Part shown: positions 1-32,000 of the stretch, one piece after another
Position numbering within the stretch: position 1 is the first letter of the stretch
How the letters are laid out: every line of letters begins with the position of its first letter
From: Symploca sp. SIO2E9
GTDB lineage: Bacteria > Cyanobacteriota > Cyanobacteriia > Cyanobacteriales > Coleofasciculaceae
Length of the DNA: 32,000 nucleotides
Direction: 5' to 3'
Assembly (NCBI GenBank): GCA_010692645.1
Contig: JAAHGS010000030.1
Span: 15,553 to 47,552, forward strand
The notes under the pieces: model-generated
The model's database searches: none
Seen by the model: the letters and a program-made list of their open reading frames with translations, nothing else
Told to the model about the DNA's origin: nothing
Position numbers and translations under genes: made by a program

Positions 1-828
1 AGCTTGAGTATATTTTTGGGCAAGCTTTCCCTTCTGCTGTGTTAGATTTGCCGTTAAGTGCCCGCACAAATTATTTACGTACTCTTCAATTTCAGTGGTA
101 TCTCCATCCGGCATTAAGGGCAAATTTTTTCGCCATATCTCCTGCCACTGTATTTCCTCTACTAGCCACTCTAGCCAGTCTCTACCTTTAAAGCAGTGGA
201 TACCCAGGGTCAAATGTAGTGAGGGTTGATCTTGGGCAATAGCATAGTGCCAATGTCCACGGGGAATGTAGAGTACATCTCCTGGATTAAGAATACACTG
301 GATGTAAGGTTCCCCCTCCGGTTGCTTCTGATGATGGAATTCTTCCTCCCGAAGAGGATATTTCAGTGTATCCTCAAAAACAAACCACTCCTTTTGTCCC
401 TCAATCTGAAGAATAAAGACTTCGTGGGTGTCGTAGTGGCAGTCAAACCCTTGCTGGGAAGGCCAGGAACAGTAGGTATTAAAATGAGCTTTACGATGAC
501 CGATTTCCTGCTGTAACGCCCAGATTAACTCAGCCAGCACCGCAACCCTTTCGTTAATTCGACTCAGGACTAAGCTCGCCCCTTGTTTGCAGTGCTTGAT
601 CCATTCTTGAGGATCAGAGGATGGTAAAATTTTGCCATTCAAGGCAAAACGTAGTTCTGGGTTACGAGGCTTGTGAAAGTTGAGTATATTATTAAGTTGT
701 TCCCAGGAAAACAGGTGCCTGAACTTATCAGGCGCTTCCGCAGGGATAAAAACCCCACGCTGAGTCCAGTTCTCAGATAAAAACTGATCAATTGAGTAAG
801 GGTGTAGGATACTTGCTAGGGTTTGCAT
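1..828 (-). CDS. JmjC / cupin-4 family Fe(II)/2-oxoglutarate oxygenase-like protein; the C-terminus runs off the window edge
   Basis: This ORF is absent from the supplied track because it has no stop inside the window. The ATG is at 828..826. I checked all 276 codons down to position 1 and found no stop. The translation begins MQTLASILHPYSIDQFLSENWTQRGVF. It carries an HxD motif in FDCHYDTHEVFILQIEGQKEW and a distal His in GDVLYIPRGHWHYA, which together form the double-stranded beta-helix facial-triad signature. The track ORF at 226..516 (+) is antisense to it. Confidence 0.8.
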   Translation of the reverse strand, partial: MQTLASILHPYSIDQFLSENWTQRGVFIPAEAPDKFRHLFSWEQLNNILNFHKPRNPELRFALNGKILPSSDPQEWIKHCKQGASLVLSRINERVAVLAELIWALQQEIGHRKAHFNTYCSWPSQQGFDCHYDTHEVFILQIEGQKEWFVFEDTLKYPLREEEFHHQKQPEGEPYIQCILNPGDVLYIPRGHWHYAIAQDQPSLHLTLGIHCFKGRDWLEWLVEEIQWQEIWRKNLPLMPDGDTTEIEEYVNNLCGHLTANLTQQKGKLAQKYTQA

Positions 829-885
829 AAGTAAATATACATAACTAAGCAGAAACTAGAATTTTTTATTAAATTTTTTGATGAA

Positions 886-916
886 AACCTGCTTAATTTA
901 TACAATTAAGCAGGTT
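886..916 (-). terminator. Perfect 13-bp stem / 5-nt loop hairpin between the peptide gene and the cupin gene; candidate intrinsic terminator or attenuator
   Basis: aacctgcttaatt (886-898) pairs with aattaagcaggtt (904-916). On the minus strand the stem is followed by TTTTCATC. A second hairpin, ttaaaagttgc/gcaacttttaa, lies at 947-978, directly after the peptide stop codon. Confidence 0.5.
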
Positions 917-990
917 CAGGAATTTATCGTCTTGGCAAAGACTCTCTTAAAAGTTGCTCGGGTTGGGGCAACTTTTAATTCTAAGAGTTA

Positions 991-1311
991 TTAACCAACA
1001 GCACCGGTAGCAACTACGCTAGCTTCAGCAAGACCATCGGTTACGGTAACAGCGAAGTCGATTTCAGCAAAAGAGTCGTTGCCAATAGCGGTAACATCAC
1101 CAATTACTTGAGCAAAGTTGCCGGTGATGTCTACAGTGCTATCTAAGTTGACATCAATATCTTTGTCAATGTCGACGTCTACATTAGCATCGAAGTTGAG
1201 GTCAACGTCAACTTCAATGTCAACATCCTTGGTAACGTTAACACCACCATAACCACCAACAACATTGGACTCTTCAACAACTTCGAGATAGCTTAGGTCA
1301 GAAATAATCAT
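991..1311 (-). CDS. Double-glycine-leader secreted peptide precursor (bacteriocin-like) with an Asp/Val-rich repetitive core
   Basis: The track ORF 991..1356 begins at a TTG. The first ATG (1311..1309) gives MIISDLSYLEVVEESNVVGG|YGGVNVTKDVDIEVDVDLNFDANVDVDIDKDIDVNLDSTVDITGNF... The N-terminal 20 aa fit the double-glycine leader pattern (DLSxLE...VVGG). The 86-aa core is very acidic, has alternating hydrophobic/Asp residues and contains no Cys. The stop is TAA at 993..991. A C39-peptidase ABC exporter and a HlyD gene lie in the same window. Confidence 0.75.
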   Translation of the reverse strand: MIISDLSYLEVVEESNVVGGYGGVNVTKDVDIEVDVDLNFDANVDVDIDKDIDVNLDSTVDITGNFAQVIGDVTAIGNDSFAEIDFAVTVTDGLAEASVVATGAVG

Positions 1312-1400
1312 TGTTTTTTCCCTTTTTGTTTTATGTTGTGCTTGAAGCAAGCTCAACTTTGTTTGTACATGTTTAATATAGCTAGTATTTCCAGAGTATG

Positions 1401-1416
1401 GTTGCCATTTTGGCAG
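1401..1416. promoter_or_regulatory. Candidate operator: 16-nt dyad GTTGCCATTTTGGCAG (TGCCA-N3-TGGCA), copy 1
   Basis: The dyad lies about 90 nt upstream of the peptide ATG (1311) in the gene's sense direction. A 15/16-identical copy occurs at 1615-1630. Confidence 0.35.
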
Positions 1417-1614
1417 GTTTATCTAAAAAAAAATAGAGGCTATTAGATTAGGGCTTTTCAGCTTTATTGAAGTGATTAAGAACTGTTGAATCATTAAAAA
1501 TGAGTGATATTAATTGAAAATATGGCCTTTGACAATACTAATTATCTAATGCATATAAATTGTTACAATCTGCAAAAACAAGAGTTGTCTAAGTAACATA
1601 ATATTGAACACAAT

Positions 1615-1630
1615 GTTGCCATATTGGCAG
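1615..1630. promoter_or_regulatory. Candidate operator: 16-nt dyad GTTGCCATATTGGCAG, copy 2
   Basis: It carries the same TGCCA-N3-TGGCA palindrome as 1401-1416, 214 bp further upstream of the peptide gene. Confidence 0.3.
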
Positions 1631-1789
1631 AATTTATAATTGAATTCAAATCTGTTTGAATGCACTTAATTTTAGTGATGCTGGCTCTGTTAAGGAGAGT
1701 TTATAAGGTAAATCTTGAGGTATTTCGAGTATTGAATATTAGTGTATTAAAATTGATAAATTTAAACCAATTTCTAAGTAGGTTGGGTT

Positions 1790-1841
1790 GAGGCAACGAA
1801 ACCCAACATATATATGAGGCAACGAAACCCAACATATATAA
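1790..1841. repeat. Tandem duplication, 2 x 26 bp (gaggcaacgaaacccaacatatata-)
   Basis: 1790-1815 and 1816-1841 are identical except for the last base. Confidence 0.85.
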
Positions 1842-1851
1842 TCGTCAGAGT

Positions 1852-1948
1852 GGGAGCATCTAACCTTTGTAAATCATCGATCTGGATAATAGTATATTAG
1901 GGGTTACAGCCCCCATTATTGGTATTTGTGCAAAACTGAGATGCTCCC
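1852..1948. mobile_element. 97-bp MITE-like insertion nested inside the 1777-1986 element
   Basis: The 10-bp terminal inverted repeats are gggagcatct (1852-1861) and agatgctccc (1939-1948). The element is flanked by the direct repeat gtcagag (1844-1850 and 1949-1955), with one extra t at 1851. Confidence 0.55.
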
Positions 1949-2026
1949 GTCAGAGTTGGGTTTCACTTTGTTCTACCCAACCTACTGTTATTAAGGTTAA
2001 ATAAATGAAATCGGTATTATTTGTCT

Positions 2027-2044
2027 AAGTGCGTAAGTCCTAAA
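2027..2044 (+). repeat. 18-bp direct repeat aagtgcgtaagtcctaaa, copy 1
   Basis: An identical 18-mer recurs at 2883-2900. The two copies bracket an 838-bp ORF-free stretch filled with MITE copies. Confidence 0.8.
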
Positions 2045-2337
2045 ACTCTCTCTTAATAGACATATAGAAGCCCCGACTAAACCTAGGTTGAGCCGGGGTA
2101 GTTTACATTACTTAGGGTTTGCTGAATAAGTCTGGTGGTAAGGAGAGGGAGCTCTTAGCAGGGAGTAGGGAAAAGCCGATAGTTCTAAGCCTGATTATCC
2201 ATGATTAGCTCCGAGATTTTCCTATTAAGTGCAATGATTTTTAGCCATTGGATGCTATAACCAAGCACTTGTAAGGGTCAAAAAAGTCTCAAAATCATTG
2301 TCTGGTATACCTTCTAGATTAATTCACCAAGCCCTAC

Positions 2338-2433
2338 TTATCGAAATTAATTTGGGTTAAATACCCCACCGTCTATACGGTGCATAAAATTGGTTGGGTT
2401 CAAATCCCCATCCAATTTGTCCCCGCGTCTTTA
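2338..2433 (-). mobile_element. Family-B MITE, short copy with one 8-mer unit, flanked by TTA/TTA (TAA on the other strand)
   Basis: The reverse complement of 2341-2430 aligns almost base-for-base with 29033-29147. Both share aaagacgcggggac...aaattggatggggatttga.cccaaccaattttatgcaccg...gacggtggggtatttaacccaaattaatttcga. This copy has a single gacgcggg unit where the other has four. Confidence 0.8.
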
Positions 2434-2754
2434 ATCTTTGTATTCTGGGGATTAACTGGTTAATTTGACATACTCCCCGCGCTAAAGCGACGGGGATTCT
2501 TTACGCTTCGTTGGGTTGTGCTACTGAGGTAGTCTGACCATTCCTCCACGTCCCTTTAAAGTCTCCCAATGCCCTATGGCGACTATCTCCTAATTATACC
2601 AGGATTTTTGGCAAAGCAGTCCTAGAAGGACGGGGCTTGAATCCCAGATTTTGGTCAGTACTTACGCAGTTGAGTTGATTTCGCCCCCCTAGCCCCCCAA
2701 CTCTGGGGGGAATTAGCAGATGCTTCGCTTTTTTACAGATGGGGATTTAGAGGG

Positions 2755-2872
2755 GGGTGAACGAAATTTTGCGTGGGATTTGAATTCTCCGCGTCTGGGC
2801 GTCTGGGCGTCTGGGCGTCTGGGCGTCTGGGCGTCTGCTTACTCCTTGCCCCACGCCTTTTTTCACTCACCC
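2755..2872 (+). mobile_element. Family-A MITE copy 1 (118 bp) with a perfect 9-bp target-site duplication
   Basis: The termini are GGGTGAACGAAA... and ...TTTCACTCACCC (inverted repeats). The flanks are identical: tttagaggg at 2746-2754 and 2873-2881. The core carries gcgtctgg x5 plus a partial unit (2791-2837). Confidence 0.85.
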
Positions 2873-2882
2873 TTTAGAGGGC

Positions 2883-2900
2883 AAGTGCGTAAGTCCTAAA
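2883..2900 (+). repeat. 18-bp direct repeat aagtgcgtaagtcctaaa, copy 2
   Basis: Identical to 2027-2044. Confidence 0.8.
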
Positions 2901-2902
2901 TG

Positions 2903-3649
2903 TTAACCTATAACTGGTAACATTTCAGGATGAATAGCGATCGCATGCCCAACATGCCAGCGAATATTAGGATAGGCTGCTTCTAGGGGGGTGATTTCAT
3001 ATCCTAGAGCTCTCAGAAAAGAAGCAATCTCCTCACTTTTGCGTTTGAAAGCCAAGCCATTGCCATCATCTACCTCATAAATGATGATTGGTTTAAATTC
3101 ATTCAGGGTTTGGACCATTCCCCTTAAAACCTCAATTTCTGCACCTTCAACATCAACTTTTACAAATGTTGGTGGTAGTAAAGTCTTCTGTAAGACTAAA
3201 TCATCAATACAGACGAGATCAACTGTCATTTCTCCCTTCAAATCAGGAGGTGTACCAGCAGTAGAGAGAGTAGCTCCTCCATGATGATGTGCTAGCAACA
3301 GCTCTCCACTTCCTGTGGTGTGGGAAACTGCTTTTTCCAGCAAGGTTACATTTGAGAACTCATTTAGTTTGACATTCTCTGAAATCCTAGCAGCGTTCTC
3401 TGGAACCGGCTCAAAAGCATAGACCTGTCCTGAAGCTCCAACTAGCTTAGCAGCAATTACAGTAAAGAAGCCAATATTAGCACCAATATCGTAGAAGATT
3501 CCCTCAGGTTTTAAGTAGCGTTGTAAAGCTTTCTGAAGCGGAAGTTCATAAGTACCTACTTTACAATCACGATTAGACTTATCAGCTTTGAACTTTAGTC
3601 CTGCACCTACTCCCTGACTAAGAGTAACATCTTGATTTTGGAAAACCAT
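2903..3649 (-). CDS. FkbM-family SAM-dependent methyltransferase
   Basis: A 248-aa ORF with an ATG start. It carries the motifs FYDIGANIGFFTV, VYAFEPVPENAARISENVKLN and FVKVDVEGAEIEVLRG, which are typical of FkbM-type methyltransferases. Confidence 0.85.
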   Translation of the reverse strand: MVFQNQDVTLSQGVGAGLKFKADKSNRDCKVGTYELPLQKALQRYLKPEGIFYDIGANIGFFTVIAAKLVGASGQVYAFEPVPENAARISENVKLNEFSNVTLLEKAVSHTTGSGELLLAHHHGGATLSTAGTPPDLKGEMTVDLVCIDDLVLQKTLLPPTFVKVDVEGAEIEVLRGMVQTLNEFKPIIIYEVDDGNGLAFKRKSEEIASFLRALGYEITPLEAAYPNIRWHVGHAIAIHPEMLPVIG

Positions 3650-3653
3650 GTTC

Positions 3654-5786
3654 TTATACCTTTGCTACCAAGTTTTTTAATACGCTACCTGTATCATTGC
3701 CCCATTCCCAATTAGCCACAATACCAACACGGTTAATAGAAAGAGGCACGGCATCTGGATAAACGTCTGTAAGGGCACGATATAGTACTGGCTCATCGTT
3801 GATGAAGGTAGTGTAATTCATGCCATCAAAGACTGTACGGAGCTTGTGAGCAACACCCCAATAAACCCGCTCACCCACATTCGTCCAAACAGCGTCGTAT
3901 AATTCCTCAAAGCCATTGAGATAGAAAAACGATGAAATTGAGGCACCACCGTAACAGTCATCTAACCAGTTGTTGATCATGATATAGTTGTTGGCATCTT
4001 GCCAAAACACCAGCCCGCTACGACCTTTTTCTCTCTGCCCTCGCCTAGTTCCAGGGGGTATAATCTCTATCTGTAGATCTACAAAGTTAGGGTTATCCCA
4101 GTCAACAGTGTAGGCAGTACGACCAGGATTAGGATTTTTGGCATTAGCTTGGACTTTAGCAGCACTGTTGCCAGTTAGCTCAATCACCCCTACTCCCATT
4201 TGCTTGTGCCAAGACTTTCCACCGATAGTTGTGGTTTTTCCGAGCAATTCTCCAGTTGAACCAGCAAAATCCTCGCTAATCACCACTTGCTTACCTTCCA
4301 CCATCCAGGGAGAACCTAGTTTAAGATTAGAGGGGATAGGAATGCTGCGTGGATGAGCCTCGAAGCAGCGAAAATACAAATTACTGTTAGCCTTAATCGC
4401 ACCAATACCAACGCCTGTAGCATTTTGCAGACGGTTATCAGTAAAACGCTTATTAAACAGCAATTTAGCATTTAGGTACAGACTGAAGCTCTCACCGTCA
4501 TCCAATATCTGTAAGGAGTTGATTGCTGAGGGCTGTAGATACCACAAATTACTAGCTGCTAAAATTTCCCACTTACCATTATCCAGAATCTGAAGCTTAC
4601 ACTGTTCCCCATCTGCCAGAATACTCCAGAAGTGGTTCTGATCCTGAAAACGCCAGAGAATGCGGGCACCAGTCACCTTCGCAGATGTTTCAATCAACAG
4701 ATGAACAAATCCAGAAGCTGTAGTACTCTCCAACACAGCTAGACTATCCATTTCCGTCGCTTGAGCACCATTAGCTGTTAATTGATAACTTCCTTGGTAT
4801 ACATTCCAGCAGCCACCCTTATCAGCTTGGGCACCATCAAGCAAACCATCGCCCATCAGGTTATCTGCTACATCTGCCGTGCCATACCAAGTCCCAATTT
4901 CTGGAATTTGCGCCACCTGAGTACCATAAACACGTGTATCAACTCGAAAACCACACTGTCCTAGAATACTTTGGTATAAGCCGGCGTAAACCGTAGCCTC
5001 CTCATTGAAGGGGTCGATCGCAATCAGGCGCATGTTAGGATAAGCCACGAGACCATGGGCATTAGGAACAGAAGCGGCATAGTAGGCTGCTCCCTTCTCC
5101 CGCAGAACTACGATGTAATAAAGCTGAATATTTTGTAAGCCTTTAAATGCTGAAAGCAGATGTTCTCCTACATTAGCCCACAACTCTCCATTTTCTGAGC
5201 CAGTAGCATGAACAATAAAGGAATTTCCCTCTACCAGTGGGTTATTAGGAACTTCTTGAGGAAACCAACCCACTGCCAGGTTTTCATCGATAGATGGCAA
5301 ATTAAATGGTTTGATGTATTTTGAGATTTTGGAAGTACTACGAATCCACCACAGGAATCGTCGCAGCATCCATCTTTTGTGTTTACTAGAAGCCCAACGT
5401 AGAAGACGCTCAGCTGGTTTATCCACCTCAGGACCAACTACCCAGCGATTGAGTCGCCCCTTGAGGGACTCAATCCTTTCCATCTGGGAGGTATTATGAC
5501 CATTGAGAAGAAACACTGCAAAGGCTAGCCCGTTGGTGCGAGTGTAGGGACCATAGGCAATACCTTGTCTTCCCCAAGCAGGTTTTAAAAGAGGCTGTAG
5601 ACGCAGTGCACCATTGTCAACAGCGATTTGCTTTTCTACGTCAACGCCCTTACGGATTTGGCCCCCCGGAGTTTTAGTGCCAATCGTCTTGCCAGCAGCA
5701 CGGTTGTCTGAGAATGAGTCGGTTAAAGGTTTTGTAATTGTTTTTATTTGTTCGGTATATTTTGGTGGTAGCTGCTGAGTTTTCAT
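3654..5786 (-). CDS. Conserved-looking hypothetical protein (710 aa), function unknown; possibly built from beta-sandwich (ConA/LamG-like) modules
   Basis: A long clean ORF with an ATG start. It ends 4 nt upstream of the FkbM gene, which suggests an operon. I can name no catalytic motif. The W/G/N/Y-rich segments (RILWRFQDQNHFWSILADGEQCKLQILDNGKWE; GLVFWQDANNYIMINNW) are only weakly suggestive of lectin-like jelly rolls. Confidence 0.7.
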   Translation of the reverse strand: MKTQQLPPKYTEQIKTITKPLTDSFSDNRAAGKTIGTKTPGGQIRKGVDVEKQIAVDNGALRLQPLLKPAWGRQGIAYGPYTRTNGLAFAVFLLNGHNTSQMERIESLKGRLNRWVVGPEVDKPAERLLRWASSKHKRWMLRRFLWWIRSTSKISKYIKPFNLPSIDENLAVGWFPQEVPNNPLVEGNSFIVHATGSENGELWANVGEHLLSAFKGLQNIQLYYIVVLREKGAAYYAASVPNAHGLVAYPNMRLIAIDPFNEEATVYAGLYQSILGQCGFRVDTRVYGTQVAQIPEIGTWYGTADVADNLMGDGLLDGAQADKGGCWNVYQGSYQLTANGAQATEMDSLAVLESTTASGFVHLLIETSAKVTGARILWRFQDQNHFWSILADGEQCKLQILDNGKWEILAASNLWYLQPSAINSLQILDDGESFSLYLNAKLLFNKRFTDNRLQNATGVGIGAIKANSNLYFRCFEAHPRSIPIPSNLKLGSPWMVEGKQVVISEDFAGSTGELLGKTTTIGGKSWHKQMGVGVIELTGNSAAKVQANAKNPNPGRTAYTVDWDNPNFVDLQIEIIPPGTRRGQREKGRSGLVFWQDANNYIMINNWLDDCYGGASISSFFYLNGFEELYDAVWTNVGERVYWGVAHKLRTVFDGMNYTTFINDEPVLYRALTDVYPDAVPLSINRVGIVANWEWGNDTGSVLKNLVAKV

Positions 5787-5819
5787 ATATTAAATCTCTA
5801 TAATTATTATGAAACGCTA

Positions 5820-5921
5820 TATAGCAATTCTCTTTCTTAGTGAGATACGCTTCATCTTCTTACCTGTTCCCTGTTCCCTAAAGCCCAAGGAGTGTACCTG
5901 ATCAATTTGAGAAACCCTATA
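5820..5921. mobile_element. Family-C MITE copy 1 (TATAGC...CTATA termini, CCTGTTC heptamer core)
   Basis: The sequence is tatagcaattctc...gagatacgc...cctgttccctgttccctaaagcccaag...caatttgagaaaccctata. It aligns with 30929-31044. Its right terminus contains the stop codon (5919..5917) of the PIG-L gene. Confidence 0.6.
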
Positions 5922-6738
5922 CTTTAATCTTATATCGATAGAAAATTTCTGTTTCTTGAAAAAAACATTTTAAAAACTCACCATTCGACACATCACCCAA
6001 TGTCAGCCAACGTGAATTATTCATCAGCCTGATCATCTGAGATTTGTGTTGGTCTAGGGCACTACGTTTAAGCTCTAAAATATCTCCTACATAGACAGAA
6101 CATCTGAAATCATTTAGGAACCTTAATCCTGAATTTAAACTCTTTTGTAAAAATGTTAATAATTTTTTGCGGTCACCTCCGCAATCTGTCCAAGGCCACT
6201 GATTCCAGAACCATATAGGATACTCATAAACAGTTGTATTGAGACCAGATTTCTTTAGTGCAGATACTACAATTTTATTAGTAGCATTATGGTCTGATAT
6301 GCCATCTTGATAGTAAGGAATAAAGATTTCTTCAGGTAGGAAATTAAGAATAATTTGTATAACTCTCTGGATAGTCTGATTCTGATTGTTAGCTAGGGTT
6401 CCATCTTTGACTTCAAGAAATATAACATCACTTGCTTCGACTCCCAGTTTTTGAGCTGCAGCCAAAGCTTCATGAGCGCGTATAGCCTTTAACTTATTTG
6501 CTGGAATCAGATGGGAGTGAGAAGTAGAGCCATCAGTCATAAAAACAATTTTTAAATCCGCTCCAGCTTGCTTTTTACGGATAATTGTTCCTCCACAACC
6601 AAGAGTTTCATCATCCTGATGTGGTGAAAAAACAAGCGTTGAGCGCTCCAGATTATTCTTCTCATATTCAATCATCGTGTTATCCCTTAAGGATCGATAC
6701 AACCACCGCCCCGGAGTTTTTAAGGAGAATTCACTCAT
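5917..6738 (-). CDS. PIG-L / LmbE-family N-acetylglucosaminyl deacetylase
   Basis: A 273-aa ORF with an ATG start. The diagnostic motif is LVFSPHQDDETLGCGGTI, followed by MTDGSTSH. A shorter start at MIEYEK is also possible. Confidence 0.85.
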   Translation of the reverse strand: MSEFSLKTPGRWLYRSLRDNTMIEYEKNNLERSTLVFSPHQDDETLGCGGTIIRKKQAGADLKIVFMTDGSTSHSHLIPANKLKAIRAHEALAAAQKLGVEASDVIFLEVKDGTLANNQNQTIQRVIQIILNFLPEEIFIPYYQDGISDHNATNKIVVSALKKSGLNTTVYEYPIWFWNQWPWTDCGGDRKKLLTFLQKSLNSGLRFLNDFRCSVYVGDILELKRSALDQHKSQMIRLMNNSRWLTLGDVSNGEFLKCFFQETEIFYRYKIKV

Positions 6739-6850
6739 AACTTTAGCATAACTTTAGTTTTTTTGTAATTAGAGTTATTCATAGTTAATAGTTCATAGGA
6801 AAGCTCCTTTAAATCATTCTTTCCTTTCCATGTATGATCTAAACAGCCCT

Positions 6851-6922
6851 ATGAACTATGTTTGCGCAGCATGCGCGGAGCGCCTACCATGAACTACCAA
6901 CCATGAACTATGAACCATGAAC
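6851..6922. repeat. Cluster of ATGAAC short repeats overlapping the 3' end of the TPR-GT4 gene
   Basis: ATGAAC occurs at 6851, 6889, 6903, 6910 and 6917. The last codons of the gene (KSVHGS*) are encoded by the repeat. Confidence 0.7.
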
Positions 6923-8983
6923 AGACTTACCACAGATATTTTTGTATTGAGATAGTAAATCATCAGCAACCTTCTCGAACGAGAAAAACTCAACTGCTCG
7001 TTTACGCCCAGCCTGCCCCAGAGATTTTCTTAACTCTTCGTCTGAAAAAAGTTGTATAATAGCTTCTGCTAAGGCATCAGCATCACTGCGTTCAACTAGT
7101 TTTCCTGTCTTACCATCTTCGACTAGTTCTGGAAAAGCACCACCGTGGGTAGCAATTACAGGAACACCTGCAACCATAGCTTCAGCAATAGGCATACCAA
7201 ATGCTTCGTGGCATATTGACGGGAAGATAAAAATGTCAGTCTGCTGGTAATATTTAGCCAAGTTTGAAGGTGGAACTAAACCAGCTAATGATAGTGGTTT
7301 AGGGACATTGTCACCAGCTTGACCATTCAACTGAGATAACTGTTTTTTCAGATAACTTATCCAAGTATCATCACGGTGGAATGAGACTAAATCTGCAACT
7401 TTGGGGTCATCACTCAATGCCACAAGGTATTCGTAGGGTATTACTCCTAAGGGACCTACTAGAGTAAGTTGTGTTTCTGGATATTGTGCAACTACTTTTT
7501 GAAAAGCTTCTAATAATACATGCACTCCTTTTTCTGGACAAACTCTGCCAACAAAAAGCAAGCGTTTGACATTATTTTTATTGGTTAGATTTTGACCAAG
7601 AAGAGAGGAATTAATAAAACGCTCAACATTCACGCCATTGGCAATAGCCTGACAGCGTTGAGCAAATTGAGGAAAACGCTGGCTAATAGCTTTTGTAATA
7701 TACTGACTAGGGCCGATAACTAAATCGACTTTACTGAGCCTTCCTTCAAGGCTTTTTTTGTCAAGTTGTGAGAGCCACTCACAATGCATGTGCAGGACTA
7801 TTTTTATGCCAGGATTAAAAGCTCGTATAACTGGAATAAACTGAGAGAAATTGTGAATATGAACAACGTCACATTGCTGCTTTCTCAAGTCATTTGCTAT
7901 CCTTAAAATATATCCTAGATAATATAAATTAGAACCAAAGATAGGGCGCTTAGTCTGGTCAAAGCCTGGAAACTTTTCCAGATACTTGAGCAATAACTTA
8001 TCTTGACTTATGGGGATATATCGATAATCCACTCCTTGATGAGAGACTTCCTTAAAGCTTTCTCCTGGTGTATAGACTATGACCTCGCAATCGGATGACA
8101 AAAGACTTACCAATTCGTAAGTCAAAATCCCAATTGAATCAGCGGGTTTAGGATAGCTTGTCATCACCATAGGCTGACCGATAAATGCTATCTTTAATCT
8201 GTCTGGAGAATCTGCTTTCTTTAACTTATTTTGCTGGCGATAAAGCTGGCTTAACTTATTGTGGATTAACTTATTGTAAACTTCCGCGTCGCTGGAATTG
8301 AGTTCTAGGGCTTGTTGATAGGAGTCGATCGCCTCTTCCAGCTTGCCTTGTTCTTGCAGTGCTAATCCTAAGTTATAATGTGCAAGGGCTAAGTCTGGCT
8401 GTAAAGCGATCGCCTGACGATAGTAAGTAATAGCATTCTTCAAATCCCCTGCTTTTTTCTGGCTAAGACCAAGATCATGGTTTAGTGCTGCGTAGTAGGG
8501 TTGTTTTTCTGGAGGGAGTTTCCCTAAGACATGGAGGGCGTTAGCCCAATTAACACTAATCTCAATAGAATCCGGCTTAACTTCGAGGGCTTTTTGATAG
8601 CAGGCGAGTGCCTCTTCCCAAAGCCCTTGTTGTTGTAATGTATAACCAAGGTTGTTGTGAACTGCTACCAACTTCGGTTGCATTGCTAAGACTCGATGGT
8701 AAGCTTCCACCGCTTCTGGCAATTGACCTTGAACTTGGCGCAAATTGCCTAGACTGAACCAAGCCTTGACAGAATTTGGCTGGACATAAAGGATCGCATT
8801 AAAAAACTTCTCTGCATTCTCGTATTGCCCTACCTGCTGTGCCAGCATTCCTAACCCGTGTAATGCCTCTGGATGCTTAGGCTGTATTTTCAGGATCTTA
8901 TCGTAAAACTGCTTAGCTTGGGGTAAACGATTAGCCCGATGATGTTGAACAGCAAGTTGAAGTGTTTCAGAAACGGTTACCAT
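6908..8983 (-). CDS. TPR-repeat protein fused to a GT4-family (Glycos_transf_1) glycosyltransferase
   Basis: The track start at 8989 is a TTG, and the ATG at 8983 gives MVTVSETLQLAVQHH. The N-terminal part is about 270 aa of TPR repeats. The C-terminal part has the GT-B motif EAFGMPIAEAMVAGVPVIATHGGAFPELVEDGKTGKLV. Confidence 0.85.
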   Translation of the reverse strand: MVTVSETLQLAVQHHRANRLPQAKQFYDKILKIQPKHPEALHGLGMLAQQVGQYENAEKFFNAILYVQPNSVKAWFSLGNLRQVQGQLPEAVEAYHRVLAMQPKLVAVHNNLGYTLQQQGLWEEALACYQKALEVKPDSIEISVNWANALHVLGKLPPEKQPYYAALNHDLGLSQKKAGDLKNAITYYRQAIALQPDLALAHYNLGLALQEQGKLEEAIDSYQQALELNSSDAEVYNKLIHNKLSQLYRQQNKLKKADSPDRLKIAFIGQPMVMTSYPKPADSIGILTYELVSLLSSDCEVIVYTPGESFKEVSHQGVDYRYIPISQDKLLLKYLEKFPGFDQTKRPIFGSNLYYLGYILRIANDLRKQQCDVVHIHNFSQFIPVIRAFNPGIKIVLHMHCEWLSQLDKKSLEGRLSKVDLVIGPSQYITKAISQRFPQFAQRCQAIANGVNVERFINSSLLGQNLTNKNNVKRLLFVGRVCPEKGVHVLLEAFQKVVAQYPETQLTLVGPLGVIPYEYLVALSDDPKVADLVSFHRDDTWISYLKKQLSQLNGQAGDNVPKPLSLAGLVPPSNLAKYYQQTDIFIFPSICHEAFGMPIAEAMVAGVPVIATHGGAFPELVEDGKTGKLVERSDADALAEAIIQLFSDEELRKSLGQAGRKRAVEFFSFEKVADDLLSQYKNICGKSVHGS

Positions 8984-9021
8984 CCTCAATCCTCATTGCT
9001 TAGAGACTGTATTGCTAATTT

Positions 9022-9067
9022 GTTCATTGCTCATTGTTCATAGTTCATAGTAATCAACCATGAACAA
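9022..9067. repeat. GTTCAT/ATGAAC short inverted repeats forming a hairpin in the intergenic gap
   Basis: GTTCAT occurs at 9022, 9036 and 9044. ttgttcat (9034-9041) pairs with atgaacaa (9060-9067). The hexamer is the same as in 6851-6922. Confidence 0.6.
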
Positions 9068-9163
9068 TCAACCATTAACCAATTGGCGGTTTGCTTTTCT
9101 CCCTAATCTTCCAGAGATGGGAACTACCGCCAATTCCTGTTACTCACAAACTGCCTATTCTGA

Positions 9164-12100
9164 TTATGGATAAGCGAAGTACAAATTATCTAGATGACTG
9201 CCATCGTCTGAGGATTTTGCCATCATTTTCTCGGCAATTGCATTCCGTAAGGGAGCCACTTGATCTGTGGTTAGCCAGGTGAATAACTCCGTCACTGCCT
9301 CTGGTGAACTATCGATTTTGACTGCTTCTTGAACCAGACGAAATGCAGCAGCAAGATTGCCAGCTTTTAGAGGAATTTGCGCTTGTGTTAGGCACAAATT
9401 AAAGTAATGGCGACGGGCTTTTGCCGTAATTTGTGTACGATGCTCAGCAGGAAGATAACTCTCTGAGATTTCAATTCCTTTGCGGTAGTATTCCCCCTGT
9501 ACCCCGGCTAGAAAAACTTCACTGGACATATTTTGGGAGTGCTGACGGTAACGGGCTAAAATTCCTGGCTCGAACCACCAATCATAAAAAGCAGCAATGC
9601 GTTTATAGAGTTCCCAGTCTGGTGTATATAGATTCCCTGGATCATAAACTCCCAATCGTTCATGAGCTACTCGACGAATTACAGTTGCACAGGGATTTAA
9701 GGGGTTTGAAACACCAATTCGCTGTAGCCATTCCTGATTGATGCCCTGTTGCATTCGAGCATGCTTTTGGGTGAAAGTTACCTGCCTGTTGTCATTAATA
9801 TTTTCATAACCTGTAAAAGCTGCTCCTACAGAATCTGGACATCCCTCTAGACTCTGTTGTAATCGAGAATAAAAACCTGGGAGGACATATTCATCCTCAG
9901 GGAGCAGGTGAATCCACTTACCACGACTGAGGGCAATTCCCAGATTAAAATTACGCCTAGCTCCAATATTTTCTGGATTTAGATAATAGCGGACTATTCC
10001 ACCACCAATGGCATTAACTAAATTATATAGAGGTGGATTACTGGCATTATCCATAACCAGAATTTCCATCTCTTCTTTACCTTGCCACTGAGCCAGCACG
10101 CTGGCAAGACATTCCAGAAGATAGTATTTCCGATTGTACAAGGGAATAATTACTGTCCAAAAAGGTCGTTTCTCCTCACTCTCTGCAACAGGAGGAATTA
10201 CTGGAAACTGATAGTTACCAACAGTGACTTCCTCTAGTTGTAGCTGCGGAGGTTTGTGTTCTTCTGTAGGAGTAGTAGAACCCTGGTATGCTTCGACGGC
10301 TTCAGCATAGCGAGGATTGATTAGCTTTAATCCCTGCCTATAAGCGGCAGCAGCTTCTTCTAATTTGTGCTGTATTTGGTAAATCTGTCCCAAGCCCAAA
10401 TAAAATTCCCCGTAGTTGGGATTGAGTTCCAAGGCTTGGTGATAGCAAGTGATGGCTTCTTCTAAATTTCCTTGTGTTTGTAGGGCTACCCCCAAGTTAT
10501 AGTGAGCTTCCCATAAGTCTCGCTGTAGGGTAATTGCCTCCCGATAGTATGCCACAGCATTGTTCATATCCCCAGCTTGTTTCCGGGCAAAGCCTAATTT
10601 GTTATTTAATTGTCCATAGTGTGCTTGTTTATCTGTGGAGAGTTTTCCTTGGGCGTGAAGGGCATTGCCCCAATTCACGTCGGCTTCAACGCAGTTAGGC
10701 TCAAGTTCCAGGGCTTTTTGATAGCAAGCGATCGCTTCTTCAAACTTACCTTGCTGTTGTAGAGTGTAACCGAGGTTGTTATAAATTGGTGCTGATTTTG
10801 GTTGCAGGGCAATAGCTTGCTGATAAGCCGCTTCTGCTTCTGGTAATTGAGCTTGAGCTTGATGCAAATTGCCTAAACTAAACCAACTCTTGAAAGATTC
10901 TGGCTGAACCTTAAGGGCTTTATTCAGTAACTTCTCAGCTTCTTGGGGTTGATTATTCTGCTGCGCTAGTACACCTAAACCATGTAAAGCTTCCGGGTGA
11001 TTAGGCTCTTGTGCGAGAACTTTCTGGTAATCCTGCGCAGCTTTGGCTAAATGATTGGCTCTATGGTTTTGAACAGCAAGCTTGAGAGTTTGAGAAACTT
11101 GAGAAACTTTTGCCATATCAAATTCCCTTTTTTCTTGATGCCGAAAGCTTTGATTTAATCTGTTCCTAACCGATACATCTTGTTGAGCAACTGTATTCAA
11201 GATAAAATCCTCTAAGGCTGTAATCGGTTCTTGGTCTCCGTATAATTTATGTTTATTCTGGGCTACTAGACTGGATATGTGTTGACGATATTGAGGATCT
11301 TTCCCTAAACGGACAGCAATCTTCACATATTCATCCTTACTAGAAGCAATTGTCTCCTCAATACCCATCATTTTGAGAATGGCAACCGCATGTCTTGCCC
11401 GCATCAACTCTCCTGGATAGGTAACAATTGGCAGGTTATGGGCAGTAGATTCCATAATCGTGTTGTTTCCAGACCAACCAATATTATCGAGGAAAACATC
11501 AGCAATAGCAGTTACTCCAGCAAATTTTCTACCCTTTAGGCGAGGCACAAAGATGCAATAGTCTTGATAATTAAGTCCAAATTCCTCAAAAGCACGACTT
11601 AAACGCTGTTGAAATACTTCAGTTACTTTGTCACTGGCATCCATAAGATGCTTAATAAAAACAAATTTACAGTTTATTAATTCCTTAGCAATCCTTGGAA
11701 AAATATCATCATGTTGAGGTAAATACTTAAACAATGATTGGCAGCACCAGAACATAACTTCATGCTCAGCAATGCCGATTTCCTGTTTACTAATTGCTTG
11801 GGTTTGGATATTTAAAAAGGTGTAATAAATTGCTAAATTTGGTAATCTGACTAACTTCTCAGTGTAATGTTCTTGAGCATTATCTGGTTCCATTAAATCA
11901 CTACTTAAGTGATAATCAATGGTTGGTAGACCACTGGTTTCTGGATGTCCTCCAAATACTACTTGCACAGGAGCTAATCTTAAACATCCCAGCTTAATTG
12001 TGATCGGATCCATCCCAAATTCAGGAAAAATTAGGATGTGTAGATTATCTCGCCGAATAACCTCACACCATTTTTCTATACTTAACGGACCTTGAATAAA

Positions 12101-13363
12101 TTTGCTAACAGCTTGAGTTGCTCTTGCTGTGGCATCATCCTGTTTGGAACCTGTATAATACCCAAATACTTCAAACAGATTTCTATTCAGGTTTTCTAAC
12201 CAACCTTTAATTGGTATTTTCCAAACGGAATGGTTGTTAAAAAAACCAGAAATAAAGCCCACACGAATTTTTTCGTTCGCCGCTAAATCCGGAATTGAAA
12301 TTGGCTGGCTCCATTGAGGATAGCGGCTCGACATTAGCCGACAAATCATCTCCCCATAAGTTTGCTGCAAATCTCGGTCATTTAGACCTTGATATGCTAG
12401 ATAAAATGGCTGAAGAGAGCCAACGGCATCAGCTGCATTTGCCAGTTCTTTTTGATTCTCAAGTTTATAACTATCAGCTAAAGCTTGTAGATGCTGCTGG
12501 TAATTATTCCGCATTAATAAGATTTCGTCAGCACTTGAATAGATAGTAGGAAGTTGACTCATACAAATGCCAAATTTGGCTTCATTGAAGTTAGGCTTAA
12601 GCTTTAAGGCTTGCTGGTAAGATTGTATGGCTTCCTCTAACTTTCCCTGTCTCTTGAGCGCATTTCCTAAATTGTAATAAACCTCAACACAGTCAGGGTT
12701 TAACCTTAATGATTGACGGTAAGCTTGTACTGCTTCCTCTATTTTTTTTTGTTCCTTGAATGCCTTGCCTAAATTATTATAAACTTCAGCAAAGTCAGGA
12801 TTGAGTCTTAAGGCTTGCTGGTAAGACTGTATGGCTTCCTCTAACTTTCCCTGTTCGTGAAGAAGATTTCCTAAATTGTTATAAGCATGAGCATAGTTAG
12901 GGTTGAGCCTTATTGCTTGTTGGTAAGCTTGTACAGCTTCCTCTAACTTTCCCTGTGCTTTGAGTACGTTTGCTAAATTGTTATGAGCCTGAACATAGCT
13001 AGGATTGACCCTTATTGCTTGCTGGTAGGACTTAACAGCTTGCTCTAATTTTATCTGTTGTTGGAATGCATTTCCCAAGTTGTAATGAGCTTCAACAAAA
13101 TCAGATTTGATCTTGATAGCTTGCTGGTAAGATTGTACTGCTTCCTCTAACTTTCCCTGCTTCTGGAGGAGATTGCCTAAGTCAGTAATTATCAGGTGAT
13201 ATATGTTACTTAGGAAATCTTGTTCTACTGCACTAGTAGACTGAGTTTCTAATACCTGTCTGTATATAGATTCAGCCTCATGCAATTCGCCTAATTTATG
13301 TTTCTGGGATGCAGTCTCAATTAGAGATTTAATATTTGGTTCTAAAAAGTTTTTGGTATTCAT
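9164..13363 (-). CDS. Multidomain glycosyltransferase: TPR array - GT41 (SPY/O-GlcNAc-transferase-like) domain - second TPR array - GT2 domain
   Basis: The track start at 13417 is a TTG that overlaps a hairpin. The ATG at 13363 gives MNTKNFLEP. The N-terminal TPRs carry repeated ...AHxNLGNxxxxQGKLEEAxxxYQQAxxLxP units. The central region has the GT41-like motifs IRVGFISGFFNNHSVWK, VVFGGHPETSGLPTIDYHLSSD and HYTEKLVRLPN. A second TPR block starts at the internal MAKVSQVSQTLKLAV (ATG at 11116). The C-terminal GT2 domain has WTVIIPLYNRKYYLLECLASVLAQ...ILVMDNAS...LLPEDEY. Confidence 0.85.
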   Translation of the reverse strand: MNTKNFLEPNIKSLIETASQKHKLGELHEAESIYRQVLETQSTSAVEQDFLSNIYHLIITDLGNLLQKQGKLEEAVQSYQQAIKIKSDFVEAHYNLGNAFQQQIKLEQAVKSYQQAIRVNPSYVQAHNNLANVLKAQGKLEEAVQAYQQAIRLNPNYAHAYNNLGNLLHEQGKLEEAIQSYQQALRLNPDFAEVYNNLGKAFKEQKKIEEAVQAYRQSLRLNPDCVEVYYNLGNALKRQGKLEEAIQSYQQALKLKPNFNEAKFGICMSQLPTIYSSADEILLMRNNYQQHLQALADSYKLENQKELANAADAVGSLQPFYLAYQGLNDRDLQQTYGEMICRLMSSRYPQWSQPISIPDLAANEKIRVGFISGFFNNHSVWKIPIKGWLENLNRNLFEVFGYYTGSKQDDATARATQAVSKFIQGPLSIEKWCEVIRRDNLHILIFPEFGMDPITIKLGCLRLAPVQVVFGGHPETSGLPTIDYHLSSDLMEPDNAQEHYTEKLVRLPNLAIYYTFLNIQTQAISKQEIGIAEHEVMFWCCQSLFKYLPQHDDIFPRIAKELINCKFVFIKHLMDASDKVTEVFQQRLSRAFEEFGLNYQDYCIFVPRLKGRKFAGVTAIADVFLDNIGWSGNNTIMESTAHNLPIVTYPGELMRARHAVAILKMMGIEETIASSKDEYVKIAVRLGKDPQYRQHISSLVAQNKHKLYGDQEPITALEDFILNTVAQQDVSVRNRLNQSFRHQEKREFDMAKVSQVSQTLKLAVQNHRANHLAKAAQDYQKVLAQEPNHPEALHGLGVLAQQNNQPQEAEKLLNKALKVQPESFKSWFSLGNLHQAQAQLPEAEAAYQQAIALQPKSAPIYNNLGYTLQQQGKFEEAIACYQKALELEPNCVEADVNWGNALHAQGKLSTDKQAHYGQLNNKLGFARKQAGDMNNAVAYYREAITLQRDLWEAHYNLGVALQTQGNLEEAITCYHQALELNPNYGEFYLGLGQIYQIQHKLEEAAAAYRQGLKLINPRYAEAVEAYQGSTTPTEEHKPPQLQLEEVTVGNYQFPVIPPVAESEEKRPFWTVIIPLYNRKYYLLECLASVLAQWQGKEEMEILVMDNASNPPLYNLVNAIGGGIVRYYLNPENIGARRNFNLGIALSRGKWIHLLPEDEYVLPGFYSRLQQSLEGCPDSVGAAFTGYENINDNRQVTFTQKHARMQQGINQEWLQRIGVSNPLNPCATVIRRVAHERLGVYDPGNLYTPDWELYKRIAAFYDWWFEPGILARYRQHSQNMSSEVFLAGVQGEYYRKGIEISESYLPAEHRTQITAKARRHYFNLCLTQAQIPLKAGNLAAAFRLVQEAVKIDSSPEAVTELFTWLTTDQVAPLRNAIAEKMMAKSSDDGSHLDNLYFAYP

Positions 13364-13415
13364 TTTTAGAAAACGCACTTTTTTTGCGGCGGTATAAATT
13401 TTGAAGAGTAAAGGC

Positions 13416-13434
13416 AAAGGAGAGTCTCTCCTTT
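13416..13434 (-). terminator. Short inverted repeat aaaggagag-t-ctctccttt downstream of the HetP-family gene; weak terminator candidate
   Basis: Nine-bp arms separated by 1 nt, located between the HetP-family stop (13501) and the next gene's ATG (13363). No clear U-tract follows. Confidence 0.3.
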
Positions 13435-13500
13435 AACCTTTTCCCTCACTCTTAATGAATAATGAACAAGATACCTTACTTGAACAAGGAAGACAGCCAA

Positions 13501-13950
13501 TTACCAGATAGAAGTTGAAGTTTGTTGATTGATATAAGTTACTGACTGACATGGAATTGACTGGCATTCTTCCAGTTCGTGGTTAAAGTAATGCTCCTGA
13601 TAACCACCTTGTACTTTTGGGGCTTTATCCCTAAGTACCTCACAATATTTAAGGTCATCAATTTTGCTTAAAAGCTGGTTGGAAACTTTGTTGTTATAAC
13701 CCTTTTCTGTTTGCTGTTGATGTGCTTTGATACTATCCGATTTCTTCCTTCGTGATTTGCCATTTTGGCAGTTTTCTTTATTCAACCGACTATAGGTGCG
13801 GTAGGGAATATAGTGGAGGGGGTTGTAGCCAGCAAAACGTAGGATCAAAACACAAGCCCAGGAATATTTGCCATCAAGAATTGCTTCTACAATCTGGTTA
13901 AACTGTTCAGAACTTAAACCTTTGTCAAATTGATTGTTGCTATAAATCAT
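13501..13950 (-). CDS. HetP-family (heterocyst commitment protein-like) protein
   Basis: A 149-aa ORF with an ATG start. The N-terminal block [40 protein letters not shown] matches my recollection of the conserved HetP N-domain. The C-terminal half is low-complexity and basic. Whether this is the orthologue or a paralogue of hetP cannot be decided here. Confidence 0.65.
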
Positions 13951-13988
13951 TGTAATCGCCCTCTTAATCTGAATTTAAATTGGGAGTA

Positions 13989-15683
13989 TTAAATGTTCAT
14001 GCCGCCCTCTTGCAGCTTTTTGAAAGGTTCTAACAAAAAGTCTGCAATTCGACGGCGGCGGATAATAATATCAGCGCTGGCTGTTTGACCAGCCTTAAAC
14101 TCGATAGTTTCTTCATTGTCAGTTACATAGTTACGTTCTAACTCCACTTCCACTCGGTAGACTGCACCCATTTGTGGATCTGGCTTAGCATCAGGGGATA
14201 CCGAAGTAACTTTCCCTGAAACAATGCCGTACTCCTGATAAGGGTAAGCATCGAATTTGACCTGAGCTTTCATGCCCATCTTGATAAAGCCTGCCTCACG
14301 GTTGGGTAAACTTGCTGAGAGAACCAGTGGCGCACTATCCGGGGCAATTTCAGCAATAGTTTGGCTCGGTTGAACCACTTCACCGATATTGGCAAAGTTG
14401 AAGGATGAGACAATTCCATCAACCGGTGCATAGAGAAACTTCTTTTTTAGCCTTGCCTTAGCACTTGTAAGCAGATTTTTGTTGTTGGCAATTTTAGCTT
14501 TGAGTTGGGTCATTTCTAATTCGAGTTCCCCCAGTTCCTGCTGAAAATCGATCTGAATCCTGTTTTCTTCAGTTTGCTTCTGGCTTAACACTGCCTGGAG
14601 TCGGTCGATTTCTGCCAGAGTCTGCTGCAATTCACCCTGGTTTTGACTAATAAGCACAGAACGATCTCGCAGACTTTGCTGGGCTTGAAATATCCTTTCG
14701 GTGGTGTGGGTTTCCTCTTGCAATTGGCTTTGGGTGATGGCACTCTGGCTCGCACGGAGGTTTTGTTCAGCTTGAAACACTAGTTCCCTGGAGATAGCAC
14801 CATCTGCCAACAGTGGTTGCAACCGCTGAAGTCGTTCTTGTTGAGCATTAACATCAGCCCGCCGTTGACCAACTAGTTCTTGAGCCTTGAGGGCCAGAGG
14901 TTTCATCCTTTCTAGTCTTTCCCGCTCAACAGATAACCAAGCTTGATCTTGAGCCAGCCGCTGTTTAATCACAGCTGCTTTAGATTTCGCCTGAGCAATT
15001 GCCGCTTTTTGAGCTTGAGTGTCTGCCTTGGCAATTTGGTCACGACTTTGAGCTTCCAGACGAATTTGCTCAGCCAAAGCCACTTTTTGAGTCAATTCCA
15101 CTTGCTCTCCACTGAGTAGTTGCTCCAGACGTTCTACTTCAGCAGCAACCAGCTCTGTATCTAATTCCACTAATTCTTGCCCTGCTTTAACCGATTGACC
15201 TTCTTCAACATGAATTTTGGCAATCTTGTCTAGTTCAAGGGCATGAACTTTATACACTTGTCCTTTTGGTACTAATTTGCCTTGGGCAATACCTACTTCG
15301 TCAATCTGACCAAAGGTTGCCCAAGTACCAAATGTCACCAAGAAAACCAATCCTCCCAAGAGCATCTTCTGGGGCAGGGTTGCAGAGGGTTGGTCCAGCA
15401 GTGTTTGTAAGGAGGTTGACCAGTTGCTAGTATTGGTGGCTGCTGCCGGCGATGCAATTGTTAAGAGATCCTGTTTATTTACATTTAATTGCTTAATTTG
15501 TTGGTATGTTGCTGATGTACCTCCAGAGATAGATTCACTCTGGGAAGATGCATCATATAATCCTCGATCATCACGTTCTCTGGTTAGAGCAGATTTAAAG
15601 CTCGCTTCAGAGTTCGTGACCAAGTTAACACTTGGTTGACTTGAAGACTCTGTAAGAGGAGTCGATTCTGTTGATTTGTCCAT
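13989..15683 (-). CDS. HlyD-family membrane-fusion / periplasmic adaptor protein of a type I (ABC) exporter
   Basis: A 564-aa ORF with one TM segment (LLGGLVFLVTFGTWATF) and the lipoyl-like motifs HVEEGQSVKAGQELVELD and APVDGIVSSFNFANIGEVVQP. Between them is a very long Q/E/A/L-rich coiled coil. The C-terminal part is a beta-barrel region. Confidence 0.9.
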   Translation of the reverse strand: MDKSTESTPLTESSSQPSVNLVTNSEASFKSALTRERDDRGLYDASSQSESISGGTSATYQQIKQLNVNKQDLLTIASPAAATNTSNWSTSLQTLLDQPSATLPQKMLLGGLVFLVTFGTWATFGQIDEVGIAQGKLVPKGQVYKVHALELDKIAKIHVEEGQSVKAGQELVELDTELVAAEVERLEQLLSGEQVELTQKVALAEQIRLEAQSRDQIAKADTQAQKAAIAQAKSKAAVIKQRLAQDQAWLSVERERLERMKPLALKAQELVGQRRADVNAQQERLQRLQPLLADGAISRELVFQAEQNLRASQSAITQSQLQEETHTTERIFQAQQSLRDRSVLISQNQGELQQTLAEIDRLQAVLSQKQTEENRIQIDFQQELGELELEMTQLKAKIANNKNLLTSAKARLKKKFLYAPVDGIVSSFNFANIGEVVQPSQTIAEIAPDSAPLVLSASLPNREAGFIKMGMKAQVKFDAYPYQEYGIVSGKVTSVSPDAKPDPQMGAVYRVEVELERNYVTDNEETIEFKAGQTASADIIIRRRRIADFLLEPFKKLQEGGMNI

Positions 15684-15835
15684 AGTCGTGACTTGCCATT
15701 AACAGATTCGATAAATTGTGTAGACATCCTGAAAGTGTTTGCTTGCTGGTGAGGAGATGCTTTCTTAACTCCTCAACAACTACAAATCAAAGTTTTAGGG
15801 TGTTTTGTGAAAATGATCAAGCTGGGTGCGTCTAT

Positions 15836-15872
15836 AGAGTGTTGGGAGAATGACCGTTCTCTTCAACACTCT
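15836..15872 (-). other. Imperfect long hairpin in the 287-bp spacer between the ABC exporter and HlyD genes
   Basis: agagtgttg (15836-15844) pairs with caacactct (15864-15872). An inner stem pairs gagaa (15846-15850) with ttctc (15857-15861). Confidence 0.3.
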
Positions 15873-15970
15873 GCACTTTGGCCTGATTTTACATGTAGAT
15901 AGAGGTCTTGTCTGAGCATATCTACCTAACCATGAAAGTAAAAGTCTTTCCTCCTTAAACATAAAACTAT

Positions 15971-18900
15971 TTACAGCTCTAGCTGCTGCCGTGCTAGGTG
16001 GTAGTAAATCCCTTCTAGAGCCATAAGTTGCTCATGATTACCTTGCTCAGCTAGGATACCTTTATCTAGCACGAGGATGCAGTCGGCATTGCGTACGGTG
16101 GAAAGGCGGTGGGCAATGATGAAAGTAGTGCGCTCCCGGCTGATACGAGCGAGGTTTTGTTGAAAACGCCGCTCTGACTCAGTGTCTAGAGAGCTAGTTG
16201 CTTCATCAAGAACCAAAATCCTAGGACTGCCCAACAGTGCTCTAGCAATCGCGATCCGCTGGCGCTGCCCTCCAGAAAGTGTGGCACCTCGCTCCCCGAC
16301 TTTAGTGTTATATCCCAGTGGGAGGGATTGGATAAAAGCATGAGCCTCTGCTAATTTGGCAGCCTCTATTGCTTGTTCTAGGCTAAATTCAGGTCGATAT
16401 AGAACTATGTTCTCTAGTATTGTACCAGAAAACAAAAAACATTCCTGTGGTACAACGCCCAGCTGAGAACGCAAGGACTCGGGGGAAACGTGCCGGATAT
16501 CGTGACCATCGATACAAATGCGACCCTGAGTAGGGTAATATAGGGCTTGGAGTAGCTTTACCAAAGTGCTTTTGCCCGAACCACTACGTCCAACAATGGC
16601 AATAGTTTGTCCGGCTCGAACCTCCAGCGAAATATTCTGAAGAGTGTTCTTATCCTCTTCTTCAGAGTAACGAAAAGTAATATTTTCCAAGACGACATCA
16701 CCCCTAATTGGAGGCATAACCAGCATTGGTTCTCGGGGATTTTCCTCTGGCTGTGTTGCAAAGATATCATTGAGTCGTTCTACGGAGACGAGAATTTCTT
16801 GAAACTGGTCCCAAAGTCCCACCAACTTCAACACTGGGCCTGTCACCCTGCCAATGAGCATATTAAAGGCCACAAACTGACCAATGGTGAGTTGATCGCT
16901 AATCACCAGGTTTGCCCCATAAGCCAGTAAAGCCGTGCTACTGATGGTCTTAAAAAAACCACTAACTGAACGCAAACCATTACTGAGTTTCTGAGCTTTA
17001 AATCTCACATTAAACTGATTTGTGAGTAATTCTTCCCACTGCCAACGCACCTCTTGCTCAGCTGCTGAGGCCTTCACTGTTGCTACTCCCGACATCATTT
17101 CCACTAACTTAGAGTTTTGCTCTGCTGATGCCTTAAAAATTTCCCGTGACAGTTGGCGCAGGAATGGACTAGCTACCACTGTCAAAATGGCAATAGGTGG
17201 GATTGTTGAGAGCACTAGTAGGGTTAGTTGCCAGTTGTAGTAGAGCATCAGCCCTGTAGAAACAAACAACATCAGAACATCGAGCCAAGTGGAAATCGCT
17301 TGCTTAGTGATAAACGACTGAATTTTCCTGGTTTCCTGAACTCGTGTGATGATGTCTCCTACCTGGCGTGATTCAAAGAATTTTAGGGGTAACCTCAGGG
17401 TATGGTTCATGAAGCCGCTGAGGAAGGTGAGACTCAACCGATTGGAATAGTAGTCCATCAGGTATCGCCTGGTAGCAGTTATACCAATGCCCCAAAGACC
17501 AAATATCACTAGCCCAGCAGCTACAACCTGCAAGGTGATTAAGCTTTTGTTGACGATCACCCGGTCAAGAATGATTTGGGTAAACAGGGGGGTAATCAGA
17601 CCAAAAACCTGGAGTAGCAGGGAAGCCAGGACAACTTGCAACAGTATCCCACGATGGGGCCACAATAAACCCCAAAAGCGATTGAGGGAGATCTTTTCAT
17701 CTTTGGCTGCTGCCAATTGTACTGTCGGGTCCAACAGCAGGGCATATCCTGTCCAGTTGCTGATAAATTCTTGTTTAGAGAGAGAACGTACTCCCATCGC
17801 TGGATCAGCAAGGATAACGCGGTTGCCCTTGACACGGTAAACGACAATATAGTGGTCTCCCTGCCAATGAGCAACCCAGGGATTGGCTTGCTCAACTAAG
17901 CGGCTTAAAGAAGCTCTTACTGGACTAGACCTAAATCCCAAAGTTTCAGCAGCTCTGGCTAAACCTTTAAGGGAAGCACCAGAGCGCCCCACACCAGCTA
18001 GTTCCCGCAGAGAGTTGAGGTTAAACCTCTTGCCCCAGTATCGCCCGATCATTGCCAAGCAGGCGGCACCGCAATCAGAAGAACTATGCTGCTGAATGAA
18101 AGGGTAGCGTTGCCAAAACCCTCGACGCCTGGGTAACCTGGCTGGTTGAGGAAAATCAATCTTTTCCGATTCGGTGTTCGAGGCTGGGGTTGGCGGCTTG
18201 GGAGGGATTTTCTTGTGTAGGTTGGATGGGGGTATTGCCCTTAATCTATTGGCAACGCCTCCATTATTTTGCTGAGCAAGGTCACCATTACCGGAAGCAG
18301 CAGCAATGGGCTTAGAGTCTTGGGAGTCAAGGTTGACTCCTAAACCGGCAACTACTGCCCAATGTTCTTTAGGGAGCTTGTAAACCAATAAATCGGTTTT
18401 AGCAATCCACTCAGCTGGTATCGGCTCTGGATAGCCCCAACTTTCTCCCGTAATCGATGTTGTTATTTCTTTGCCTTTACTAATTTCACCACTACGTAAC
18501 CAGAAGTGCCCAGAGTCGGAAGACTTAATAAGTGCTTCGTCTGCGGGCATCAAAGTTTCTTCTATGTAGGGTAAAACTTGCTTTAGGGAAGCTACGGGCA
18601 AACGCCGCCATTGTGTTGCAGTCTTGAAAAAGACCAGACTTTGTCTAGTCTGGGCACTCTCAAGTAACTTTTGTCGTAACTGTGGGAGTTTTTCCAACCA
18701 AGACTGTAGTTTGGCAATGGGCATCCAGGCAATTTGACCCTCACTGGCCGCAATTACGCGAGTTAGAGCAGGAATATGGACGAACAAAGGCTCACTGCCA
18801 AAACTGTCTCCGGCTTCAAGTACCATCACAGAAACTTCTTTGCTCTGTGTGGTGTCAAAGCCCAGAAGTCGCACCCGCCCCTGGCAAATTATGAATAATC

Positions 18901-19117
18901 CCTGAGTGTGTTCATCATGAACAGAATCTTCTGAAGTATTGGTGGCAATGTAGCTGTGTAAATAATCACCTAGTTGAAAATCGCTGATTTCAAATGCCTG
19001 AGTGAAATCTGACTCCAAGTATTTGTCCTCGGAAGACAGGCTCAGGAGGTTGAGGATATCGGTAAGGCTCTCGAAAACATTTTTTTTGCTTGCGTAGAGC
19101 CCCTTAGATCCTGACAT
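15971..19117 (-). CDS. Peptidase-C39-domain ABC exporter with an N-terminal cyclic-nucleotide-binding-like domain (HetC-like architecture)
   Basis: A 1048-aa ORF with an ATG start. The N-terminal part is a cNMP/CAP-effector-like fold (GLFIICQGRVRLLGF...LEAGDSFGSEPLF). The C39 catalytic Cys lies in QQHSSSDCGAACLAMIGRYWGK. Six TM helices follow. The ATPase motifs are Walker A GRSGSGKST, signature LSGGQRQRIAIARAL and Walker B ILVLDEATSSLD. Confidence 0.9.
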   Translation of the reverse strand: MSGSKGLYASKKNVFESLTDILNLLSLSSEDKYLESDFTQAFEISDFQLGDYLHSYIATNTSEDSVHDEHTQGLFIICQGRVRLLGFDTTQSKEVSVMVLEAGDSFGSEPLFVHIPALTRVIAASEGQIAWMPIAKLQSWLEKLPQLRQKLLESAQTRQSLVFFKTATQWRRLPVASLKQVLPYIEETLMPADEALIKSSDSGHFWLRSGEISKGKEITTSITGESWGYPEPIPAEWIAKTDLLVYKLPKEHWAVVAGLGVNLDSQDSKPIAAASGNGDLAQQNNGGVANRLRAIPPSNLHKKIPPKPPTPASNTESEKIDFPQPARLPRRRGFWQRYPFIQQHSSSDCGAACLAMIGRYWGKRFNLNSLRELAGVGRSGASLKGLARAAETLGFRSSPVRASLSRLVEQANPWVAHWQGDHYIVVYRVKGNRVILADPAMGVRSLSKQEFISNWTGYALLLDPTVQLAAAKDEKISLNRFWGLLWPHRGILLQVVLASLLLQVFGLITPLFTQIILDRVIVNKSLITLQVVAAGLVIFGLWGIGITATRRYLMDYYSNRLSLTFLSGFMNHTLRLPLKFFESRQVGDIITRVQETRKIQSFITKQAISTWLDVLMLFVSTGLMLYYNWQLTLLVLSTIPPIAILTVVASPFLRQLSREIFKASAEQNSKLVEMMSGVATVKASAAEQEVRWQWEELLTNQFNVRFKAQKLSNGLRSVSGFFKTISSTALLAYGANLVISDQLTIGQFVAFNMLIGRVTGPVLKLVGLWDQFQEILVSVERLNDIFATQPEENPREPMLVMPPIRGDVVLENITFRYSEEEDKNTLQNISLEVRAGQTIAIVGRSGSGKSTLVKLLQALYYPTQGRICIDGHDIRHVSPESLRSQLGVVPQECFLFSGTILENIVLYRPEFSLEQAIEAAKLAEAHAFIQSLPLGYNTKVGERGATLSGGQRQRIAIARALLGSPRILVLDEATSSLDTESERRFQQNLARISRERTTFIIAHRLSTVRNADCILVLDKGILAEQGNHEQLMALEGIYYHLARQQLEL

Positions 19118-19566
19118 AATTTGGTTTAATTTTGGATTGATATATCTAGTTGTTGTCTGTTGTAGTCAATTCTGAGATTGCCAGTCAAGTGCCTGTCCAT
19201 GCAATCTACGTGTATTTACGGAATCTTCAAGGAAACTTCAAAAAAAACTGATTTAATATTCATATAATCTTCATATTAAATTGAACAGCAATGAGTTATG
19301 GAGAAATTGAATCGGGAATCGGCTGTTATTGAAGACCTCTAGCGATGTGGGGAAGCAAGTTAACCACAATTGATTTAAGGGAACTCCAAGAACTAAATTA
19401 TCCAATTTACTTGGAAATATGAGGTAGAGAATCTTCTCCCCGAGCCATCCCCCCCTCTGCCTCGATGGGATATTTTTTTATTTGGAAGTCCCTAAGGTGA
19501 GTTCGATTTATTTAATTTAACCCCTCTCCAAAGTTCTGCCTGCTACACTGGACAAGGGGAATACTA

Positions 19567-20643
19567 TCAAGCTGGTTGACTCAAAGCACCAGTGAGATAG
19601 TTAGCAGAAGCTGCCACTAAGGCGATCGCATTTTCGTAAATCATCCTGGTTGGACCAAGAATTGCCACACTCCCCACTGGTTTCTCATCTTGCTGATAAT
19701 TAGCACTAACTAGAGTACAAATACGCATCGGTTCCAAGGGGTTTTCTGAACCAATCCTCACCGATACCCTAGGCTGAAACTCCTGTAACTCTGGCAACTC
19801 AAAGATTACTGACGATAGTTGTTCCTGTTCCTCCTCAAGTAAATGCATGAGCATCTGAACTTGCTGTAACTGGGAAAATTCTGGCTGGCGCAACACCTCT
19901 GAAACACCGCGAATCATGATTGGTGTAGATGCTGGTGCTTTCAGGCGTTGGCTTAATTCTGACAGCAAAGATGATAAAAAATCCGCATACTGAGCAAATT
20001 CTCGGTCGAGTTCACTCCAATCCTGGGTTACGATTTCACACAGTGCTCGCCCCCGCAGCTTACTATTCAAGAAATTTGATAAGATTTGTAACTCACGCTC
20101 GACAATCGACTCATCTACTGCTCCATCATCTGCTGAGTTTGGCAGTTTCATTAACACGGATTTGGTTTCATAGGAATTGGTTAATACCACCAGCATCACT
20201 CGCTTGGGCTCGATTTGTACCAACTGTAAATGCCGCAACCGCGTAGTTTGAGTCCTAGGAATGGTAATCAGAGCAATGTAGCCGCTAATTGTTGCCAGCA
20301 TTTGCGCTGCATCCCTCAGAATTGCTTCCAAGCCCCATTCCTCCCAGTTCAAATTATCTGCCAGTAAATTCTCAATCTGGCGTTCAAAGGTTTCGGAAGG
20401 GTTGATCAGCTGATCAACGTAAATGCGGTAGCCAGAGTCAGAGGGAACCCTTCCAGCAGAGGTGTGGGGTTGATATAATAGTCCTCCTTTTTCTAAGGCT
20501 CCCATACAGGCGCGAATTGTGGCAGGACTGACACTAAGGTCATACTCAGAAGCTAAGGCTTTTGAACCCACTGGTTCTGCCGTCGCAATGTAATGACGGA
20601 TAGTTGCCCAGAGGATGCGTTGTTGCCGATTCGTCAGACTCAT
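19567..20643 (-). CDS. hrcA: Heat-inducible transcription repressor HrcA
   Basis: A 358-aa ORF. The N-terminus reads [77 protein letters not shown], which is the canonical HrcA winged-helix region. Confidence 0.92.
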
Positions 20644-20831
20644 TTGCGAGAATATTAGCTGAAATTAATCAGGTTCTTTAAATGTGCAAATGATTGTAAA
20701 GATTATTACACAATAATAAAGTAACACTATATCCAATAACTTTCCTAAGCACCAACTTGAGTTACTCACATCTGGGTAGATTTAGTCAGTAGCAGAGGAT
20801 ACGCTCAAGCTCAAGTACCCTTTGATACTCC

Positions 20832-21191
20832 TTAGTAACGAGGGATGCGATCATCAACAAGCAGCGAGTAGGCATCAATACCACCAGAAATATTTTTGAC
20901 GTTAGTGAAGCCCTGGCTAGCTAGCCACTGGCACATCTGAGCTGAGCGGACACCGTGATGGCACATAACTAGGGTTTCGTTGTCTCGATCAAAGCGAGTT
21001 GTGATTTGGTCAGACCATTGAGCAAATTCACTTAAGGGTAACACCTCAAAGCCCTCAAGATGGGCAATCTCTACCTCCTGAACCTCTCGTACGTCGATTA
21101 ATTGGAGAGTATCAGAAGAAAGAGCTATCCTTTGAGCCAATTCCTCAACAGAGATTTCGGGGATGGATTGATCGGGAGATTGATTTACCAT
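20832..21191 (-). CDS. Single-domain rhodanese-like sulfurtransferase
   Basis: The track start at 21194 is a TTG, and the ATG at 21191 gives MVNQSPDQ. The active-site loop is VMCHHGVRSAQMCQWL, followed by NISGGIDAYS. Confidence 0.85.
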   Translation of the reverse strand: MVNQSPDQSIPEISVEELAQRIALSSDTLQLIDVREVQEVEIAHLEGFEVLPLSEFAQWSDQITTRFDRDNETLVMCHHGVRSAQMCQWLASQGFTNVKNISGGIDAYSLLVDDRIPRY

Positions 21192-21384
21192 CAAAATTTT
21201 TCCAAAAATCTATAAGACTTATTAAAGTACTGCTCATGAAACGACGAACAAGGAATCCCTAATGTAATCTTAACGGTAGGGAAACCCACAACAAATCGAA
21301 GAAGATGGCATGGGAGGATGTCACTTAGTGGTTGGCAAGAATAGGTGAGTGCTCCACACACTGACTCTACGAGTACAGTGTGGG

Positions 21385-21640
21385 CTTCTTAAGACTTTTT
21401 AAGACAGCCTCAGTCAATAGCCTCAGTCTTCCGTCGTGCTAGGGAGACTACGTTGCCCAGAATGTATAGGCACTCAGGGGTGTAGGGCTGACAACCCGCG
21501 TTCTAGCCCCGGACTCTGCGGCTTTTGATTAAACATCCCTGCTGTGTGAGAGGGGAAGTGTTGAGAGCTAGAAACCTGGGACAACATTGGCGAAGAACAC
21601 CACCTTTACGGGTTCAACTTTATGTAGTTGAAAATCATGA
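21385..21640 (+). ncRNA. Candidate IscB omega RNA (HEARO-type structured RNA); the 5' boundary is approximate
   Basis: The region is ORF-free and lies directly upstream of, and co-oriented with, iscB. By eye, its GC content is higher than that of other intergenic DNA in this window. It contains direct repeats ttaagac x2 (21389, 21399) and agcctcagtc x2 (21406, 21419). The stem gggct/agccc spans 21485-21509. A 7-bp hairpin, ttcaact/agttgaa (21613-21632), ends 4 nt before the ATG. The call rests on position plus visible structure; it is not an alignment to a covariance model. Confidence 0.5.
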
Positions 21641-22965
21641 AAGTTTGTGTAGTTAACATTGGTGAGCGTCCGTTGATGCCCACCACACCGAGAAAAGCCA
21701 AAATCTTGCTCAGGGAGGGAGCAGCAAAGATATTTAGGCGCGACCCATTTACGATCCAATTGCTCAGTGATTGCCACGGCTACATTCAGCCAGCCACCTT
21801 GGGAATTGATGCAGGTTACTTGAACATTGGCTACAGTGCACTCAATCAAACAGCAGAGCTGATTGGCGGCGAAGTCAAAATGCTCGAAGGGATGTCACAA
21901 CGCATAAGCGAAAAGCTTAAGTACCGTCGCACTCGTCGTAATCGATTGCGTTATAGAGCGCCAAGATTCAATAACCGTCGGCGCAATAATGGTTGGTTAA
22001 CTCCGAGTATCGAGCACAAGTTAGATACCCACCATCGTCTCATCGACCGAATTAAGTCCGTGTTGCCGATTGAGACAGTAGTGATAGAAGTAGCCAACTT
22101 TGACATCCAAAAAATCAAGAATCCAGAAATCTCTGGAAATGGGTATCAACAAGGGGAACAAAATGGTTTCGACAATTTGAGGGAGTACCTGTTACATCGA
22201 GATGGGCATAAATGTCAGCATCCAGAGTGCAAAAATAAATCCAAACAACCCAATCTTCAAGTACATCATTTGGGCTTTTGGAAAAATCCTCCAGACCGCA
22301 CTGACCGCCCTGGTAATCTCATCACTCTCTGCAACAAATGTCATACCCCAGCGCAGCACAAAAAGAAAGGAAAATTGTTTGGATGGGAGCCAAAAATCAA
22401 GCCATTCAAGCCTGAGACTTTCATGTCTACAGTGCGGTGGAGGCTTGCCAAAGATACTGGTTACAAGGCAACTTTTGGGTACATCACGAAAGCGAAACGC
22501 CGCATTTTAAAGTTGGATAAATCACATCATAATGATGCTTTTGTCATTGCTGGAGGCGAGTATCAAACTAGGTGTGAGGCATTAAATCTGGTTCAGATAC
22601 GAGGCAACAAGCGTTCAATGGAACAATTCTATGATGCCAAGTATTTGGACATCAGAGATAAAGTGCCAAAATCAGGAACGGAATTGTTTTCTGGTCGTAG
22701 AACGCGCAATAACAATCTTAATAGCGAAAACCTACGAGTGTACCGAGGACACAAATTATCCAAAGGACAGCGTAGGGTTAAAAAGCTTCGCTATCGCTAT
22801 CAACCTCATGATGAGGTTGAATTTGAAGGAGCCGTTTTTGAGGTAGTAGGAATGCAAAACAAAGGCACCGGAGTTAAGTTGAAAGATTACCCAGGCATTA
22901 AGAATAAAGTGGTCAAAATTTCTGCTGTTAAGTCAGTTAAGAAGCGAGGAGGTATTTGTGCTTAA
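21637..22965 (+). CDS. iscB: IscB: IS200/IS605-associated OMEGA RNA-guided nuclease (RuvC split by HNH, PLMP domain, Arg-rich bridge helix)
   Basis: The track start at 21628 is a TTG, and the ATG at 21637 gives MKVCVVNIGERPLMPTTPRKAKILL, which contains the PLMP motif. The remaining motifs, in order, are RuvC-I TLGIDAGYLNIGYSA, RRXRR/bridge KLKYRRTRRNRLRYRAPRFNNRRRNNGW, RuvC-II ETVVIEVANFD, HNH CQHPEC...LQVHHL...GNLITLCNKCH, and RuvC-III KSHHNDAFVIAG. A basic C-terminal domain follows. Confidence 0.85.
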   Translation: MKVCVVNIGERPLMPTTPRKAKILLREGAAKIFRRDPFTIQLLSDCHGYIQPATLGIDAGYLNIGYSALNQTAELIGGEVKMLEGMSQRISEKLKYRRTRRNRLRYRAPRFNNRRRNNGWLTPSIEHKLDTHHRLIDRIKSVLPIETVVIEVANFDIQKIKNPEISGNGYQQGEQNGFDNLREYLLHRDGHKCQHPECKNKSKQPNLQVHHLGFWKNPPDRTDRPGNLITLCNKCHTPAQHKKKGKLFGWEPKIKPFKPETFMSTVRWRLAKDTGYKATFGYITKAKRRILKLDKSHHNDAFVIAGGEYQTRCEALNLVQIRGNKRSMEQFYDAKYLDIRDKVPKSGTELFSGRRTRNNNLNSENLRVYRGHKLSKGQRRVKKLRYRYQPHDEVEFEGAVFEVVGMQNKGTGVKLKDYPGIKNKVVKISAVKSVKKRGGICA

Positions 22966-23040
22966 AAGCACTCAGACGCTCCGATTCATGAGGGGCTGTC
23001 GCACCGAATTCATTCCCAGCGTTTAAACGCCCCATCCCAA

Positions 23041-23143
23041 GGGTGAACGAAATTTTGGTTGGAATTTCAATTCTCCGCGTCTGGAGCGTCTCCGCGTCTC
23101 CGCGTCTGCTTACTCGTTCCCCCACTCTTTTTTTCGCTCACCC
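23041..23143 (+). mobile_element. Family-A MITE copy 2 (103 bp) with a perfect 9-bp target-site duplication
   Basis: The sequence runs gggtgaacgaaattttgg...ccgcgtct repeats...ttttcgctcaccc. The flanks are identical: ccatcccaa at 23032-23040 and 23144-23152. Confidence 0.85.
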
Positions 23144-23262
23144 CCATCCCAAGCTGACCCCTCCGGGGTACAGGCGTGGGGCTTCTTGCCCGAGCAGCTA
23201 AAATAGGCTGAAAATAGGCATAATAACCTAATCTAACGCCTTCGGACGCTTTCAAAATCACC

Positions 23263-25032
23263 ATGAAGCTACGCTCGTTCTTTTCTGTCTTAGCAGTTGG
23301 TGCCATTGGGCTGCTGTTGACTGCTGTAGGAGGCTTTTTCTGGTTAACCTCCCAAAGCCCCCTGAATTTACTGCACGGAGGTGTAAAGACCAATCCAACT
23401 GCTGCAATTTTTGTGCCGAAACAGGCACCGATAATGGTGTCAATGCAAGTTAATCCAGAGCGTTTGGAAGCATTTAGGCAACTAGCAGCACGTCCAGTTT
23501 ATCGGCGACAAGCCCGTGCTGAACTAAAGCAATTTGAACAGAGTCTGCTGGCAATTATTGACGCTGATTTAGACTACCGTCGTGATATTCAACCCTGGTT
23601 GGGAGATGAAATCACTCTAGCTGTTACCTCTCTAGACTTTGACCGCAATCGAGAGAATGCCACACAGCCTGGATACTTACTGGCACTCACCGCTAAAGAC
23701 CCCAAACGGGCCCGAGAGTTCTTACAACTTTTTTACTCCAAGCAGGCGCTCTCTGAAACCTCGGATTTAGTCTTGGAAAAGTACAAAGGCGTTAACCTGT
23801 TTTACAAGCGTCCACTGGTCCAAATGGAGCCATCTGGTGATGATTTTAATCAAAGTCAGATGTTTACAACTCTTACTAGCGCAATCGTGGGGGACCGCTT
23901 TGTGCTATTTGCCAATCATCCCAAAGTTTTACGAAGTGCCATTAACACAGTCCAAGCTGCAAACCTAAGCTTGGAAAATGAGCCTGTCTACCAGCAAACT
24001 CTGCAAAGTCTAAGTGAACCTAGGATTGGTTTAAGTTTTGTAAATCTCCCAGCTTTGACAGCCTGGATTGCTAATCAACCAGTACCTGTGCAGGATACCT
24101 TGCAGGGTTCTGAGACTCTAGCATTTGCCCTGTCACTGGATCTTCAAGGTTTAGTAGCACAAACAGCTTTGGTAGGGGCAGAACCTGGTACTCAAAGCCA
24201 ACAGCCCACTCTCTGTGAACCAGTAGCCGCCTTACAGTATATTCCAGCCAAGAGTGCCTTTGCGATCGCAGGTACTGACTTAAATCAACTCTGGAACCGT
24301 CTTCAGACAGGTGTTGCCAGCGATGAAACCCTCAAACCGTTGCTGGAGAAATCCCTCGCCAGTTTACGCTCACGCTGGGGCATTCAACTGCCAGAGGATG
24401 TATTTAGTTGGGTACAAGCAGAATATGCACTCTCAATGCTGCCTCGCCCAGATAGAGAAAATCCCGATTGGATTTTTGTCGCAGGAAAATTGGATAACTC
24501 AACAGCCCAGGTATCAATTGAGCATCTAGACACTGTTGCCAAGCAACAGGGAATGAGTGTAGGTTTTCTGTCACTGGGAGAACACAAACTCACAGCCTGG
24601 ACAAAGCTGACTACATCTGCTCAAGTTGCTGCTAGTCGCCAAGCAGAAGCAGAGTTGACTCAACCCTTACTAAAGTTAGAAGCACAAGTTCAGGGAGTCC
24701 ATACCACTGTAGGAGATTACGAAATTTTCGCAAGTTCGATTGCTGCAATGGATCAGGCGCTTAAGGGAAGGTTGAATTCTCTGCTCAAAAGTGAGCAATT
24801 TCAAAGTGCGATTGCCTCTTTACCGGAACAAAATGATGGCTATTTTTATCTTGACTGGAAGCGGAGTGAAGCTTTGCTCAAGCGTCAGCTGCCAATTGTG
24901 AGAGTAGCTCAGCTAGTAGGAAAACCTCTATTTGATCATCTGCAATCTCTTAGTCTTAGCAGCTACGGTATCGATAAAGGCATCCGACGAAGCAAGCTGT
25001 TTCTCCGGCTAGATACTACTGAGCAAGTGTGA
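23263..25032 (+). CDS. Conserved cyanobacterial membrane-anchored protein, DUF3352-like
   Basis: A 589-aa ORF with an ATG start. It has an N-terminal signal-anchor (FFSVLAVGAIGLLLTAVGGFFWL) followed by a long soluble region (DIQPWLGDEITLAVTS...). The family name is assigned from memory of similar cyanobacterial proteins and has not been verified. Confidence 0.7.
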   Translation: MKLRSFFSVLAVGAIGLLLTAVGGFFWLTSQSPLNLLHGGVKTNPTAAIFVPKQAPIMVSMQVNPERLEAFRQLAARPVYRRQARAELKQFEQSLLAIIDADLDYRRDIQPWLGDEITLAVTSLDFDRNRENATQPGYLLALTAKDPKRAREFLQLFYSKQALSETSDLVLEKYKGVNLFYKRPLVQMEPSGDDFNQSQMFTTLTSAIVGDRFVLFANHPKVLRSAINTVQAANLSLENEPVYQQTLQSLSEPRIGLSFVNLPALTAWIANQPVPVQDTLQGSETLAFALSLDLQGLVAQTALVGAEPGTQSQQPTLCEPVAALQYIPAKSAFAIAGTDLNQLWNRLQTGVASDETLKPLLEKSLASLRSRWGIQLPEDVFSWVQAEYALSMLPRPDRENPDWIFVAGKLDNSTAQVSIEHLDTVAKQQGMSVGFLSLGEHKLTAWTKLTTSAQVAASRQAEAELTQPLLKLEAQVQGVHTTVGDYEIFASSIAAMDQALKGRLNSLLKSEQFQSAIASLPEQNDGYFYLDWKRSEALLKRQLPIVRVAQLVGKPLFDHLQSLSLSSYGIDKGIRRSKLFLRLDTTEQV

Positions 25033-25035
25033 AAG

Positions 25036-25137
25036 GGGTGAGCGAAAAAAAGAGTGGGGAAATAAGTAAGCAGACGCGGAGACGCGGAGACGCGGAGACG
25101 CGGAGAATTCAAGTCCCACGCAAAATTTCGTTCACCC
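25036..25137 (-). mobile_element. Family-A MITE copy 3 (102 bp, inverted orientation) with a perfect 9-bp target-site duplication that contains the upstream gene's stop codon
   Basis: The sequence runs gggtgagcgaaaaaaagag...gacgcgga x4...aaatttcgttcaccc. The flanks are identical: gtgtgaaag at 25027-25035 and 25138-25146. The TGA at 25030-25032 is the stop of the 589-aa ORF. Confidence 0.85.
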
Positions 25138-25212
25138 GTGTGAAAGTATACTTGGTCTGTGGATTACCAAGTGTTATAGATTTTATGTAATCTGATTCCA
25201 GCTAGCATTTCT

Positions 25213-25887
25213 ATGGAACCCACAGATAGACCCAGAGTGAAAATATGCTGTATTAGCAGCGTTGAGGAAGCTAAGCTGGCGATTCGTTACGGTGCTTCAG
25301 CATTGGGCTTAGTGTCTGAGATGCCGAATTGTTCGGGAGTAGTCTCCGAAGCTTTGATTGCCCAAGTAGCAGGGATGGTGCCGCCTTCAGTATCTTCATT
25401 TTTGCTTACTAATAAGCACAATGCCTTAGAGATTAGGGCACAGCAACGGCGCTTGGGTGTCAACACCATTCAGATTTGTGATCAACTCCAATTTGGTACT
25501 TACGAAGATTTGCGTCAGACATTGCCAGGAATTGACCTAGTGCAAGTGATTCAGGTTAGAGGCGTAGAATCAATAGAAGAGGCTGTTGCTGTAGCTCCTC
25601 ACGTCTCAGGACTTTTACTTGATGCTGGTAGTCGAGATTTAAGTGTCACAGAAGTTGTTGCTACAGAACCAATTTGCGATTGGGAGATTAGCAGACGCAT
25701 ACGCGAGTTAGTGGAGGTACCGGTGTTTCTGGCAGGAGGACTTAATCCTGATAACGTGACGACAGCAATTGAACAAGTAAAACCCTTCGCTGTCAACGTT
25801 GGCGAGGGTATTCGCACCCATGGCAAATTGGATGAGGATAAGCTCTCTAAATTCGTTAGTCAAGTTTGGATGGCTGCCGGTAATTAG
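25213..25887 (+). CDS. trpF: Phosphoribosylanthranilate isomerase (TrpF-family)
   Basis: A 224-aa ORF. The motifs are RVKICCISSVEEAKLAIRYGASALGLV, LLDAGS and VFLAGGLNPDNVTTAI, which fit the PRAI TIM-barrel pattern. The usual KICG reads KICC here. Confidence 0.75.
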   Translation: MEPTDRPRVKICCISSVEEAKLAIRYGASALGLVSEMPNCSGVVSEALIAQVAGMVPPSVSSFLLTNKHNALEIRAQQRRLGVNTIQICDQLQFGTYEDLRQTLPGIDLVQVIQVRGVESIEEAVAVAPHVSGLLLDAGSRDLSVTEVVATEPICDWEISRRIRELVEVPVFLAGGLNPDNVTTAIEQVKPFAVNVGEGIRTHGKLDEDKLSKFVSQVWMAAGN

Positions 25888-25896
25888 TAAGTAGTA

Positions 25897-25930
25897 AGAC
25901 AGAAATAAACGATTTATTTCTGTCTTTTTA
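25897..25930 (+). terminator. Rho-independent terminator of the trpF-like gene
   Basis: A perfect 13-bp stem pairs agacagaaataaa (25897-25909) with tttatttctgtct (25913-25925), with a 3-nt loop. It is followed by TTTTTA and starts 10 nt after the stop codon. Confidence 0.85.
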
Positions 25931-25962
25931 TTTATTACCTTTGATAGATAAATTTTCTGAGT

Positions 25963-26062
25963 TATAGCAGTCGCCACAGCTGTTAGGACACTTTCTTGTT
26001 CCCTGTTACCTGTTCCCTTTGAATCAAAATAGGATGTCCTAACTGACATGTCCGTTGCTATA
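25963..26062. mobile_element. Family-C-related MITE (TATAGCA...TGCTATA termini, CTGTTCC heptamer core)
   Basis: The sequence is tatagcagtcgcc...gttaggaca...cttgttccctgttacctgttccc...tgtcctaac...ccgttgctata. It has the same terminal hexamer, inner inverted repeat and heptamer core as copies 5820-5921 and 30929-31044, but the arms are more diverged. Confidence 0.45.
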
Positions 26063-26219
26063 TCTGCTTGAAAAATTTTAGCTTAAGAAAATTTTCATAA
26101 TCTTCTTAAGTTGCTTCACAAATAATTCACAACCACTTCATCAAAAACAGTGAAGCTAGTTATTAACACAAAATAAATACCGACAGCCACCAAGAACTTA
26201 AAACTAAGGACTTAAAACA

Positions 26220-27483
26220 ATGAGGCTGATAGTTTACTCACATGATGCCTTTGGTCTTGGTAACATTAGCAGAATGCTTGCTATCTGTAAGTACCTGTTA
26301 GATACCTCCTCAGAAAATTCTATTTTGCTAATATCAGGTTCTCCTGTTTTGCATAGCTTTCGGATGCCTCAGGGCTTAGATTATATTAAATTGCCTTGCT
26401 TAGGACGAGACAAGTCTGGCAAAATATCTGCTAAATTTCTGGGAAAAAAGCCTCAACAAGTAGCCAAGTTGCGTTCTGAAATTATTAAAGCAGCTATTAT
26501 TAATTTTGAACCGAATCTAATTCTTGTTGATAAAAAACCCTATGGTTTACAGGGAGAGTTAAAATCGACTCTCACTTACTTAAAACAACATTCACCCAAA
26601 ACTAAATTAGTGCTACTTCTGAGAGATATTCTTGACGCACCATCTATAACAATTAAGGAATGGAATAAAAATGGTTATTATCAAGCATTGCAACACTATT
26701 ATCACCAAATATTAATAGTCGGAATACCTGAAGTTTTTGACATTATAAAAGAGTATAATTTTCCACAATCAATTGCAAATAAAACGAAATTTTGTGGTTA
26801 TATCCGTAGGGAATATGGATGTAAACCACCTGAAGTTATTCGTCAAGAATTAAATCTAAAAGCGGATGAAAAATTAGTATTAGTCACACCTGGAGGTGGA
26901 GGAGATGGCTATCACTTAGTCGCAACATATCTACAGGGATTAGAACAACTTCCCTCTCAATCTAATATCAGAAGCTTAATTATTTATGGTCCCGAAATGC
27001 CAGAAGAATTGAGCCAGAATCTTTTGCAAATAGCTCATAAATTTTCTCAGGTACAAATATCAGAATTTACTGATTTTAAAACTTCAGCAAGCTGCTTTAG
27101 ATAAGCATAATCTTACCTTACAAAGATACACACCAAATCTGATTAATTACATGAAAAAAGTTGAACTCTCAATCAGTTTAACTGGATACAACACCACGAT
27201 GAATATTATCAAAACTGGTGTTAATGCTCTGGTAGTTCCTATCGGTCACTATCGCCAAGATAAAGAGCAGTTAATTAGGACGGAGAAACTTGAAAATCTT
27301 GGAATTGTTAAAGTTCTTGAGCCTGAAAAATTAGAACCTACTTATCTAGCTCAAAAAATAATTGGCTGCTTACACAACAAGTTAGAGGTAAAACCTAATC
27401 ATAATTTTGACCTTGAAGGGTCTAAAAATACTGCTGTGTTCTTGAAAGAATTATTACAAAATAATATTGCTATTGCTGCTTAG
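26220..27483 (+). pseudogene. COG4671 / GT28-C-like glycosyltransferase split into two ORFs (26220-27104 and 27151-27483)
   Basis: ORF1 begins MRLIVYSHDAFGLGNISRMLAI, contains LVLVTPGGGGDGY, and ends ...QVQISEFTDFKTSASCFR*. ORF2, in the +1 frame, carries the expected continuation: its frame reads ...HNLTLQRYTPNLINYMKKVELSISLTGYNTTMNIIKTGVNALVVPIG... and is open from 27034. Together the two parts equal one normal-length enzyme. Confidence 0.65.
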
Positions 27484-27578
27484 TTCAGGCTTGAGGGATT
27501 CCTGAACACCGTTTACTGATAATTGAAATGAGCAAGCGCATTAAATAAAAAGAATTGAAGGCAGTTATACCCGAAATT

Positions 27579-29505
27579 ATGCGTATAGGCAGACGGTTTT
27601 TACCCTATATACGCAAACGCAAATTATTAATTATAGGTTCTTTCTTCGCACTTTTAGTTGACACAGGATTCCGATTACTAGAACCTTGACCTCTAAAATT
27701 TGTGTTTGACCAGGTTTTAGTTGCACAAACTGATAGCTCTTTCAACGTTATAGTAAATGGCGGAATCGATCCGATACTGCTGCTAACCCTATTAGCTTTA
27801 TCTATTGTCTTCATCTCTGTGTTGGGTAGCTTTGCTGCTTATGTGAGCACCTTTGGTATGGCCTTAGCATCAGTGCAGATATTAACCGATATTCGTAGCG
27901 ATCTATTCAGTCACCTTCAACGCTTATCTCTAAACTTTTATTTCAAGCATAAAAGTGGTGATTTAATTGCTTGCGTCACCGCTGATATAGACCGCATCAA
28001 ACTGGCTATTGTTAAAGTTATTCTTCCACTTATAACTAACATGATAACTCTATTGGGAATGTTAGTAGTTATGAGTTGGATAAATTGGCAATTATCCCTG
28101 ATTGCGTTGATAGTTTTTCCCATTTCTATTACTGCTATCACTCGCTTGGTTGGTCAGATTCGCCTTGCTAGTCGAGAACATCGTAAGCTTCAGGGAATTT
28201 TAGCTGCAACTACTAGCGAAACCATTGGCGCAATCAAGGTTATACAGGCGCTCTCCCTACACAACCAACTTGAAGACATTTTTGCCGAACAAAACAATCA
28301 AACCTTAAATCACGGGACAAAATCCCTCAAACTCTCGACTGTTCTACAACGAACAGTACAGGTTTTAATAGCGATTGCTATTGCCCTTGTTTTATGGCGT
28401 GGTTCGCATCTAGTTATCCAAAAATCTCTGACTCCTGGCGATTTGCTGGTATTCATCACCTATCTCAAAAACGCTTTTGAACCCCTGCGTAAGCTTGCCA
28501 ATCAATTGGGAGATATTGCTAAAGCCACTGCCTCTGGGGAACGGATTATAGATATCCTTGACTACGAACCTCATGTTCGCAACCTACCCAATGCTAAACC
28601 TGCTCATCCTTTCTTTGGTGCGCTGCGCTTTGAGAATGTGAGCTTTGGGTACGAATCGAGCCATGAAATTTTACGGAATGTCTCCTTTGAGGTGCAACCA
28701 GGTCAACAAATTGCTATTGTCGGTGCTTCCGGTGGTGGAAAATCAACCTTAATCAGTTTGATCCTTCGTCTCTACGATCCTAATTCTGGTCGTATTCTCA
28801 TTGACGGGCAGGATTTGCGGGAATACACATTACAGTCTCTACGAAAGCAAATTAGTGTTGTCCTGCAGGAGAGTATCTTATTTGCCGGTACCATCGGCGA
28901 TAATATTGCCTACGGAAAAATAGGCGCTTCTGATGCAGAGATTGAACGAGCAGGCAAAATCGCCAATGCCCACGACTTTATCATTAATCTGCCTGACGGT
29001 TACAACACCATTTTAGGGGAAAGAGGCATTAAAGACGCGGGGACACGGTGACACGGGGACGCGGGGACAAATTGGATGGGGATTTGACCCCAACCAATTT
29101 TATGCACCGCAAGTGACGGTGGGGTATTTAACCCAAATTAATTTCGATAACCTCTCAGGAGGTCAACGACAAAGAATTGCAATTGCCCGCGCTGCTATCC
29201 GCCAAGCACCAATTGTCATCCTTGATGAACCCACGACGGGTTTAGATAATGCTAGCGAACAAGCACTCAATCAAGCACTCAGTCGTCTGACTCAACAACG
29301 GACAACCTTCCTTATCTCTCACAATCTTAGAGCAGTGGAACAGGCCGATTTAATTCTCTACCTAGAAGGTGGAGAAATTATAGAACGAGGAACACACCAG
29401 CAACTGATGGTTAAAGCTAAGCATTATGCCTCACTCTACCAACTTCAAAATGCCTATCATCCTCCCATTTTACAAGCTATGAACCTGAGCAATTCTGAAT
29501 TTTAA
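27579..29505 (+). pseudogene. ABC exporter (fused TMD-NBD, MsbA-like) inactivated by an in-frame TGA and a MITE insertion
   Basis: The ATG at 27579 gives MRIGRRFLPYIRKRKLLIIGSFFALLVDTGFRLLEP, then a TGA (27687-27689), then PLKFVFDQVL in the same frame. The reading frame breaks after GERG-I (29028-29030) and resumes at N-LSGGQRQRIAIARA (29149 onward). The track ORFs 27702.. and 29113.. begin at GTG codons. Walker A is GASGGGKST and Walker B is IVILDEPTTGLD. Confidence 0.8.
29033..29150 (+). mobile_element. Family-B MITE, long copy (four 8-mer units), inserted inside the ABC exporter gene
   Basis: The copy is flanked by TAA (29030-29032 and 29148-29150). It contains gacgcggg gacacggt gacacggg gacgcggg (29034-29065), followed by arms that match 2341-2430 in reverse complement. 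Removing 29033-29150 gives ggc att aac ctc tca gga ggt caa, which reads G-I-N-L-S-G-G-Q in frame. Confidence 0.85.
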
Positions 29506-29508
29506 ATT

Positions 29509-30786
29509 ATGAAAATTGCCTTTTTAGTTTGGCGCTTTCCGGTTATCTCCGAACCATTTATTCTTAATCAAATTACTGGTTTAATTGATCGTGGGCATCA
29601 AGTAGATATCTACCCCTGTGTTGTTGATCAGGATGCTTCAGACAAAACGACTAAGGTACATCCGGCAGTAGAACAATATCGCCTACTTGATCGAATTTAT
29701 TATGCCCCCAAACGACCTAAAAACAAGCTATGGCGATGGTTTAAAGCGATGGGGTTACTCTTAGCCAATTTTTACAAAAATCCTTCAGTCTGTCTGCAAT
29801 TAGTCAATGCGGGTAAGTTATGCTATCGGGCTATCCCCTTTTTGGGCAGAGGCTCCTACGATATCATTCACTGTCAGTTTGGCACCTTGGGATTGGTGGG
29901 ACTATCCTTGCGTCAGGCGGGGATTCTTAAAGGACAAATAATTACTACCTTTCGCGGTATTGATATCAGTCGCTATGTTCAAGAGCATGGCAATTGTGTT
30001 TACAATCAGCTTTTTAGGGAAGGTGAATTTTTTCTGGCCAATTGCCAATTCTTCCGCCAAAAAGCGCTTAATTTAGGCTGTAATCCCAATCAAATTATTG
30101 TTCATGCTTCGGGCATCGATTGCCGTAAATTTAATTTCAAACCCCGTTATTTCCCAGCAGATGGTTTAGTTCGTATTCTCACTACGGGTCGTTTGGTAGA
30201 AAAGAAAGGAATCAAATATTGTCTGATCGCGATTGCTAAACTGTCTCGAATTTATCCTAACATCCAATTCACGATTGTCGGTGATGGCCCCTTAAAGACA
30301 GAATTTGAAAGACAAATTAAAACACTCAATATCAGTCATTTGGTTAAATTGATCGGTTGGAAAAATCAACGAGAACTAATAAAAATACTCGATAATTATC
30401 ATATCTTTCTCGCTCCCAGTGTCACGGCTGCCGATGGTAATCAGGATGCCCCTGTCAATACCTTAAAAGAAGCAATGGCGATGGGTTTACCCGTCATCAG
30501 TACCGAGCACGGCGGTATTCCGGAACTAGTAGAAGATGGGGTGTCAGGGTTCCTTGTTCCCGAAAGAGATGCCGAGGCAATCGCTGAAAAATTGCAATAT
30601 TTACTCGAAAATCCTGAAATTTGGCAACAAATGGGGTCATCTGGTCGTAACCGCGTTGTCCAAAAATACGACATGGAAACTCTCAACAATGAGCTCGTAG
30701 AAATTTATCAAACTCTTTTGCTTTCCCAAGGCACCAAAGGTTTCAACTCTAGTGCGATTACTTCCCTAATTGTCCCTGTAGGCTGA
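29509..30786 (+). CDS. GT4-family glycosyltransferase (WcaL-like)
   Basis: A 425-aa ORF whose ATG lies 3 nt after the ABC gene stop. It begins MKIAFLVWRFPVISEPFILNQITGL and carries the motifs TTGRLVEKKGI, FTIVGDGPLK and EAMAMGLPVISTEHGGIPELVEDGVSGFLVPERD. Confidence 0.85.
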   Translation: MKIAFLVWRFPVISEPFILNQITGLIDRGHQVDIYPCVVDQDASDKTTKVHPAVEQYRLLDRIYYAPKRPKNKLWRWFKAMGLLLANFYKNPSVCLQLVNAGKLCYRAIPFLGRGSYDIIHCQFGTLGLVGLSLRQAGILKGQIITTFRGIDISRYVQEHGNCVYNQLFREGEFFLANCQFFRQKALNLGCNPNQIIVHASGIDCRKFNFKPRYFPADGLVRILTTGRLVEKKGIKYCLIAIAKLSRIYPNIQFTIVGDGPLKTEFERQIKTLNISHLVKLIGWKNQRELIKILDNYHIFLAPSVTAADGNQDAPVNTLKEAMAMGLPVISTEHGGIPELVEDGVSGFLVPERDAEAIAEKLQYLLENPEIWQQMGSSGRNRVVQKYDMETLNNELVEIYQTLLLSQGTKGFNSSAITSLIVPVG

Positions 30787-30928
30787 GTATTTAGAACAGC
30801 AAACCAACTTAACCCTGTTCTGTCACTTTGGGGTGAAAACTTGAATCTTCCTAGGCTGTATCCTCGAAAAATCCTCAATTTATCCGAGAGTGATGAAAGA
30901 GAGTTAATTAAACCTAGTAAAATAGAGC

Positions 30929-31044
30929 TATAGCGTTTCTCCAATAACTGAGATACACCTAGTTCTGTTCCCTACTCCCTGCTCCCTACTCCCTGGTCCC
31001 TAAAACCAAGAAATTTGTATCTCACCAATTTGAGAAGTGCTATA
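30929..31044. mobile_element. Family-C MITE copy 2 (116 bp) ending 6 bp before the next gene's ATG
   Basis: The sequence is tatagcgtttctc...gagatacacc...ctgttcc ctactcc ctgctcc ctactcc ctggtcc...gtatctcacc...gagaagtgctata. The terminal inverted repeat matches at 11 of 13 positions. Confidence 0.65.
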
Positions 31045-31050
31045 TTAATC

Positions 31051-32000
31051 ATGCAAAAACCAAAAGTTACAATCGTCGTTGTTCCCCGTGAACGTTTTAG
31101 CTGTACCCAACAATCCCTAGAAAGCATCTACAAACATACCCAATATCCCTTCAAGTTAGTTTACGTTGATGGCAATTCACCGAAAAAAGTACACTTTGAT
31201 CTACAAAATCAAGCACAAGAAAAAAACTTTCAACTAGTAAGAACTGATTACTATCTTTATCCCAACCAGGCGCGGAATATAGGCTTGGATTATGTAGATA
31301 CCGAGTATGTCGTCTTTTTTGATAATGATGTAGTTGTTACCCCAGGATGGTTAGAAGCCTTGGTCACTTGTGCAGAAGAGACAAATGCAACAGTTGTCGG
31401 TCCCTTGATGTGCGAAAAGCAACCTTTACATCAACGCATTCACTTTGCTGGCGGGGAATGCCACATCGTCACTGACATTAAGGGCAAAAAGCATTTGCGA
31501 GAGAAAATGTATAGACAAGGACAGCAAGTTACCAAGGTTTTGCCTTACCTGCAAAGGATGTCAACTGAACTTACCGAGTTTCACCTGATGCTAGTCCGCA
31601 GAGAAATCTTTGCTCGCGTTGGCAAATTAGATGAAGCCATGCTCAATACTAAAGAACATCTAGATTTCTGTCTGGCAGTTGCTCAAACAGGCGGTACGAT
31701 TTACTTTGAGCCAACTAGTCTCGCTACCTATGTACCAGGTCCTCCCCTAGACTGGACAGACATCCATTTCTTCATGTTGCGTTGGAGTGATGCTTGGACT
31801 TTAAGCAGTTTAAACCACTTACGACAGAAGTGGAACTTGTCGGAGGATGGCTACTTTAAAACCAAATTTCAAAAGCTAGGATGGCGTCGAAAATCAACCA
31901 TTGTCATTCCTTTGACCAGAAAATTGAGCTTTGGCAACAAGAATAAACCATTAAAAAAAATTCTTAGTAAGTTTGAACGAAGGCTCAACTACTATCTGAC
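31051..32000 (+). CDS. GT2-like glycosyltransferase; the 3' end runs off the window
   Basis: This ORF is absent from the track because it has no stop in the window. I read every codon from the ATG at 31051 to 32000 and found no stop. It begins MQKPKVTIVVVPRERFSCTQQSLESIYKHT and contains VYVDGNSP and VVFFDNDVVVTPGWLEAL, a DxD-type motif in a GT-A fold context. Confidence 0.75.
   Translation, partial: MQKPKVTIVVVPRERFSCTQQSLESIYKHTQYPFKLVYVDGNSPKKVHFDLQNQAQEKNFQLVRTDYYLYPNQARNIGLDYVDTEYVVFFDNDVVVTPGWLEALVTCAEETNATVVGPLMCEKQPLHQRIHFAGGECHIVTDIKGKKHLREKMYRQGQQVTKVLPYLQRMSTELTEFHLMLVRREIFARVGKLDEAMLNTKEHLDFCLAVAQTGGTIYFEPTSLATYVPGPPLDWTDIHFFMLRWSDAWTLSSLNHLRQKWNLSEDGYFKTKFQKLGWRRKSTIVIPLTRKLSFGNKNKPLKKILSKFERRLNYYL

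Follow-up and report, generated by a model that had tools for sequence, protein, structure and literature searches.

Gene organization of the peptide and oxygenase pair

The window, by which we mean the whole 32,000-nucleotide stretch of Symploca sp. SIO2E9 DNA analyzed here, opens with two genes encoded on its minus strand. The upstream gene (positions 991–1311, with the ATG at 1311 and the stop codon at 991–993) is an open reading frame (ORF) whose translation gives a peptide of 106 aa. The ORF is a real gene, with relatives in over 100 species representatives of cyanobacteria (113 confirmed by tblastn, 79 loci kept). Its first 20 residues (nucleotides 1252–1311) form a leader of the IxDLxYLE-x8-GG type that reads MIISDLSYLEVVEESNVVGG, after which the core begins with YGGVNVTKDVDIEVDVDLNFDANVDVDIDKDIDVNLDSTVDITGN. 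Double-glycine leaders are ~15–25 aa long, end in GG, GA or GS, and have hydrophobic residues at positions −4, −12 and −15 and an acidic residue at −8. The window leader has V(−4), L(−12), L(−15) and E(−8), with Glu in place of a hydrophobic residue at −7, and in a family alignment with 13 relatives G19 is invariant and V17 and V18 are nearly so; by these features the peptide carries a double-glycine leader. It also matches the KIxDLxYLE...GG leader motif published by Wang et al. in 2011 (PMC3140520).

The 86-aa core contains 16 Asp, 6 Asn and 16 Val, with no Cys or Arg, and Asp and Asn together make up 26% of it overall and 38% of its first 45 residues. An AlphaFold2 (AF2) model of the peptide gave no confident structure for the Asp-rich part (pLDDT <50 for residues 9–61) and values of 85–90 for residues 62–106. 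Disorder, and hence accessibility, is thus predicted for the Asp-rich stretch of the core (roughly residues 21–65), and a three-stranded beta domain for residues 62–106. Neither Pfam nor NCBIfam has a model for the window peptide, and the tree of the peptide family (101 columns) is poorly resolved. The secreted product may be an acidic exoprotein that binds metal or Ca.

The second gene (positions 1–828, ATG at 828) encodes a JmjC_2/ROX-type Fe(II)/2-oxoglutarate (2OG) oxygenase, of which the window holds the first 276 codons; the full gene extends beyond the window and encodes 393 aa (G000:C224:15199-16380). The sequence-only reading of this DNA had described a same-strand JmjC gene with an intact HxD...H triad 162 nt downstream of the peptide gene, and both the coordinates of the spacer (829–990) and the alignment agree with that description; it had given no strand, and both genes lie on the minus strand. 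The 276 aa within the window match Pfam JmjC_2 (PF08007) with E=2.8e-27 (95.2 bits against a gathering cut-off of 22), and the same family is found in 120/120 homologues among the matches listed. The Fe ligands H131, D133 and H194 and the 2OG-binding K146 align with the HYD...H and RK positions of NO66 and are invariant across 51 homologues. Sequence matches in the PDB are NO66, MINA53, YxbC and YcfD. The AF2 model (pLDDT 87) has the three-domain ROX architecture, comprising the JmjC barrel, a helical dimerization domain and a C-terminal winged helix (residues ~300–393), and Foldseek aligned it full-length with NO66, MINA53 and YcfD over about 450 columns, with E down to 2.5e-24. The enzyme therefore looks catalytically competent. 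When it was searched for a PqqD-type RRE, no RRE family in Pfam or NCBIfam was matched, and in the model the C-terminal winged helix is a candidate leader-recognition element only.

The 162-nt spacer on the minus strand contains two predicted stable RNA hairpins, and its minimum free energy of −37.6 kcal/mol compares with −20.8 ± 3.2 for shuffled sequences (z = −5.3). Hairpin 1 (947–978, AAAAGUUGC...GCAACUUUU) recurs 3′ of peptide genes in Lyngbya, Microcoleaceae, Oscillatoriales, Cyanothece and Limnoraphis. Hairpin 2 (885–917, AACCUGCUUAAUU...AAUUAAGCAGGUU, then UUUUCAUC) has counterparts in Oscillatoriales RM2_1_1 and, bearing compensatory changes, in Symploca SIO3C6. An attenuator-like hairpin serving the pair had been proposed earlier, and we rejected hairpin 1 as an oxygenase-specific attenuator; it also follows peptide genes that have no oxygenase gene downstream and is therefore assigned to the 3′ end of the peptide gene. 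An Rfam search of positions 1–3000 of the window returned no match, and promoter-like matches were no commoner than in shuffled sequence.

Upstream of the peptide gene, 106 nt before its ATG, lies an oriented palindromic motif (CCTGCCAAAATGGCAAC, positions 1401–1417, minus strand), a candidate operator of the form CTGCCA-N3-TGGCAAC; the candidate regulator-binding sequence is CTGCCAAAATGGCAAC. A second copy is found at 1615–1631 and a looser one at 13758–13770, inside a HetP-family gene. The window has three matches where 0.02 are expected; the 16-nt form has only four matches in the 7.75-Mb genome. The motif is present within 400 nt upstream in 31/76 peptide loci, in many of them 88–125 nt before the first peptide ATG.

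Exporter and glyco-gene neighborhood

The window also encodes, on the minus strand and 12.7 kb upstream of the peptide gene, an export system. A HetC-like ABC exporter of 1048 aa (15971–19117), in which Pfam identifies cNMP-binding, C39 peptidase (residues ~330–470) and ABC domains, carries the catalytic Cys motif QHSSSDCGAACL, and next to it lies its partner, a HlyD-family membrane-fusion protein of 564 aa (13989–15683, Pfam HlyD_3). The HetC-like protein is presumed to be both the leader peptidase and the exporter of the peptide. It is the commonest neighbor of the peptide family: 45 of the 62 peptide loci with enough flanking sequence have an exporter homologue, on the same strand, and HlyD directly upstream. 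A 149-aa HetP-family protein is encoded alongside (13501–13950, minus strand; NCBIfam NF037966, E=5.9e-34), and such a gene lies upstream of the peptide in 17/62 loci. The sequence-only reading had missed the exporter, although it lies in the same window (13.5–19.1 kb).

The exporter is separated from the peptide gene, as it also is in Symploca SIO3C6, by a co-directional block of glyco-genes on the minus strand (2903–13417), assigned by Pfam. It encodes a TPR-GT41-TPR-GT2 protein (9164–13417), a TPR-GT4 protein (6908–8989), a PIG-L deacetylase (5917–6738), a 710-aa protein of unknown kind (3654–5786) and an FkbM methyltransferase (2903–3649). In 30/61 loci the gene that directly follows the peptide gene encodes a TPR-GT homologue. 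We considered this block as the true partner of the peptide and set it aside, since the full block is common only to the window and Symploca SIO3C6, with partial versions in J06592_8 and Limnoraphis. By eye, no conserved N-x-S/T sequon was seen in the peptide-family alignment, and a role for the block in peptide modification is speculative.

Co-occurrence of the peptide and oxygenase families

The two genes had been put forward as a possible precursor and modifying-enzyme pair, with linkage in other genomes as the check. By proximity alone the check goes against the pair: among species representatives, only 2/77 peptide loci have a JmjC gene within 10 kb. We set the resulting no-link reading aside after a reverse search from the enzyme side, in which the window enzyme falls into a clade (clade W) whose distribution follows one peptide subtype. 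A clade-W enzyme is encoded in each of the 12 genomes tested that have the Asp-rich GG-peptide subtype, compared with none of 18 genomes that have other GG-peptide subtypes. Within Calothrix the same division is seen, with clade W in 3/3 against 0/3 (L025, L031, L034), or 0/6 when L032, L039 and L042 are added. Among 401 genomes sampled without bias from the order, the peptide family is present in 4/4 clade-W genomes and 53/397 others, and every genome in which clade W was found also has the GG-leader peptide family. These counts overstate the significance, as the co-occurring genomes are not phylogenetically independent.

The correspondence has exceptions. Cyanobacteria bacterium J06592_8, a metagenome-assembled genome, has a peptide of the Asp-rich clade and a JmjC protein of only 43% identity, the one such case. 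Okeania SIO2F4 has a clade-W-like enzyme (63% identity) and readable peptides that are not Asp-rich (D = 9%), and in Synechococcus PCC 7336 a clade-W-like enzyme (54% identity) lies about 185 kb from the peptides. Asp fraction alone proved an imperfect predictor of the enzyme, as it is contradicted by three loci (L050, L076 and L080) where peptide D is at least 0.16 and clade W is absent.

Direct adjacency, with the peptide gene followed by the JmjC gene, was found in five genomes of different lineages, the window included. The other four enzymes share 88% (Symploca SIO3C6), 75% (Cyanothece SIO1E1), 60% (Limnoraphis robusta) and 55% (Oscillatoriales RM2_1_1) identity with that of the window, and this range suggests that the arrangement is old or has been repeatedly selected. 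Where clade-W genes are unlinked, no separate small peptide gene precedes them. The palindrome does occur upstream of clade-W genes, 84–201 nt before seven of them, and is thus a candidate operator common to the peptide genes and the unlinked clade-W oxygenase genes. What comparative genomics shows is the pairing of the genes, the fold of the enzyme and its cofactor residues, a link between peptide and exporter, the co-occurrence of enzyme and peptide, and a common cis motif. The proposed pairing is supported in part, by the genome-wide co-occurrence, the cis motif and the Asp-rich partners of paralogous clades described below, whereas adjacency is confined to a few genomes.

Enzyme clades and their peptide partners

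We examined 39 loci with other JmjC homologues for an upstream same-strand ORF combining the motif phi-x-phi-E-phi-x-[DENK]-phi with an Asp-rich tail. Such an ORF is present in 25 of them, whereas only 1/657 other ORFs in the same loci qualifies; the loci that failed are mostly near-misses with variant motifs. The enzyme tree splits by partner type, with 6 label changes against 18.6 when labels are shuffled. Clade K is paired with SKIQVEVKEI...DADGGD peptides, clade S with D/N-repeat peptides bearing a signal peptide, and clade W with the GG-leader peptides; all 13 clade-W sequences form one clade (support 100/97 and 97). The K/S-type peptides are likewise without a model in Pfam or NCBIfam. 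The remaining neighbors vary among the three clades (a Suc_Fer-like protein, a nucleotidyltransferase-like protein, or TPR/RTX proteins), and the Asp-rich peptide is therefore the only constant partner.

A canonical cassette of acidic peptide, JmjC and Suc_Fer-like genes is present separately in the window's genome (G000:C353:4685-7447), where its K-type peptide gene occupies C353:4685-4843, and our literature search found no paper on such an acidic-repeat-peptide/JmjC/sucrase-ferredoxin-like cassette. The cassette resembles the window pair in having a homologous enzyme (41–50% identity) with an Asp-rich peptide gene directly upstream on the same strand. Unlike the cassette, the window has no sucrase/ferredoxin-like (PF06999) gene downstream, the oxygenase gene being followed instead by a convergent RTX-like gene. 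Clade W has lost the short peptide of the SKIQVEVKEI type, which is cytoplasmic, along with the Suc_Fer-like partner, and it is paired instead with a 106-aa double-glycine-leader peptide of a PCAT/HlyD export system. It also has the upstream motif of that export system, which the cassette does not; in 35 K/S-type loci (145 kb) the palindrome had no match.

Proposed pathway and alternative explanations

Taken together, adjacency, co-occurrence and the common cis motif describe a leader-core precursor genetically coupled to a tailoring enzyme, which is one of the features expected of a RiPP system. We consider it reasonably probable that the 106-aa product gives rise to a secreted, post-translationally modified small protein, of which it is the precursor, and that the downstream JmjC/ROX-type oxygenase is its dedicated tailoring enzyme. 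The pair points to a peptide-modification system of filamentous cyanobacteria that is undescribed, as our literature search found no description of such a peptide-oxygenase system.

From the genomic evidence we infer the substrate relationship, target residue, chemistry, leader recognition, cleavage, export and product function as follows. The peptide gene would be transcribed from a promoter under the CTGCCA-N3-TGGCAAC element, with some of the transcripts continuing past both hairpins into the oxygenase gene. The Fe(II)/2-oxoglutarate oxygenase would then bind the precursor in the cytoplasm, perhaps by way of the leader segment LEVVEE and its own C-terminal winged-helix domain, and would oxidize side chains within the Asp-rich region predicted to be disordered (residues ~21–65). 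The most likely reaction would be beta-hydroxylation of Asp, that of Asn being less likely, and the oxygenase would be leader-guided, probably an Asp hydroxylase, and act before export. The HetC-like C39-ABC exporter, together with HlyD, would then cleave after Gly20 and export the modified 86-aa core.

We regard as rather unlikely the explanation that the peptide and oxygenase belong to one regulon or pathway in which the peptide is not the substrate, the enzyme acting on another target (the HetP-like protein, a TPR-glycosyltransferase, an RTX-like exoprotein, a sugar or a small molecule) or the peptide serving as its regulator or chaperone. It would accommodate the palindrome that precedes an RTX-like gene on the same contig (C224:11118), the RTX-like genes that flank several clusters, and the clade-W genes of Calothrix and Okeania, which lie among TPR-(GT) genes and not beside a peptide gene. 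It is harder to reconcile with three independent enzyme clades (K, S and W) that are each paired with a different type of Asp-rich peptide, and with clade W tracking the Asp-rich subtype rather than TPR-GT or PCAT presence, as both of these kinds of gene also occur in genomes that lack clade W.

An ordinary ribosomal-protein hydroxylase like E. coli YcfD/RoxA, lying near the peptide gene by accident, would explain why the best structural and sequence relatives (NO66, MINA53 and YcfD) are all ribosomal oxygenases, why homologues carry the automatic JGI name "ribosomal protein L16 Arg81 hydroxylase" at source, and why proximity is so rare among the peptide loci. We nevertheless find it improbable, given that any homologue at all is present in only 80/401 genomes of the order, which would be odd for a housekeeping ribosome enzyme, and that identity to YcfD is below 20%. 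The Asp-rich small ORFs that precede homologues far more often than control ORFs would qualify, the enzyme tree that tracks peptide type, and the association of clade W with one peptide subtype and with the upstream motif of the peptide genes all argue against it as well. Very improbable is an unmodified double-glycine exoprotein (class-II-bacteriocin-like, or a signaling or matrix protein) accompanied in a few genomes by a recent passenger oxygenase with no functional tie, for although most members of the peptide family have no oxygenase nearby or in the genome, and the predicted folded C-terminal beta domain could work without modification, the 12/12 against 0/18 co-occurrence and the common cis motif are hard to put down to chance and adjacency recurs in five lineages with enzymes of 55–88% identity.

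Returning to the reading of a modified and exported precursor, a broader version of it can be drawn that we think unlikely to hold as a whole. The exported 86-aa protein would carry a run of beta-hydroxyaspartates and be a ribosomally made poly-hydroxyaspartate metal chelator, an analogue of the hydroxyaspartate siderophores, or a Ca-binding or biomineralization factor; the ROX-type K, S and W pairs would form a new phylum-spanning RiPP-like class with the winged helix as leader reader, and GG-leader peptides of this family would be the kind of cargo long sought for HetC-type exporters.

Comparison with known systems

The window oxygenase resembles the ROX enzymes (human NO66/RIOX1 and MINA53/RIOX2, E. 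coli YcfD/RoxA and Rhodothermus tROX) in its Pfam family, HxD...H motif, 2OG-binding Lys and three-domain build, but shares only 16–23% identity with them. To our knowledge, the targets of all characterized ROX enzymes are His or Arg residues in ribosomal proteins rather than Asp, which counts against Asp as the target here. They also have no dedicated peptide gene, whereas the window enzyme family is patchily distributed and coupled to genes for Asp-rich peptides. If the proposed pairing is correct, ROX enzymes would extend from ribosomal proteins to dedicated acidic peptide substrates, and a ribosomal-oxygenase-type JmjC protein would be the only tailoring enzyme of a RiPP-like class. The family would have diversified alongside three substrate formats (cytoplasmic, Sec-signal and PCAT-exported), offering a natural experiment in enzyme-substrate co-evolution.

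The reaction proposed here is known from RiPP pathways, in which the Fe(II)/2OG enzymes SmaO, CinX/DurX, YhhC and CanE beta-hydroxylate Asp (PMC12186529). These act on leader-bearing precursors, sometimes of the double-glycine/PCAT type, with an Asp/Gly-rich core as the target; SmaO, for example, belongs to a graspetide pathway with a DGDG motif, a GG-leader precursor and a PCAT (PMC12186529). In the literature consulted we found no sign that SmaO, CinX/DurX, YhhC or CanE belongs to JmjC_2/ROX. The SmaO-type cores are short and accompanied by a class-defining macrocyclase, whereas the window core, at 86 aa, contains up to 16 Asp and is accompanied by no further RiPP enzyme. JmjC-fold Fe/2OG hydroxylases that act on ribosomal precursor peptides, as proposed for the window, include BipG, an ornithine hydroxylase of biphenomycin (PMC12707348), and CzlI, a Phe hydroxylase of curacozole (PMC11575548). 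Both are accessory enzymes of multi-enzyme Streptomyces clusters and target Orn or Phe; the window enzyme, in contrast, is the only candidate tailoring oxygenase, is of the ROX type with a winged helix, and has an acidic core as its partner.

On the export side, the window shares its cNMP-binding C39-ABC exporter, HlyD, HetP-family gene and KIxDLxYLE...GG leader with the cyanobacterial double-glycine 'bacteriocin' clusters (PMC3140520) and the hetC-hetP locus of Nostoc PCC 7120 (PMC10986499). The 2011 survey by Wang, Fewer and Sivonen makes no mention of cupin/JmjC enzymes or glycosyltransferases (PMC3140520), and no substrate gene is known for HetC (PMC10986499). The GG-leader peptides adjoin HetC-like exporters in many filamentous cyanobacteria, heterocyst formers included, and so bear on the cargo of HetC-type PCATs (PMC10986499), and the CTGCCA-N3-TGGCAAC element gives a starting point for finding what regulates the export system.

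An Asp-rich GG-leader peptide precedes a ROX-type oxygenase

The peptide gene lies on the minus strand, from an ATG at 1311 to a stop at 991-993, and encodes 106 residues, of which the first 20 form a double-glycine leader (MIISDLSYLEVVEESNVVGG). The 86-residue core holds 16 Asp, 6 Asn and 16 Val with no Cys or Arg, and Asp and Asn make up 38% of its first 45 residues in an Asp-hydrophobic-Asp alternation. In an AlphaFold2 model, residues 9-61 have pLDDT <50 and residues 62-106 form a confident three-stranded sheet; the Asp-rich stretch is predicted to be disordered. The peptide matches no model in Pfam or NCBIfam, and relatives are present in many cyanobacteria. Its leader fits the KIxDLxYLE...GG motif of cyanobacterial group II clusters, in the description of which cupin and JmjC enzymes go unmentioned (Wang et al. 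2011, PMC3140520). The 1.6 kb that separates the peptide gene from FkbM (1312-2902) is devoid of long ORFs, contains a direct repeat, ggcaacgaaacccaacatatat, at about 1791-1840, and has no Rfam match.

The oxygenase gene starts at 828 on the same strand and runs off the window; the full gene (G000:C224:15199-16380, on the window's contig) encodes 393 residues, and the next gene along is RTX-like and convergent. The product matches Pfam JmjC_2 with 95 bits, and its Fe ligands H131/D133/H194 and 2-oxoglutarate (2OG)-binding K146, which line up with NO66, are invariant across 51 homologues. Since the AlphaFold2 model (pLDDT 87) matches NO66, MINA53 and YcfD over the whole length, the enzyme has the architecture of the ribosomal oxygenases (ROX): JmjC barrel, helical domain and winged helix. 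What the sequence-only reading observed here, from the peptide gene, 162-nt gap and hairpin to the JmjC gene and its intact triad, was borne out throughout.

Enzyme clade follows peptide type

That reading took the two genes as a possible RiPP precursor and its hydroxylase, and absence of linkage in other genomes as evidence against it. A JmjC gene lies within 10 kb of the peptide at only 2 of 77 peptide loci, a result that, taken alone, speaks against the pairing on those terms. A search from the enzyme side, covering two samples of 401 genomes, one from the phylum and one from the order, reverses this conclusion. About one in five genomes of the order encode full-length homologues (41-59% identity), nearly all of them with a small same-strand ORF just upstream. 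The product of this ORF combines an Asp-rich tail (for example NVDADGSDVTNE, DADGGDLNTDADGGD, DYDRGQDYDRGQ and NYDYSRNYDYSR) with a strand-like motif conserved as SKIQVEVKEI, AIEVEVVNL or variants of these. A fixed criterion of motif plus Asp-rich tail selects 25 of 39 JmjC loci versus 1 of 657 other ORFs at the same loci, the JmjC loci that fail it being mostly near-misses.

In a maximum-likelihood tree of 44 enzymes, the branches divide according to the partner. Clade S enzymes accompany D/N-repeat peptides that bear a signal peptide; the partners of clade K are short cytoplasmic peptides together with a Suc_Fer-like protein; and clade W (support 100/97), which includes the window enzyme, is tied to Asp-rich GG-leader peptides. 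The peptide gene is directly 5' of the enzyme gene in the window, Symploca SIO3C6, Oscillatoriales RM2_1_1, Cyanothece SIO1E1 and Limnoraphis robusta; in three genomes (G172, G545 and G660) the clade-W gene stands alone, lacking a small peptide gene on its upstream side, and a GG-leader peptide is encoded elsewhere.

All tested genomes with the DVDIDVD-rich peptide subtype (two Lyngbya, a Microcoleaceae, Calothrix MO_167, MO_192 and rhizosoleniae, and RM2_1_1) hold a 55-57% identical enzyme, every one in clade W, versus 0 of 18 genomes with other subtypes, other Calothrix species among them; within Calothrix the contrast is 3/3 to 0/3 (0/6 with three further genomes), and in the order sample (401 genomes) the peptide family occurs in 4/4 clade-W genomes and 53/397 others, all counts being descriptive rather than probabilities because of the kinship among these genomes. 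The exceptions are the MAG J06592_8, with an Asp-rich-type peptide and an enzyme only 43% identical, and Okeania SIO2F4 and Synechococcus PCC 7336, with clade-W-like enzymes and unlinked, less Asp-rich peptides.

Clade-W loci vary in layout. Calothrix sp. MO_167.B12 (locus L154, G692:C64:308-4483) has tandem JmjC genes (20-1231 and 1498-2784), and Calothrix MO_192 and C. rhizosoleniae (L150, L153) have a single copy with TPR genes on both sides. Locus L146 (G545:C90:27000-43000) holds a K-type cassette of JmjC and Suc_Fer-like genes (4851-6029) 4.6 kb from a lone clade-W gene (10637-11803), the GG-leader peptide of that genome being on another contig (L142). In Okeania sp. SIO2F4 (L160), a 152-residue Nif11-type precursor with a GG site and Pro-rich repeat core (1969-2427) shares the TPR-GT neighbourhood of the clade-W gene.

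The window's genome carries a second, canonical cassette on contig C353 (G000:C353:4685-7880), and thus two JmjC/peptide pairs side by side: a 52-residue peptide, MLKAKQFRASKIQIEVKEIPQHKAVNKATQHLHADADGGDLNTDADGGDLGN (4685-4843), a JmjC paralogue of 46% identity (5054-6220), a Suc_Fer-like protein (PF06999, 6446-7447) and a convergent GNAT gene. K-type tails (for example LNVDADGSDVTNE, loci L093-L097) conserve N-x-D-x-D-G-x-x-x-x-x-E in their C-terminal 12 residues, presumably resembling an EF-hand Ca-binding loop. In S-type cassettes (L098, L100, L103, L106, L107, L108), a convergent gene for about 270-285 residues, whose product weakly matches a nucleotidyltransferase domain (PF01909, E=0.005), replaces the Suc_Fer-like gene.

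A shared palindrome and the spacer hairpins

The window contains three copies of the palindrome TGCCA-N3-TGGCA (1401-1417, 1615-1631 and 13758-13770) versus 0.02 expected, two of them upstream of the peptide gene; the nearer copy, CCTGCCAAAATGGCAAC in the sense direction, lies 106 nt before the ATG. Its 16-nt form numbers only 4 in the 7.75-Mb genome, where further palindrome copies lie at 11118-11133 of L004 (contig C224) and at G000:C145:6640. At 31 of 76 loci an oriented copy lies no more than 400 nt before the first peptide gene, usually 88-125 nt from the ATG. Seven clade-W genes (L091, L120, L121, L151, L152, L156, L161) have one 84-201 nt ahead of their start, and the 35 K/S-type loci scanned (145 kb) contain none. 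Oxygenases close behind the peptide (window, L016, L014, L159) have no copy of their own, as expected for co-transcription. At the sequence level, the palindrome is evidence of peptide/clade-W co-regulation that is independent of gene order. CTGCCA-N3-TGGCAAC, which as RNA would give a hairpin of 5 bp only, looks like a putative operator of a small regulon of GG-leader peptide, clade-W JmjC and RTX-like genes.

The 162-nt spacer (829-990, minus strand) folds into two strong hairpins, at 947-978 and 885-917 (z = -5.3). Hairpin 2 of the window is conserved in Symploca SIO3C6, where the changes are compensatory, and in RM2_1_1. Hairpin 1 (AAAGUUGC...GCAACUUU) recurs 3' of peptide genes in several genera, also where no oxygenase follows; this distribution speaks against the attenuator-like role suggested for the spacer hairpin and indicates that hairpin 1 belongs to the 3' end of the peptide gene, as terminator or stabiliser.

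An exporter-linked neighbourhood

Window proteins were compared by tblastn with 79 peptide loci from a scan of species-representative genomes. A cNMP-C39-ABC exporter and HlyD gene lie upstream on the same strand at 45 of the 62 loci with enough upstream flank, 17 of these 62 also having a HetP-family gene, and a TPR-glycosyltransferase lies downstream at 30 of the 61 with enough downstream flank. All have counterparts on the peptide's strand in the window: exporter (15971-19117, catalytic Cys kept), HlyD (13989-15683), HetP-family (13501-13950) and TPR-GT41/GT2 (9164-13417). The exporter resembles HetC, of which it may be an orthologue or a paralogue; no GG-leader substrate gene was known near hetC in a 2024 study (PMC10986499).

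In the window and Symploca sp. SIO3C6, the peptide gene has moved beyond a glyco-gene block (TPR-GT4, PIG-L, 710-residue unknown, FkbM). IS605 OrfB/TnpB-like genes lie within or beside clusters (Limnoraphis, L161 3145-4362; Okeania, L160 3199-4566; window contig, L004 9081-10241), and such insertions may cause the variable gene order around the peptide.

Proposed maturation

We propose that transcription would start from the palindrome-controlled promoter, that the JmjC enzyme would oxidise the disordered Asp-rich stretch, and that the C39-ABC/HlyD system would cleave after Gly20 and export the product. The leader's LEVVEE appears to resemble the VEVKE/VEVVN motif of K and S peptides, and the oxygenase's winged helix may read this segment. 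The partner peptides of clades K, S and W have only Asp as a shared feature, which makes Asp beta-hydroxylation the most economical guess at the reaction. It has RiPP precedents in SmaO (on DGDG), CinX, YhhC and CanE (PMC12186529), and JmjC enzymes act in RiPP pathways as BipG (PMC12707348) and CzlI (PMC11575548). The literature searched yielded no description of the peptide-JmjC system. Among Fe/2OG enzymes, hydroxylases of leader-bearing peptides are an already known kind, from which this system differs in having a ROX-type enzyme as sole candidate tailoring enzyme, an 86-residue Asp-rich core, predicted PCAT export and three substrate formats arisen by diversification.

Follow-up and report, generated by a model that had tools for sequence, protein, structure and literature searches.

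The hetC-hetP locus of Symploca sp. SIO2E9: a complete, probably ancestral export module with HetP as a possible client of its exporter

Introduction

Which cargo is carried by an exporter of the HetC type, and what could such a transporter do in a host without heterocysts? Heterocysts are found in Nostocales only. Symploca, the source of the DNA analysed here, was placed in the order Coleofasciculales by taxonomy look-up and is a genus which we take to be non-heterocystous; a role in heterocyst commitment therefore cannot apply here. The window (the whole stretch of 32,000 nucleotides that was analysed) carries the genes for an exporter, a HlyD adaptor and a HetP-family protein. In Anabaena, hetC and hetP act in heterocyst differentiation, and the substrate of HetC is given as unknown (PMC10986499). 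The first-pass annotation of the window had assigned the trio a role in heterocyst differentiation and commitment and had named two findings that would speak against it, a non-heterocystous host and a 149-aa protein that does not align with the HetP family. The host is indeed of this kind, and the proposed role has to be given up for Symploca; the alignment with the HetP family was found and is described below.

Identification of the exporter as a HetC orthologue

The trio was recovered on one strand, exactly where it had been described. According to the ORF calls it comprises, on the minus strand, the exporter gene (15971-19117, 1048 aa), the HlyD gene (13989-15683, 564 aa) and the HetP-family gene (13501-13950, 149 aa), with intergenic gaps of 287 bp (exporter/HlyD) and 38 bp (HlyD/HetP-family gene). 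The domain matches of the trio pass curated thresholds and are far above chance. For the exporter, all four domains expected from the first-pass annotation (cNMP-like, C39, TMD and NBD) were matched in Pfam: cNMP_binding (PF00027) at residues 68-142 with 34 bits (cutoff 27.5), Peptidase_C39 (PF03412) at residues 337-465 with an E-value of 1.3e-40, ABC_membrane (PF00664) at residues 495-762 and ABC_tran (PF00005) at residues 826-975. The catalytic residues Cys349, His422 and Asp438 of the C39 cysteine-peptidase domain (17723-18109, minus strand) are intact, as are the ATPase motifs (Walker A at 843, Q-loop at 889, LSGGQ at 947, Walker B at 967 and H-loop at 1001). Judging by these domains and motifs, the protein is a long-type peptidase-containing ABC exporter (PCAT). 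Residues 331-1044 align with PCAT1 (4RY2), and the alignment with PCAT1, HlyB and ComA begins only at residue ~330. The N-terminal sensor region (18344-18991, minus strand; AF2 and Pfam) consists of two beta-rich modules with long helices between them, a CAP_ED/cNMP-like module at aa 43-133 and a further one at aa 186-258, predicted by AF2 with a pLDDT of ~80-89 across aa 70-260. A Pro-, Ser- and Asn-rich linker (aa 265-336; 18110-18325, minus strand) connects it to the C39 domain and is modelled by AF2 with very low confidence (pLDDT ~27-43).

The phylogenetic placement of the exporter, which had been suggested as a check, was carried out with an NJ tree of 63 PCATs that did not include HetC of PCC 7120 as a direct anchor. 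All PCATs encoded directly upstream of HetP genes form a single, HetC-type clade together with the window exporter (97/100 bootstrap), and the second PCATs located downstream of hetP in Nostocales form a separate clade (100/100). The clade member from Nostoc parmelioides has 1044 aa and carries Cys347 and His420, which corresponds to the published HetC numbering (PMC10986499). The window exporter and its neighbours in the species tree group together, as expected of an orthologue. Phylogenetically it is an orthologue of HetC and not a paralogue, and of the earlier description as a paralogous or more complete hetC-hetP module only the second half can be retained; the link to Anabaena itself is confirmed.

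In comparison with hetC (alr2817)-hetP (alr2818) of Anabaena/Nostoc sp. PCC 7120, the orthologous exporter shares the cNMP-like, C39, TMD and NBD architecture and nearly identical positions of the catalytic Cys and His (349/422 in the window, 347/420 in HetC). In both cases a HetP-family gene follows downstream on the same strand, and the C-terminal GG motif of HetP is common to both. In contrast to PCC 7120, the two genes of the window are separated by a full HlyD gene, and the corresponding ~1.1 kb of Nostoc contain no adaptor; the window cluster includes classical GG precursors, the host is without heterocysts and no HetR-type palindrome was found in the window.

[quoted passage not shown] HetC-NTD proteolysis was demonstrated in the same study with an artificial substrate.

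Distribution and loss of the HlyD adaptor

The HlyD protein scores 242.4 bits against TIGR01843 (type_I_hlyD, cutoff 208.65), contains one TM helix at ~aa 107-125 and can be aligned with HlyD of E. coli (8DCK) across residues 94-368 and 410-556. Its helix-rich segment (~aa 169-415; 14439-15179, minus strand) is presumed to be the alpha-helical hairpin on the basis of the composition profile, the 8DCK alignment and the coverage by short MFPs. The alpha-helical hairpin of HlyD docks the outer-membrane channel (TolC). Among the window ORFs scanned, no TolC-like gene was found.

For the comparison across genomes, 82 HetP-like ORFs from 80 genome loci were available, 51 of which have an intact PCAT upstream. 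A full MFP accompanies 11 of these 51, a short MFP 21 and no MFP 19; all 11 cases with a full MFP come from lineages outside Nostocales. Symploca SIO2B6 shows a synteny identical to that of the window, and Moorena also holds the trio. The short MFPs cover residues ~1-155 and ~400-564 of the window HlyD in a single frame, and according to block coverage the short adaptors of Fischerella, Stigonema and Chlorogloeopsis are devoid of the helix-rich hairpin segment. With a dN/dS of 0.32-0.54 and reading frames that are still intact at a dS of ~1.2, the short MFPs are, as far as sequences can tell, maintained genes. HlyD relics were detected at five loci (L004, L032, L042, L045 and L015) with E-values of 1e-19 to 1e-41 and faint traces at three (L049, L024 and L060), and at L016, L026, L055 and L067 no remnants were detectable.

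Arranged by lineage, the full trio is held by non-heterocystous cyanobacteria, some Nostocales retain relics only and Nostoc has nothing detectable. Read from this distribution, HlyD belongs to the ancestral state, and heterocystous lineages lost it step by step. The adaptor gene is therefore not inserted, as had been supposed earlier. The adjacency of hetC and hetP, for its part, outlasted the loss of both the adaptor and the small precursors in Nostocales. That the locus represents a complete hetC-hetP module in a non-heterocystous filamentous cyanobacterium is well supported, and the module is probably ancestral.

A classical precursor and the neighbouring gene block

At 991-1311 (minus strand) a classical double-glycine precursor of 106 aa is encoded, the translation of which shows the leader MIISDLSYLEVVEESNVVGG, with Met 2 residues ahead of the motif, followed by YGG directly after the predicted cleavage point and an Asp/Val-rich core. 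It shows 40-43% identity to homologous precursors that the loci L031 and L044 encode downstream of the trio and belongs to a small family with members annotated as "hypothetical". The gene lies 12 kb from the exporter on the same strand and is syntenic in other Symploca genomes.

Between the HetP-family gene and the precursor, a block of five genes (2903-13417, minus strand; Pfam and NCBIfam matches) encodes a TPR-GT41-GT2 protein (1417 aa), a TPR-GT4 protein (693 aa), a PIG-L deacetylase, an unknown 710-aa protein and a FkbM methyltransferase, and possibly constitutes a modification cassette for the precursor. Symploca SIO3C6 (L081) has both block and peptide conserved, L082 has them in part, and in both loci rotamase genes are located near the peptide cassette. 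In SIO2B6 (L085), where the locus stops short of the peptide, trio and cassette are conserved up to FkbM. The block was found beside the trio in none of the 80 other loci.

The HetP-family protein and its internal double-glycine motif

The 149-aa protein matches NCBIfam NF037966 (HetP_family) over residues 4-60 with 115.5 bits (cutoff 45), and is 100% identical to the Symploca sp. SIO2E9 entry "HetP family heterocyst commitment protein". It has 1847 homologues, with PF28069 present in 120/120 among the matches listed, and all invariant columns of the HetP family are present. Its N-domain (aa 14-64; 13759-13911, minus strand), the near-invariant core of the family by alignment, is predicted by AF2 as a three-helix bundle (helices 14-25, 29-39 and 50-64; pLDDT >90). 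By a mean pairwise identity of 0.86 and a dN/dS of 0.11-0.22, constraint is stronger here than anywhere else in the protein.

Conservation and motif class define a double-glycine leader-like motif inside the protein (aa 94-116, GG = 115-116; 13603-13671, minus strand), in which G116 is invariant and L94, I97, D99, L100, L103, E104 and G115 are nearly invariant. The AF2 model of this part has low confidence and no helix. Residues 96-116 fit KIxDLxYLEx10GG, the motif of HetP-like proteins that were proposed as precursors (Wang et al., 2011, PMC3140520), with Cys replacing Leu. The 33 aa after the GG form a C-terminal tail (13504-13602, minus strand) and, by position, a putative exported fragment; compared with the closest relative, the tail is 69-76% and the linker 52% identical, and family-wide the identity of the tail drops to ~0.2. 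A terminator-like hairpin with a 9-pair stem and a T-rich tail (13415-13435, minus strand) is located 66-86 nt past the HetP stop, but is only a hint, because, taken together, the results of the terminator scan were no better than those from shuffles.

A regular expression for the motif yielded 98 segment matches in 1.37 million aa, compared with 0.5 expected from shuffles. Every match is either internal to HetP or located in a small ORF whose Met precedes it by exactly 2 residues, an arrangement present in 25/25 of the small precursors found. The loci in which classical precursors follow downstream of the trio are L001, L017, L023, L031, L033, L040, L044, L050 and that of Moorena. The HetP motif is hydrophobic at -4, -11/-12, -14/-15 and -17; among 162 motif-selected sequences, hydrophobic residues occupy -4 in 98%, -12 in 91% and -7 in 2%, with GG in all, as the selection pattern requires GG. 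A hydrophobic -7 is also absent from the classical precursors of these clusters. C39 domains require no more than the ~12-15 residues in front of the GG, of which they read -4/-7/-12, and any P' sequence is accepted (PMC6363468).

Compared with classical leaders, the HetP motif has a longer GG spacer (10 vs 8 residues), a hydrophobic register shifted by 1-2 and a -7 that is not hydrophobic. An HMM built from classical leaders only matched in the right place in 77/83 HetP sequences, the matches being weak (median E ~1, best 0.004). Of the HetP genes accompanied by an intact PCAT, 51/51 have a strict GG, against 10/23 of those with a decayed or absent one, a count which ignores kinship and includes many related lichen Nostoc; that GS and GA are permitted PCAT cleavage sites too weighs against this correlation. 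Since its motif is internal and lies behind a folded domain, HetP is not a canonical GG-leader peptide, although it may work like one. By sequence, the internal motif of HetP and the N-terminal leaders of the classical precursors are of the same class. HetP is therefore a second candidate substrate, and the comparison of genomes suggests that it bears the cleavage signal of the exporter. The peptide at 991-1311, a good candidate, is for this reason not the only one in the window, as had been stated before. Whereas the cluster type with adjacent HetP-like genes is already known as "group II" (Wang et al., 2011, PMC3140520), the leader signal common to HetP and classical precursors is a new point, and a HetP bearing the cleavage signal of the exporter provides a testable answer to the question of the HetC cargo.

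Proposed function and alternative explanations

A complete hetC-hlyD-hetP export module with HetP as a possible client of the exporter appears to us the best explanation overall, and on balance a probable one. It builds on domains, catalytic residues, orthology, synteny and the conservation and specificity of the motif, from which we infer cleavage, export, ligand and function in Symploca. The long-type PCAT, with two CAP_ED-like sensor modules, a predicted active C39 domain, TMD and NBD, would pair with the full-length HlyD, and a TolC-like channel, presumably encoded elsewhere, would complete a type-I-like peptide secretion machine. This machine would remove double-glycine leaders and carry the peptides through both membranes, probably gated, in analogy with HetC, by a guanine nucleotide such as ppGpp and not by cAMP or cGMP. 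One cargo would be the 106-aa precursor, travelling with the glycosyltransferase/deacetylase/methyltransferase cassette. More tentatively, and with slightly less than even chances, the HetP-family protein would itself be a client: the motif would dock in the C39 groove and be cut after Gly116, the 33-aa tail would be exported and the three-helix N-domain would remain in the cytoplasm, where HetP of Anabaena is a non-specific DNA-binding helper of sigma-HetZ. With the tail exported and the N-domain retained, exporter activity could thereby be coupled to gene regulation. Two published observations are also counted in favour of this explanation: over-expression of hetP bypasses hetC, and HetC-GFP and HetP-GFP are both concentrated near the heterocyst poles (PMC4133259).

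Alternatively, exporter and HlyD might secrete the classical small precursors only, with HetP as a co-located or co-regulated cytoplasmic DNA-binding regulator that is never cut by C39 and the motif of which serves another purpose, e.g. binding of a partner, targeting to the membrane or a pole, or turnover. This would agree with HetP being a cytoplasmic, non-specific DNA-binding protein (PMC13342950), and with a C-terminal HetP-sfGFP fusion that is functional and similarly localized in a hetC peptidase-deletion strain (PMC4133259). Over-expression of hetP bypasses hetC, and as full-length hetP, when over-expressed, remains effective without a functional hetC, processing cannot be a strict requirement (PMC4133259). 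The weak single HMM E-values, the deviating spacing and register and the existence of HetP paralogues with the N-domain alone (the upstream copy in Moorena L086, second copies in L057 and L074) point in the same direction. We still regard this alternative as rather unlikely, as it leaves unexplained why the motif occurs in two contexts only and so far above expectation, why G116 is invariant and GG strict only with an intact PCAT, and why hetC and hetP stayed adjacent in Nostocales when adaptor and precursors were lost.

Distinctly improbable, in our view, is an ordinary group II bacteriocin cluster with the HetP-like protein as a long-leader precursor (cf. NHLP/N11P) without a regulatory role here. 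Wang, Fewer, Sivonen et al. (2011, PMC3140520) defined this cluster class and included HetP-like proteins among the precursors; their group II resembles the window in the long-type CAP_ED-C39 ABC transporter, HlyD, the adjacent HetP-like proteins with KIxDLxYLEx10GG and several small GG precursors, and long conserved leader domains are known, the N-terminal part of which is dispensable for C39 cleavage. A mere leader would, however, hardly account for an N-domain that is more constrained than the rest of the protein, is confidently predicted as a three-helix bundle and has a demonstrated intracellular regulatory function in Anabaena. Antimicrobial activity is known for no HetP tail, and the SurA/rotamase and M16 peptidase genes of group II have no Pfam match among the window ORFs scanned. 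The window also differs from group II in the 10.5-kb glycosyltransferase/deacetylase/methyltransferase block that parts its precursor from the exporter. NHLP/N11P precursors (e.g. ProcA of Prochlorococcus), with a large conserved N-terminal region, GG and a short lineage-variable C-terminal peptide, nonetheless offer an analogy for HetP as a possible PCAT client, although for the HetP N-domain a separate intracellular role has been demonstrated (DNA binding and heterocyst commitment in Anabaena) and no modification enzymes are known for the HetP tail. A paralogous hetC-hetP module with inserted HlyD, gated by cAMP/cGMP and acting in heterocyst differentiation and commitment, is contradicted by taxonomy and phylogeny and seems to us extremely improbable. 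[quoted passage not shown]

Among characterized exporters, PCAT1, ComA, LahT and CvaB (colicin/microcin V) resemble the window exporter in a C39 domain fused to the ABC exporter, cutting after Gly-Gly, and in a leader read via hydrophobic positions upstream of the GG. In the Gram-negative colicin/microcin V system, the partners of CvaB are CvaA and TolC. Unlike these exporters, the window protein has an extra ~330-aa N-terminal sensor region without a solved counterpart, its leader class has Glu or Lys at -7 and not Leu, and one candidate substrate, HetP, has an internal leader behind a folded domain. The likeness to HlyB-HlyD-TolC concerns the TM-proximal, helical and beta-barrel parts of HlyD, over which the window protein aligns with E. 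coli HlyD (8DCK), and the ABC part of the exporter, which aligns with HlyB. HlyB, however, has an inactive C39-like domain, whereas the catalytic residues of the window C39 are all present, and its substrates carry a C-terminal secretion signal in place of the GG leader encoded here.

Gene organization and protein anatomy of the trio

Three ORFs follow one another on the minus strand, exactly where the first-pass annotation had placed them: an exporter of 1048 aa (15971-19117), a HlyD protein of 564 aa (13989-15683) and a HetP-family protein of 149 aa (13501-13950), with intergenic gaps of 287 bp and 38 bp. Membership of the 149-aa protein in the HetP family was confirmed by the NCBIfam family model with 115.5 bits, far over the cutoff of 45 bits, and the HlyD protein scored above the curated cutoff of TIGR01843 (NCBIfam). 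The proposed architecture of the exporter (cNMP-like domain, C39, TMD and NBD) was borne out by Pfam, which assigned cNMP_binding (aa 68-142, above the gathering score), Peptidase_C39 (aa 337-465), ABC_membrane and ABC_tran. All residues expected for an active peptidase-containing ABC transporter (PCAT) are present, namely Cys349, His422, Asp438, Walker A, Q-loop, signature, Walker B and H-loop. In an AF2 model of moderate confidence, based on an alignment of 39 sequences, the N-terminus is composed of two beta-rich modules (aa 43-133 and 186-258) with long helices between them (pLDDT about 80-89), followed by a Pro/Ser-rich linker of low confidence (aa 265-336, pLDDT about 27-43) and then by C39, TMD and NBD. 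The solved PCAT1, HlyB and ComA match the exporter only from residue ~330 on, as judged by sequence comparison.

The HlyD protein contains a single TM helix (~107-125) and a helix-rich segment (~169-415) and can be aligned to the HlyD subunit in the HlyB/HlyD complex from E. coli. HetP begins with a three-helix N-domain (aa 14-64, pLDDT >90 in the AF2 model) with a family-wide pairwise identity of 0.86, which is followed by a weakly conserved linker of low confidence, a second conserved block (L94, I97, D99, L100, L103, E104, G115 and the invariant G116) and a tail of 33 aa. Comparison of the HetP model with the PDB by Foldseek yielded no match (best E 1.8), and a HetP profile search of PDB sequences returned spurious repebody matches only.

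Orthology of the exporter

A neighbor-joining tree, computed for 63 exporters from 971 alignment columns with 100 bootstraps, united every exporter encoded directly upstream of a HetP gene, that of the window included, in one clade (97%), within which non-heterocystous sequences adjoin heterocystous ones. The clade member from Nostoc parmelioides has 1044 aa and carries Cys347/His420, the residue numbers mutated in HetC of Nostoc PCC 7120 (PMC10986499). Because of this clade membership and the N. parmelioides member, the window exporter is, on sequence grounds, an orthologue of HetC. The locus type itself, hetC-hetP orthologues in a group II cluster, is already known and was catalogued in 2011. 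In the classes of cyanobacterial C39-transporter clusters defined by Wang et al. (2011), group II comprises a long-type (CAP_ED-containing) transporter and HlyD (PMC3140520).

From the earlier interpretation of the trio the hetC-hetP link can be retained; paralogy, an inserted HlyD gene and a heterocyst role have to be given up. Every one of the three proteins compared matches an entry from a MAG of Symploca sp. SIO2E9 at 100% identity. Symploca belongs to the order Coleofasciculales, and heterocysts are not known outside Nostocales, so that heterocyst commitment cannot be the output in Symploca. A HetR-type palindrome (GAGGGGN5CCCCTC) had 0 matches in the window with up to two mismatches allowed, a search of the window against Rfam gave no matches, and promoter and terminator counts in the window were not above those of shuffles.

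In many Nostocales a second, phylogenetically distinct long PCAT (own clade, 100%) with a full-length HlyD is encoded 3-4 kb, or over all loci concerned about 3-9 kb, downstream of hetP (L010, L012, L015, L020, L025-L029, L036, L037, L048, L055, L068, L069 and L079 among the fetched HetP loci). Some of these loci have precursors of their own with the leader class M.ISDLxxxE...GG, and the PCAT-HlyD pair could be a source of adaptor in trans. One contig (L047) derives from a MAG labeled Leptolyngbyaceae; its hetC-hetP exporter nests within Nostoc beside N. parmelioides, and mis-binning of a Nostoc contig is likely.

Adaptor states across HetP loci

Exporter-like and HlyD-like ORFs were mapped around the HetP-family genes of 80 genome loci, and the adaptor states found there form a graded series. 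The window-like arrangement of exporter, full HlyD (475-648 aa) and HetP occurs in 11 loci, all outside Nostocales, distributed over Chroococcidiopsidaceae, Microseira, Coleofasciculaceae, Phormidiaceae, Stenomitos and others. A short adaptor of 260-416 aa is present in 21 loci. The short adaptor of Fischerella, Stigonema and Chlorogloeopsis corresponds, in one frame, to residues ~1-155 and ~400-564 of the window HlyD, which means that the helical segment was lost in frame; the adaptors of Scytonema and Cyanomargarita are shortened differently. Decay to pseudogenes was ruled out for the groups tested (Fischerella group, Chlorogloeopsis and Stigonema), as their ORFs have remained intact at a dS of about 1.2, dN/dS being 0.32-0.54, and the short adaptors are thus to be regarded as genes. 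In several Nostocales the spacer between hetC and hetP holds only adaptor relics that a profile can detect (E 1e-19 to 1e-41, and for some about 1e-6), and in the ~1.1-kb spacers of Nostoc no relic was detectable by profile search. With an adaptor in all non-heterocystous relatives that decays in heterocystous ones, HlyD is ancestral and not inserted as first assumed. Both HetC papers report no adaptor gene near hetC and speculate that the substrate is released into the periplasm. The value of the locus is comparative, as the module is kept here in its complete state; the series suggests an account in which stepwise loss of the adaptor would have remodeled a peptide-secretion cluster en route to heterocyst development.

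A leader class shared by classical precursors and HetP

The ORF at 991-1311 (minus strand) starts with MIISDLSYLEVVEESNVVGG|YGG... and is homologous to the precursors of L031 and L044, two of the HetP loci. A search pattern spanning its leader and the internal block of HetP (aa 94-116) was run on the window and the 80 loci, 1.37 million translated residues in total. It matched 98 stop-to-stop segments; residue shuffles gave a mean of 0.5 and a maximum of 2. Among the 99 single matches, 74 fall within HetP ORFs and 25 in small ORFs with a Met exactly two residues upstream. Classical precursors directly follow the trio in L001, L017, L023, L031, L033, L040, L044, L050 and Moorena, with five tandem copies in L050 and five copies in Moorena. 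An HMM built from the leaders alone located the site correctly in 77 of 83 HetP sequences, with individually weak and non-significant scores (median E about 1), so the case for a common leader class stands on the pattern and shuffle result. The two types also differ in detail: the spacer to GG is 10 residues in the HetP block vs. 8 in classical leaders, and the hydrophobic register is offset by 1-2 residues. A hydrophobic residue at position -7 occurs in no more than 2% of HetP sequences, and classical precursors likewise have mostly Glu at this position. The window leader (1252-1311, minus strand) ends in GGYGG and so contains two potential double-glycine cleavage sites three residues apart; in homologues in L084 the end reads GGTGG.

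HetP-like proteins were proposed as precursors with the motif KIxDLxYLEx10GG by Wang et al. (2011; PMC3140520), and our literature search found no paper following up this proposal. In the window's HetP the motif spans residues 96-116, with Cys in place of Leu. Each of the 51 HetP genes that have an intact exporter upstream carries strict GG, as against only 10 of 23 with a decayed or absent one, in related loci counted irrespective of kinship. The remaining genes of the latter group read RAGS, CAGS, RGS or NGA at this site; cleavage may also be possible at GS or GA, which is a caveat on the correlation. The HetP paralogue of Moorena consists of the N-domain only, and leader and tail therefore represent a separable module. 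Such paralogues, which have neither leader-like motif nor tail, were found at 7253-7558 in L086 (Moorena), 18872-19228 (minus) in L057 and 18854-19207 (minus) in L074, and in Moorena, Anabaena lutea and Trichormus they adjoin PCAT clusters.

C39-domain fragments alone, the remains of a decayed exporter, precede HetP in many genomes of Nostoc, lichen-associated strains among them (L022, L028, L034, L038, L041, L046, L053, L063-L065, L073 and L076); these may be hetP loci proper or duplicates. Several of the Nostoc loci with a decayed exporter show GG replaced by AGS.

HetP as candidate substrate of HetC-type exporters

The substrate of HetC has been in question since hetC was described, and HetP is now a testable candidate. 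No gene or protein with a double-glycine leader was found near hetC in the 2024 study (PMC10986499). Non-heterocystous cyanobacteria such as Symploca retain the complete cluster with adaptor and classical precursors, so that the leader class is directly legible there and proves to match the conserved internal motif of HetP. In the window, an intact, HetC-orthologous PCAT and a full adaptor share a same-strand array with a classical precursor and a HetP of the same motif class. With an unlinked TolC-like channel, this machine would cleave and export GG-leader peptides, and its sensor region may gate export on a guanine nucleotide such as ppGpp, as the HetC-NTD binds ppGpp, GTP and GDP, not cAMP, cCMP, c-di-GMP or 2-OG (PMC10986499).

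HetP has been described as a helper of sigma-HetZ that binds DNA non-specifically (PMC13342950), and a folded domain upstream of the leader is in principle no obstacle to C39 cleavage. HetP might dock and be cut after Gly116, with export of the tail and retention of the DNA-binding N-domain, a course of events to which we give somewhat less than an even chance. In Anabaena, moderate over-expression of hetP makes up fully for a non-functional hetC, and a C-terminal HetP-sfGFP fusion is functional and similarly localized in a hetC peptidase-deletion strain (PMC4133259). The bypass and the functional fusion are compatible with activation by processing and equally with no processing at all. The wider proposal, that HetP-family proteins are fusions of regulator and precursor and the substrate that HetC-type exporters cut at GG, and that adaptor loss re-routed the peptide and gave rise to a developmental switch, is tentative and rather doubtful. 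According to it, the cut at the internal GG would liberate the DNA-binding N-domain in the cell, or render it active, and the C-terminal peptide would be exported; the adaptor of heterocyst formers would have lost its channel-docking hairpin first and then disappeared; the peptide would thereby be diverted from the medium to the shared periplasm of the filament, which could turn a secretion cluster into a switch for developmental commitment and signaling.

Putative modification cassette and further genes of the window

Between HetP and the precursor, Pfam and NCBIfam assigned five genes on the same strand (2903-13417, minus), encoding a TPR-GT41-GT2 protein (1417 aa), a TPR-GT4 protein, a PIG-L deacetylase, an uncharacterized 710-aa protein and an FkbM methyltransferase. 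The cassette looks like a modification set for a secreted peptide, possibly glycosylated or methylated, and its putative target is probably the precursor. Cassette and Asp/Val-rich GG-leader peptide are conserved in Symploca SIO3C6 and in part in another MAG; in Symploca SIO2B6 the array is syntenic from HrcA across the trio as far as FkbM, and the locus stops short of the peptide. The TPR-glycosyltransferase block was rejected as a general partner of the trio, since the cassette is absent beside it in the 80 other loci and travels with the precursor.

A gene for an RRXRR and HNH endonuclease (21628-22965, plus) lies between genes encoding a rhodanese and a DUF3352 protein; it represents an insertion in the genome of the window, because the two flanking genes are adjacent in the otherwise syntenic SIO2B6. 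An ABC exporter with TMD and NBD and without C39 (27702-29505, plus) is split into ORFs of 449 and 130 aa. Exactly at this break a tandem octamer array, GACACGGG x4.5, is located (29034-29069), and arrays of similar octamers are present at 2791-2837 and 25072-25106.

Follow-up and report, generated by a model that had tools for sequence, protein, structure and literature searches.

The closest described relatives of the locus analyzed here are the non-autonomous IscB elements of the OMEGA systems, which were reportedly described by Altae-Tran et al. in 2021, and the HEARO RNA (Rfam RF02033), which is said to go back to Weinberg et al. in 2010. In the IS200/IS605 family, for example in IS608 and ISDra2, the insertion point lies 3′ of a short motif, which thus adjoins the left end (LE), and imperfect hairpins are normal. 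For IscB, a TAM on the 3′ side of the target is the expected geometry. About 1.5% of iscB genes lie near a tnpA gene, and the transposon right end (RE) forms the outer limit of the HEARO region that precedes iscB, as in the ISGst IscB element of G. stearothermophilus (Meers et al., 2023, doi 10.1101/2023.03.14.532601).

The window is the whole stretch of 32,000 nucleotides that was analyzed from Symploca sp. SIO2E9 (genome G000). The segment at 21345-23197 (1,853 bp, + strand, as are the other oriented element features given below) is very probably a non-autonomous IS200/IS605-family insertion sequence that carries an omega RNA (HEARO) gene and iscB as cargo and is inserted beside CTAA (TTAG on the opposite strand) in the spacer between a rhodanese gene (20832-21194, − strand) and a DUF3352 gene (23263-25032, + strand). 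It is of the textbook non-autonomous IscB/omega RNA kind, apparently intact and without a transposase of its own, and all of its features agree with the published IscB homing model. Its anatomy, boundaries, TAM and conservation were observed directly, as was the existence of a matching tnpA elsewhere in the genome. As in the OMEGA and ISGst IscB elements, the omega RNA precedes iscB and has the RE as its outer limit, tnpA is absent from the element, the candidate guide is supplied by flanking DNA outside the RE, the TAM adjoins the LE and coincides with the target motif of the transposase, and tnpA-bearing, tnpB-bearing and cargo-less (PATE) relatives with similar ends are present in the same genome. 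In contrast to those elements, this one resides in a filamentous cyanobacterium (Symploca), its IscB shows only distant similarity to the IscBs of solved structure, and a nested MITE and a 46-bp module lie between iscB and the LE of the window copy. The TAM also differs, being TTAG here and TTCAT for GstIscB (Meers et al., 2023).

The extent of the element was established with the genome of Symploca sp. SIO3C6 (G001), which belongs to the same genus. The earlier note had suspected that the rhodanese and DUF3352 genes are adjacent in relatives and that an empty site between them would reveal its ends, TAM and guide; the genes are indeed adjacent in this sister genome and in many family members, and such a site was found in it and does reveal all three, the relatives used being Symploca rather than the Nostocales that the note had named. 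SIO3C6 has two empty sites, and both junctions of the element are fixed by them. The first (G001:C235) is the rhodanese-DUF3352 spacer itself, the counterpart of the window copy, with the two genes about 43 bp apart and with neither an IscB element nor a MITE between them. After removal of 21345-23197, the window became collinear with this site, and the right flank aligned from CTAAAATAGG onward; the left flank of the empty site has diverged and differs by an indel of about 50 bp, so that the junction is confirmed with an imperfect guide match. At the second site (G001:C13), ATAATCAG is followed directly by CTGG, whereas in its counterpart, the paralogous copy on G000:C378, ATAATCAG is followed by the element and then by CTGA. 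No target duplication was seen at either empty site. These precise presence/absence polymorphisms are as expected for the IS200/IS605 family.

Further empty sites were sought at two more G001 copies (C257 and C229), and no clean one was obtained. The flanks of the iscB copy on G001:C257 map 68 kb apart on G000:C135 (4101 and 71998), with the break exactly at the RE junction, which could reflect an element-associated rearrangement or deletion, or an assembly difference. The copy on G001:C229 (1875-2761) is truncated at the 5′ side of iscB (from the window-equivalent position 22199) and joined to a GGGGAGAT-type tandem repeat via a shared GAGATGGG; at the orthologous site, G000:C290:38860-39067, the repeat is expanded and the element is absent.

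At the left boundary, homology starts exactly at 21345 in four close copies, in two fragments, in some 10 additional ends of the genome and in at least 15 relatives from other genera. The upstream alignment of iscB relatives showed that the sequences before the base equivalent to 21345 are unrelated among copies, and on the left of the G001:C257 copy the flanking sequence agrees with G000:C135 as far as the junction base. Strict regular-expression patterns for the ends recovered only 5 of 22 distant-relative loci, and alignment was used in their place. The left end (21345-21392) starts with GTGAG, where the family consensus is GTGAC, and corresponds to the canonical RE read on the bottom strand, terminating in TCAC.

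At the other side, BLAST homology to the G000:C378 paralogue appears to end at 22987-22989, which speaks for the extent that the earlier note had provisionally given: 21350-23040, with an end at about 22990-23040, a palindrome near 23020 as a candidate end structure and a separate MITE in host intergenic DNA. However, in both G000:C378 and G001:C257 the iscB region is followed straight by a 54-nt end whose counterpart in the window lies at 23144-23197, both empty sites join at the base after this 54-nt end, and the palindrome module is missing from half of the copies. So early an end is thereby refuted. The genome has about 27 copies of the 54-nt end, and since this end directly adjoins iscB in copies lacking both MITE and module, the true right boundary of the window copy is 23197, and copies and empty sites together replace the earlier interval with 21345-23197. 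The boundary region at 23144-23197 is the canonical LE read on the bottom strand, with a hairpin at about 23148-23180 and 16-17 nt between it and the boundary. Without its two internal additions, the 46-bp module and the MITE, the element measures 1,704 bp.

The 46-bp module (about 22989-23034) lies between iscB and the far end and is a variant carried by some family members. The palindrome that the earlier note had pointed out, gcgtttaaacgc at 23019-23030, is present within it and forms a weak 4-bp stem; it is no subterminal structure of the element. The module is absent from the iscB copies on G000:C378 and G001:C257, from the tnpA element and from the PATE-like copies, and it is present in G001:C229 and six other loci, always beside the same end. 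On contigs C268, C371, C329, C36, C44 and C11 of G000, the TTTAAA-centred module was located at the same position of the LE region (between ATTCA and TCCCAC), and its carriers include members with and without iscB. It was never found away from an LE. The module could have arisen by recombination between ends, or as a tiny insertion with strict site preference.

The MITE (103 bp, 23041-23143, unoriented) is real, with 309 matches in the genome, 209 of them near full-length, but it does not abut the element as had been thought: it is nested inside. Its 11-bp terminal inverted repeats, GGGTGAACGAA and TTCGCTCACCC, are readable in the sequence, and the 9-bp target duplication CCATCCCAA is found at 23032-23040 and 23144-23152. 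The position 66 bp after the iscB stop, formerly taken as the start of the MITE, is that of the first duplication copy. Since the G001:C229 copy carries the module, no MITE and a single copy of the 9-mer, the MITE was inserted into the IscB element; the sequence is likewise uninterrupted, with one 9-mer copy, in six other ends. Being nested in the element, the MITE says nothing about the spacer as a repeated landing site, the role that had been proposed for this intergenic region, and the sister spacer holds neither insertion. The same MITE family occurs twice more in the window, at 25036-25137 (− strand), immediately past the DUF3352 stop, and at 2755-2872.

Both ends showed the features of the IS200/IS605 family. 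Imperfect subterminal hairpins (21354-21384 and about 23148-23180) lie on the same strand at both ends and resemble each other in sequence type as direct repeats, terminal inverted repeats are lacking, and insertion has taken place beside a specific motif of 4-5 nt, which adjoins only one end, and without duplicating the target site. As the motif abuts the LE in this family, the right end in the window is the canonical LE on the bottom strand, preceded there by TTAG. A tnpB gene that reads from LE to RE, into the RE, represents the canonical TnpB arrangement. Within the same end family, tnpB reads from LE to RE (G000:C3:7440-8802 and C57) and iscB reads from RE to LE; therefore, both set their RNA scaffold at the RE and would draw the guide from beyond it. 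The + strand was also considered as the canonical top strand and was rejected: the motif is present in both empty sites, the flank on the opposite side is unconserved, tnpB reads the other way, and the omega RNA of iscB has been placed at the RE (Meers et al., 2023).

The CTAA at 23198-23201 (TTAG on the canonical top strand) is host DNA outside the element. Right ends are followed by CTAA in about 25 of 27 copies and by CTGA in the remaining two, and the flanks diverge past the motif. Because the empty sites also carry the motif, as CTAA at G001:C235 and as CTGG at G001:C13, CTAA is the host target sequence, and hence the TAM. The flanks before the left end show no conservation among copies. 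In IS608, the last four bases of the RE are TCAA, and CTAA was considered in the same way as the last four bases of the present element; this was rejected, as both empty sites have the motif and the flank on the other side is unconserved.

Immediately 5′ of the conserved scaffold start lies the candidate omega RNA guide, TGGTTGGCAAGAATAG (21329-21344, about 16 nt), its length being taken from published IscB work. Judged from its position, this stretch would be transcribed as the guide and, after excision, would become the target adjoining the TAM. On the omega RNA strand the order is target (21329-21344) followed by CTAA, in keeping with a 3′ TAM. The 16-nt candidate guide is unique in the genome, with a single match at 0-1 mismatch.

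The hairpin at 21354-21384, which had been noticed earlier as a bulged candidate for a subterminal structure, folds as described (−9 kcal/mol; z −2.2 to −2.6) and lies 9 nt inside the boundary. It is conserved in dozens of related ends with compensatory changes, its stem pairs covarying, and it is both the subterminal hairpin of the RE and the first stem of the omega RNA. The scaffold of this RNA extends from 21345 to about 21636, directly upstream of iscB on the same strand. In the Rfam search at the gathering threshold nothing was returned in the window; under an E-value threshold, HEARO (RF02033) matched 21360-21603 over model positions 1-211, with 77.5 bits and an E-value of 2.4e-15 (gathering score, 83). 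Thus, as in described HEARO RNAs, the match covers the full model and stands immediately upstream of an HNH/RRXRR reading frame on the same strand, whereas its score falls 5.5 bits under the threshold and the clade of the window adds 12-15 nt and a different 5′ hairpin, that of the RE, before model position 1. Moreover, in the RNAalifold consensus of 17 copies, aligned over about 300 nt upstream of iscB from Symploca, Scytonema, Calothrix, Nostoc, Aetokthonos, Stigonema and others, 32 of 58 pairs showed compensatory changes. A promoter and terminator scan returned no more sites than in shuffled sequence, and this simple scan gave no sigma-70-like promoter upstream of the omega RNA. Because the upstream gene is divergent, read-through transcription would not supply the guide. 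Isolated fragments of the RE and the 5′ part of the omega RNA, with no iscB attached, were found at G000:C339:18813-18927 and C112:5598-5653 and are probably decayed copies.

The iscB gene (21637-22965) encodes 442 aa from an ATG at 21637, which is the most likely start; a TTG at 21628, three codons upstream, is an alternative start. The protein matched the Pfam families RRXRR (7.4e-54, residues 6-176) and HNH (1.6e-5), and its best matches among solved structures were IscB proteins, OgeuIscB among them (E about 1e-29 to 1e-36). An N-terminal PLMP motif (residue 12) precedes a split RuvC domain (RRXRR) with an inserted HNH, and the motifs GIDAG (56), VIEVAN (149), HH (210-211, the His pair of HNH) and HHNDA (297-301, RuvC-III) were recognized. 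In the alignment to OgeuIscB, the RuvC-I motif GIDAG pairs with GIDPG, and VVIEV, with the RuvC-II Glu, pairs with VVLEL. Putative catalytic residues are thus present throughout (RuvC-I Asp, RuvC-II Glu, HNH His and RuvC-III His/Asp), their role being assigned from published structures. The reading frame is open in all four full-length copies; dN/dS is 0.10-0.20 between pairs of them, and 0.11-0.20 for the window copy against the three other intact ones, indicating that the window iscB is under purifying selection like its mobile paralogues. A second iscB family, 31-36% identical, has at least four genes in G000 (C90:79412-80365, C146:4913-5863, C329:78739-79683 and C353:24198-24725).

In the window copy, the imperfect LE hairpin deviates from the family consensus by one stem mismatch (A where the consensus has a paired C) and alone folds no better than shuffles (z −0.6 to −0.9), and the mobility of this copy may be reduced. 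These defects, together with the MITE duplication that overlaps the foot of the LE hairpin and the lack of a promoter-like site in the scan upstream of the omega RNA, would also suit an immobilized relic, in which the MITE, the module and the far-end mismatch have disabled recognition by TnpA and iscB with its omega RNA persists as a fixed, possibly co-opted RNA-guided nuclease gene. However, the terminal 54 nt, with the whole hairpin and the 16-17-nt linker, remain undamaged beyond the MITE, as does the TAM; the reading frame is intact and evolves under the same constraint as the mobile paralogues; the site is empty in a genome of the same genus, so that the insertion is evolutionarily recent; and hairpins of IS200/IS605 elements are normally imperfect. 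We consider a relic improbable and retain the reading of an apparently intact, non-autonomous element.

The source of its transposase was sought within the genome. The earlier note had seen no tnpA next to iscB and had proposed a non-autonomous OMEGA element; in agreement with this, no Y1 transposase was found on the 54.7-kb contig of the window (C224), and all 16 Y1_Tnp matches in the genome lie elsewhere. Likewise, 28 related iscB loci of other cyanobacteria have no tnpA within 4 kb, which agrees with the published association of about 1.5% (Meers et al., 2023); an iscB without tnpA is the rule and not an oddity. The search for a trans-acting tnpA that had been recommended did yield one match: only one tnpA in the genome adjoins an end of the end family used by the IscB element. 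It belongs to a complete IS605-type element with tnpA and tnpB (G000:C57:12015-13973). The tnpB of this element, on the minus strand, has an open frame of 471 aa and reads into an RE-type end that starts with GTGAC and has a compensated hairpin; the divergent tnpA is intact (137 aa, with an HUH motif and a C-terminal Tyr) and is separated by 10 nt from a downstream LE, which shares 88% identity with that of the window and is followed by CTAA. Judged from these matching ends, the C57 TnpA is the best candidate for a helper transposase acting in trans. The C57 element resembles the Y1 element IS605 of Helicobacter pylori in its divergent tnpA and tnpB genes, its subterminal hairpins at both ends and a 4-nt motif beside the LE, whereas the window element carries iscB in place of both genes.

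The end family has several other members. A tnpB-only element at G000:C3:7440-8802 contains two overlapping reading frames of 241 and 167 aa, its tnpB being probably frameshifted, and the tnpB genes on C268 and C91 also adjoin the same LE. Cargo-less, PATE-like elements of about 390-430 bp with both family ends are found in G000 at C57:10528-10917, C101:129706-130124, C358:23630-24047, C362:43716-44134 and C44:12617-13046, and more than 10 solo LE copies occur elsewhere in the genome.

A search for further copies of the IscB element, also recommended earlier, revealed a second intact iscB copy in the window genome, on G000:C378 (85% amino-acid identity), and two intact copies and one truncated copy in Symploca sp. 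SIO3C6. The full-length copies examined (window, G000:C378 and G001:C257) occupy different, species-specific loci. The closest relative of the window copy is G001:C257; dS between the two is 0.28, similar to or below the dS of the host genes between the two genomes (0.54 for rhodanese and 0.34 for DUF3352). From this value, the differing loci and the empty counterpart of the window locus in G001, it follows that members of the family changed location at about the time when the two species separated, or since then. The empty site could also stem from precise excision in the sister lineage.

These observations can be arranged in a model. A Y1 TnpA acting in trans, for which the C57 element is the best candidate, would excise the IscB element as single-stranded DNA via the two subterminal hairpins; here the end at 21345 is the canonical RE, at which the omega RNA scaffold also has its 5′ end, and the end at 23197 is the LE abutting the target motif. 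Excision would rejoin the flanks, so that TGGTTGGCAAGAATAG is followed directly by CTAA. We infer from the gene arrangement that the omega RNA is transcribed, with its 5′ guide taken from the left flank, and that an active IscB loaded with it would recognize the donor joint (target and 3′ TAM) and cut it, after which recombinational repair from a sister copy would restore the element. Later, the window copy gained the 46-bp module and then the MITE, with its 9-bp duplication beside the LE hairpin. Both additions leave iscB, the omega RNA and the terminal 54 nt uninterrupted.

A broader and rather doubtful suggestion is that a single end family and a single TnpA serve Cas9-like (IscB) and Cas12-like (TnpB) homing nucleases as well as cargo-less PATEs in this Symploca genome via TTAG, with the 46-bp module being swapped between LEs by recombination. 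If this were true, the LE would be a modular, swappable cassette, and the genome would offer a natural test system for competition or cooperation between IscB and TnpB guides at shared donor joints. For the window locus itself, the IscB homing element is fully delimited, with its junctions, guide, TAM (TTAG) and candidate helper TnpA readable from sequence. With its intact paralogues and the empty sites of the sister species, the locus is usable for an excision and interference test, and it provides a compact IscB of cyanobacterial origin whose TAM is defined.

Follow-up and report, generated by a model that had tools for sequence, protein, structure and literature searches.

Positions 21345 to about 23197 of the window (the whole 32-kb stretch of Symploca DNA analysed here) very likely constitute a transposase-less, non-autonomous insertion sequence of the IS200/IS605 superfamily (ISC type), a reading to which we give a probability of roughly 0.85. 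The element measures roughly 1.85 kb, its bounds being drawn from the comparison of 20 or more copies, and it carries nothing but an ωRNA gene and an intact iscB. The nearest copy, L001 from Symploca sp. SIO3C6, encodes a protein 94% identical at the amino acid level and shares positions 21345-23201 with the window, within flanks that are unrelated; the flanks are also unrelated in two further copies, L002 and the 5'-truncated sibling copy L020. The corresponding locus of Symploca sp. SIO1C4 (L029) provides an empty site, consisting of the rhodanese gene, 160 bp and the DUF3352 gene with no element. No Y1 TnpA was found among the ORFs of at least 100 aa in the 32-kb window. As the earlier note on this DNA had remarked, iscB sits between housekeeping genes, with HrcA and rhodanese on one side and DUF3352 and PRA isomerase on the other. 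The features of the region are as follows.

19567-20643, minus strand: HrcA
20832-21194, minus strand: rhodanese
21329-21344, plus strand: predicted ωRNA guide, 16 nt of host flank (TGGTTGGCAAGAATAG) directly 5' of the scaffold, placed by the conservation edge
21345-21636, plus strand: ωRNA scaffold, HEARO-type, 292 nt from the right-end boundary to the iscB start codon (Rfam and covariation)
21354-21384, plus strand: subterminal hairpin on the ωRNA (right-end) side, CCACACACTG...CAGTGTGGG followed by CTTCT; first ωRNA stem, helix 1 of the consensus
21637-22965, plus strand: iscB coding sequence (HMM matches, OgeuIscB alignment, structure model, dN/dS), with PLMP, RuvC-I (D58), Arg-rich bridge helix, RuvC-II (E151), HNH (H211), RuvC-III (H297, D300) and a beta-rich C-terminal domain
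22990-23035, plus strand: extra stretch of 46 nt after the stop codon, ahead of the left-end hairpin (alignment)
23041-23143, plus strand: unrelated MITE-like repeat of 103 bp nested in the IscB element, absent from L001 and L020
23148-23181, plus strand: subterminal hairpin on the downstream (left-end) side, CCCAAGCTG...CAGGCGTGGG followed by GCTTCT (conserved motif)
23197-23201, plus strand: (G)CTAA, predicted transposon-adjacent motif (TAM) in the iscB orientation, reading TTAG(C) on the top strand of the transposase (conservation and empty site)
23263-25032, plus strand: DUF3352
25213-25887, plus strand: PRA isomerase (PRAI)

The 442-aa ORF, which runs from an ATG at 21637 to a stop codon ending at 22965, is, as judged from its sequence and its predicted fold, a genuine and apparently intact IscB RNA-guided nuclease. 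An alternative upstream TTG start at 21628 is unlikely, since the homologues begin with MKV... at the ATG. The motifs quoted in the earlier note were all found in the translation, in the order given there: ERPLMPTTPRKAKILL, GIDAG, RRTRRNRLRYRAPRFNNRRR, IEVANFD, CQHPEC...VHHL...GNLITLCNKCH, and HHNDA. Both PLMP (residues 12-15) and the Arg-rich bridge RRTRRNRLRYRAPRFNNRRR fall inside the RRXRR/IscB model match. That note had argued for an IscB architecture rather than a plain HNH homing endonuclease and had proposed profile-HMM searches as a check; the three models concerned all match, namely the NCBIfam equivalog NF040563 (guided_IscB; 306.7 bits against a cut-off of 175, E 1.6e-91, residues 3-305 aligned with model positions 1-313 of 314), Pfam RRXRR (PF14239; 182.7 bits against a cut-off of 25, E 7e-54), and Pfam HNH (E 1.4e-5), the HNH domain lying at residues 193-237. 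Its expectation that every catalytic residue would be present was confirmed by alignment with OgeuIscB, in which D58, E151, H211, H297, and D300 correspond to D61, E193, H247, H340, and D343 with no substitution. Across 60 homologues, these five residues are invariant or nearly so, and the zinc cysteines of the HNH domain (C193/C198/C232/C235) are invariant.

The sequence matches among solved structures were TbaIscB, OgeuIscB, HfmIscB, and IsrB. Structural comparison, also proposed in the earlier note, led to the same proteins: the top PDB matches of the AlphaFold2 model in Foldseek (8csz, 9k30, 9nvu, 9liq, and 7xht; E 1e-20 to 1e-24) are IscB-ωRNA cryo-EM structures, and the nine best matches are all IscB or IsrB complexes (E 1.7e-24 to 4e-18). 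TM-scores against these structures are only about 0.5, because the domains of the model are flexibly placed and its mean pLDDT is 73.8. When compared to L001, the gene shows a dN/dS of 0.11 at a dS of 0.28, with no frameshift or stop in 1326 nt, which points to selection on the protein until recently. By analogy, we infer that it may be an active programmable nuclease.

The RNA that had been assumed upstream of the gene was also recovered and is, on the evidence of covariation, a structurally conserved HEARO/ωRNA. At gathering thresholds, Rfam reported nothing in the whole window. In an E-value search, RF02033 (HEARO) matched 21360-21603 over the full model with 77.5 bits (E 2.5e-15), that is, 5.5 bits below the Rfam gathering score of 83, a shortfall due to a clade-specific 5' helix; the E-value and the full-length coverage still indicate homology. 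The consensus built from 22 loci contains 53 base pairs, of which 33 show compensatory changes (9-14 in slid controls), and 96% of its cells are paired (about 41-46% in the controls). The window retains 51 of these 53 pairs, pair 21476/21511 being broken. The scaffold is identical to that of L001 at 281 of 291 positions (96.6%), over the same divergence that gave a dS of 0.28 in the ORF; the ωRNA is thus more conserved than the synonymous sites of iscB. Folding of the upstream region alone was uninformative (z = -0.9), and the support for the structure comes only from the comparative analysis.

Position 21345 is exactly where conservation among the 22 loci ends; to its left, the sequence is different in each locus. 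The adjoining TGGTTGGCAAGAATAG, which has a single match within the window, is the predicted guide, its length of 16 nt being an assumption by analogy with OgeuIscB. A scan of 21100-23350 detected no more promoter or terminator sites than in shuffled sequences, and no sigma-70-like promoter to the left of the guide on the plus strand.

Both ends of the element could be described. The right-end hairpin coincides with helix 1 of the ωRNA consensus, shows compensatory changes at its loop-proximal pairs, and is presumably the hairpin bound by TnpA. The motif GTGGG(G)CTTCT recurs at both element ends, and the left-end motif, ATTCATCCCACRCTGA-loop-TCAGYGTGGGGCTTCT, is kept in about 17 loci. The hairpins of the element ends were also seen to carry GTGGGGCTTCT. 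In about 17 loci, GCTAA is the last conserved sequence, beyond which the loci differ. The element ends at 23196 or 23197, the G being assignable to either the element or the motif, and the empty site reads ACTAA. The geometry of TAM and ends was taken from Meers et al. (bioRxiv 10.1101/2023.03.14.532601), who place the ωRNA at the right end and a TAM abutting the left end and describe cleavage of the donor joint. Each flank, TGGTTGGCAAGAATAG and (G)CTAAAATAGG, is present in a single copy, and there are neither terminal inverted repeats nor a target-site duplication. At the uninserted SIO1C4 locus, homology resumes exactly at CTAAAATAGG. Only this right junction aligns cleanly; the left junction gave no alignment with the empty site, and the left boundary therefore rests only on the edge of multi-locus conservation. 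The earlier note had missed that iscB is the cargo of a bounded, non-autonomous transposon of the IS200/IS605 (ISC) type.

The element occupies a divergent promoter region about 60 bp ahead of the start codon of DUF3352, and its position suggests that it landed near the -35 region of the DUF3352 promoter and not downstream of that promoter. Inspection by eye showed a conserved CATAAT/GATAAT about 37 nt before the ATG of DUF3352, on the right-hand side of the insertion point.

Several changes set this copy apart. Its right-end pentamer is GTGAG, unique among 21 loci, the 20 others having GTGAC. In the left-end hairpin, position 23152 is an A in the window versus a C in the relatives, so that one pair is weakened. 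The 46-nt segment at 22990-23035, a partial repeat of the left-end motif (CGATTCATCCCA), is present in the window and L020 and missing from L001. The MITE-like repeat is nested 5 bp before the left-end hairpin. Its terminal inverted repeats are GGGTGAACGAAA / TTTCGCTCACCC, and its insertion duplicated 9 bp of target, CCATCCCAA, now found at 23032-23040 and again at 23144-23152. Two more copies of it, at 2755-2872 and 25036-25137, each have their own 9-bp duplication. To judge from the MITE and the few point changes at its ends, the element may have lost some of its mobility.

By analogy, the nuclease would most likely serve to cut the donor site once this is empty, recombination then restoring the element. 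The steps proposed here are modelled on published work on GstIscB and OgeuIscB. A transcript from the left flank would yield an ωRNA carrying the host-derived 5' 16 nt (TGGTTGGCAAGAATAG), and IscB would bind this guide-bearing ωRNA. If a TnpA encoded elsewhere excised the element, the rejoined donor site would read TGGTTGGCAAGAATAG followed by (G)CTAA; the IscB-ωRNA complex would recognise the guide match and the 3' TAM, HNH and RuvC would cut the two strands, and homologous recombination with an element-bearing sister chromosome would restore the element. The occupied site would not be cut, because GTGAG, and not a TAM, adjoins the guide match there. The divergent orientation of the upstream rhodanese gene counts against this scheme, since IscB elements tend to share the direction of the gene before them, presumably so that the guide is transcribed (Meers et al., bioRxiv 10.1101/2023.03.14.532601). 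The GTGAG pentamer, the broken ωRNA pair, the weakened left-end pair, and the nested MITE count against it as well.

These same features would be expected if the ORF and the scaffold were intact in an element that is no longer mobile or functional at this locus and is on its way to becoming a pseudogene, being left without a cognate TnpA, without a guide-bearing transcript, or with damaged ends. We regard this as unlikely, though deserving of serious attention. No tnpA was found among the window's ORFs of at least 100 aa, the upstream gene is divergent with no promoter-like site found to the left of the guide, the right-end pentamer has no equal among the 21 loci, the left end combines the A-for-C change with the MITE and the 46-nt extra segment, one conserved ωRNA pair is lost, and the truncated L020 is evidence that members of this family do degenerate. 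However, an ORF that has stayed open over 1326 nt at a dS of 0.28, with a dN/dS of 0.11, and an ωRNA that is conserved beyond synonymous sites and keeps 51 of 53 pairs argue against such decay. Moreover, iscB normally has no tnpA beside it (only about 1.5% linked; Meers et al., bioRxiv 10.1101/2023.03.14.532601), and the MITE duplicated its own target, leaving the left-end hairpin contiguous with the end of the element.

Purifying selection on both the ORF and the RNA, and a location in a divergent promoter region some 60 bp from the start codon of DUF3352, would also fit a nuclease-RNA pair that the host has co-opted for defence or regulation at this fixed locus, its guide having ceased to serve transposon maintenance. 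This is highly improbable, since the same locus in SIO1C4 is without the element and the closest relatives are found at other sites, which indicates a recent insertion rather than a conserved gene of the host. The element still has both of its transposon ends, and the guide is simply the adjacent host flank, with no other match in the window. Known domesticated TnpB relatives are nuclease-dead, unlike this protein, in which the catalytic residues are intact.

A protein that is not RNA-guided at all, either an HNH homing endonuclease of the conventional kind or a CRISPR-associated, Cas9-like protein deprived of its array, can be dismissed almost outright: it would account for the Pfam HNH match and for the compact Cas9 structures (YnpsCas9, type II-D) among the weaker structural and sequence matches, but not for the split RuvC, PLMP, and bridge helix, the full-length match to the IscB equivalog model, or the linked ωRNA, and the window has neither a CRISPR-like repeat array nor an Rfam CRISPR family, while a length of 442 aa leaves no room for a REC lobe. 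A plain HNH homing endonuclease was ruled out on the split RuvC, PLMP, bridge helix, and linked ωRNA, and Cas9 on the missing array and REC lobe and on neighbours that are HrcA, rhodanese, DUF3352, and PRAI. IsrB was ruled out by the presence of HNH at residues 193-237.

The flank on the guide side was compared between copies. When anchored at the boundary, the flanks of the copy in the window and of L001, which belong to two different Symploca genomes, match at 13 of 18 positions, the highest value among 210 locus pairs, and the reconstructed empty sites of both closest copies read roughly GGTT(T)GG..AATAG|GCTAA. Gapped local alignments over 50-60 nt with L001, L002, and L029 were not significant, giving no sign of a left flank carried along as a fossil guide. 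The boundary-anchored 18-nt comparison is the only one that stands out and is a weak, unexplained observation. Such a resemblance would be expected if the ωRNA guide of a parent copy had biased where the daughter copy became established, a look-alike ectopic site being cleaved under RNA guidance and the element then copied in. This is very doubtful; if it were so, IscB would influence the choice of target as well as retention at the donor site.

As a non-autonomous ISC-type element, the locus brings nothing new in principle: IscB, HEARO/ωRNA, and ISC transposons are established, those of cyanobacteria among them, and the family has already been named by NCBI (NF040563). The earlier note had overlooked how well elements of this kind are already described. 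The value of the locus lies in being a clean, fully bounded natural IscB-ωRNA element with a predicted guide, a predicted TAM, both ends, and an empty site to match, from the marine filamentous cyanobacterium Symploca and in an IscB clade without a characterised member. The clade of this 442-aa IscB may read a new and simple predicted TAM, (G)CTAA, which, if true, would be useful for compact genome editors, and the locus is a ready candidate for TAM and cleavage assays should compact editors with new TAMs be wanted.

The organisation of the element is that of ISC transposons and OMEGA systems, in which a single iscB follows a HEARO/ωRNA and no tnpA is present in the element. IscB OMEGA systems and ISC transposons were reportedly treated by Altae-Tran et al. 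in 2021. Also shared are the subterminal hairpins at both ends, the lack of a target-site duplication, a short motif conserved outside the end that lies away from the ωRNA, multiple diverged copies within a genome, and a relative in which the orthologous site is empty. Kapitonov et al. 2016 (PMC4810608) described ISC transposons of cyanobacteria and proved them by empty sites, and the IscB of one such member, ISC1 of Coleofasciculus chthonoplastes, is 69% identical to the Symploca protein. The flanking motif differs, being (G)CTAA here versus N|ATGA, GT|GG, and TT|GG in the ISC families tabulated by Kapitonov et al. (PMC4810608) and ATGAA (reverse complement of TTCAT) for GstIscB. Unlike the described ISC systems, the Symploca element has an upstream gene in the opposite orientation and a MITE nested in its 3' untranslated part.

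OgeuIscB-ωRNA (PDB 7xht, 7utn, and 8csz) is the best structural match and has the same domain order and catalytic residues, although structure-based identity is only about 19-22% and the lengths differ (442 versus 496 aa). The sequence alignment fades after about residue 388, which suggests that the C-terminal, TAM-reading domain has diverged from that of OgeuIscB. The Symploca scaffold, 292 nt up to the ATG, is longer than that of OgeuIscB, at about 206 nt. The OgeuIscB TAM is given as NWRRNA (PMC12660989). When compared to HEARO RF02033, a model without the downstream elements (Meers et al., bioRxiv 10.1101/2023.03.14.532601), the Symploca RNA has the expected position and orientation upstream of an HNH/IscB ORF, whereas the first helix of the model is not formed, its place being taken in this clade by the 5' hairpin at 21354-21384, and two extra 3' hairpins follow past the end of the model.

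The product of the ORF at 21637-22965 is an intact IscB. The coding sequence runs on the plus strand from an ATG at 21637 to the end of the stop codon at 22965 (442 aa); a TTG is found in frame upstream, at 21628, but the homologues begin with MKV... at the ATG. All of the IscB motifs quoted in the earlier note were found in the translation, in the order claimed, and its description of the ORF as lying between housekeeping genes was accurate:

19567-20643, minus strand, HrcA
20832-21194, minus strand, rhodanese-domain protein
21637-22965, plus strand, IscB
23263-25032, plus strand, DUF3352 protein
25213-25887, plus strand, PRA isomerase

The profile-HMM searches proposed with the original observation all gave matches: RRXRR (PF14239) at residues 3-173 (E 7.3e-54) and HNH at residues 193-237 (E 1.4e-5) in Pfam, and the NCBIfam equivalog NF040563, "RNA-guided endonuclease IscB", covered over nearly the whole model with a score (306.7 bits) above the curated cut-off (175 bits). 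All chains returned by sequence searches of the PDB were of the IscB, IsrB, or compact Cas9 type (TbaIscB, OgeuIscB, HfmIscB, and DtIsrB). In a profile alignment, D58, E151, H211, H297, and D300 aligned without substitution on D61, E193, H247, H340, and D343 of OgeuIscB (7xht; residue numbers counted along the printed alignment), which we take, following the OgeuIscB structure papers, to be its catalytic residues, and the RuvC and HNH positions are thus intact, as had been claimed. Analogous mutations (D58A/H209A/H210A) were used to inactivate GstIscB (Meers et al., bioRxiv 10.1101/2023.03.14.532601). The catalytic residues and the zinc cysteines C193, C198, C232, and C235 were invariant or nearly so among 60 aligned homologues (61-94% identical).

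The AlphaFold2 model built from these 60 sequences had a mean pLDDT of 73.8, with low confidence at the bridge helix and linker segments. When it was compared to the PDB with Foldseek, the best nine matches were all IscB or IsrB ribonucleoprotein complexes (E 1.7e-24 to 4e-18), followed by compact Cas9s, and the suggested comparison with IscB-ωRNA structures therefore also pointed to IscB. The last ~55 residues, which align poorly in sequence to OgeuIscB, were confidently modelled as a beta-rich region; in known IscBs, the C-terminal region reads the transposon-adjacent motif (TAM). Close homologues are already annotated as IscB at NCBI, and some keep "paclitaxel/taxanoid biosynthesis susceptibility protein TS1", a legacy misannotation carried by many of them (P0001, P0002, P0013, P0016, and others); proteins of the identical family bear the name "RNA-guided endonuclease IscB".

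The RNA encoded upstream is a structurally conserved ωRNA. When the region 5' of iscB was aligned from 22 related loci, conservation began abruptly at 21345 and extended up to the start codon. The RNAalifold consensus comprised 53 pairs in nine helices, with standard pairs in 96% of cells and two-sided changes at 33 of the 53 pairs, compared to 41-46% paired and 9-14 pairs with two-sided changes when the 3' partners were slid by 1-3 columns; none of 500 column shuffles matched the observed pairing values. The window's own ωRNA keeps 51 of the 53 pairs. The helix-5 pair 21476/21511 is broken (A.G) by a window-specific substitution at an otherwise conserved position. No match was reported by Rfam at gathering thresholds over the whole window, but an E-value search found HEARO (RF02033) at 21360-21603 on the plus strand, over the full model length, with 77.5 bits (E 2.5e-15) against a gathering score of 83 bits. 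This shortfall is mainly due to the 5' end, where a hairpin proper to the clade (21354-21384) replaces the first helix of the model. RF02033 was described as incomplete by Meers et al. (bioRxiv 10.1101/2023.03.14.532601).

The ωRNA and iscB lie on a mobile element, whose ends were defined by comparison with related copies, which also showed an insertion polymorphism. The nearest relative, L001 of Symploca sp. SIO3C6 (94% protein and 93% DNA identity), is homologous to window positions 21345-23201 and has unrelated flanks, as do two other copies of that genome, L002 (84% identical) and the 5'-truncated L020. The latter (JAAHHJ010000044, 10001-10889) encodes IscB residues 189-442 only, 92% identical, and keeps the left end and GCTAA; it demonstrates that this family undergoes decay in SIO3C6. 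Downstream of the iscB stop codon, about 17 loci have ATTCATCCCACRCTGA-loop-TCAGYGTGGGGCTTCT-N(12-15)-GCTAA in common, and all diverge beyond it. The hairpin foot GTGGG(G)CTTCT is also present at the ωRNA end, an arrangement at both element ends that is the same as that of the IS200/IS605 subterminal hairpins described by Kapitonov et al. (PMC4810608). In the geometry reported by Meers et al. (bioRxiv 10.1101/2023.03.14.532601), the right end is the ωRNA side and the left end, 3' of iscB, is bordered by the TAM; (G)CTAA at 23197-23201 is thus the predicted TAM on the iscB strand.

The DUF3352 protein of the window is identical to one of Symploca sp. SIO2E9, the likely source. In Symploca sp. 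SIO1C4 (locus L029), the gene order ABC/C39-HrcA-rhodanese-DUF3352-PRAI is as in the window, with a 90% identical DUF3352 orthologue, and only 160 bp without IscB separate rhodanese from DUF3352. Homology to the window's right flank restarts exactly at CTAAAATAGG. No confident alignment of the left junction to this empty site was obtained, and the left boundary therefore rests on the multi-locus conservation edge; since the empty site reads ACTAA, the G at 23197 may be part of either the element or the motif. The insertion site lies inside a short tandem motif, AAAATAGGC x2 (window 23200-23225; L029 4941-4967), and removal of the element would re-form a third partial copy, GAATAG|GCTAAAATAGGCTGAAAATAGGC. 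A conserved CATAAT/GATAAT ~18 bp downstream may be the DUF3352 -10 box, whose -35 region may have been displaced by the element.

An ABC transporter gene, undivided (>621 aa) in SIO1C4, is split in the window into ORFs of 449 aa (27702-29051) and 130 aa (29113-29505) that divide the ABC_tran domain; the break coincides with the 8-mer tandem repeat GACACGGG x4.5 (29034-29069), which suggests a small insertion, repeat expansion, or assembly error. A family-28 glycosyltransferase is also apparently split (294 aa, 26220-27104, and 110 aa, 27151-27483) where SIO1C4 has two intact paralogues of ~400 aa each, and one copy seems to be disrupted in the window. A 102-nt (34-codon) tandem repeat at 12588-13164, within a 1417-aa TPR/glycosyltransferase ORF (9164-13417, minus strand), is made up of TPR coding repeats and does not represent a CRISPR array.

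Relative to L001, iscB showed a dS of 0.28 and a dN of 0.031 (dN/dS 0.11), and the ωRNA region was identical at 281 of 291 positions, exceeding synonymous-site conservation, which indicates that purifying selection has acted on both components. The window copy is also worn at parts important for transposition. The first pentamer of the right end is GTGAG (change at 21349) versus GTGAC in 20 other loci; the left-end hairpin reads CCCAAGCTG versus CCCACGCTG in relatives, with a window-specific change in its arm at an otherwise conserved position (23152, CCCAAG versus CCCACG). A 46-nt segment absent from L001 follows the iscB stop codon, and a 103-bp MITE-like repeat is nested a few bases 5' of the left-end hairpin. 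The members of this repeat family (~103-118 bp) are:

2755-2872, plus strand, MITE-like repeat with terminal inverted repeats and target-site duplications
23041-23143, plus strand, the same, inside the IscB element
25036-25137, minus strand, the same

They have 12-nt terminal inverted repeats, GGGTGA(A/G)CGAAA, 9-bp target-site duplications, and internal 8-nt tandem repeats (GCGTCTGG / TCTCCGCG); the two copies outside the element are intergenic, e.g., in the DUF3352-PRAI gap. No Y1 transposase was found among window ORFs of at least 100 aa, which is normal, since tnpA lies near only about 1.5% of iscB genes (Meers et al., bioRxiv 10.1101/2023.03.14.532601).

Beyond the intact IscB, the ωRNA, the ends, and the polymorphism, which are demonstrated here, the most probable model of how the element works is drawn from experiments on GstIscB and OgeuIscB (Meers et al., bioRxiv 10.1101/2023.03.14.532601). 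The 16-nt host sequence at 21329-21344 (TGGTTGGCAAGAATAG), which has no second match within the window, would serve as the ωRNA guide. TnpA-mediated excision would leave a rejoined site made of the guide match and (G)CTAA; this site would be cut by IscB-ωRNA, and the element would be restored by recombination with a sister chromosome that still carries it. As long as the element is in place, the site would escape cutting because GTGAG, not the TAM, follows the guide match. Guide transcription is a weak point of this model: the rhodanese gene upstream is oriented away, and the search for promoter-like sites gave none left of 21329, whereas IscB elements tend statistically to share the orientation of the gene upstream of them (Meers et al., bioRxiv 10.1101/2023.03.14.532601).

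Boundary-anchored guide-side flanks of the window (21327-21344) and L001 (9692-9709) match at 13 of 18 positions, the highest of 210 locus pairs, and these are the most closely related IscB copies, in different genomes and at different loci. Gapped local alignment of 50-60 nt of these flanks was not significant. The match may be due to chance or to an AT-rich target context; that it reflects guide-biased establishment of new copies is very improbable.

Every feature examined places the locus in the IscB/ISC family; its nuclease activity and a TnpA acting in trans are putative. Published work already covers ISC transposons of cyanobacteria, HEARO RNAs, and the model of cleavage at the donor joint (bioRxiv 10.1101/2023.03.14.532601; PMC4810608); specific to this locus are the predicted (G)CTAA TAM, the long 292-nt scaffold with its clade-specific 5' hairpin, and the nested MITE.

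Follow-up and report, generated by a model that had tools for sequence, protein, structure and literature searches.

Organization of the locus

The window, meaning the whole 32-kb stretch of DNA analysed here, originates from a metagenome-derived assembly of the cyanobacterium Symploca sp. SIO2E9. Within it, an element encoding the nuclease IscB lies between a rhodanese gene and a gene for a DUF3352 protein. The start of the rhodanese gene (21194, minus strand) and the iscB ATG (21637) are separated by 442 bp. The gap contains no ORFs beyond a few of 30-43 aa, which agrees with the initial annotation, made from the sequence alone, that no credible ORF is present upstream of iscB. The GC enrichment described there was also recovered, although it is modest, with a GC content of 0.51-0.53 across 21300-21599 versus 0.375-0.415 in the adjacent flank and 0.40-0.485 in most of iscB. 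The following features were assigned at this locus:

20832-21194, minus strand: rhodanese gene, divergent from iscB
21329-21344, plus strand: predicted natural guide, TGGTTGGCAAGAATAG, in host flank DNA directly 5' of the scaffold
21345-23196, plus strand: non-autonomous IscB element (ISC, IS200/IS605-type), 1852 bp including a MITE, delimited with 21 copies and the empty site at locus L029
21345-21632, plus strand: omega RNA (HEARO) scaffold, 288 nt, as assigned from a 21-sequence alignment, covariation and RF02033
21349, plus strand: G in place of the C found in 20 relatives, breaking an outer-stem pair kept by 20/20 relatives
21354-21384, plus strand: subterminal imperfect hairpin of the right end (RE), then GGGCTTCTT; TnpA reads the opposite strand, and in the RNA the same hairpin is the first inner one
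21637-22965, plus strand: iscB, 442 aa, intact (Pfam RRXRR and HNH, NCBIfam guided_IscB)
23041-23143, plus strand: nested MITE, 103 nt, with terminal inverted repeats GGGTGAACGAAA and TTTCGCTCACCC, absent from the related copies L001 and L020
23148-23181, plus strand: subterminal imperfect hairpin of the left end (LE), CCCAAGCTG...CAGGCGTGGGG, then CTTCTT, with the element end about 15 nt further on, from comparison with L001 and L020
23197-23201, plus strand: GCTAA in host DNA, predicted TAM and TnpA target motif, at 12/12 right ends of copies

The protein encoded by iscB matched the Pfam families RRXRR (7e-54) and HNH (1.4e-5) as well as the NCBIfam equivalog guided_IscB, 'RNA-guided endonuclease IscB' (NF040563), with 306.7 bits at a cut-off of 175. 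Matches to the solved IscB structures TbaIscB (5e-36) and OgeuIscB (3e-29) were found, with the RuvC-I Asp aligned. The N-terminal half carries PLMP at residues 12-15, RuvC-I D58, an Arg-rich (bridge) helix at about 96-116 that includes RRTRR at 97-101, and RuvC-II E151. It is followed by the HNH residues C193/C198, H210-H211, N227 and C232/C235, by RuvC-III H298/D301 and by the C-terminal domain, so that the catalytic motif set is complete. Since dN/dS against the closest relative, L001 (94 % aa identity), is 0.11, IscB has been under purifying selection. An exact-sequence look-up returned no record for the IscB protein or for the DUF3352 protein (P0001).

Family assignment of the upstream RNA

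The Rfam family RF02033 (HEARO) matches 21360-21603 on the plus strand over the full length of its model (1-211 of 211), with 77.5 bits and an E-value of 2.9e-15 (3.5e-14 in a repeat scan). No other HEARO match, and no other Rfam match with E <= 0.1, was obtained in the window, and further HEARO copies or ends of the same element family were not found there. The gathering score of RF02033 is 83, which places the copy in the window 5.5 bits lower. A scan of the whole window at the Rfam gathering thresholds gave no match for this reason, and its empty result is therefore a threshold effect rather than absence of the RNA. At the homologous position, 11 of 20 relatives pass the gathering score, with 85.9 bits for L001. 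In all 11, model position 1 coincides with the first conserved base and with the boundary found independently. The broken pair at G21349 probably accounts for much of the drop from 85.9 bits in L001 to 77.5 bits in the window. A curated gathering score can thus hide genuine HEARO members with one broken pair.

Conserved structure of the omega RNA

A protein query of genomes yielded 28 cyanobacterial loci with 61-94 % aa identity, from Symploca, Scytonema, Nostoc, Calothrix, Aetokthonos and other genera. The upstream regions of the window copy and 20 relatives, each with 20 nt of flank, were aligned. They proved to be conserved with covariation from 21345 to the start codon, the outcome expected for the upstream alignment that had been suggested as a check. 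The scaffold ends at 21632, 4 nt before the ATG and on the same strand as iscB. Its architecture comprises an outer stem around two hairpins, a long-range stem, a hairpin, and a central stem around two composite hairpins, with the following helices on the plus strand:

21346-50/21412-16, plus strand: outer stem
21354-63/21376-84, plus strand: first inner hairpin, helix 2
about 21383-21409, plus strand: hairpin
21420-22/21589-91, plus strand: long-range stem
21425-32/21442-49, plus strand: hairpin
21456-60/21576-80, plus strand: central stem
21474-21513, plus strand: helices H8/H9
21521-21568, plus strand: helices H10/H11
21603-12 and 21614-31, plus strand: terminal hairpins, beyond the end of the Rfam model

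With the 3' terminal hairpin added, 93.6 % of the cells in the 21 sequences pair, compared to 38-45 % when the partners are slid by 1-3 columns. Double changes occur in 41 of 72 pairs (170 cells), and on each of five measures the observed value exceeded those of all 500 shuffles. RNAalifold predicted 65 pairs, with compensatory changes in 37 of them. Pair-preserving covariation spans 288 nt and 13 helices, including long-range stems whose strands lie about 120-170 nt apart in the window. The hairpin at 21354-21384 (helix 2) is 97.9 % paired, with double changes in three pairs. The window copy itself retains 68/72 pairs, on par with its relatives. The fold of the single sequence is only moderately more stable than that of shuffled sequences (z = -2.05). 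The comparative evidence is the strong part of the case for the structure, and the single-sequence fold alone is unremarkable.

Several structural details of the initial annotation can be read in this context. The stems noted at 21485-21509 and 21536-21555 correspond to the conserved helices H8/H9 (21474-21513) and H11 (21533-21559), both of which show compensatory changes. The 7-bp hairpin at 21613-21632, ending 4 nt 5' of the ATG, is real and conserved as well, with compensatory changes in 4 of 6 counted pairs, for instance C-G here against G-C in most relatives. The direct repeats are present as described, TTAAGAC at 21389-21395 and 21399-21405 and AGCCTCAGTC at 21406-21415 and 21419-21428. 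A role as functional repeats was rejected, as they consist of helix parts and a clade-specific 13-nt duplication. The TTAAGAC pair sits in a hairpin with the palindrome TTAA in its stem (MFE fold), and the AGCCTCAGTC pair represents a 13-nt tandem duplication found only in the Symploca clade (window, L001 and L002). Both lie inside helices, and these repeats are by-products of the RNA structure. The proposed extent of 21385-21640 captured a real feature but missed its beginning, as the scaffold starts 40 nt further upstream, at 21345. The central proposal, a candidate omega RNA (HEARO) upstream of iscB, was supported by the full-length covariance-model match that it had named as a check, by the conserved covarying structure and by the IscB ORF. 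Judged from sequence comparison, 21345-21632 represents an IscB omega RNA scaffold and an ordinary member of a known family.

Two further RNA matches above the respective gathering scores were found near related IscB elements, an NsiR1 sRNA (44.3 bits) at L002 1874-1949 on the minus strand and an AdoCbl-II riboswitch (40.8 bits) at L026 4278-4368 on the plus strand. Both are unrelated to the omega RNA finding.

Element ends and the empty site

The junctions of the element were derived from the 93 %-identical copy L001 and 19 more distant copies, and they carry a 1-nt ambiguity due to a G at each junction. On the left, similarity among the 21 copies starts abruptly at 21345, and the upstream flanks are unrelated and different in each copy. 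The conserved start reads GTGAC(G/A)ACTCCACACAC in the relatives and GTGAGTGCTCCACACAC in the window. On the right, the window, L001 and L020 are similar until ...GGGGCTTCTTGCCCGAGCA/GCTAA (the slash marks the junction here and below) and then diverge. GCTAA abuts the right end in 12/12 copies in which this end was found, with unrelated sequence beyond. On the transposon strand it reads TTAGC and lies 5' of the LE. This is where the target motif of TnpA is located, and the motif is predicted to be the TAM of the nuclease as well. The hairpins at both ends are followed on the same strand by GGG(G)CTTCTT, at 9 nt (RE) and 15 nt (LE) from the element ends. Subterminal imperfect hairpins at both ends without terminal inverted repeats are the arrangement of the IS200/IS605 family. 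In agreement with the description by Meers et al. (10.1101/2023.03.14.532601), iscB is encoded opposite to the strand that runs from LE to RE, and the RE delimits the omega RNA.

An empty orthologous site was found in Symploca sp. SIO1C4 (L029). The DUF3352 protein of the window matches a protein of Symploca sp. SIO2E9 at 100 % identity and its SIO1C4 counterpart at 90 %. In this genome the rhodanese and DUF3352 genes are 159 nt apart and iscB is lacking. Homology of 85-90 % breaks off within the left flank and returns at position 23198 of the window, CTAAAATAGGCTGAAAATAGG. This point of return assigns (G)CTAA to the host and identifies the 1852 bp from 21345 to 23196 as the insertion. The empty site reads ...GAGAAACGA/CTAAAATAGG, with ACTAA in place of GCTAA. 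The SIO1C4 locus confirms only where the right junction lies and that the element is absent. It cannot fix the left junction because the flank there is too diverged, with about 45 nt inserted or deleted and the last 16 nt about 50 % identical, so this junction rests on the 21-copy alignment.

When the flanks in the window are joined, they read ...AAGAATAG/GCTAAAATAGGCTGAAAATAGGCAT without any duplicated segment. The joined flanks hold three tandem AATAGGCT units, which is an internal check on both junctions. The hexamer AATAGG, which occurs at 21340-45 and 23202-07, was considered as a target-site duplication and rejected, since it is explained by these three units. Two of them are present in the sister species SIO1C4, and L001 shows no duplication.

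The window ORFs of 100 aa or more were searched, four of 564-1417 aa excepted, and yielded no Y1 transposase (Y1_Tnp). A nearby tnpA is missing from about 98.5 % of iscB genes in general (Meers et al., 10.1101/2023.03.14.532601).

Predicted guide and homing target

In the relatives above the gathering score, conservation begins with HEARO model position 1, which places the guide in the flank directly 5' of 21345, and conservation ends exactly where the flanks of the copies turn unrelated. The guide/scaffold junction, whose mapping the initial annotation had proposed, can therefore be located, with a predicted natural guide of about 16 nt, TGGTTGGCAAGAATAG, at 21329-21344. Its 3' end is fixed within 1 nt and its length is assumed from published IscB work, in which a guide of 16-17 nt was sufficient for OgeuIscB (PMC9640706). 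The 16-mer is unique in the window, and a search of the window with up to three mismatches for a second guide target returned only the flank itself. The reconstructed joint of the flanks is TGGTTGGCAAGAATAG-GCTAAAATAGG, and the predicted homing target is this excision joint, TGGTTGGCAAGAATAG/GCTAA. The earlier expectation that the guide would reveal the homing target of the element holds insofar as the guide is readable. It is not an independent address, since the guide is flanking host DNA and the target would be the excision joint of the same site.

A promoter and terminator scan revealed no plausible sigma-70-like promoter on the plus strand upstream of the guide. The promoter of the DUF3352 gene was considered as a driver of the RNA. 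Boxes similar to a -10 element lie on both sides of the insertion, and no conclusion was drawn.

The pentamer AATAG is enriched on the guide side of the copies. It is found within 20 nt of the junction in 6/21 copies, namely the window (21325-21344), L001, L003, L006, L012 and L018, compared to about 0.4-0.7 copies expected from a background of 0.00125 per position. The guides of the window and L001, the two closest copies and located in unrelated loci, are identical at 11/16 positions with a 1-nt shift. This was the top value of 1050 comparisons, although values of up to 10/16 occur between unrelated pairs. Short tandem repeats contain several of the reconstructed target sites. That target choice in the ISC clade of Symploca and heterocystous cyanobacteria extends beyond the 5-nt TAM is a doubtful reading of these observations. 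If true, TnpA or IscB would select an extended AATAG-GCTAA site, or some flank DNA, and hence the guide, would travel with the element. Separately, this clade would offer an uncharacterised IscB ortholog with a predicted GCTAA TAM and a 288-nt scaffold.

Nested MITE and signs of wear

The copy in the window shows several signs of wear. The MITE sits between the iscB stop and the LE hairpin and is flanked by a 9-bp target-site duplication, CCATCCCAA, at 23032-23040 and 23144-23152. This duplication regenerates the foot of the LE hairpin. The hairpin itself contains one A:G mismatch that is missing from L001 and L020. In the scaffold, G21349 also alters the terminal pentanucleotide of the RE from GTCAC to CTCAC on the transposon strand, and a second pair (columns 241-277) is broken here and intact in L001.

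A 46-nt segment at 22992-23037 (GAGGGGCTGTCGCACCGAATTCAT...GCCCCAT, with GGGGC/GCCCC ends) also lies between the iscB stop and the LE hairpin. It is found in L020 as well (3290-3335) and is absent from L001, and thus represents an indel polymorphism within the element. It may be a hairpin or a terminator. The copy L020 (Symploca sp. SIO3C6, JAAHHJ010000044.1) retains only IscB residues 189-442 and the right end. It is a 5'-truncated relic of the same element, without the omega RNA.

The MITE belongs to a family of about 103-120 nt with members at 2755-2875, 23041-23143 and 25028-25143 (inverted) in the window. They carry internal GCGTCT(GG/CC) short repeats and 9-bp duplications, TTTAGAGG(G), CCATCCCAA and CTTTCACAC. 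A second short repeat family occurs at 2338-2429 and 29058-29150 (inverted, 98-100 %). Its copy at about 29058-29150 lies between the ORFs 27702-29051 and 29113-29505, which jointly resemble one ABC transporter whose counterpart in Symploca sp. SIO1C4 is a single 621-aa gene. These two ORFs are probably a gene disrupted by a MITE. A GT28-type glycosyltransferase appears to be split as well, into 26220-27104 and 27151-27483, and at this place SIO1C4 has intact genes of 399 and 396 aa. This split is due to either a frameshift or pseudogene, or an assembly error. The 1417-aa minus-strand ORF 9164-13417 contains four tandem 102-nt repeats (73-76 % identity) at 12589-13180. A 300-nt segment is common to 8574-8873 and 10698-10997 (71 % identity), and the ORF looks like a repeat-containing large protein.

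Interpretation

The RNA and protein families, the RNA structure, the boundaries, GCTAA, the empty orthologous site and the purifying selection on iscB were established by the comparisons described above. Overall, they are best explained by an omega RNA gene within a non-autonomous IS200/IS605-type (ISC) element encoding IscB, to which we assign a probability of roughly 90 %. Transcription, RNA processing, DNA cleavage, the role of GCTAA as TAM and homing would be expected from the published mechanism (Meers et al., 10.1101/2023.03.14.532601; Kato et al., PMC9640706; Kapitonov et al., PMC4810608). Transcription would start in the host flank, and about 16 nt of this flank (21329-21344) would be read to become the guide. 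The transcript would continue through the 288-nt scaffold ending at the start codon of iscB, and the scaffold would be bound by IscB. TnpA supplied in trans would excise the element, so that the flanks rejoin as TGGTTGGCAAGAATAG/GCTAA. These rejoined flanks would match the guide, with the TAM directly 3', and could be cut by the complex of IscB and RNA. Recombination with an element-bearing sister chromosome would then restore the insertion. The occupied site would be spared because GTGAG, and not GCTAA, follows the guide match there.

Some observations do not fit this explanation easily. The HEARO score falls short of the gathering score, and the window copy has broken pairs (21349 and columns 241-277), a mismatch in the LE hairpin and a nested MITE. 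There is also no sigma-70-like promoter upstream, no Y1 transposase turned up among the scanned ORFs, and the upstream gene is divergent, contrary to the co-orientation bias reported by Meers et al. (10.1101/2023.03.14.532601). An alternative is that the RNA is a genuine HEARO by descent and that this copy is an immobilised or decaying relic, which is no longer excised by TnpA and perhaps expresses no usable guide. The change at G21349, affecting both a pair kept in 20/20 relatives and the RE terminal motif, the LE hairpin mismatch missing from L001 and L020, and the nested MITE would fit such decay. The same applies to the lack of tnpA among the scanned window ORFs, the divergent upstream gene together with the lack of a consensus promoter, and the truncated copy L020 in the same clade. 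However, iscB is full length with complete catalytic motifs and a dN/dS of 0.11 against L001, the RNA is as well paired as in its relatives, and both end hairpins and termini are physically intact, with the hairpin foot regenerated by the MITE duplication. The missing tnpA is also the usual state of iscB genes (about 98.5 %; Meers et al., 10.1101/2023.03.14.532601). A relic is therefore considered unlikely, while still having an appreciable chance. An immobile or silent copy would not change the identity of the feature.

Two other explanations would dispense with a guide RNA altogether. The function of HEARO was unknown when it was first described, and the structure could be a cis-acting 5' UTR that regulates the translation or stability of iscB instead of a trans-acting guide RNA. 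The scaffold does reach to 4 nt before the ATG, and its hairpin at 21613-21632 overlaps the expected position of the ribosome-binding site. Against this, biochemistry and cryo-EM have identified HEARO-type RNAs as the guide RNAs of IscB, whose terminal hairpins bind PLMP (10.1101/2023.03.14.532601, PMC9640706). Conservation also sets in abruptly at the element end while the flank before it varies, as fits a guide/scaffold junction, which makes a purely regulatory 5' UTR very improbable. Conservation upstream of iscB could also reflect DNA-level signals of the transposon end for TnpA binding, without any RNA. The first 40 nt or so do contain the RE subterminal hairpin, and the GGGCTTCTT motif is common to the other end. 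However, TnpA requires the terminal hairpin alone, and the covariation preserving pairing over 288 nt, 13 helices and long-range stems, as well as the match to an RNA covariance model (E = 3e-15), reach far beyond such signals. An origin in DNA signals alone thus has hardly any probability.

Comparison with known systems

The RNA agrees with HEARO (RF02033) in the full-length model match, in its position and strand relative to iscB and in its stem architecture. It differs in that the scaffold in the window runs 29 nt past the model through two terminal hairpins (21603-21631). RF02033 is known to lack downstream elements (Meers et al., 10.1101/2023.03.14.532601), and in OgeuIscB the PLMP domain is contacted by two hairpins at the end of the omega RNA (Kato et al., PMC9640706).

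OgeuIscB (PDB 7XHT, 7UTN; Kato et al. 2022, PMC9640706) is a homologous protein (E = 3e-29) that shares PLMP, RuvC, bridge helix and HNH with the IscB described here, and its RNA shares the 5' guide, the nested multi-stem core, the linker and the two terminal hairpins. In contrast, the scaffold has 288 nt in the window and 206 nt in OgeuIscB, and the protein has 442 aa compared to 496 aa. The guide-adaptor in the window is a three-way junction of the outer stem and two hairpins, whereas OgeuIscB has a single hairpin of 14 bp in its place. OgeuIscB uses NWRRNA as its TAM (PMC12660989), compared to the predicted GCTAA here.

GstIscB with ISGst (Meers et al. 2023, 10.1101/2023.03.14.532601) is likewise a non-autonomous IS200/IS605 system with an omega RNA bounded by the RE, a guide made of flank DNA, a TAM abutting the LE and iscB antisense to the LE-to-RE strand. 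The residues D58/H209/H210 in Gst correspond to D58/H210/H211 here. On the transposon strand, the TAM is TTCAT in Gst and predicted to be TTAGC in the window. Unlike GstIscB/ISGst, the element in the window resides in a cyanobacterium, and the activity of its IscB is a predicted one.

The cyanobacterial ISC elements, for example ISC1-1_MA of Microcystis (Kapitonov et al. 2016, PMC4810608), share the 5'-GT... terminus, the subterminal imperfect hairpins and the lack of a target-site duplication. They are also inserted directly 5', in iscB orientation, of a short target of the N/ATGA type, and their ends were verified by an empty orthologous site. The target is ATGA, ATAA or ATCA in those elements compared to GCTAA (or CTAA) in the window, where, unlike in those elements, a MITE is nested in the copy.

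HEARO/IscB elements are already well known in cyanobacteria and their mechanism is published, so that the understanding of OMEGA systems is unchanged. The GCTAA target and predicted TAM, the 288-nt scaffold with a three-way guide-adaptor and a borderline score with the Rfam model are specific to this clade. An unannotated intergenic region becomes a fully parsed element with predicted guide, scaffold, nuclease gene, ends, predicted TAM and pre-insertion site, and the target predicted for this IscB, TGGTTGGCAAGAATAG with GCTAA behind it, is specific enough to be tested.
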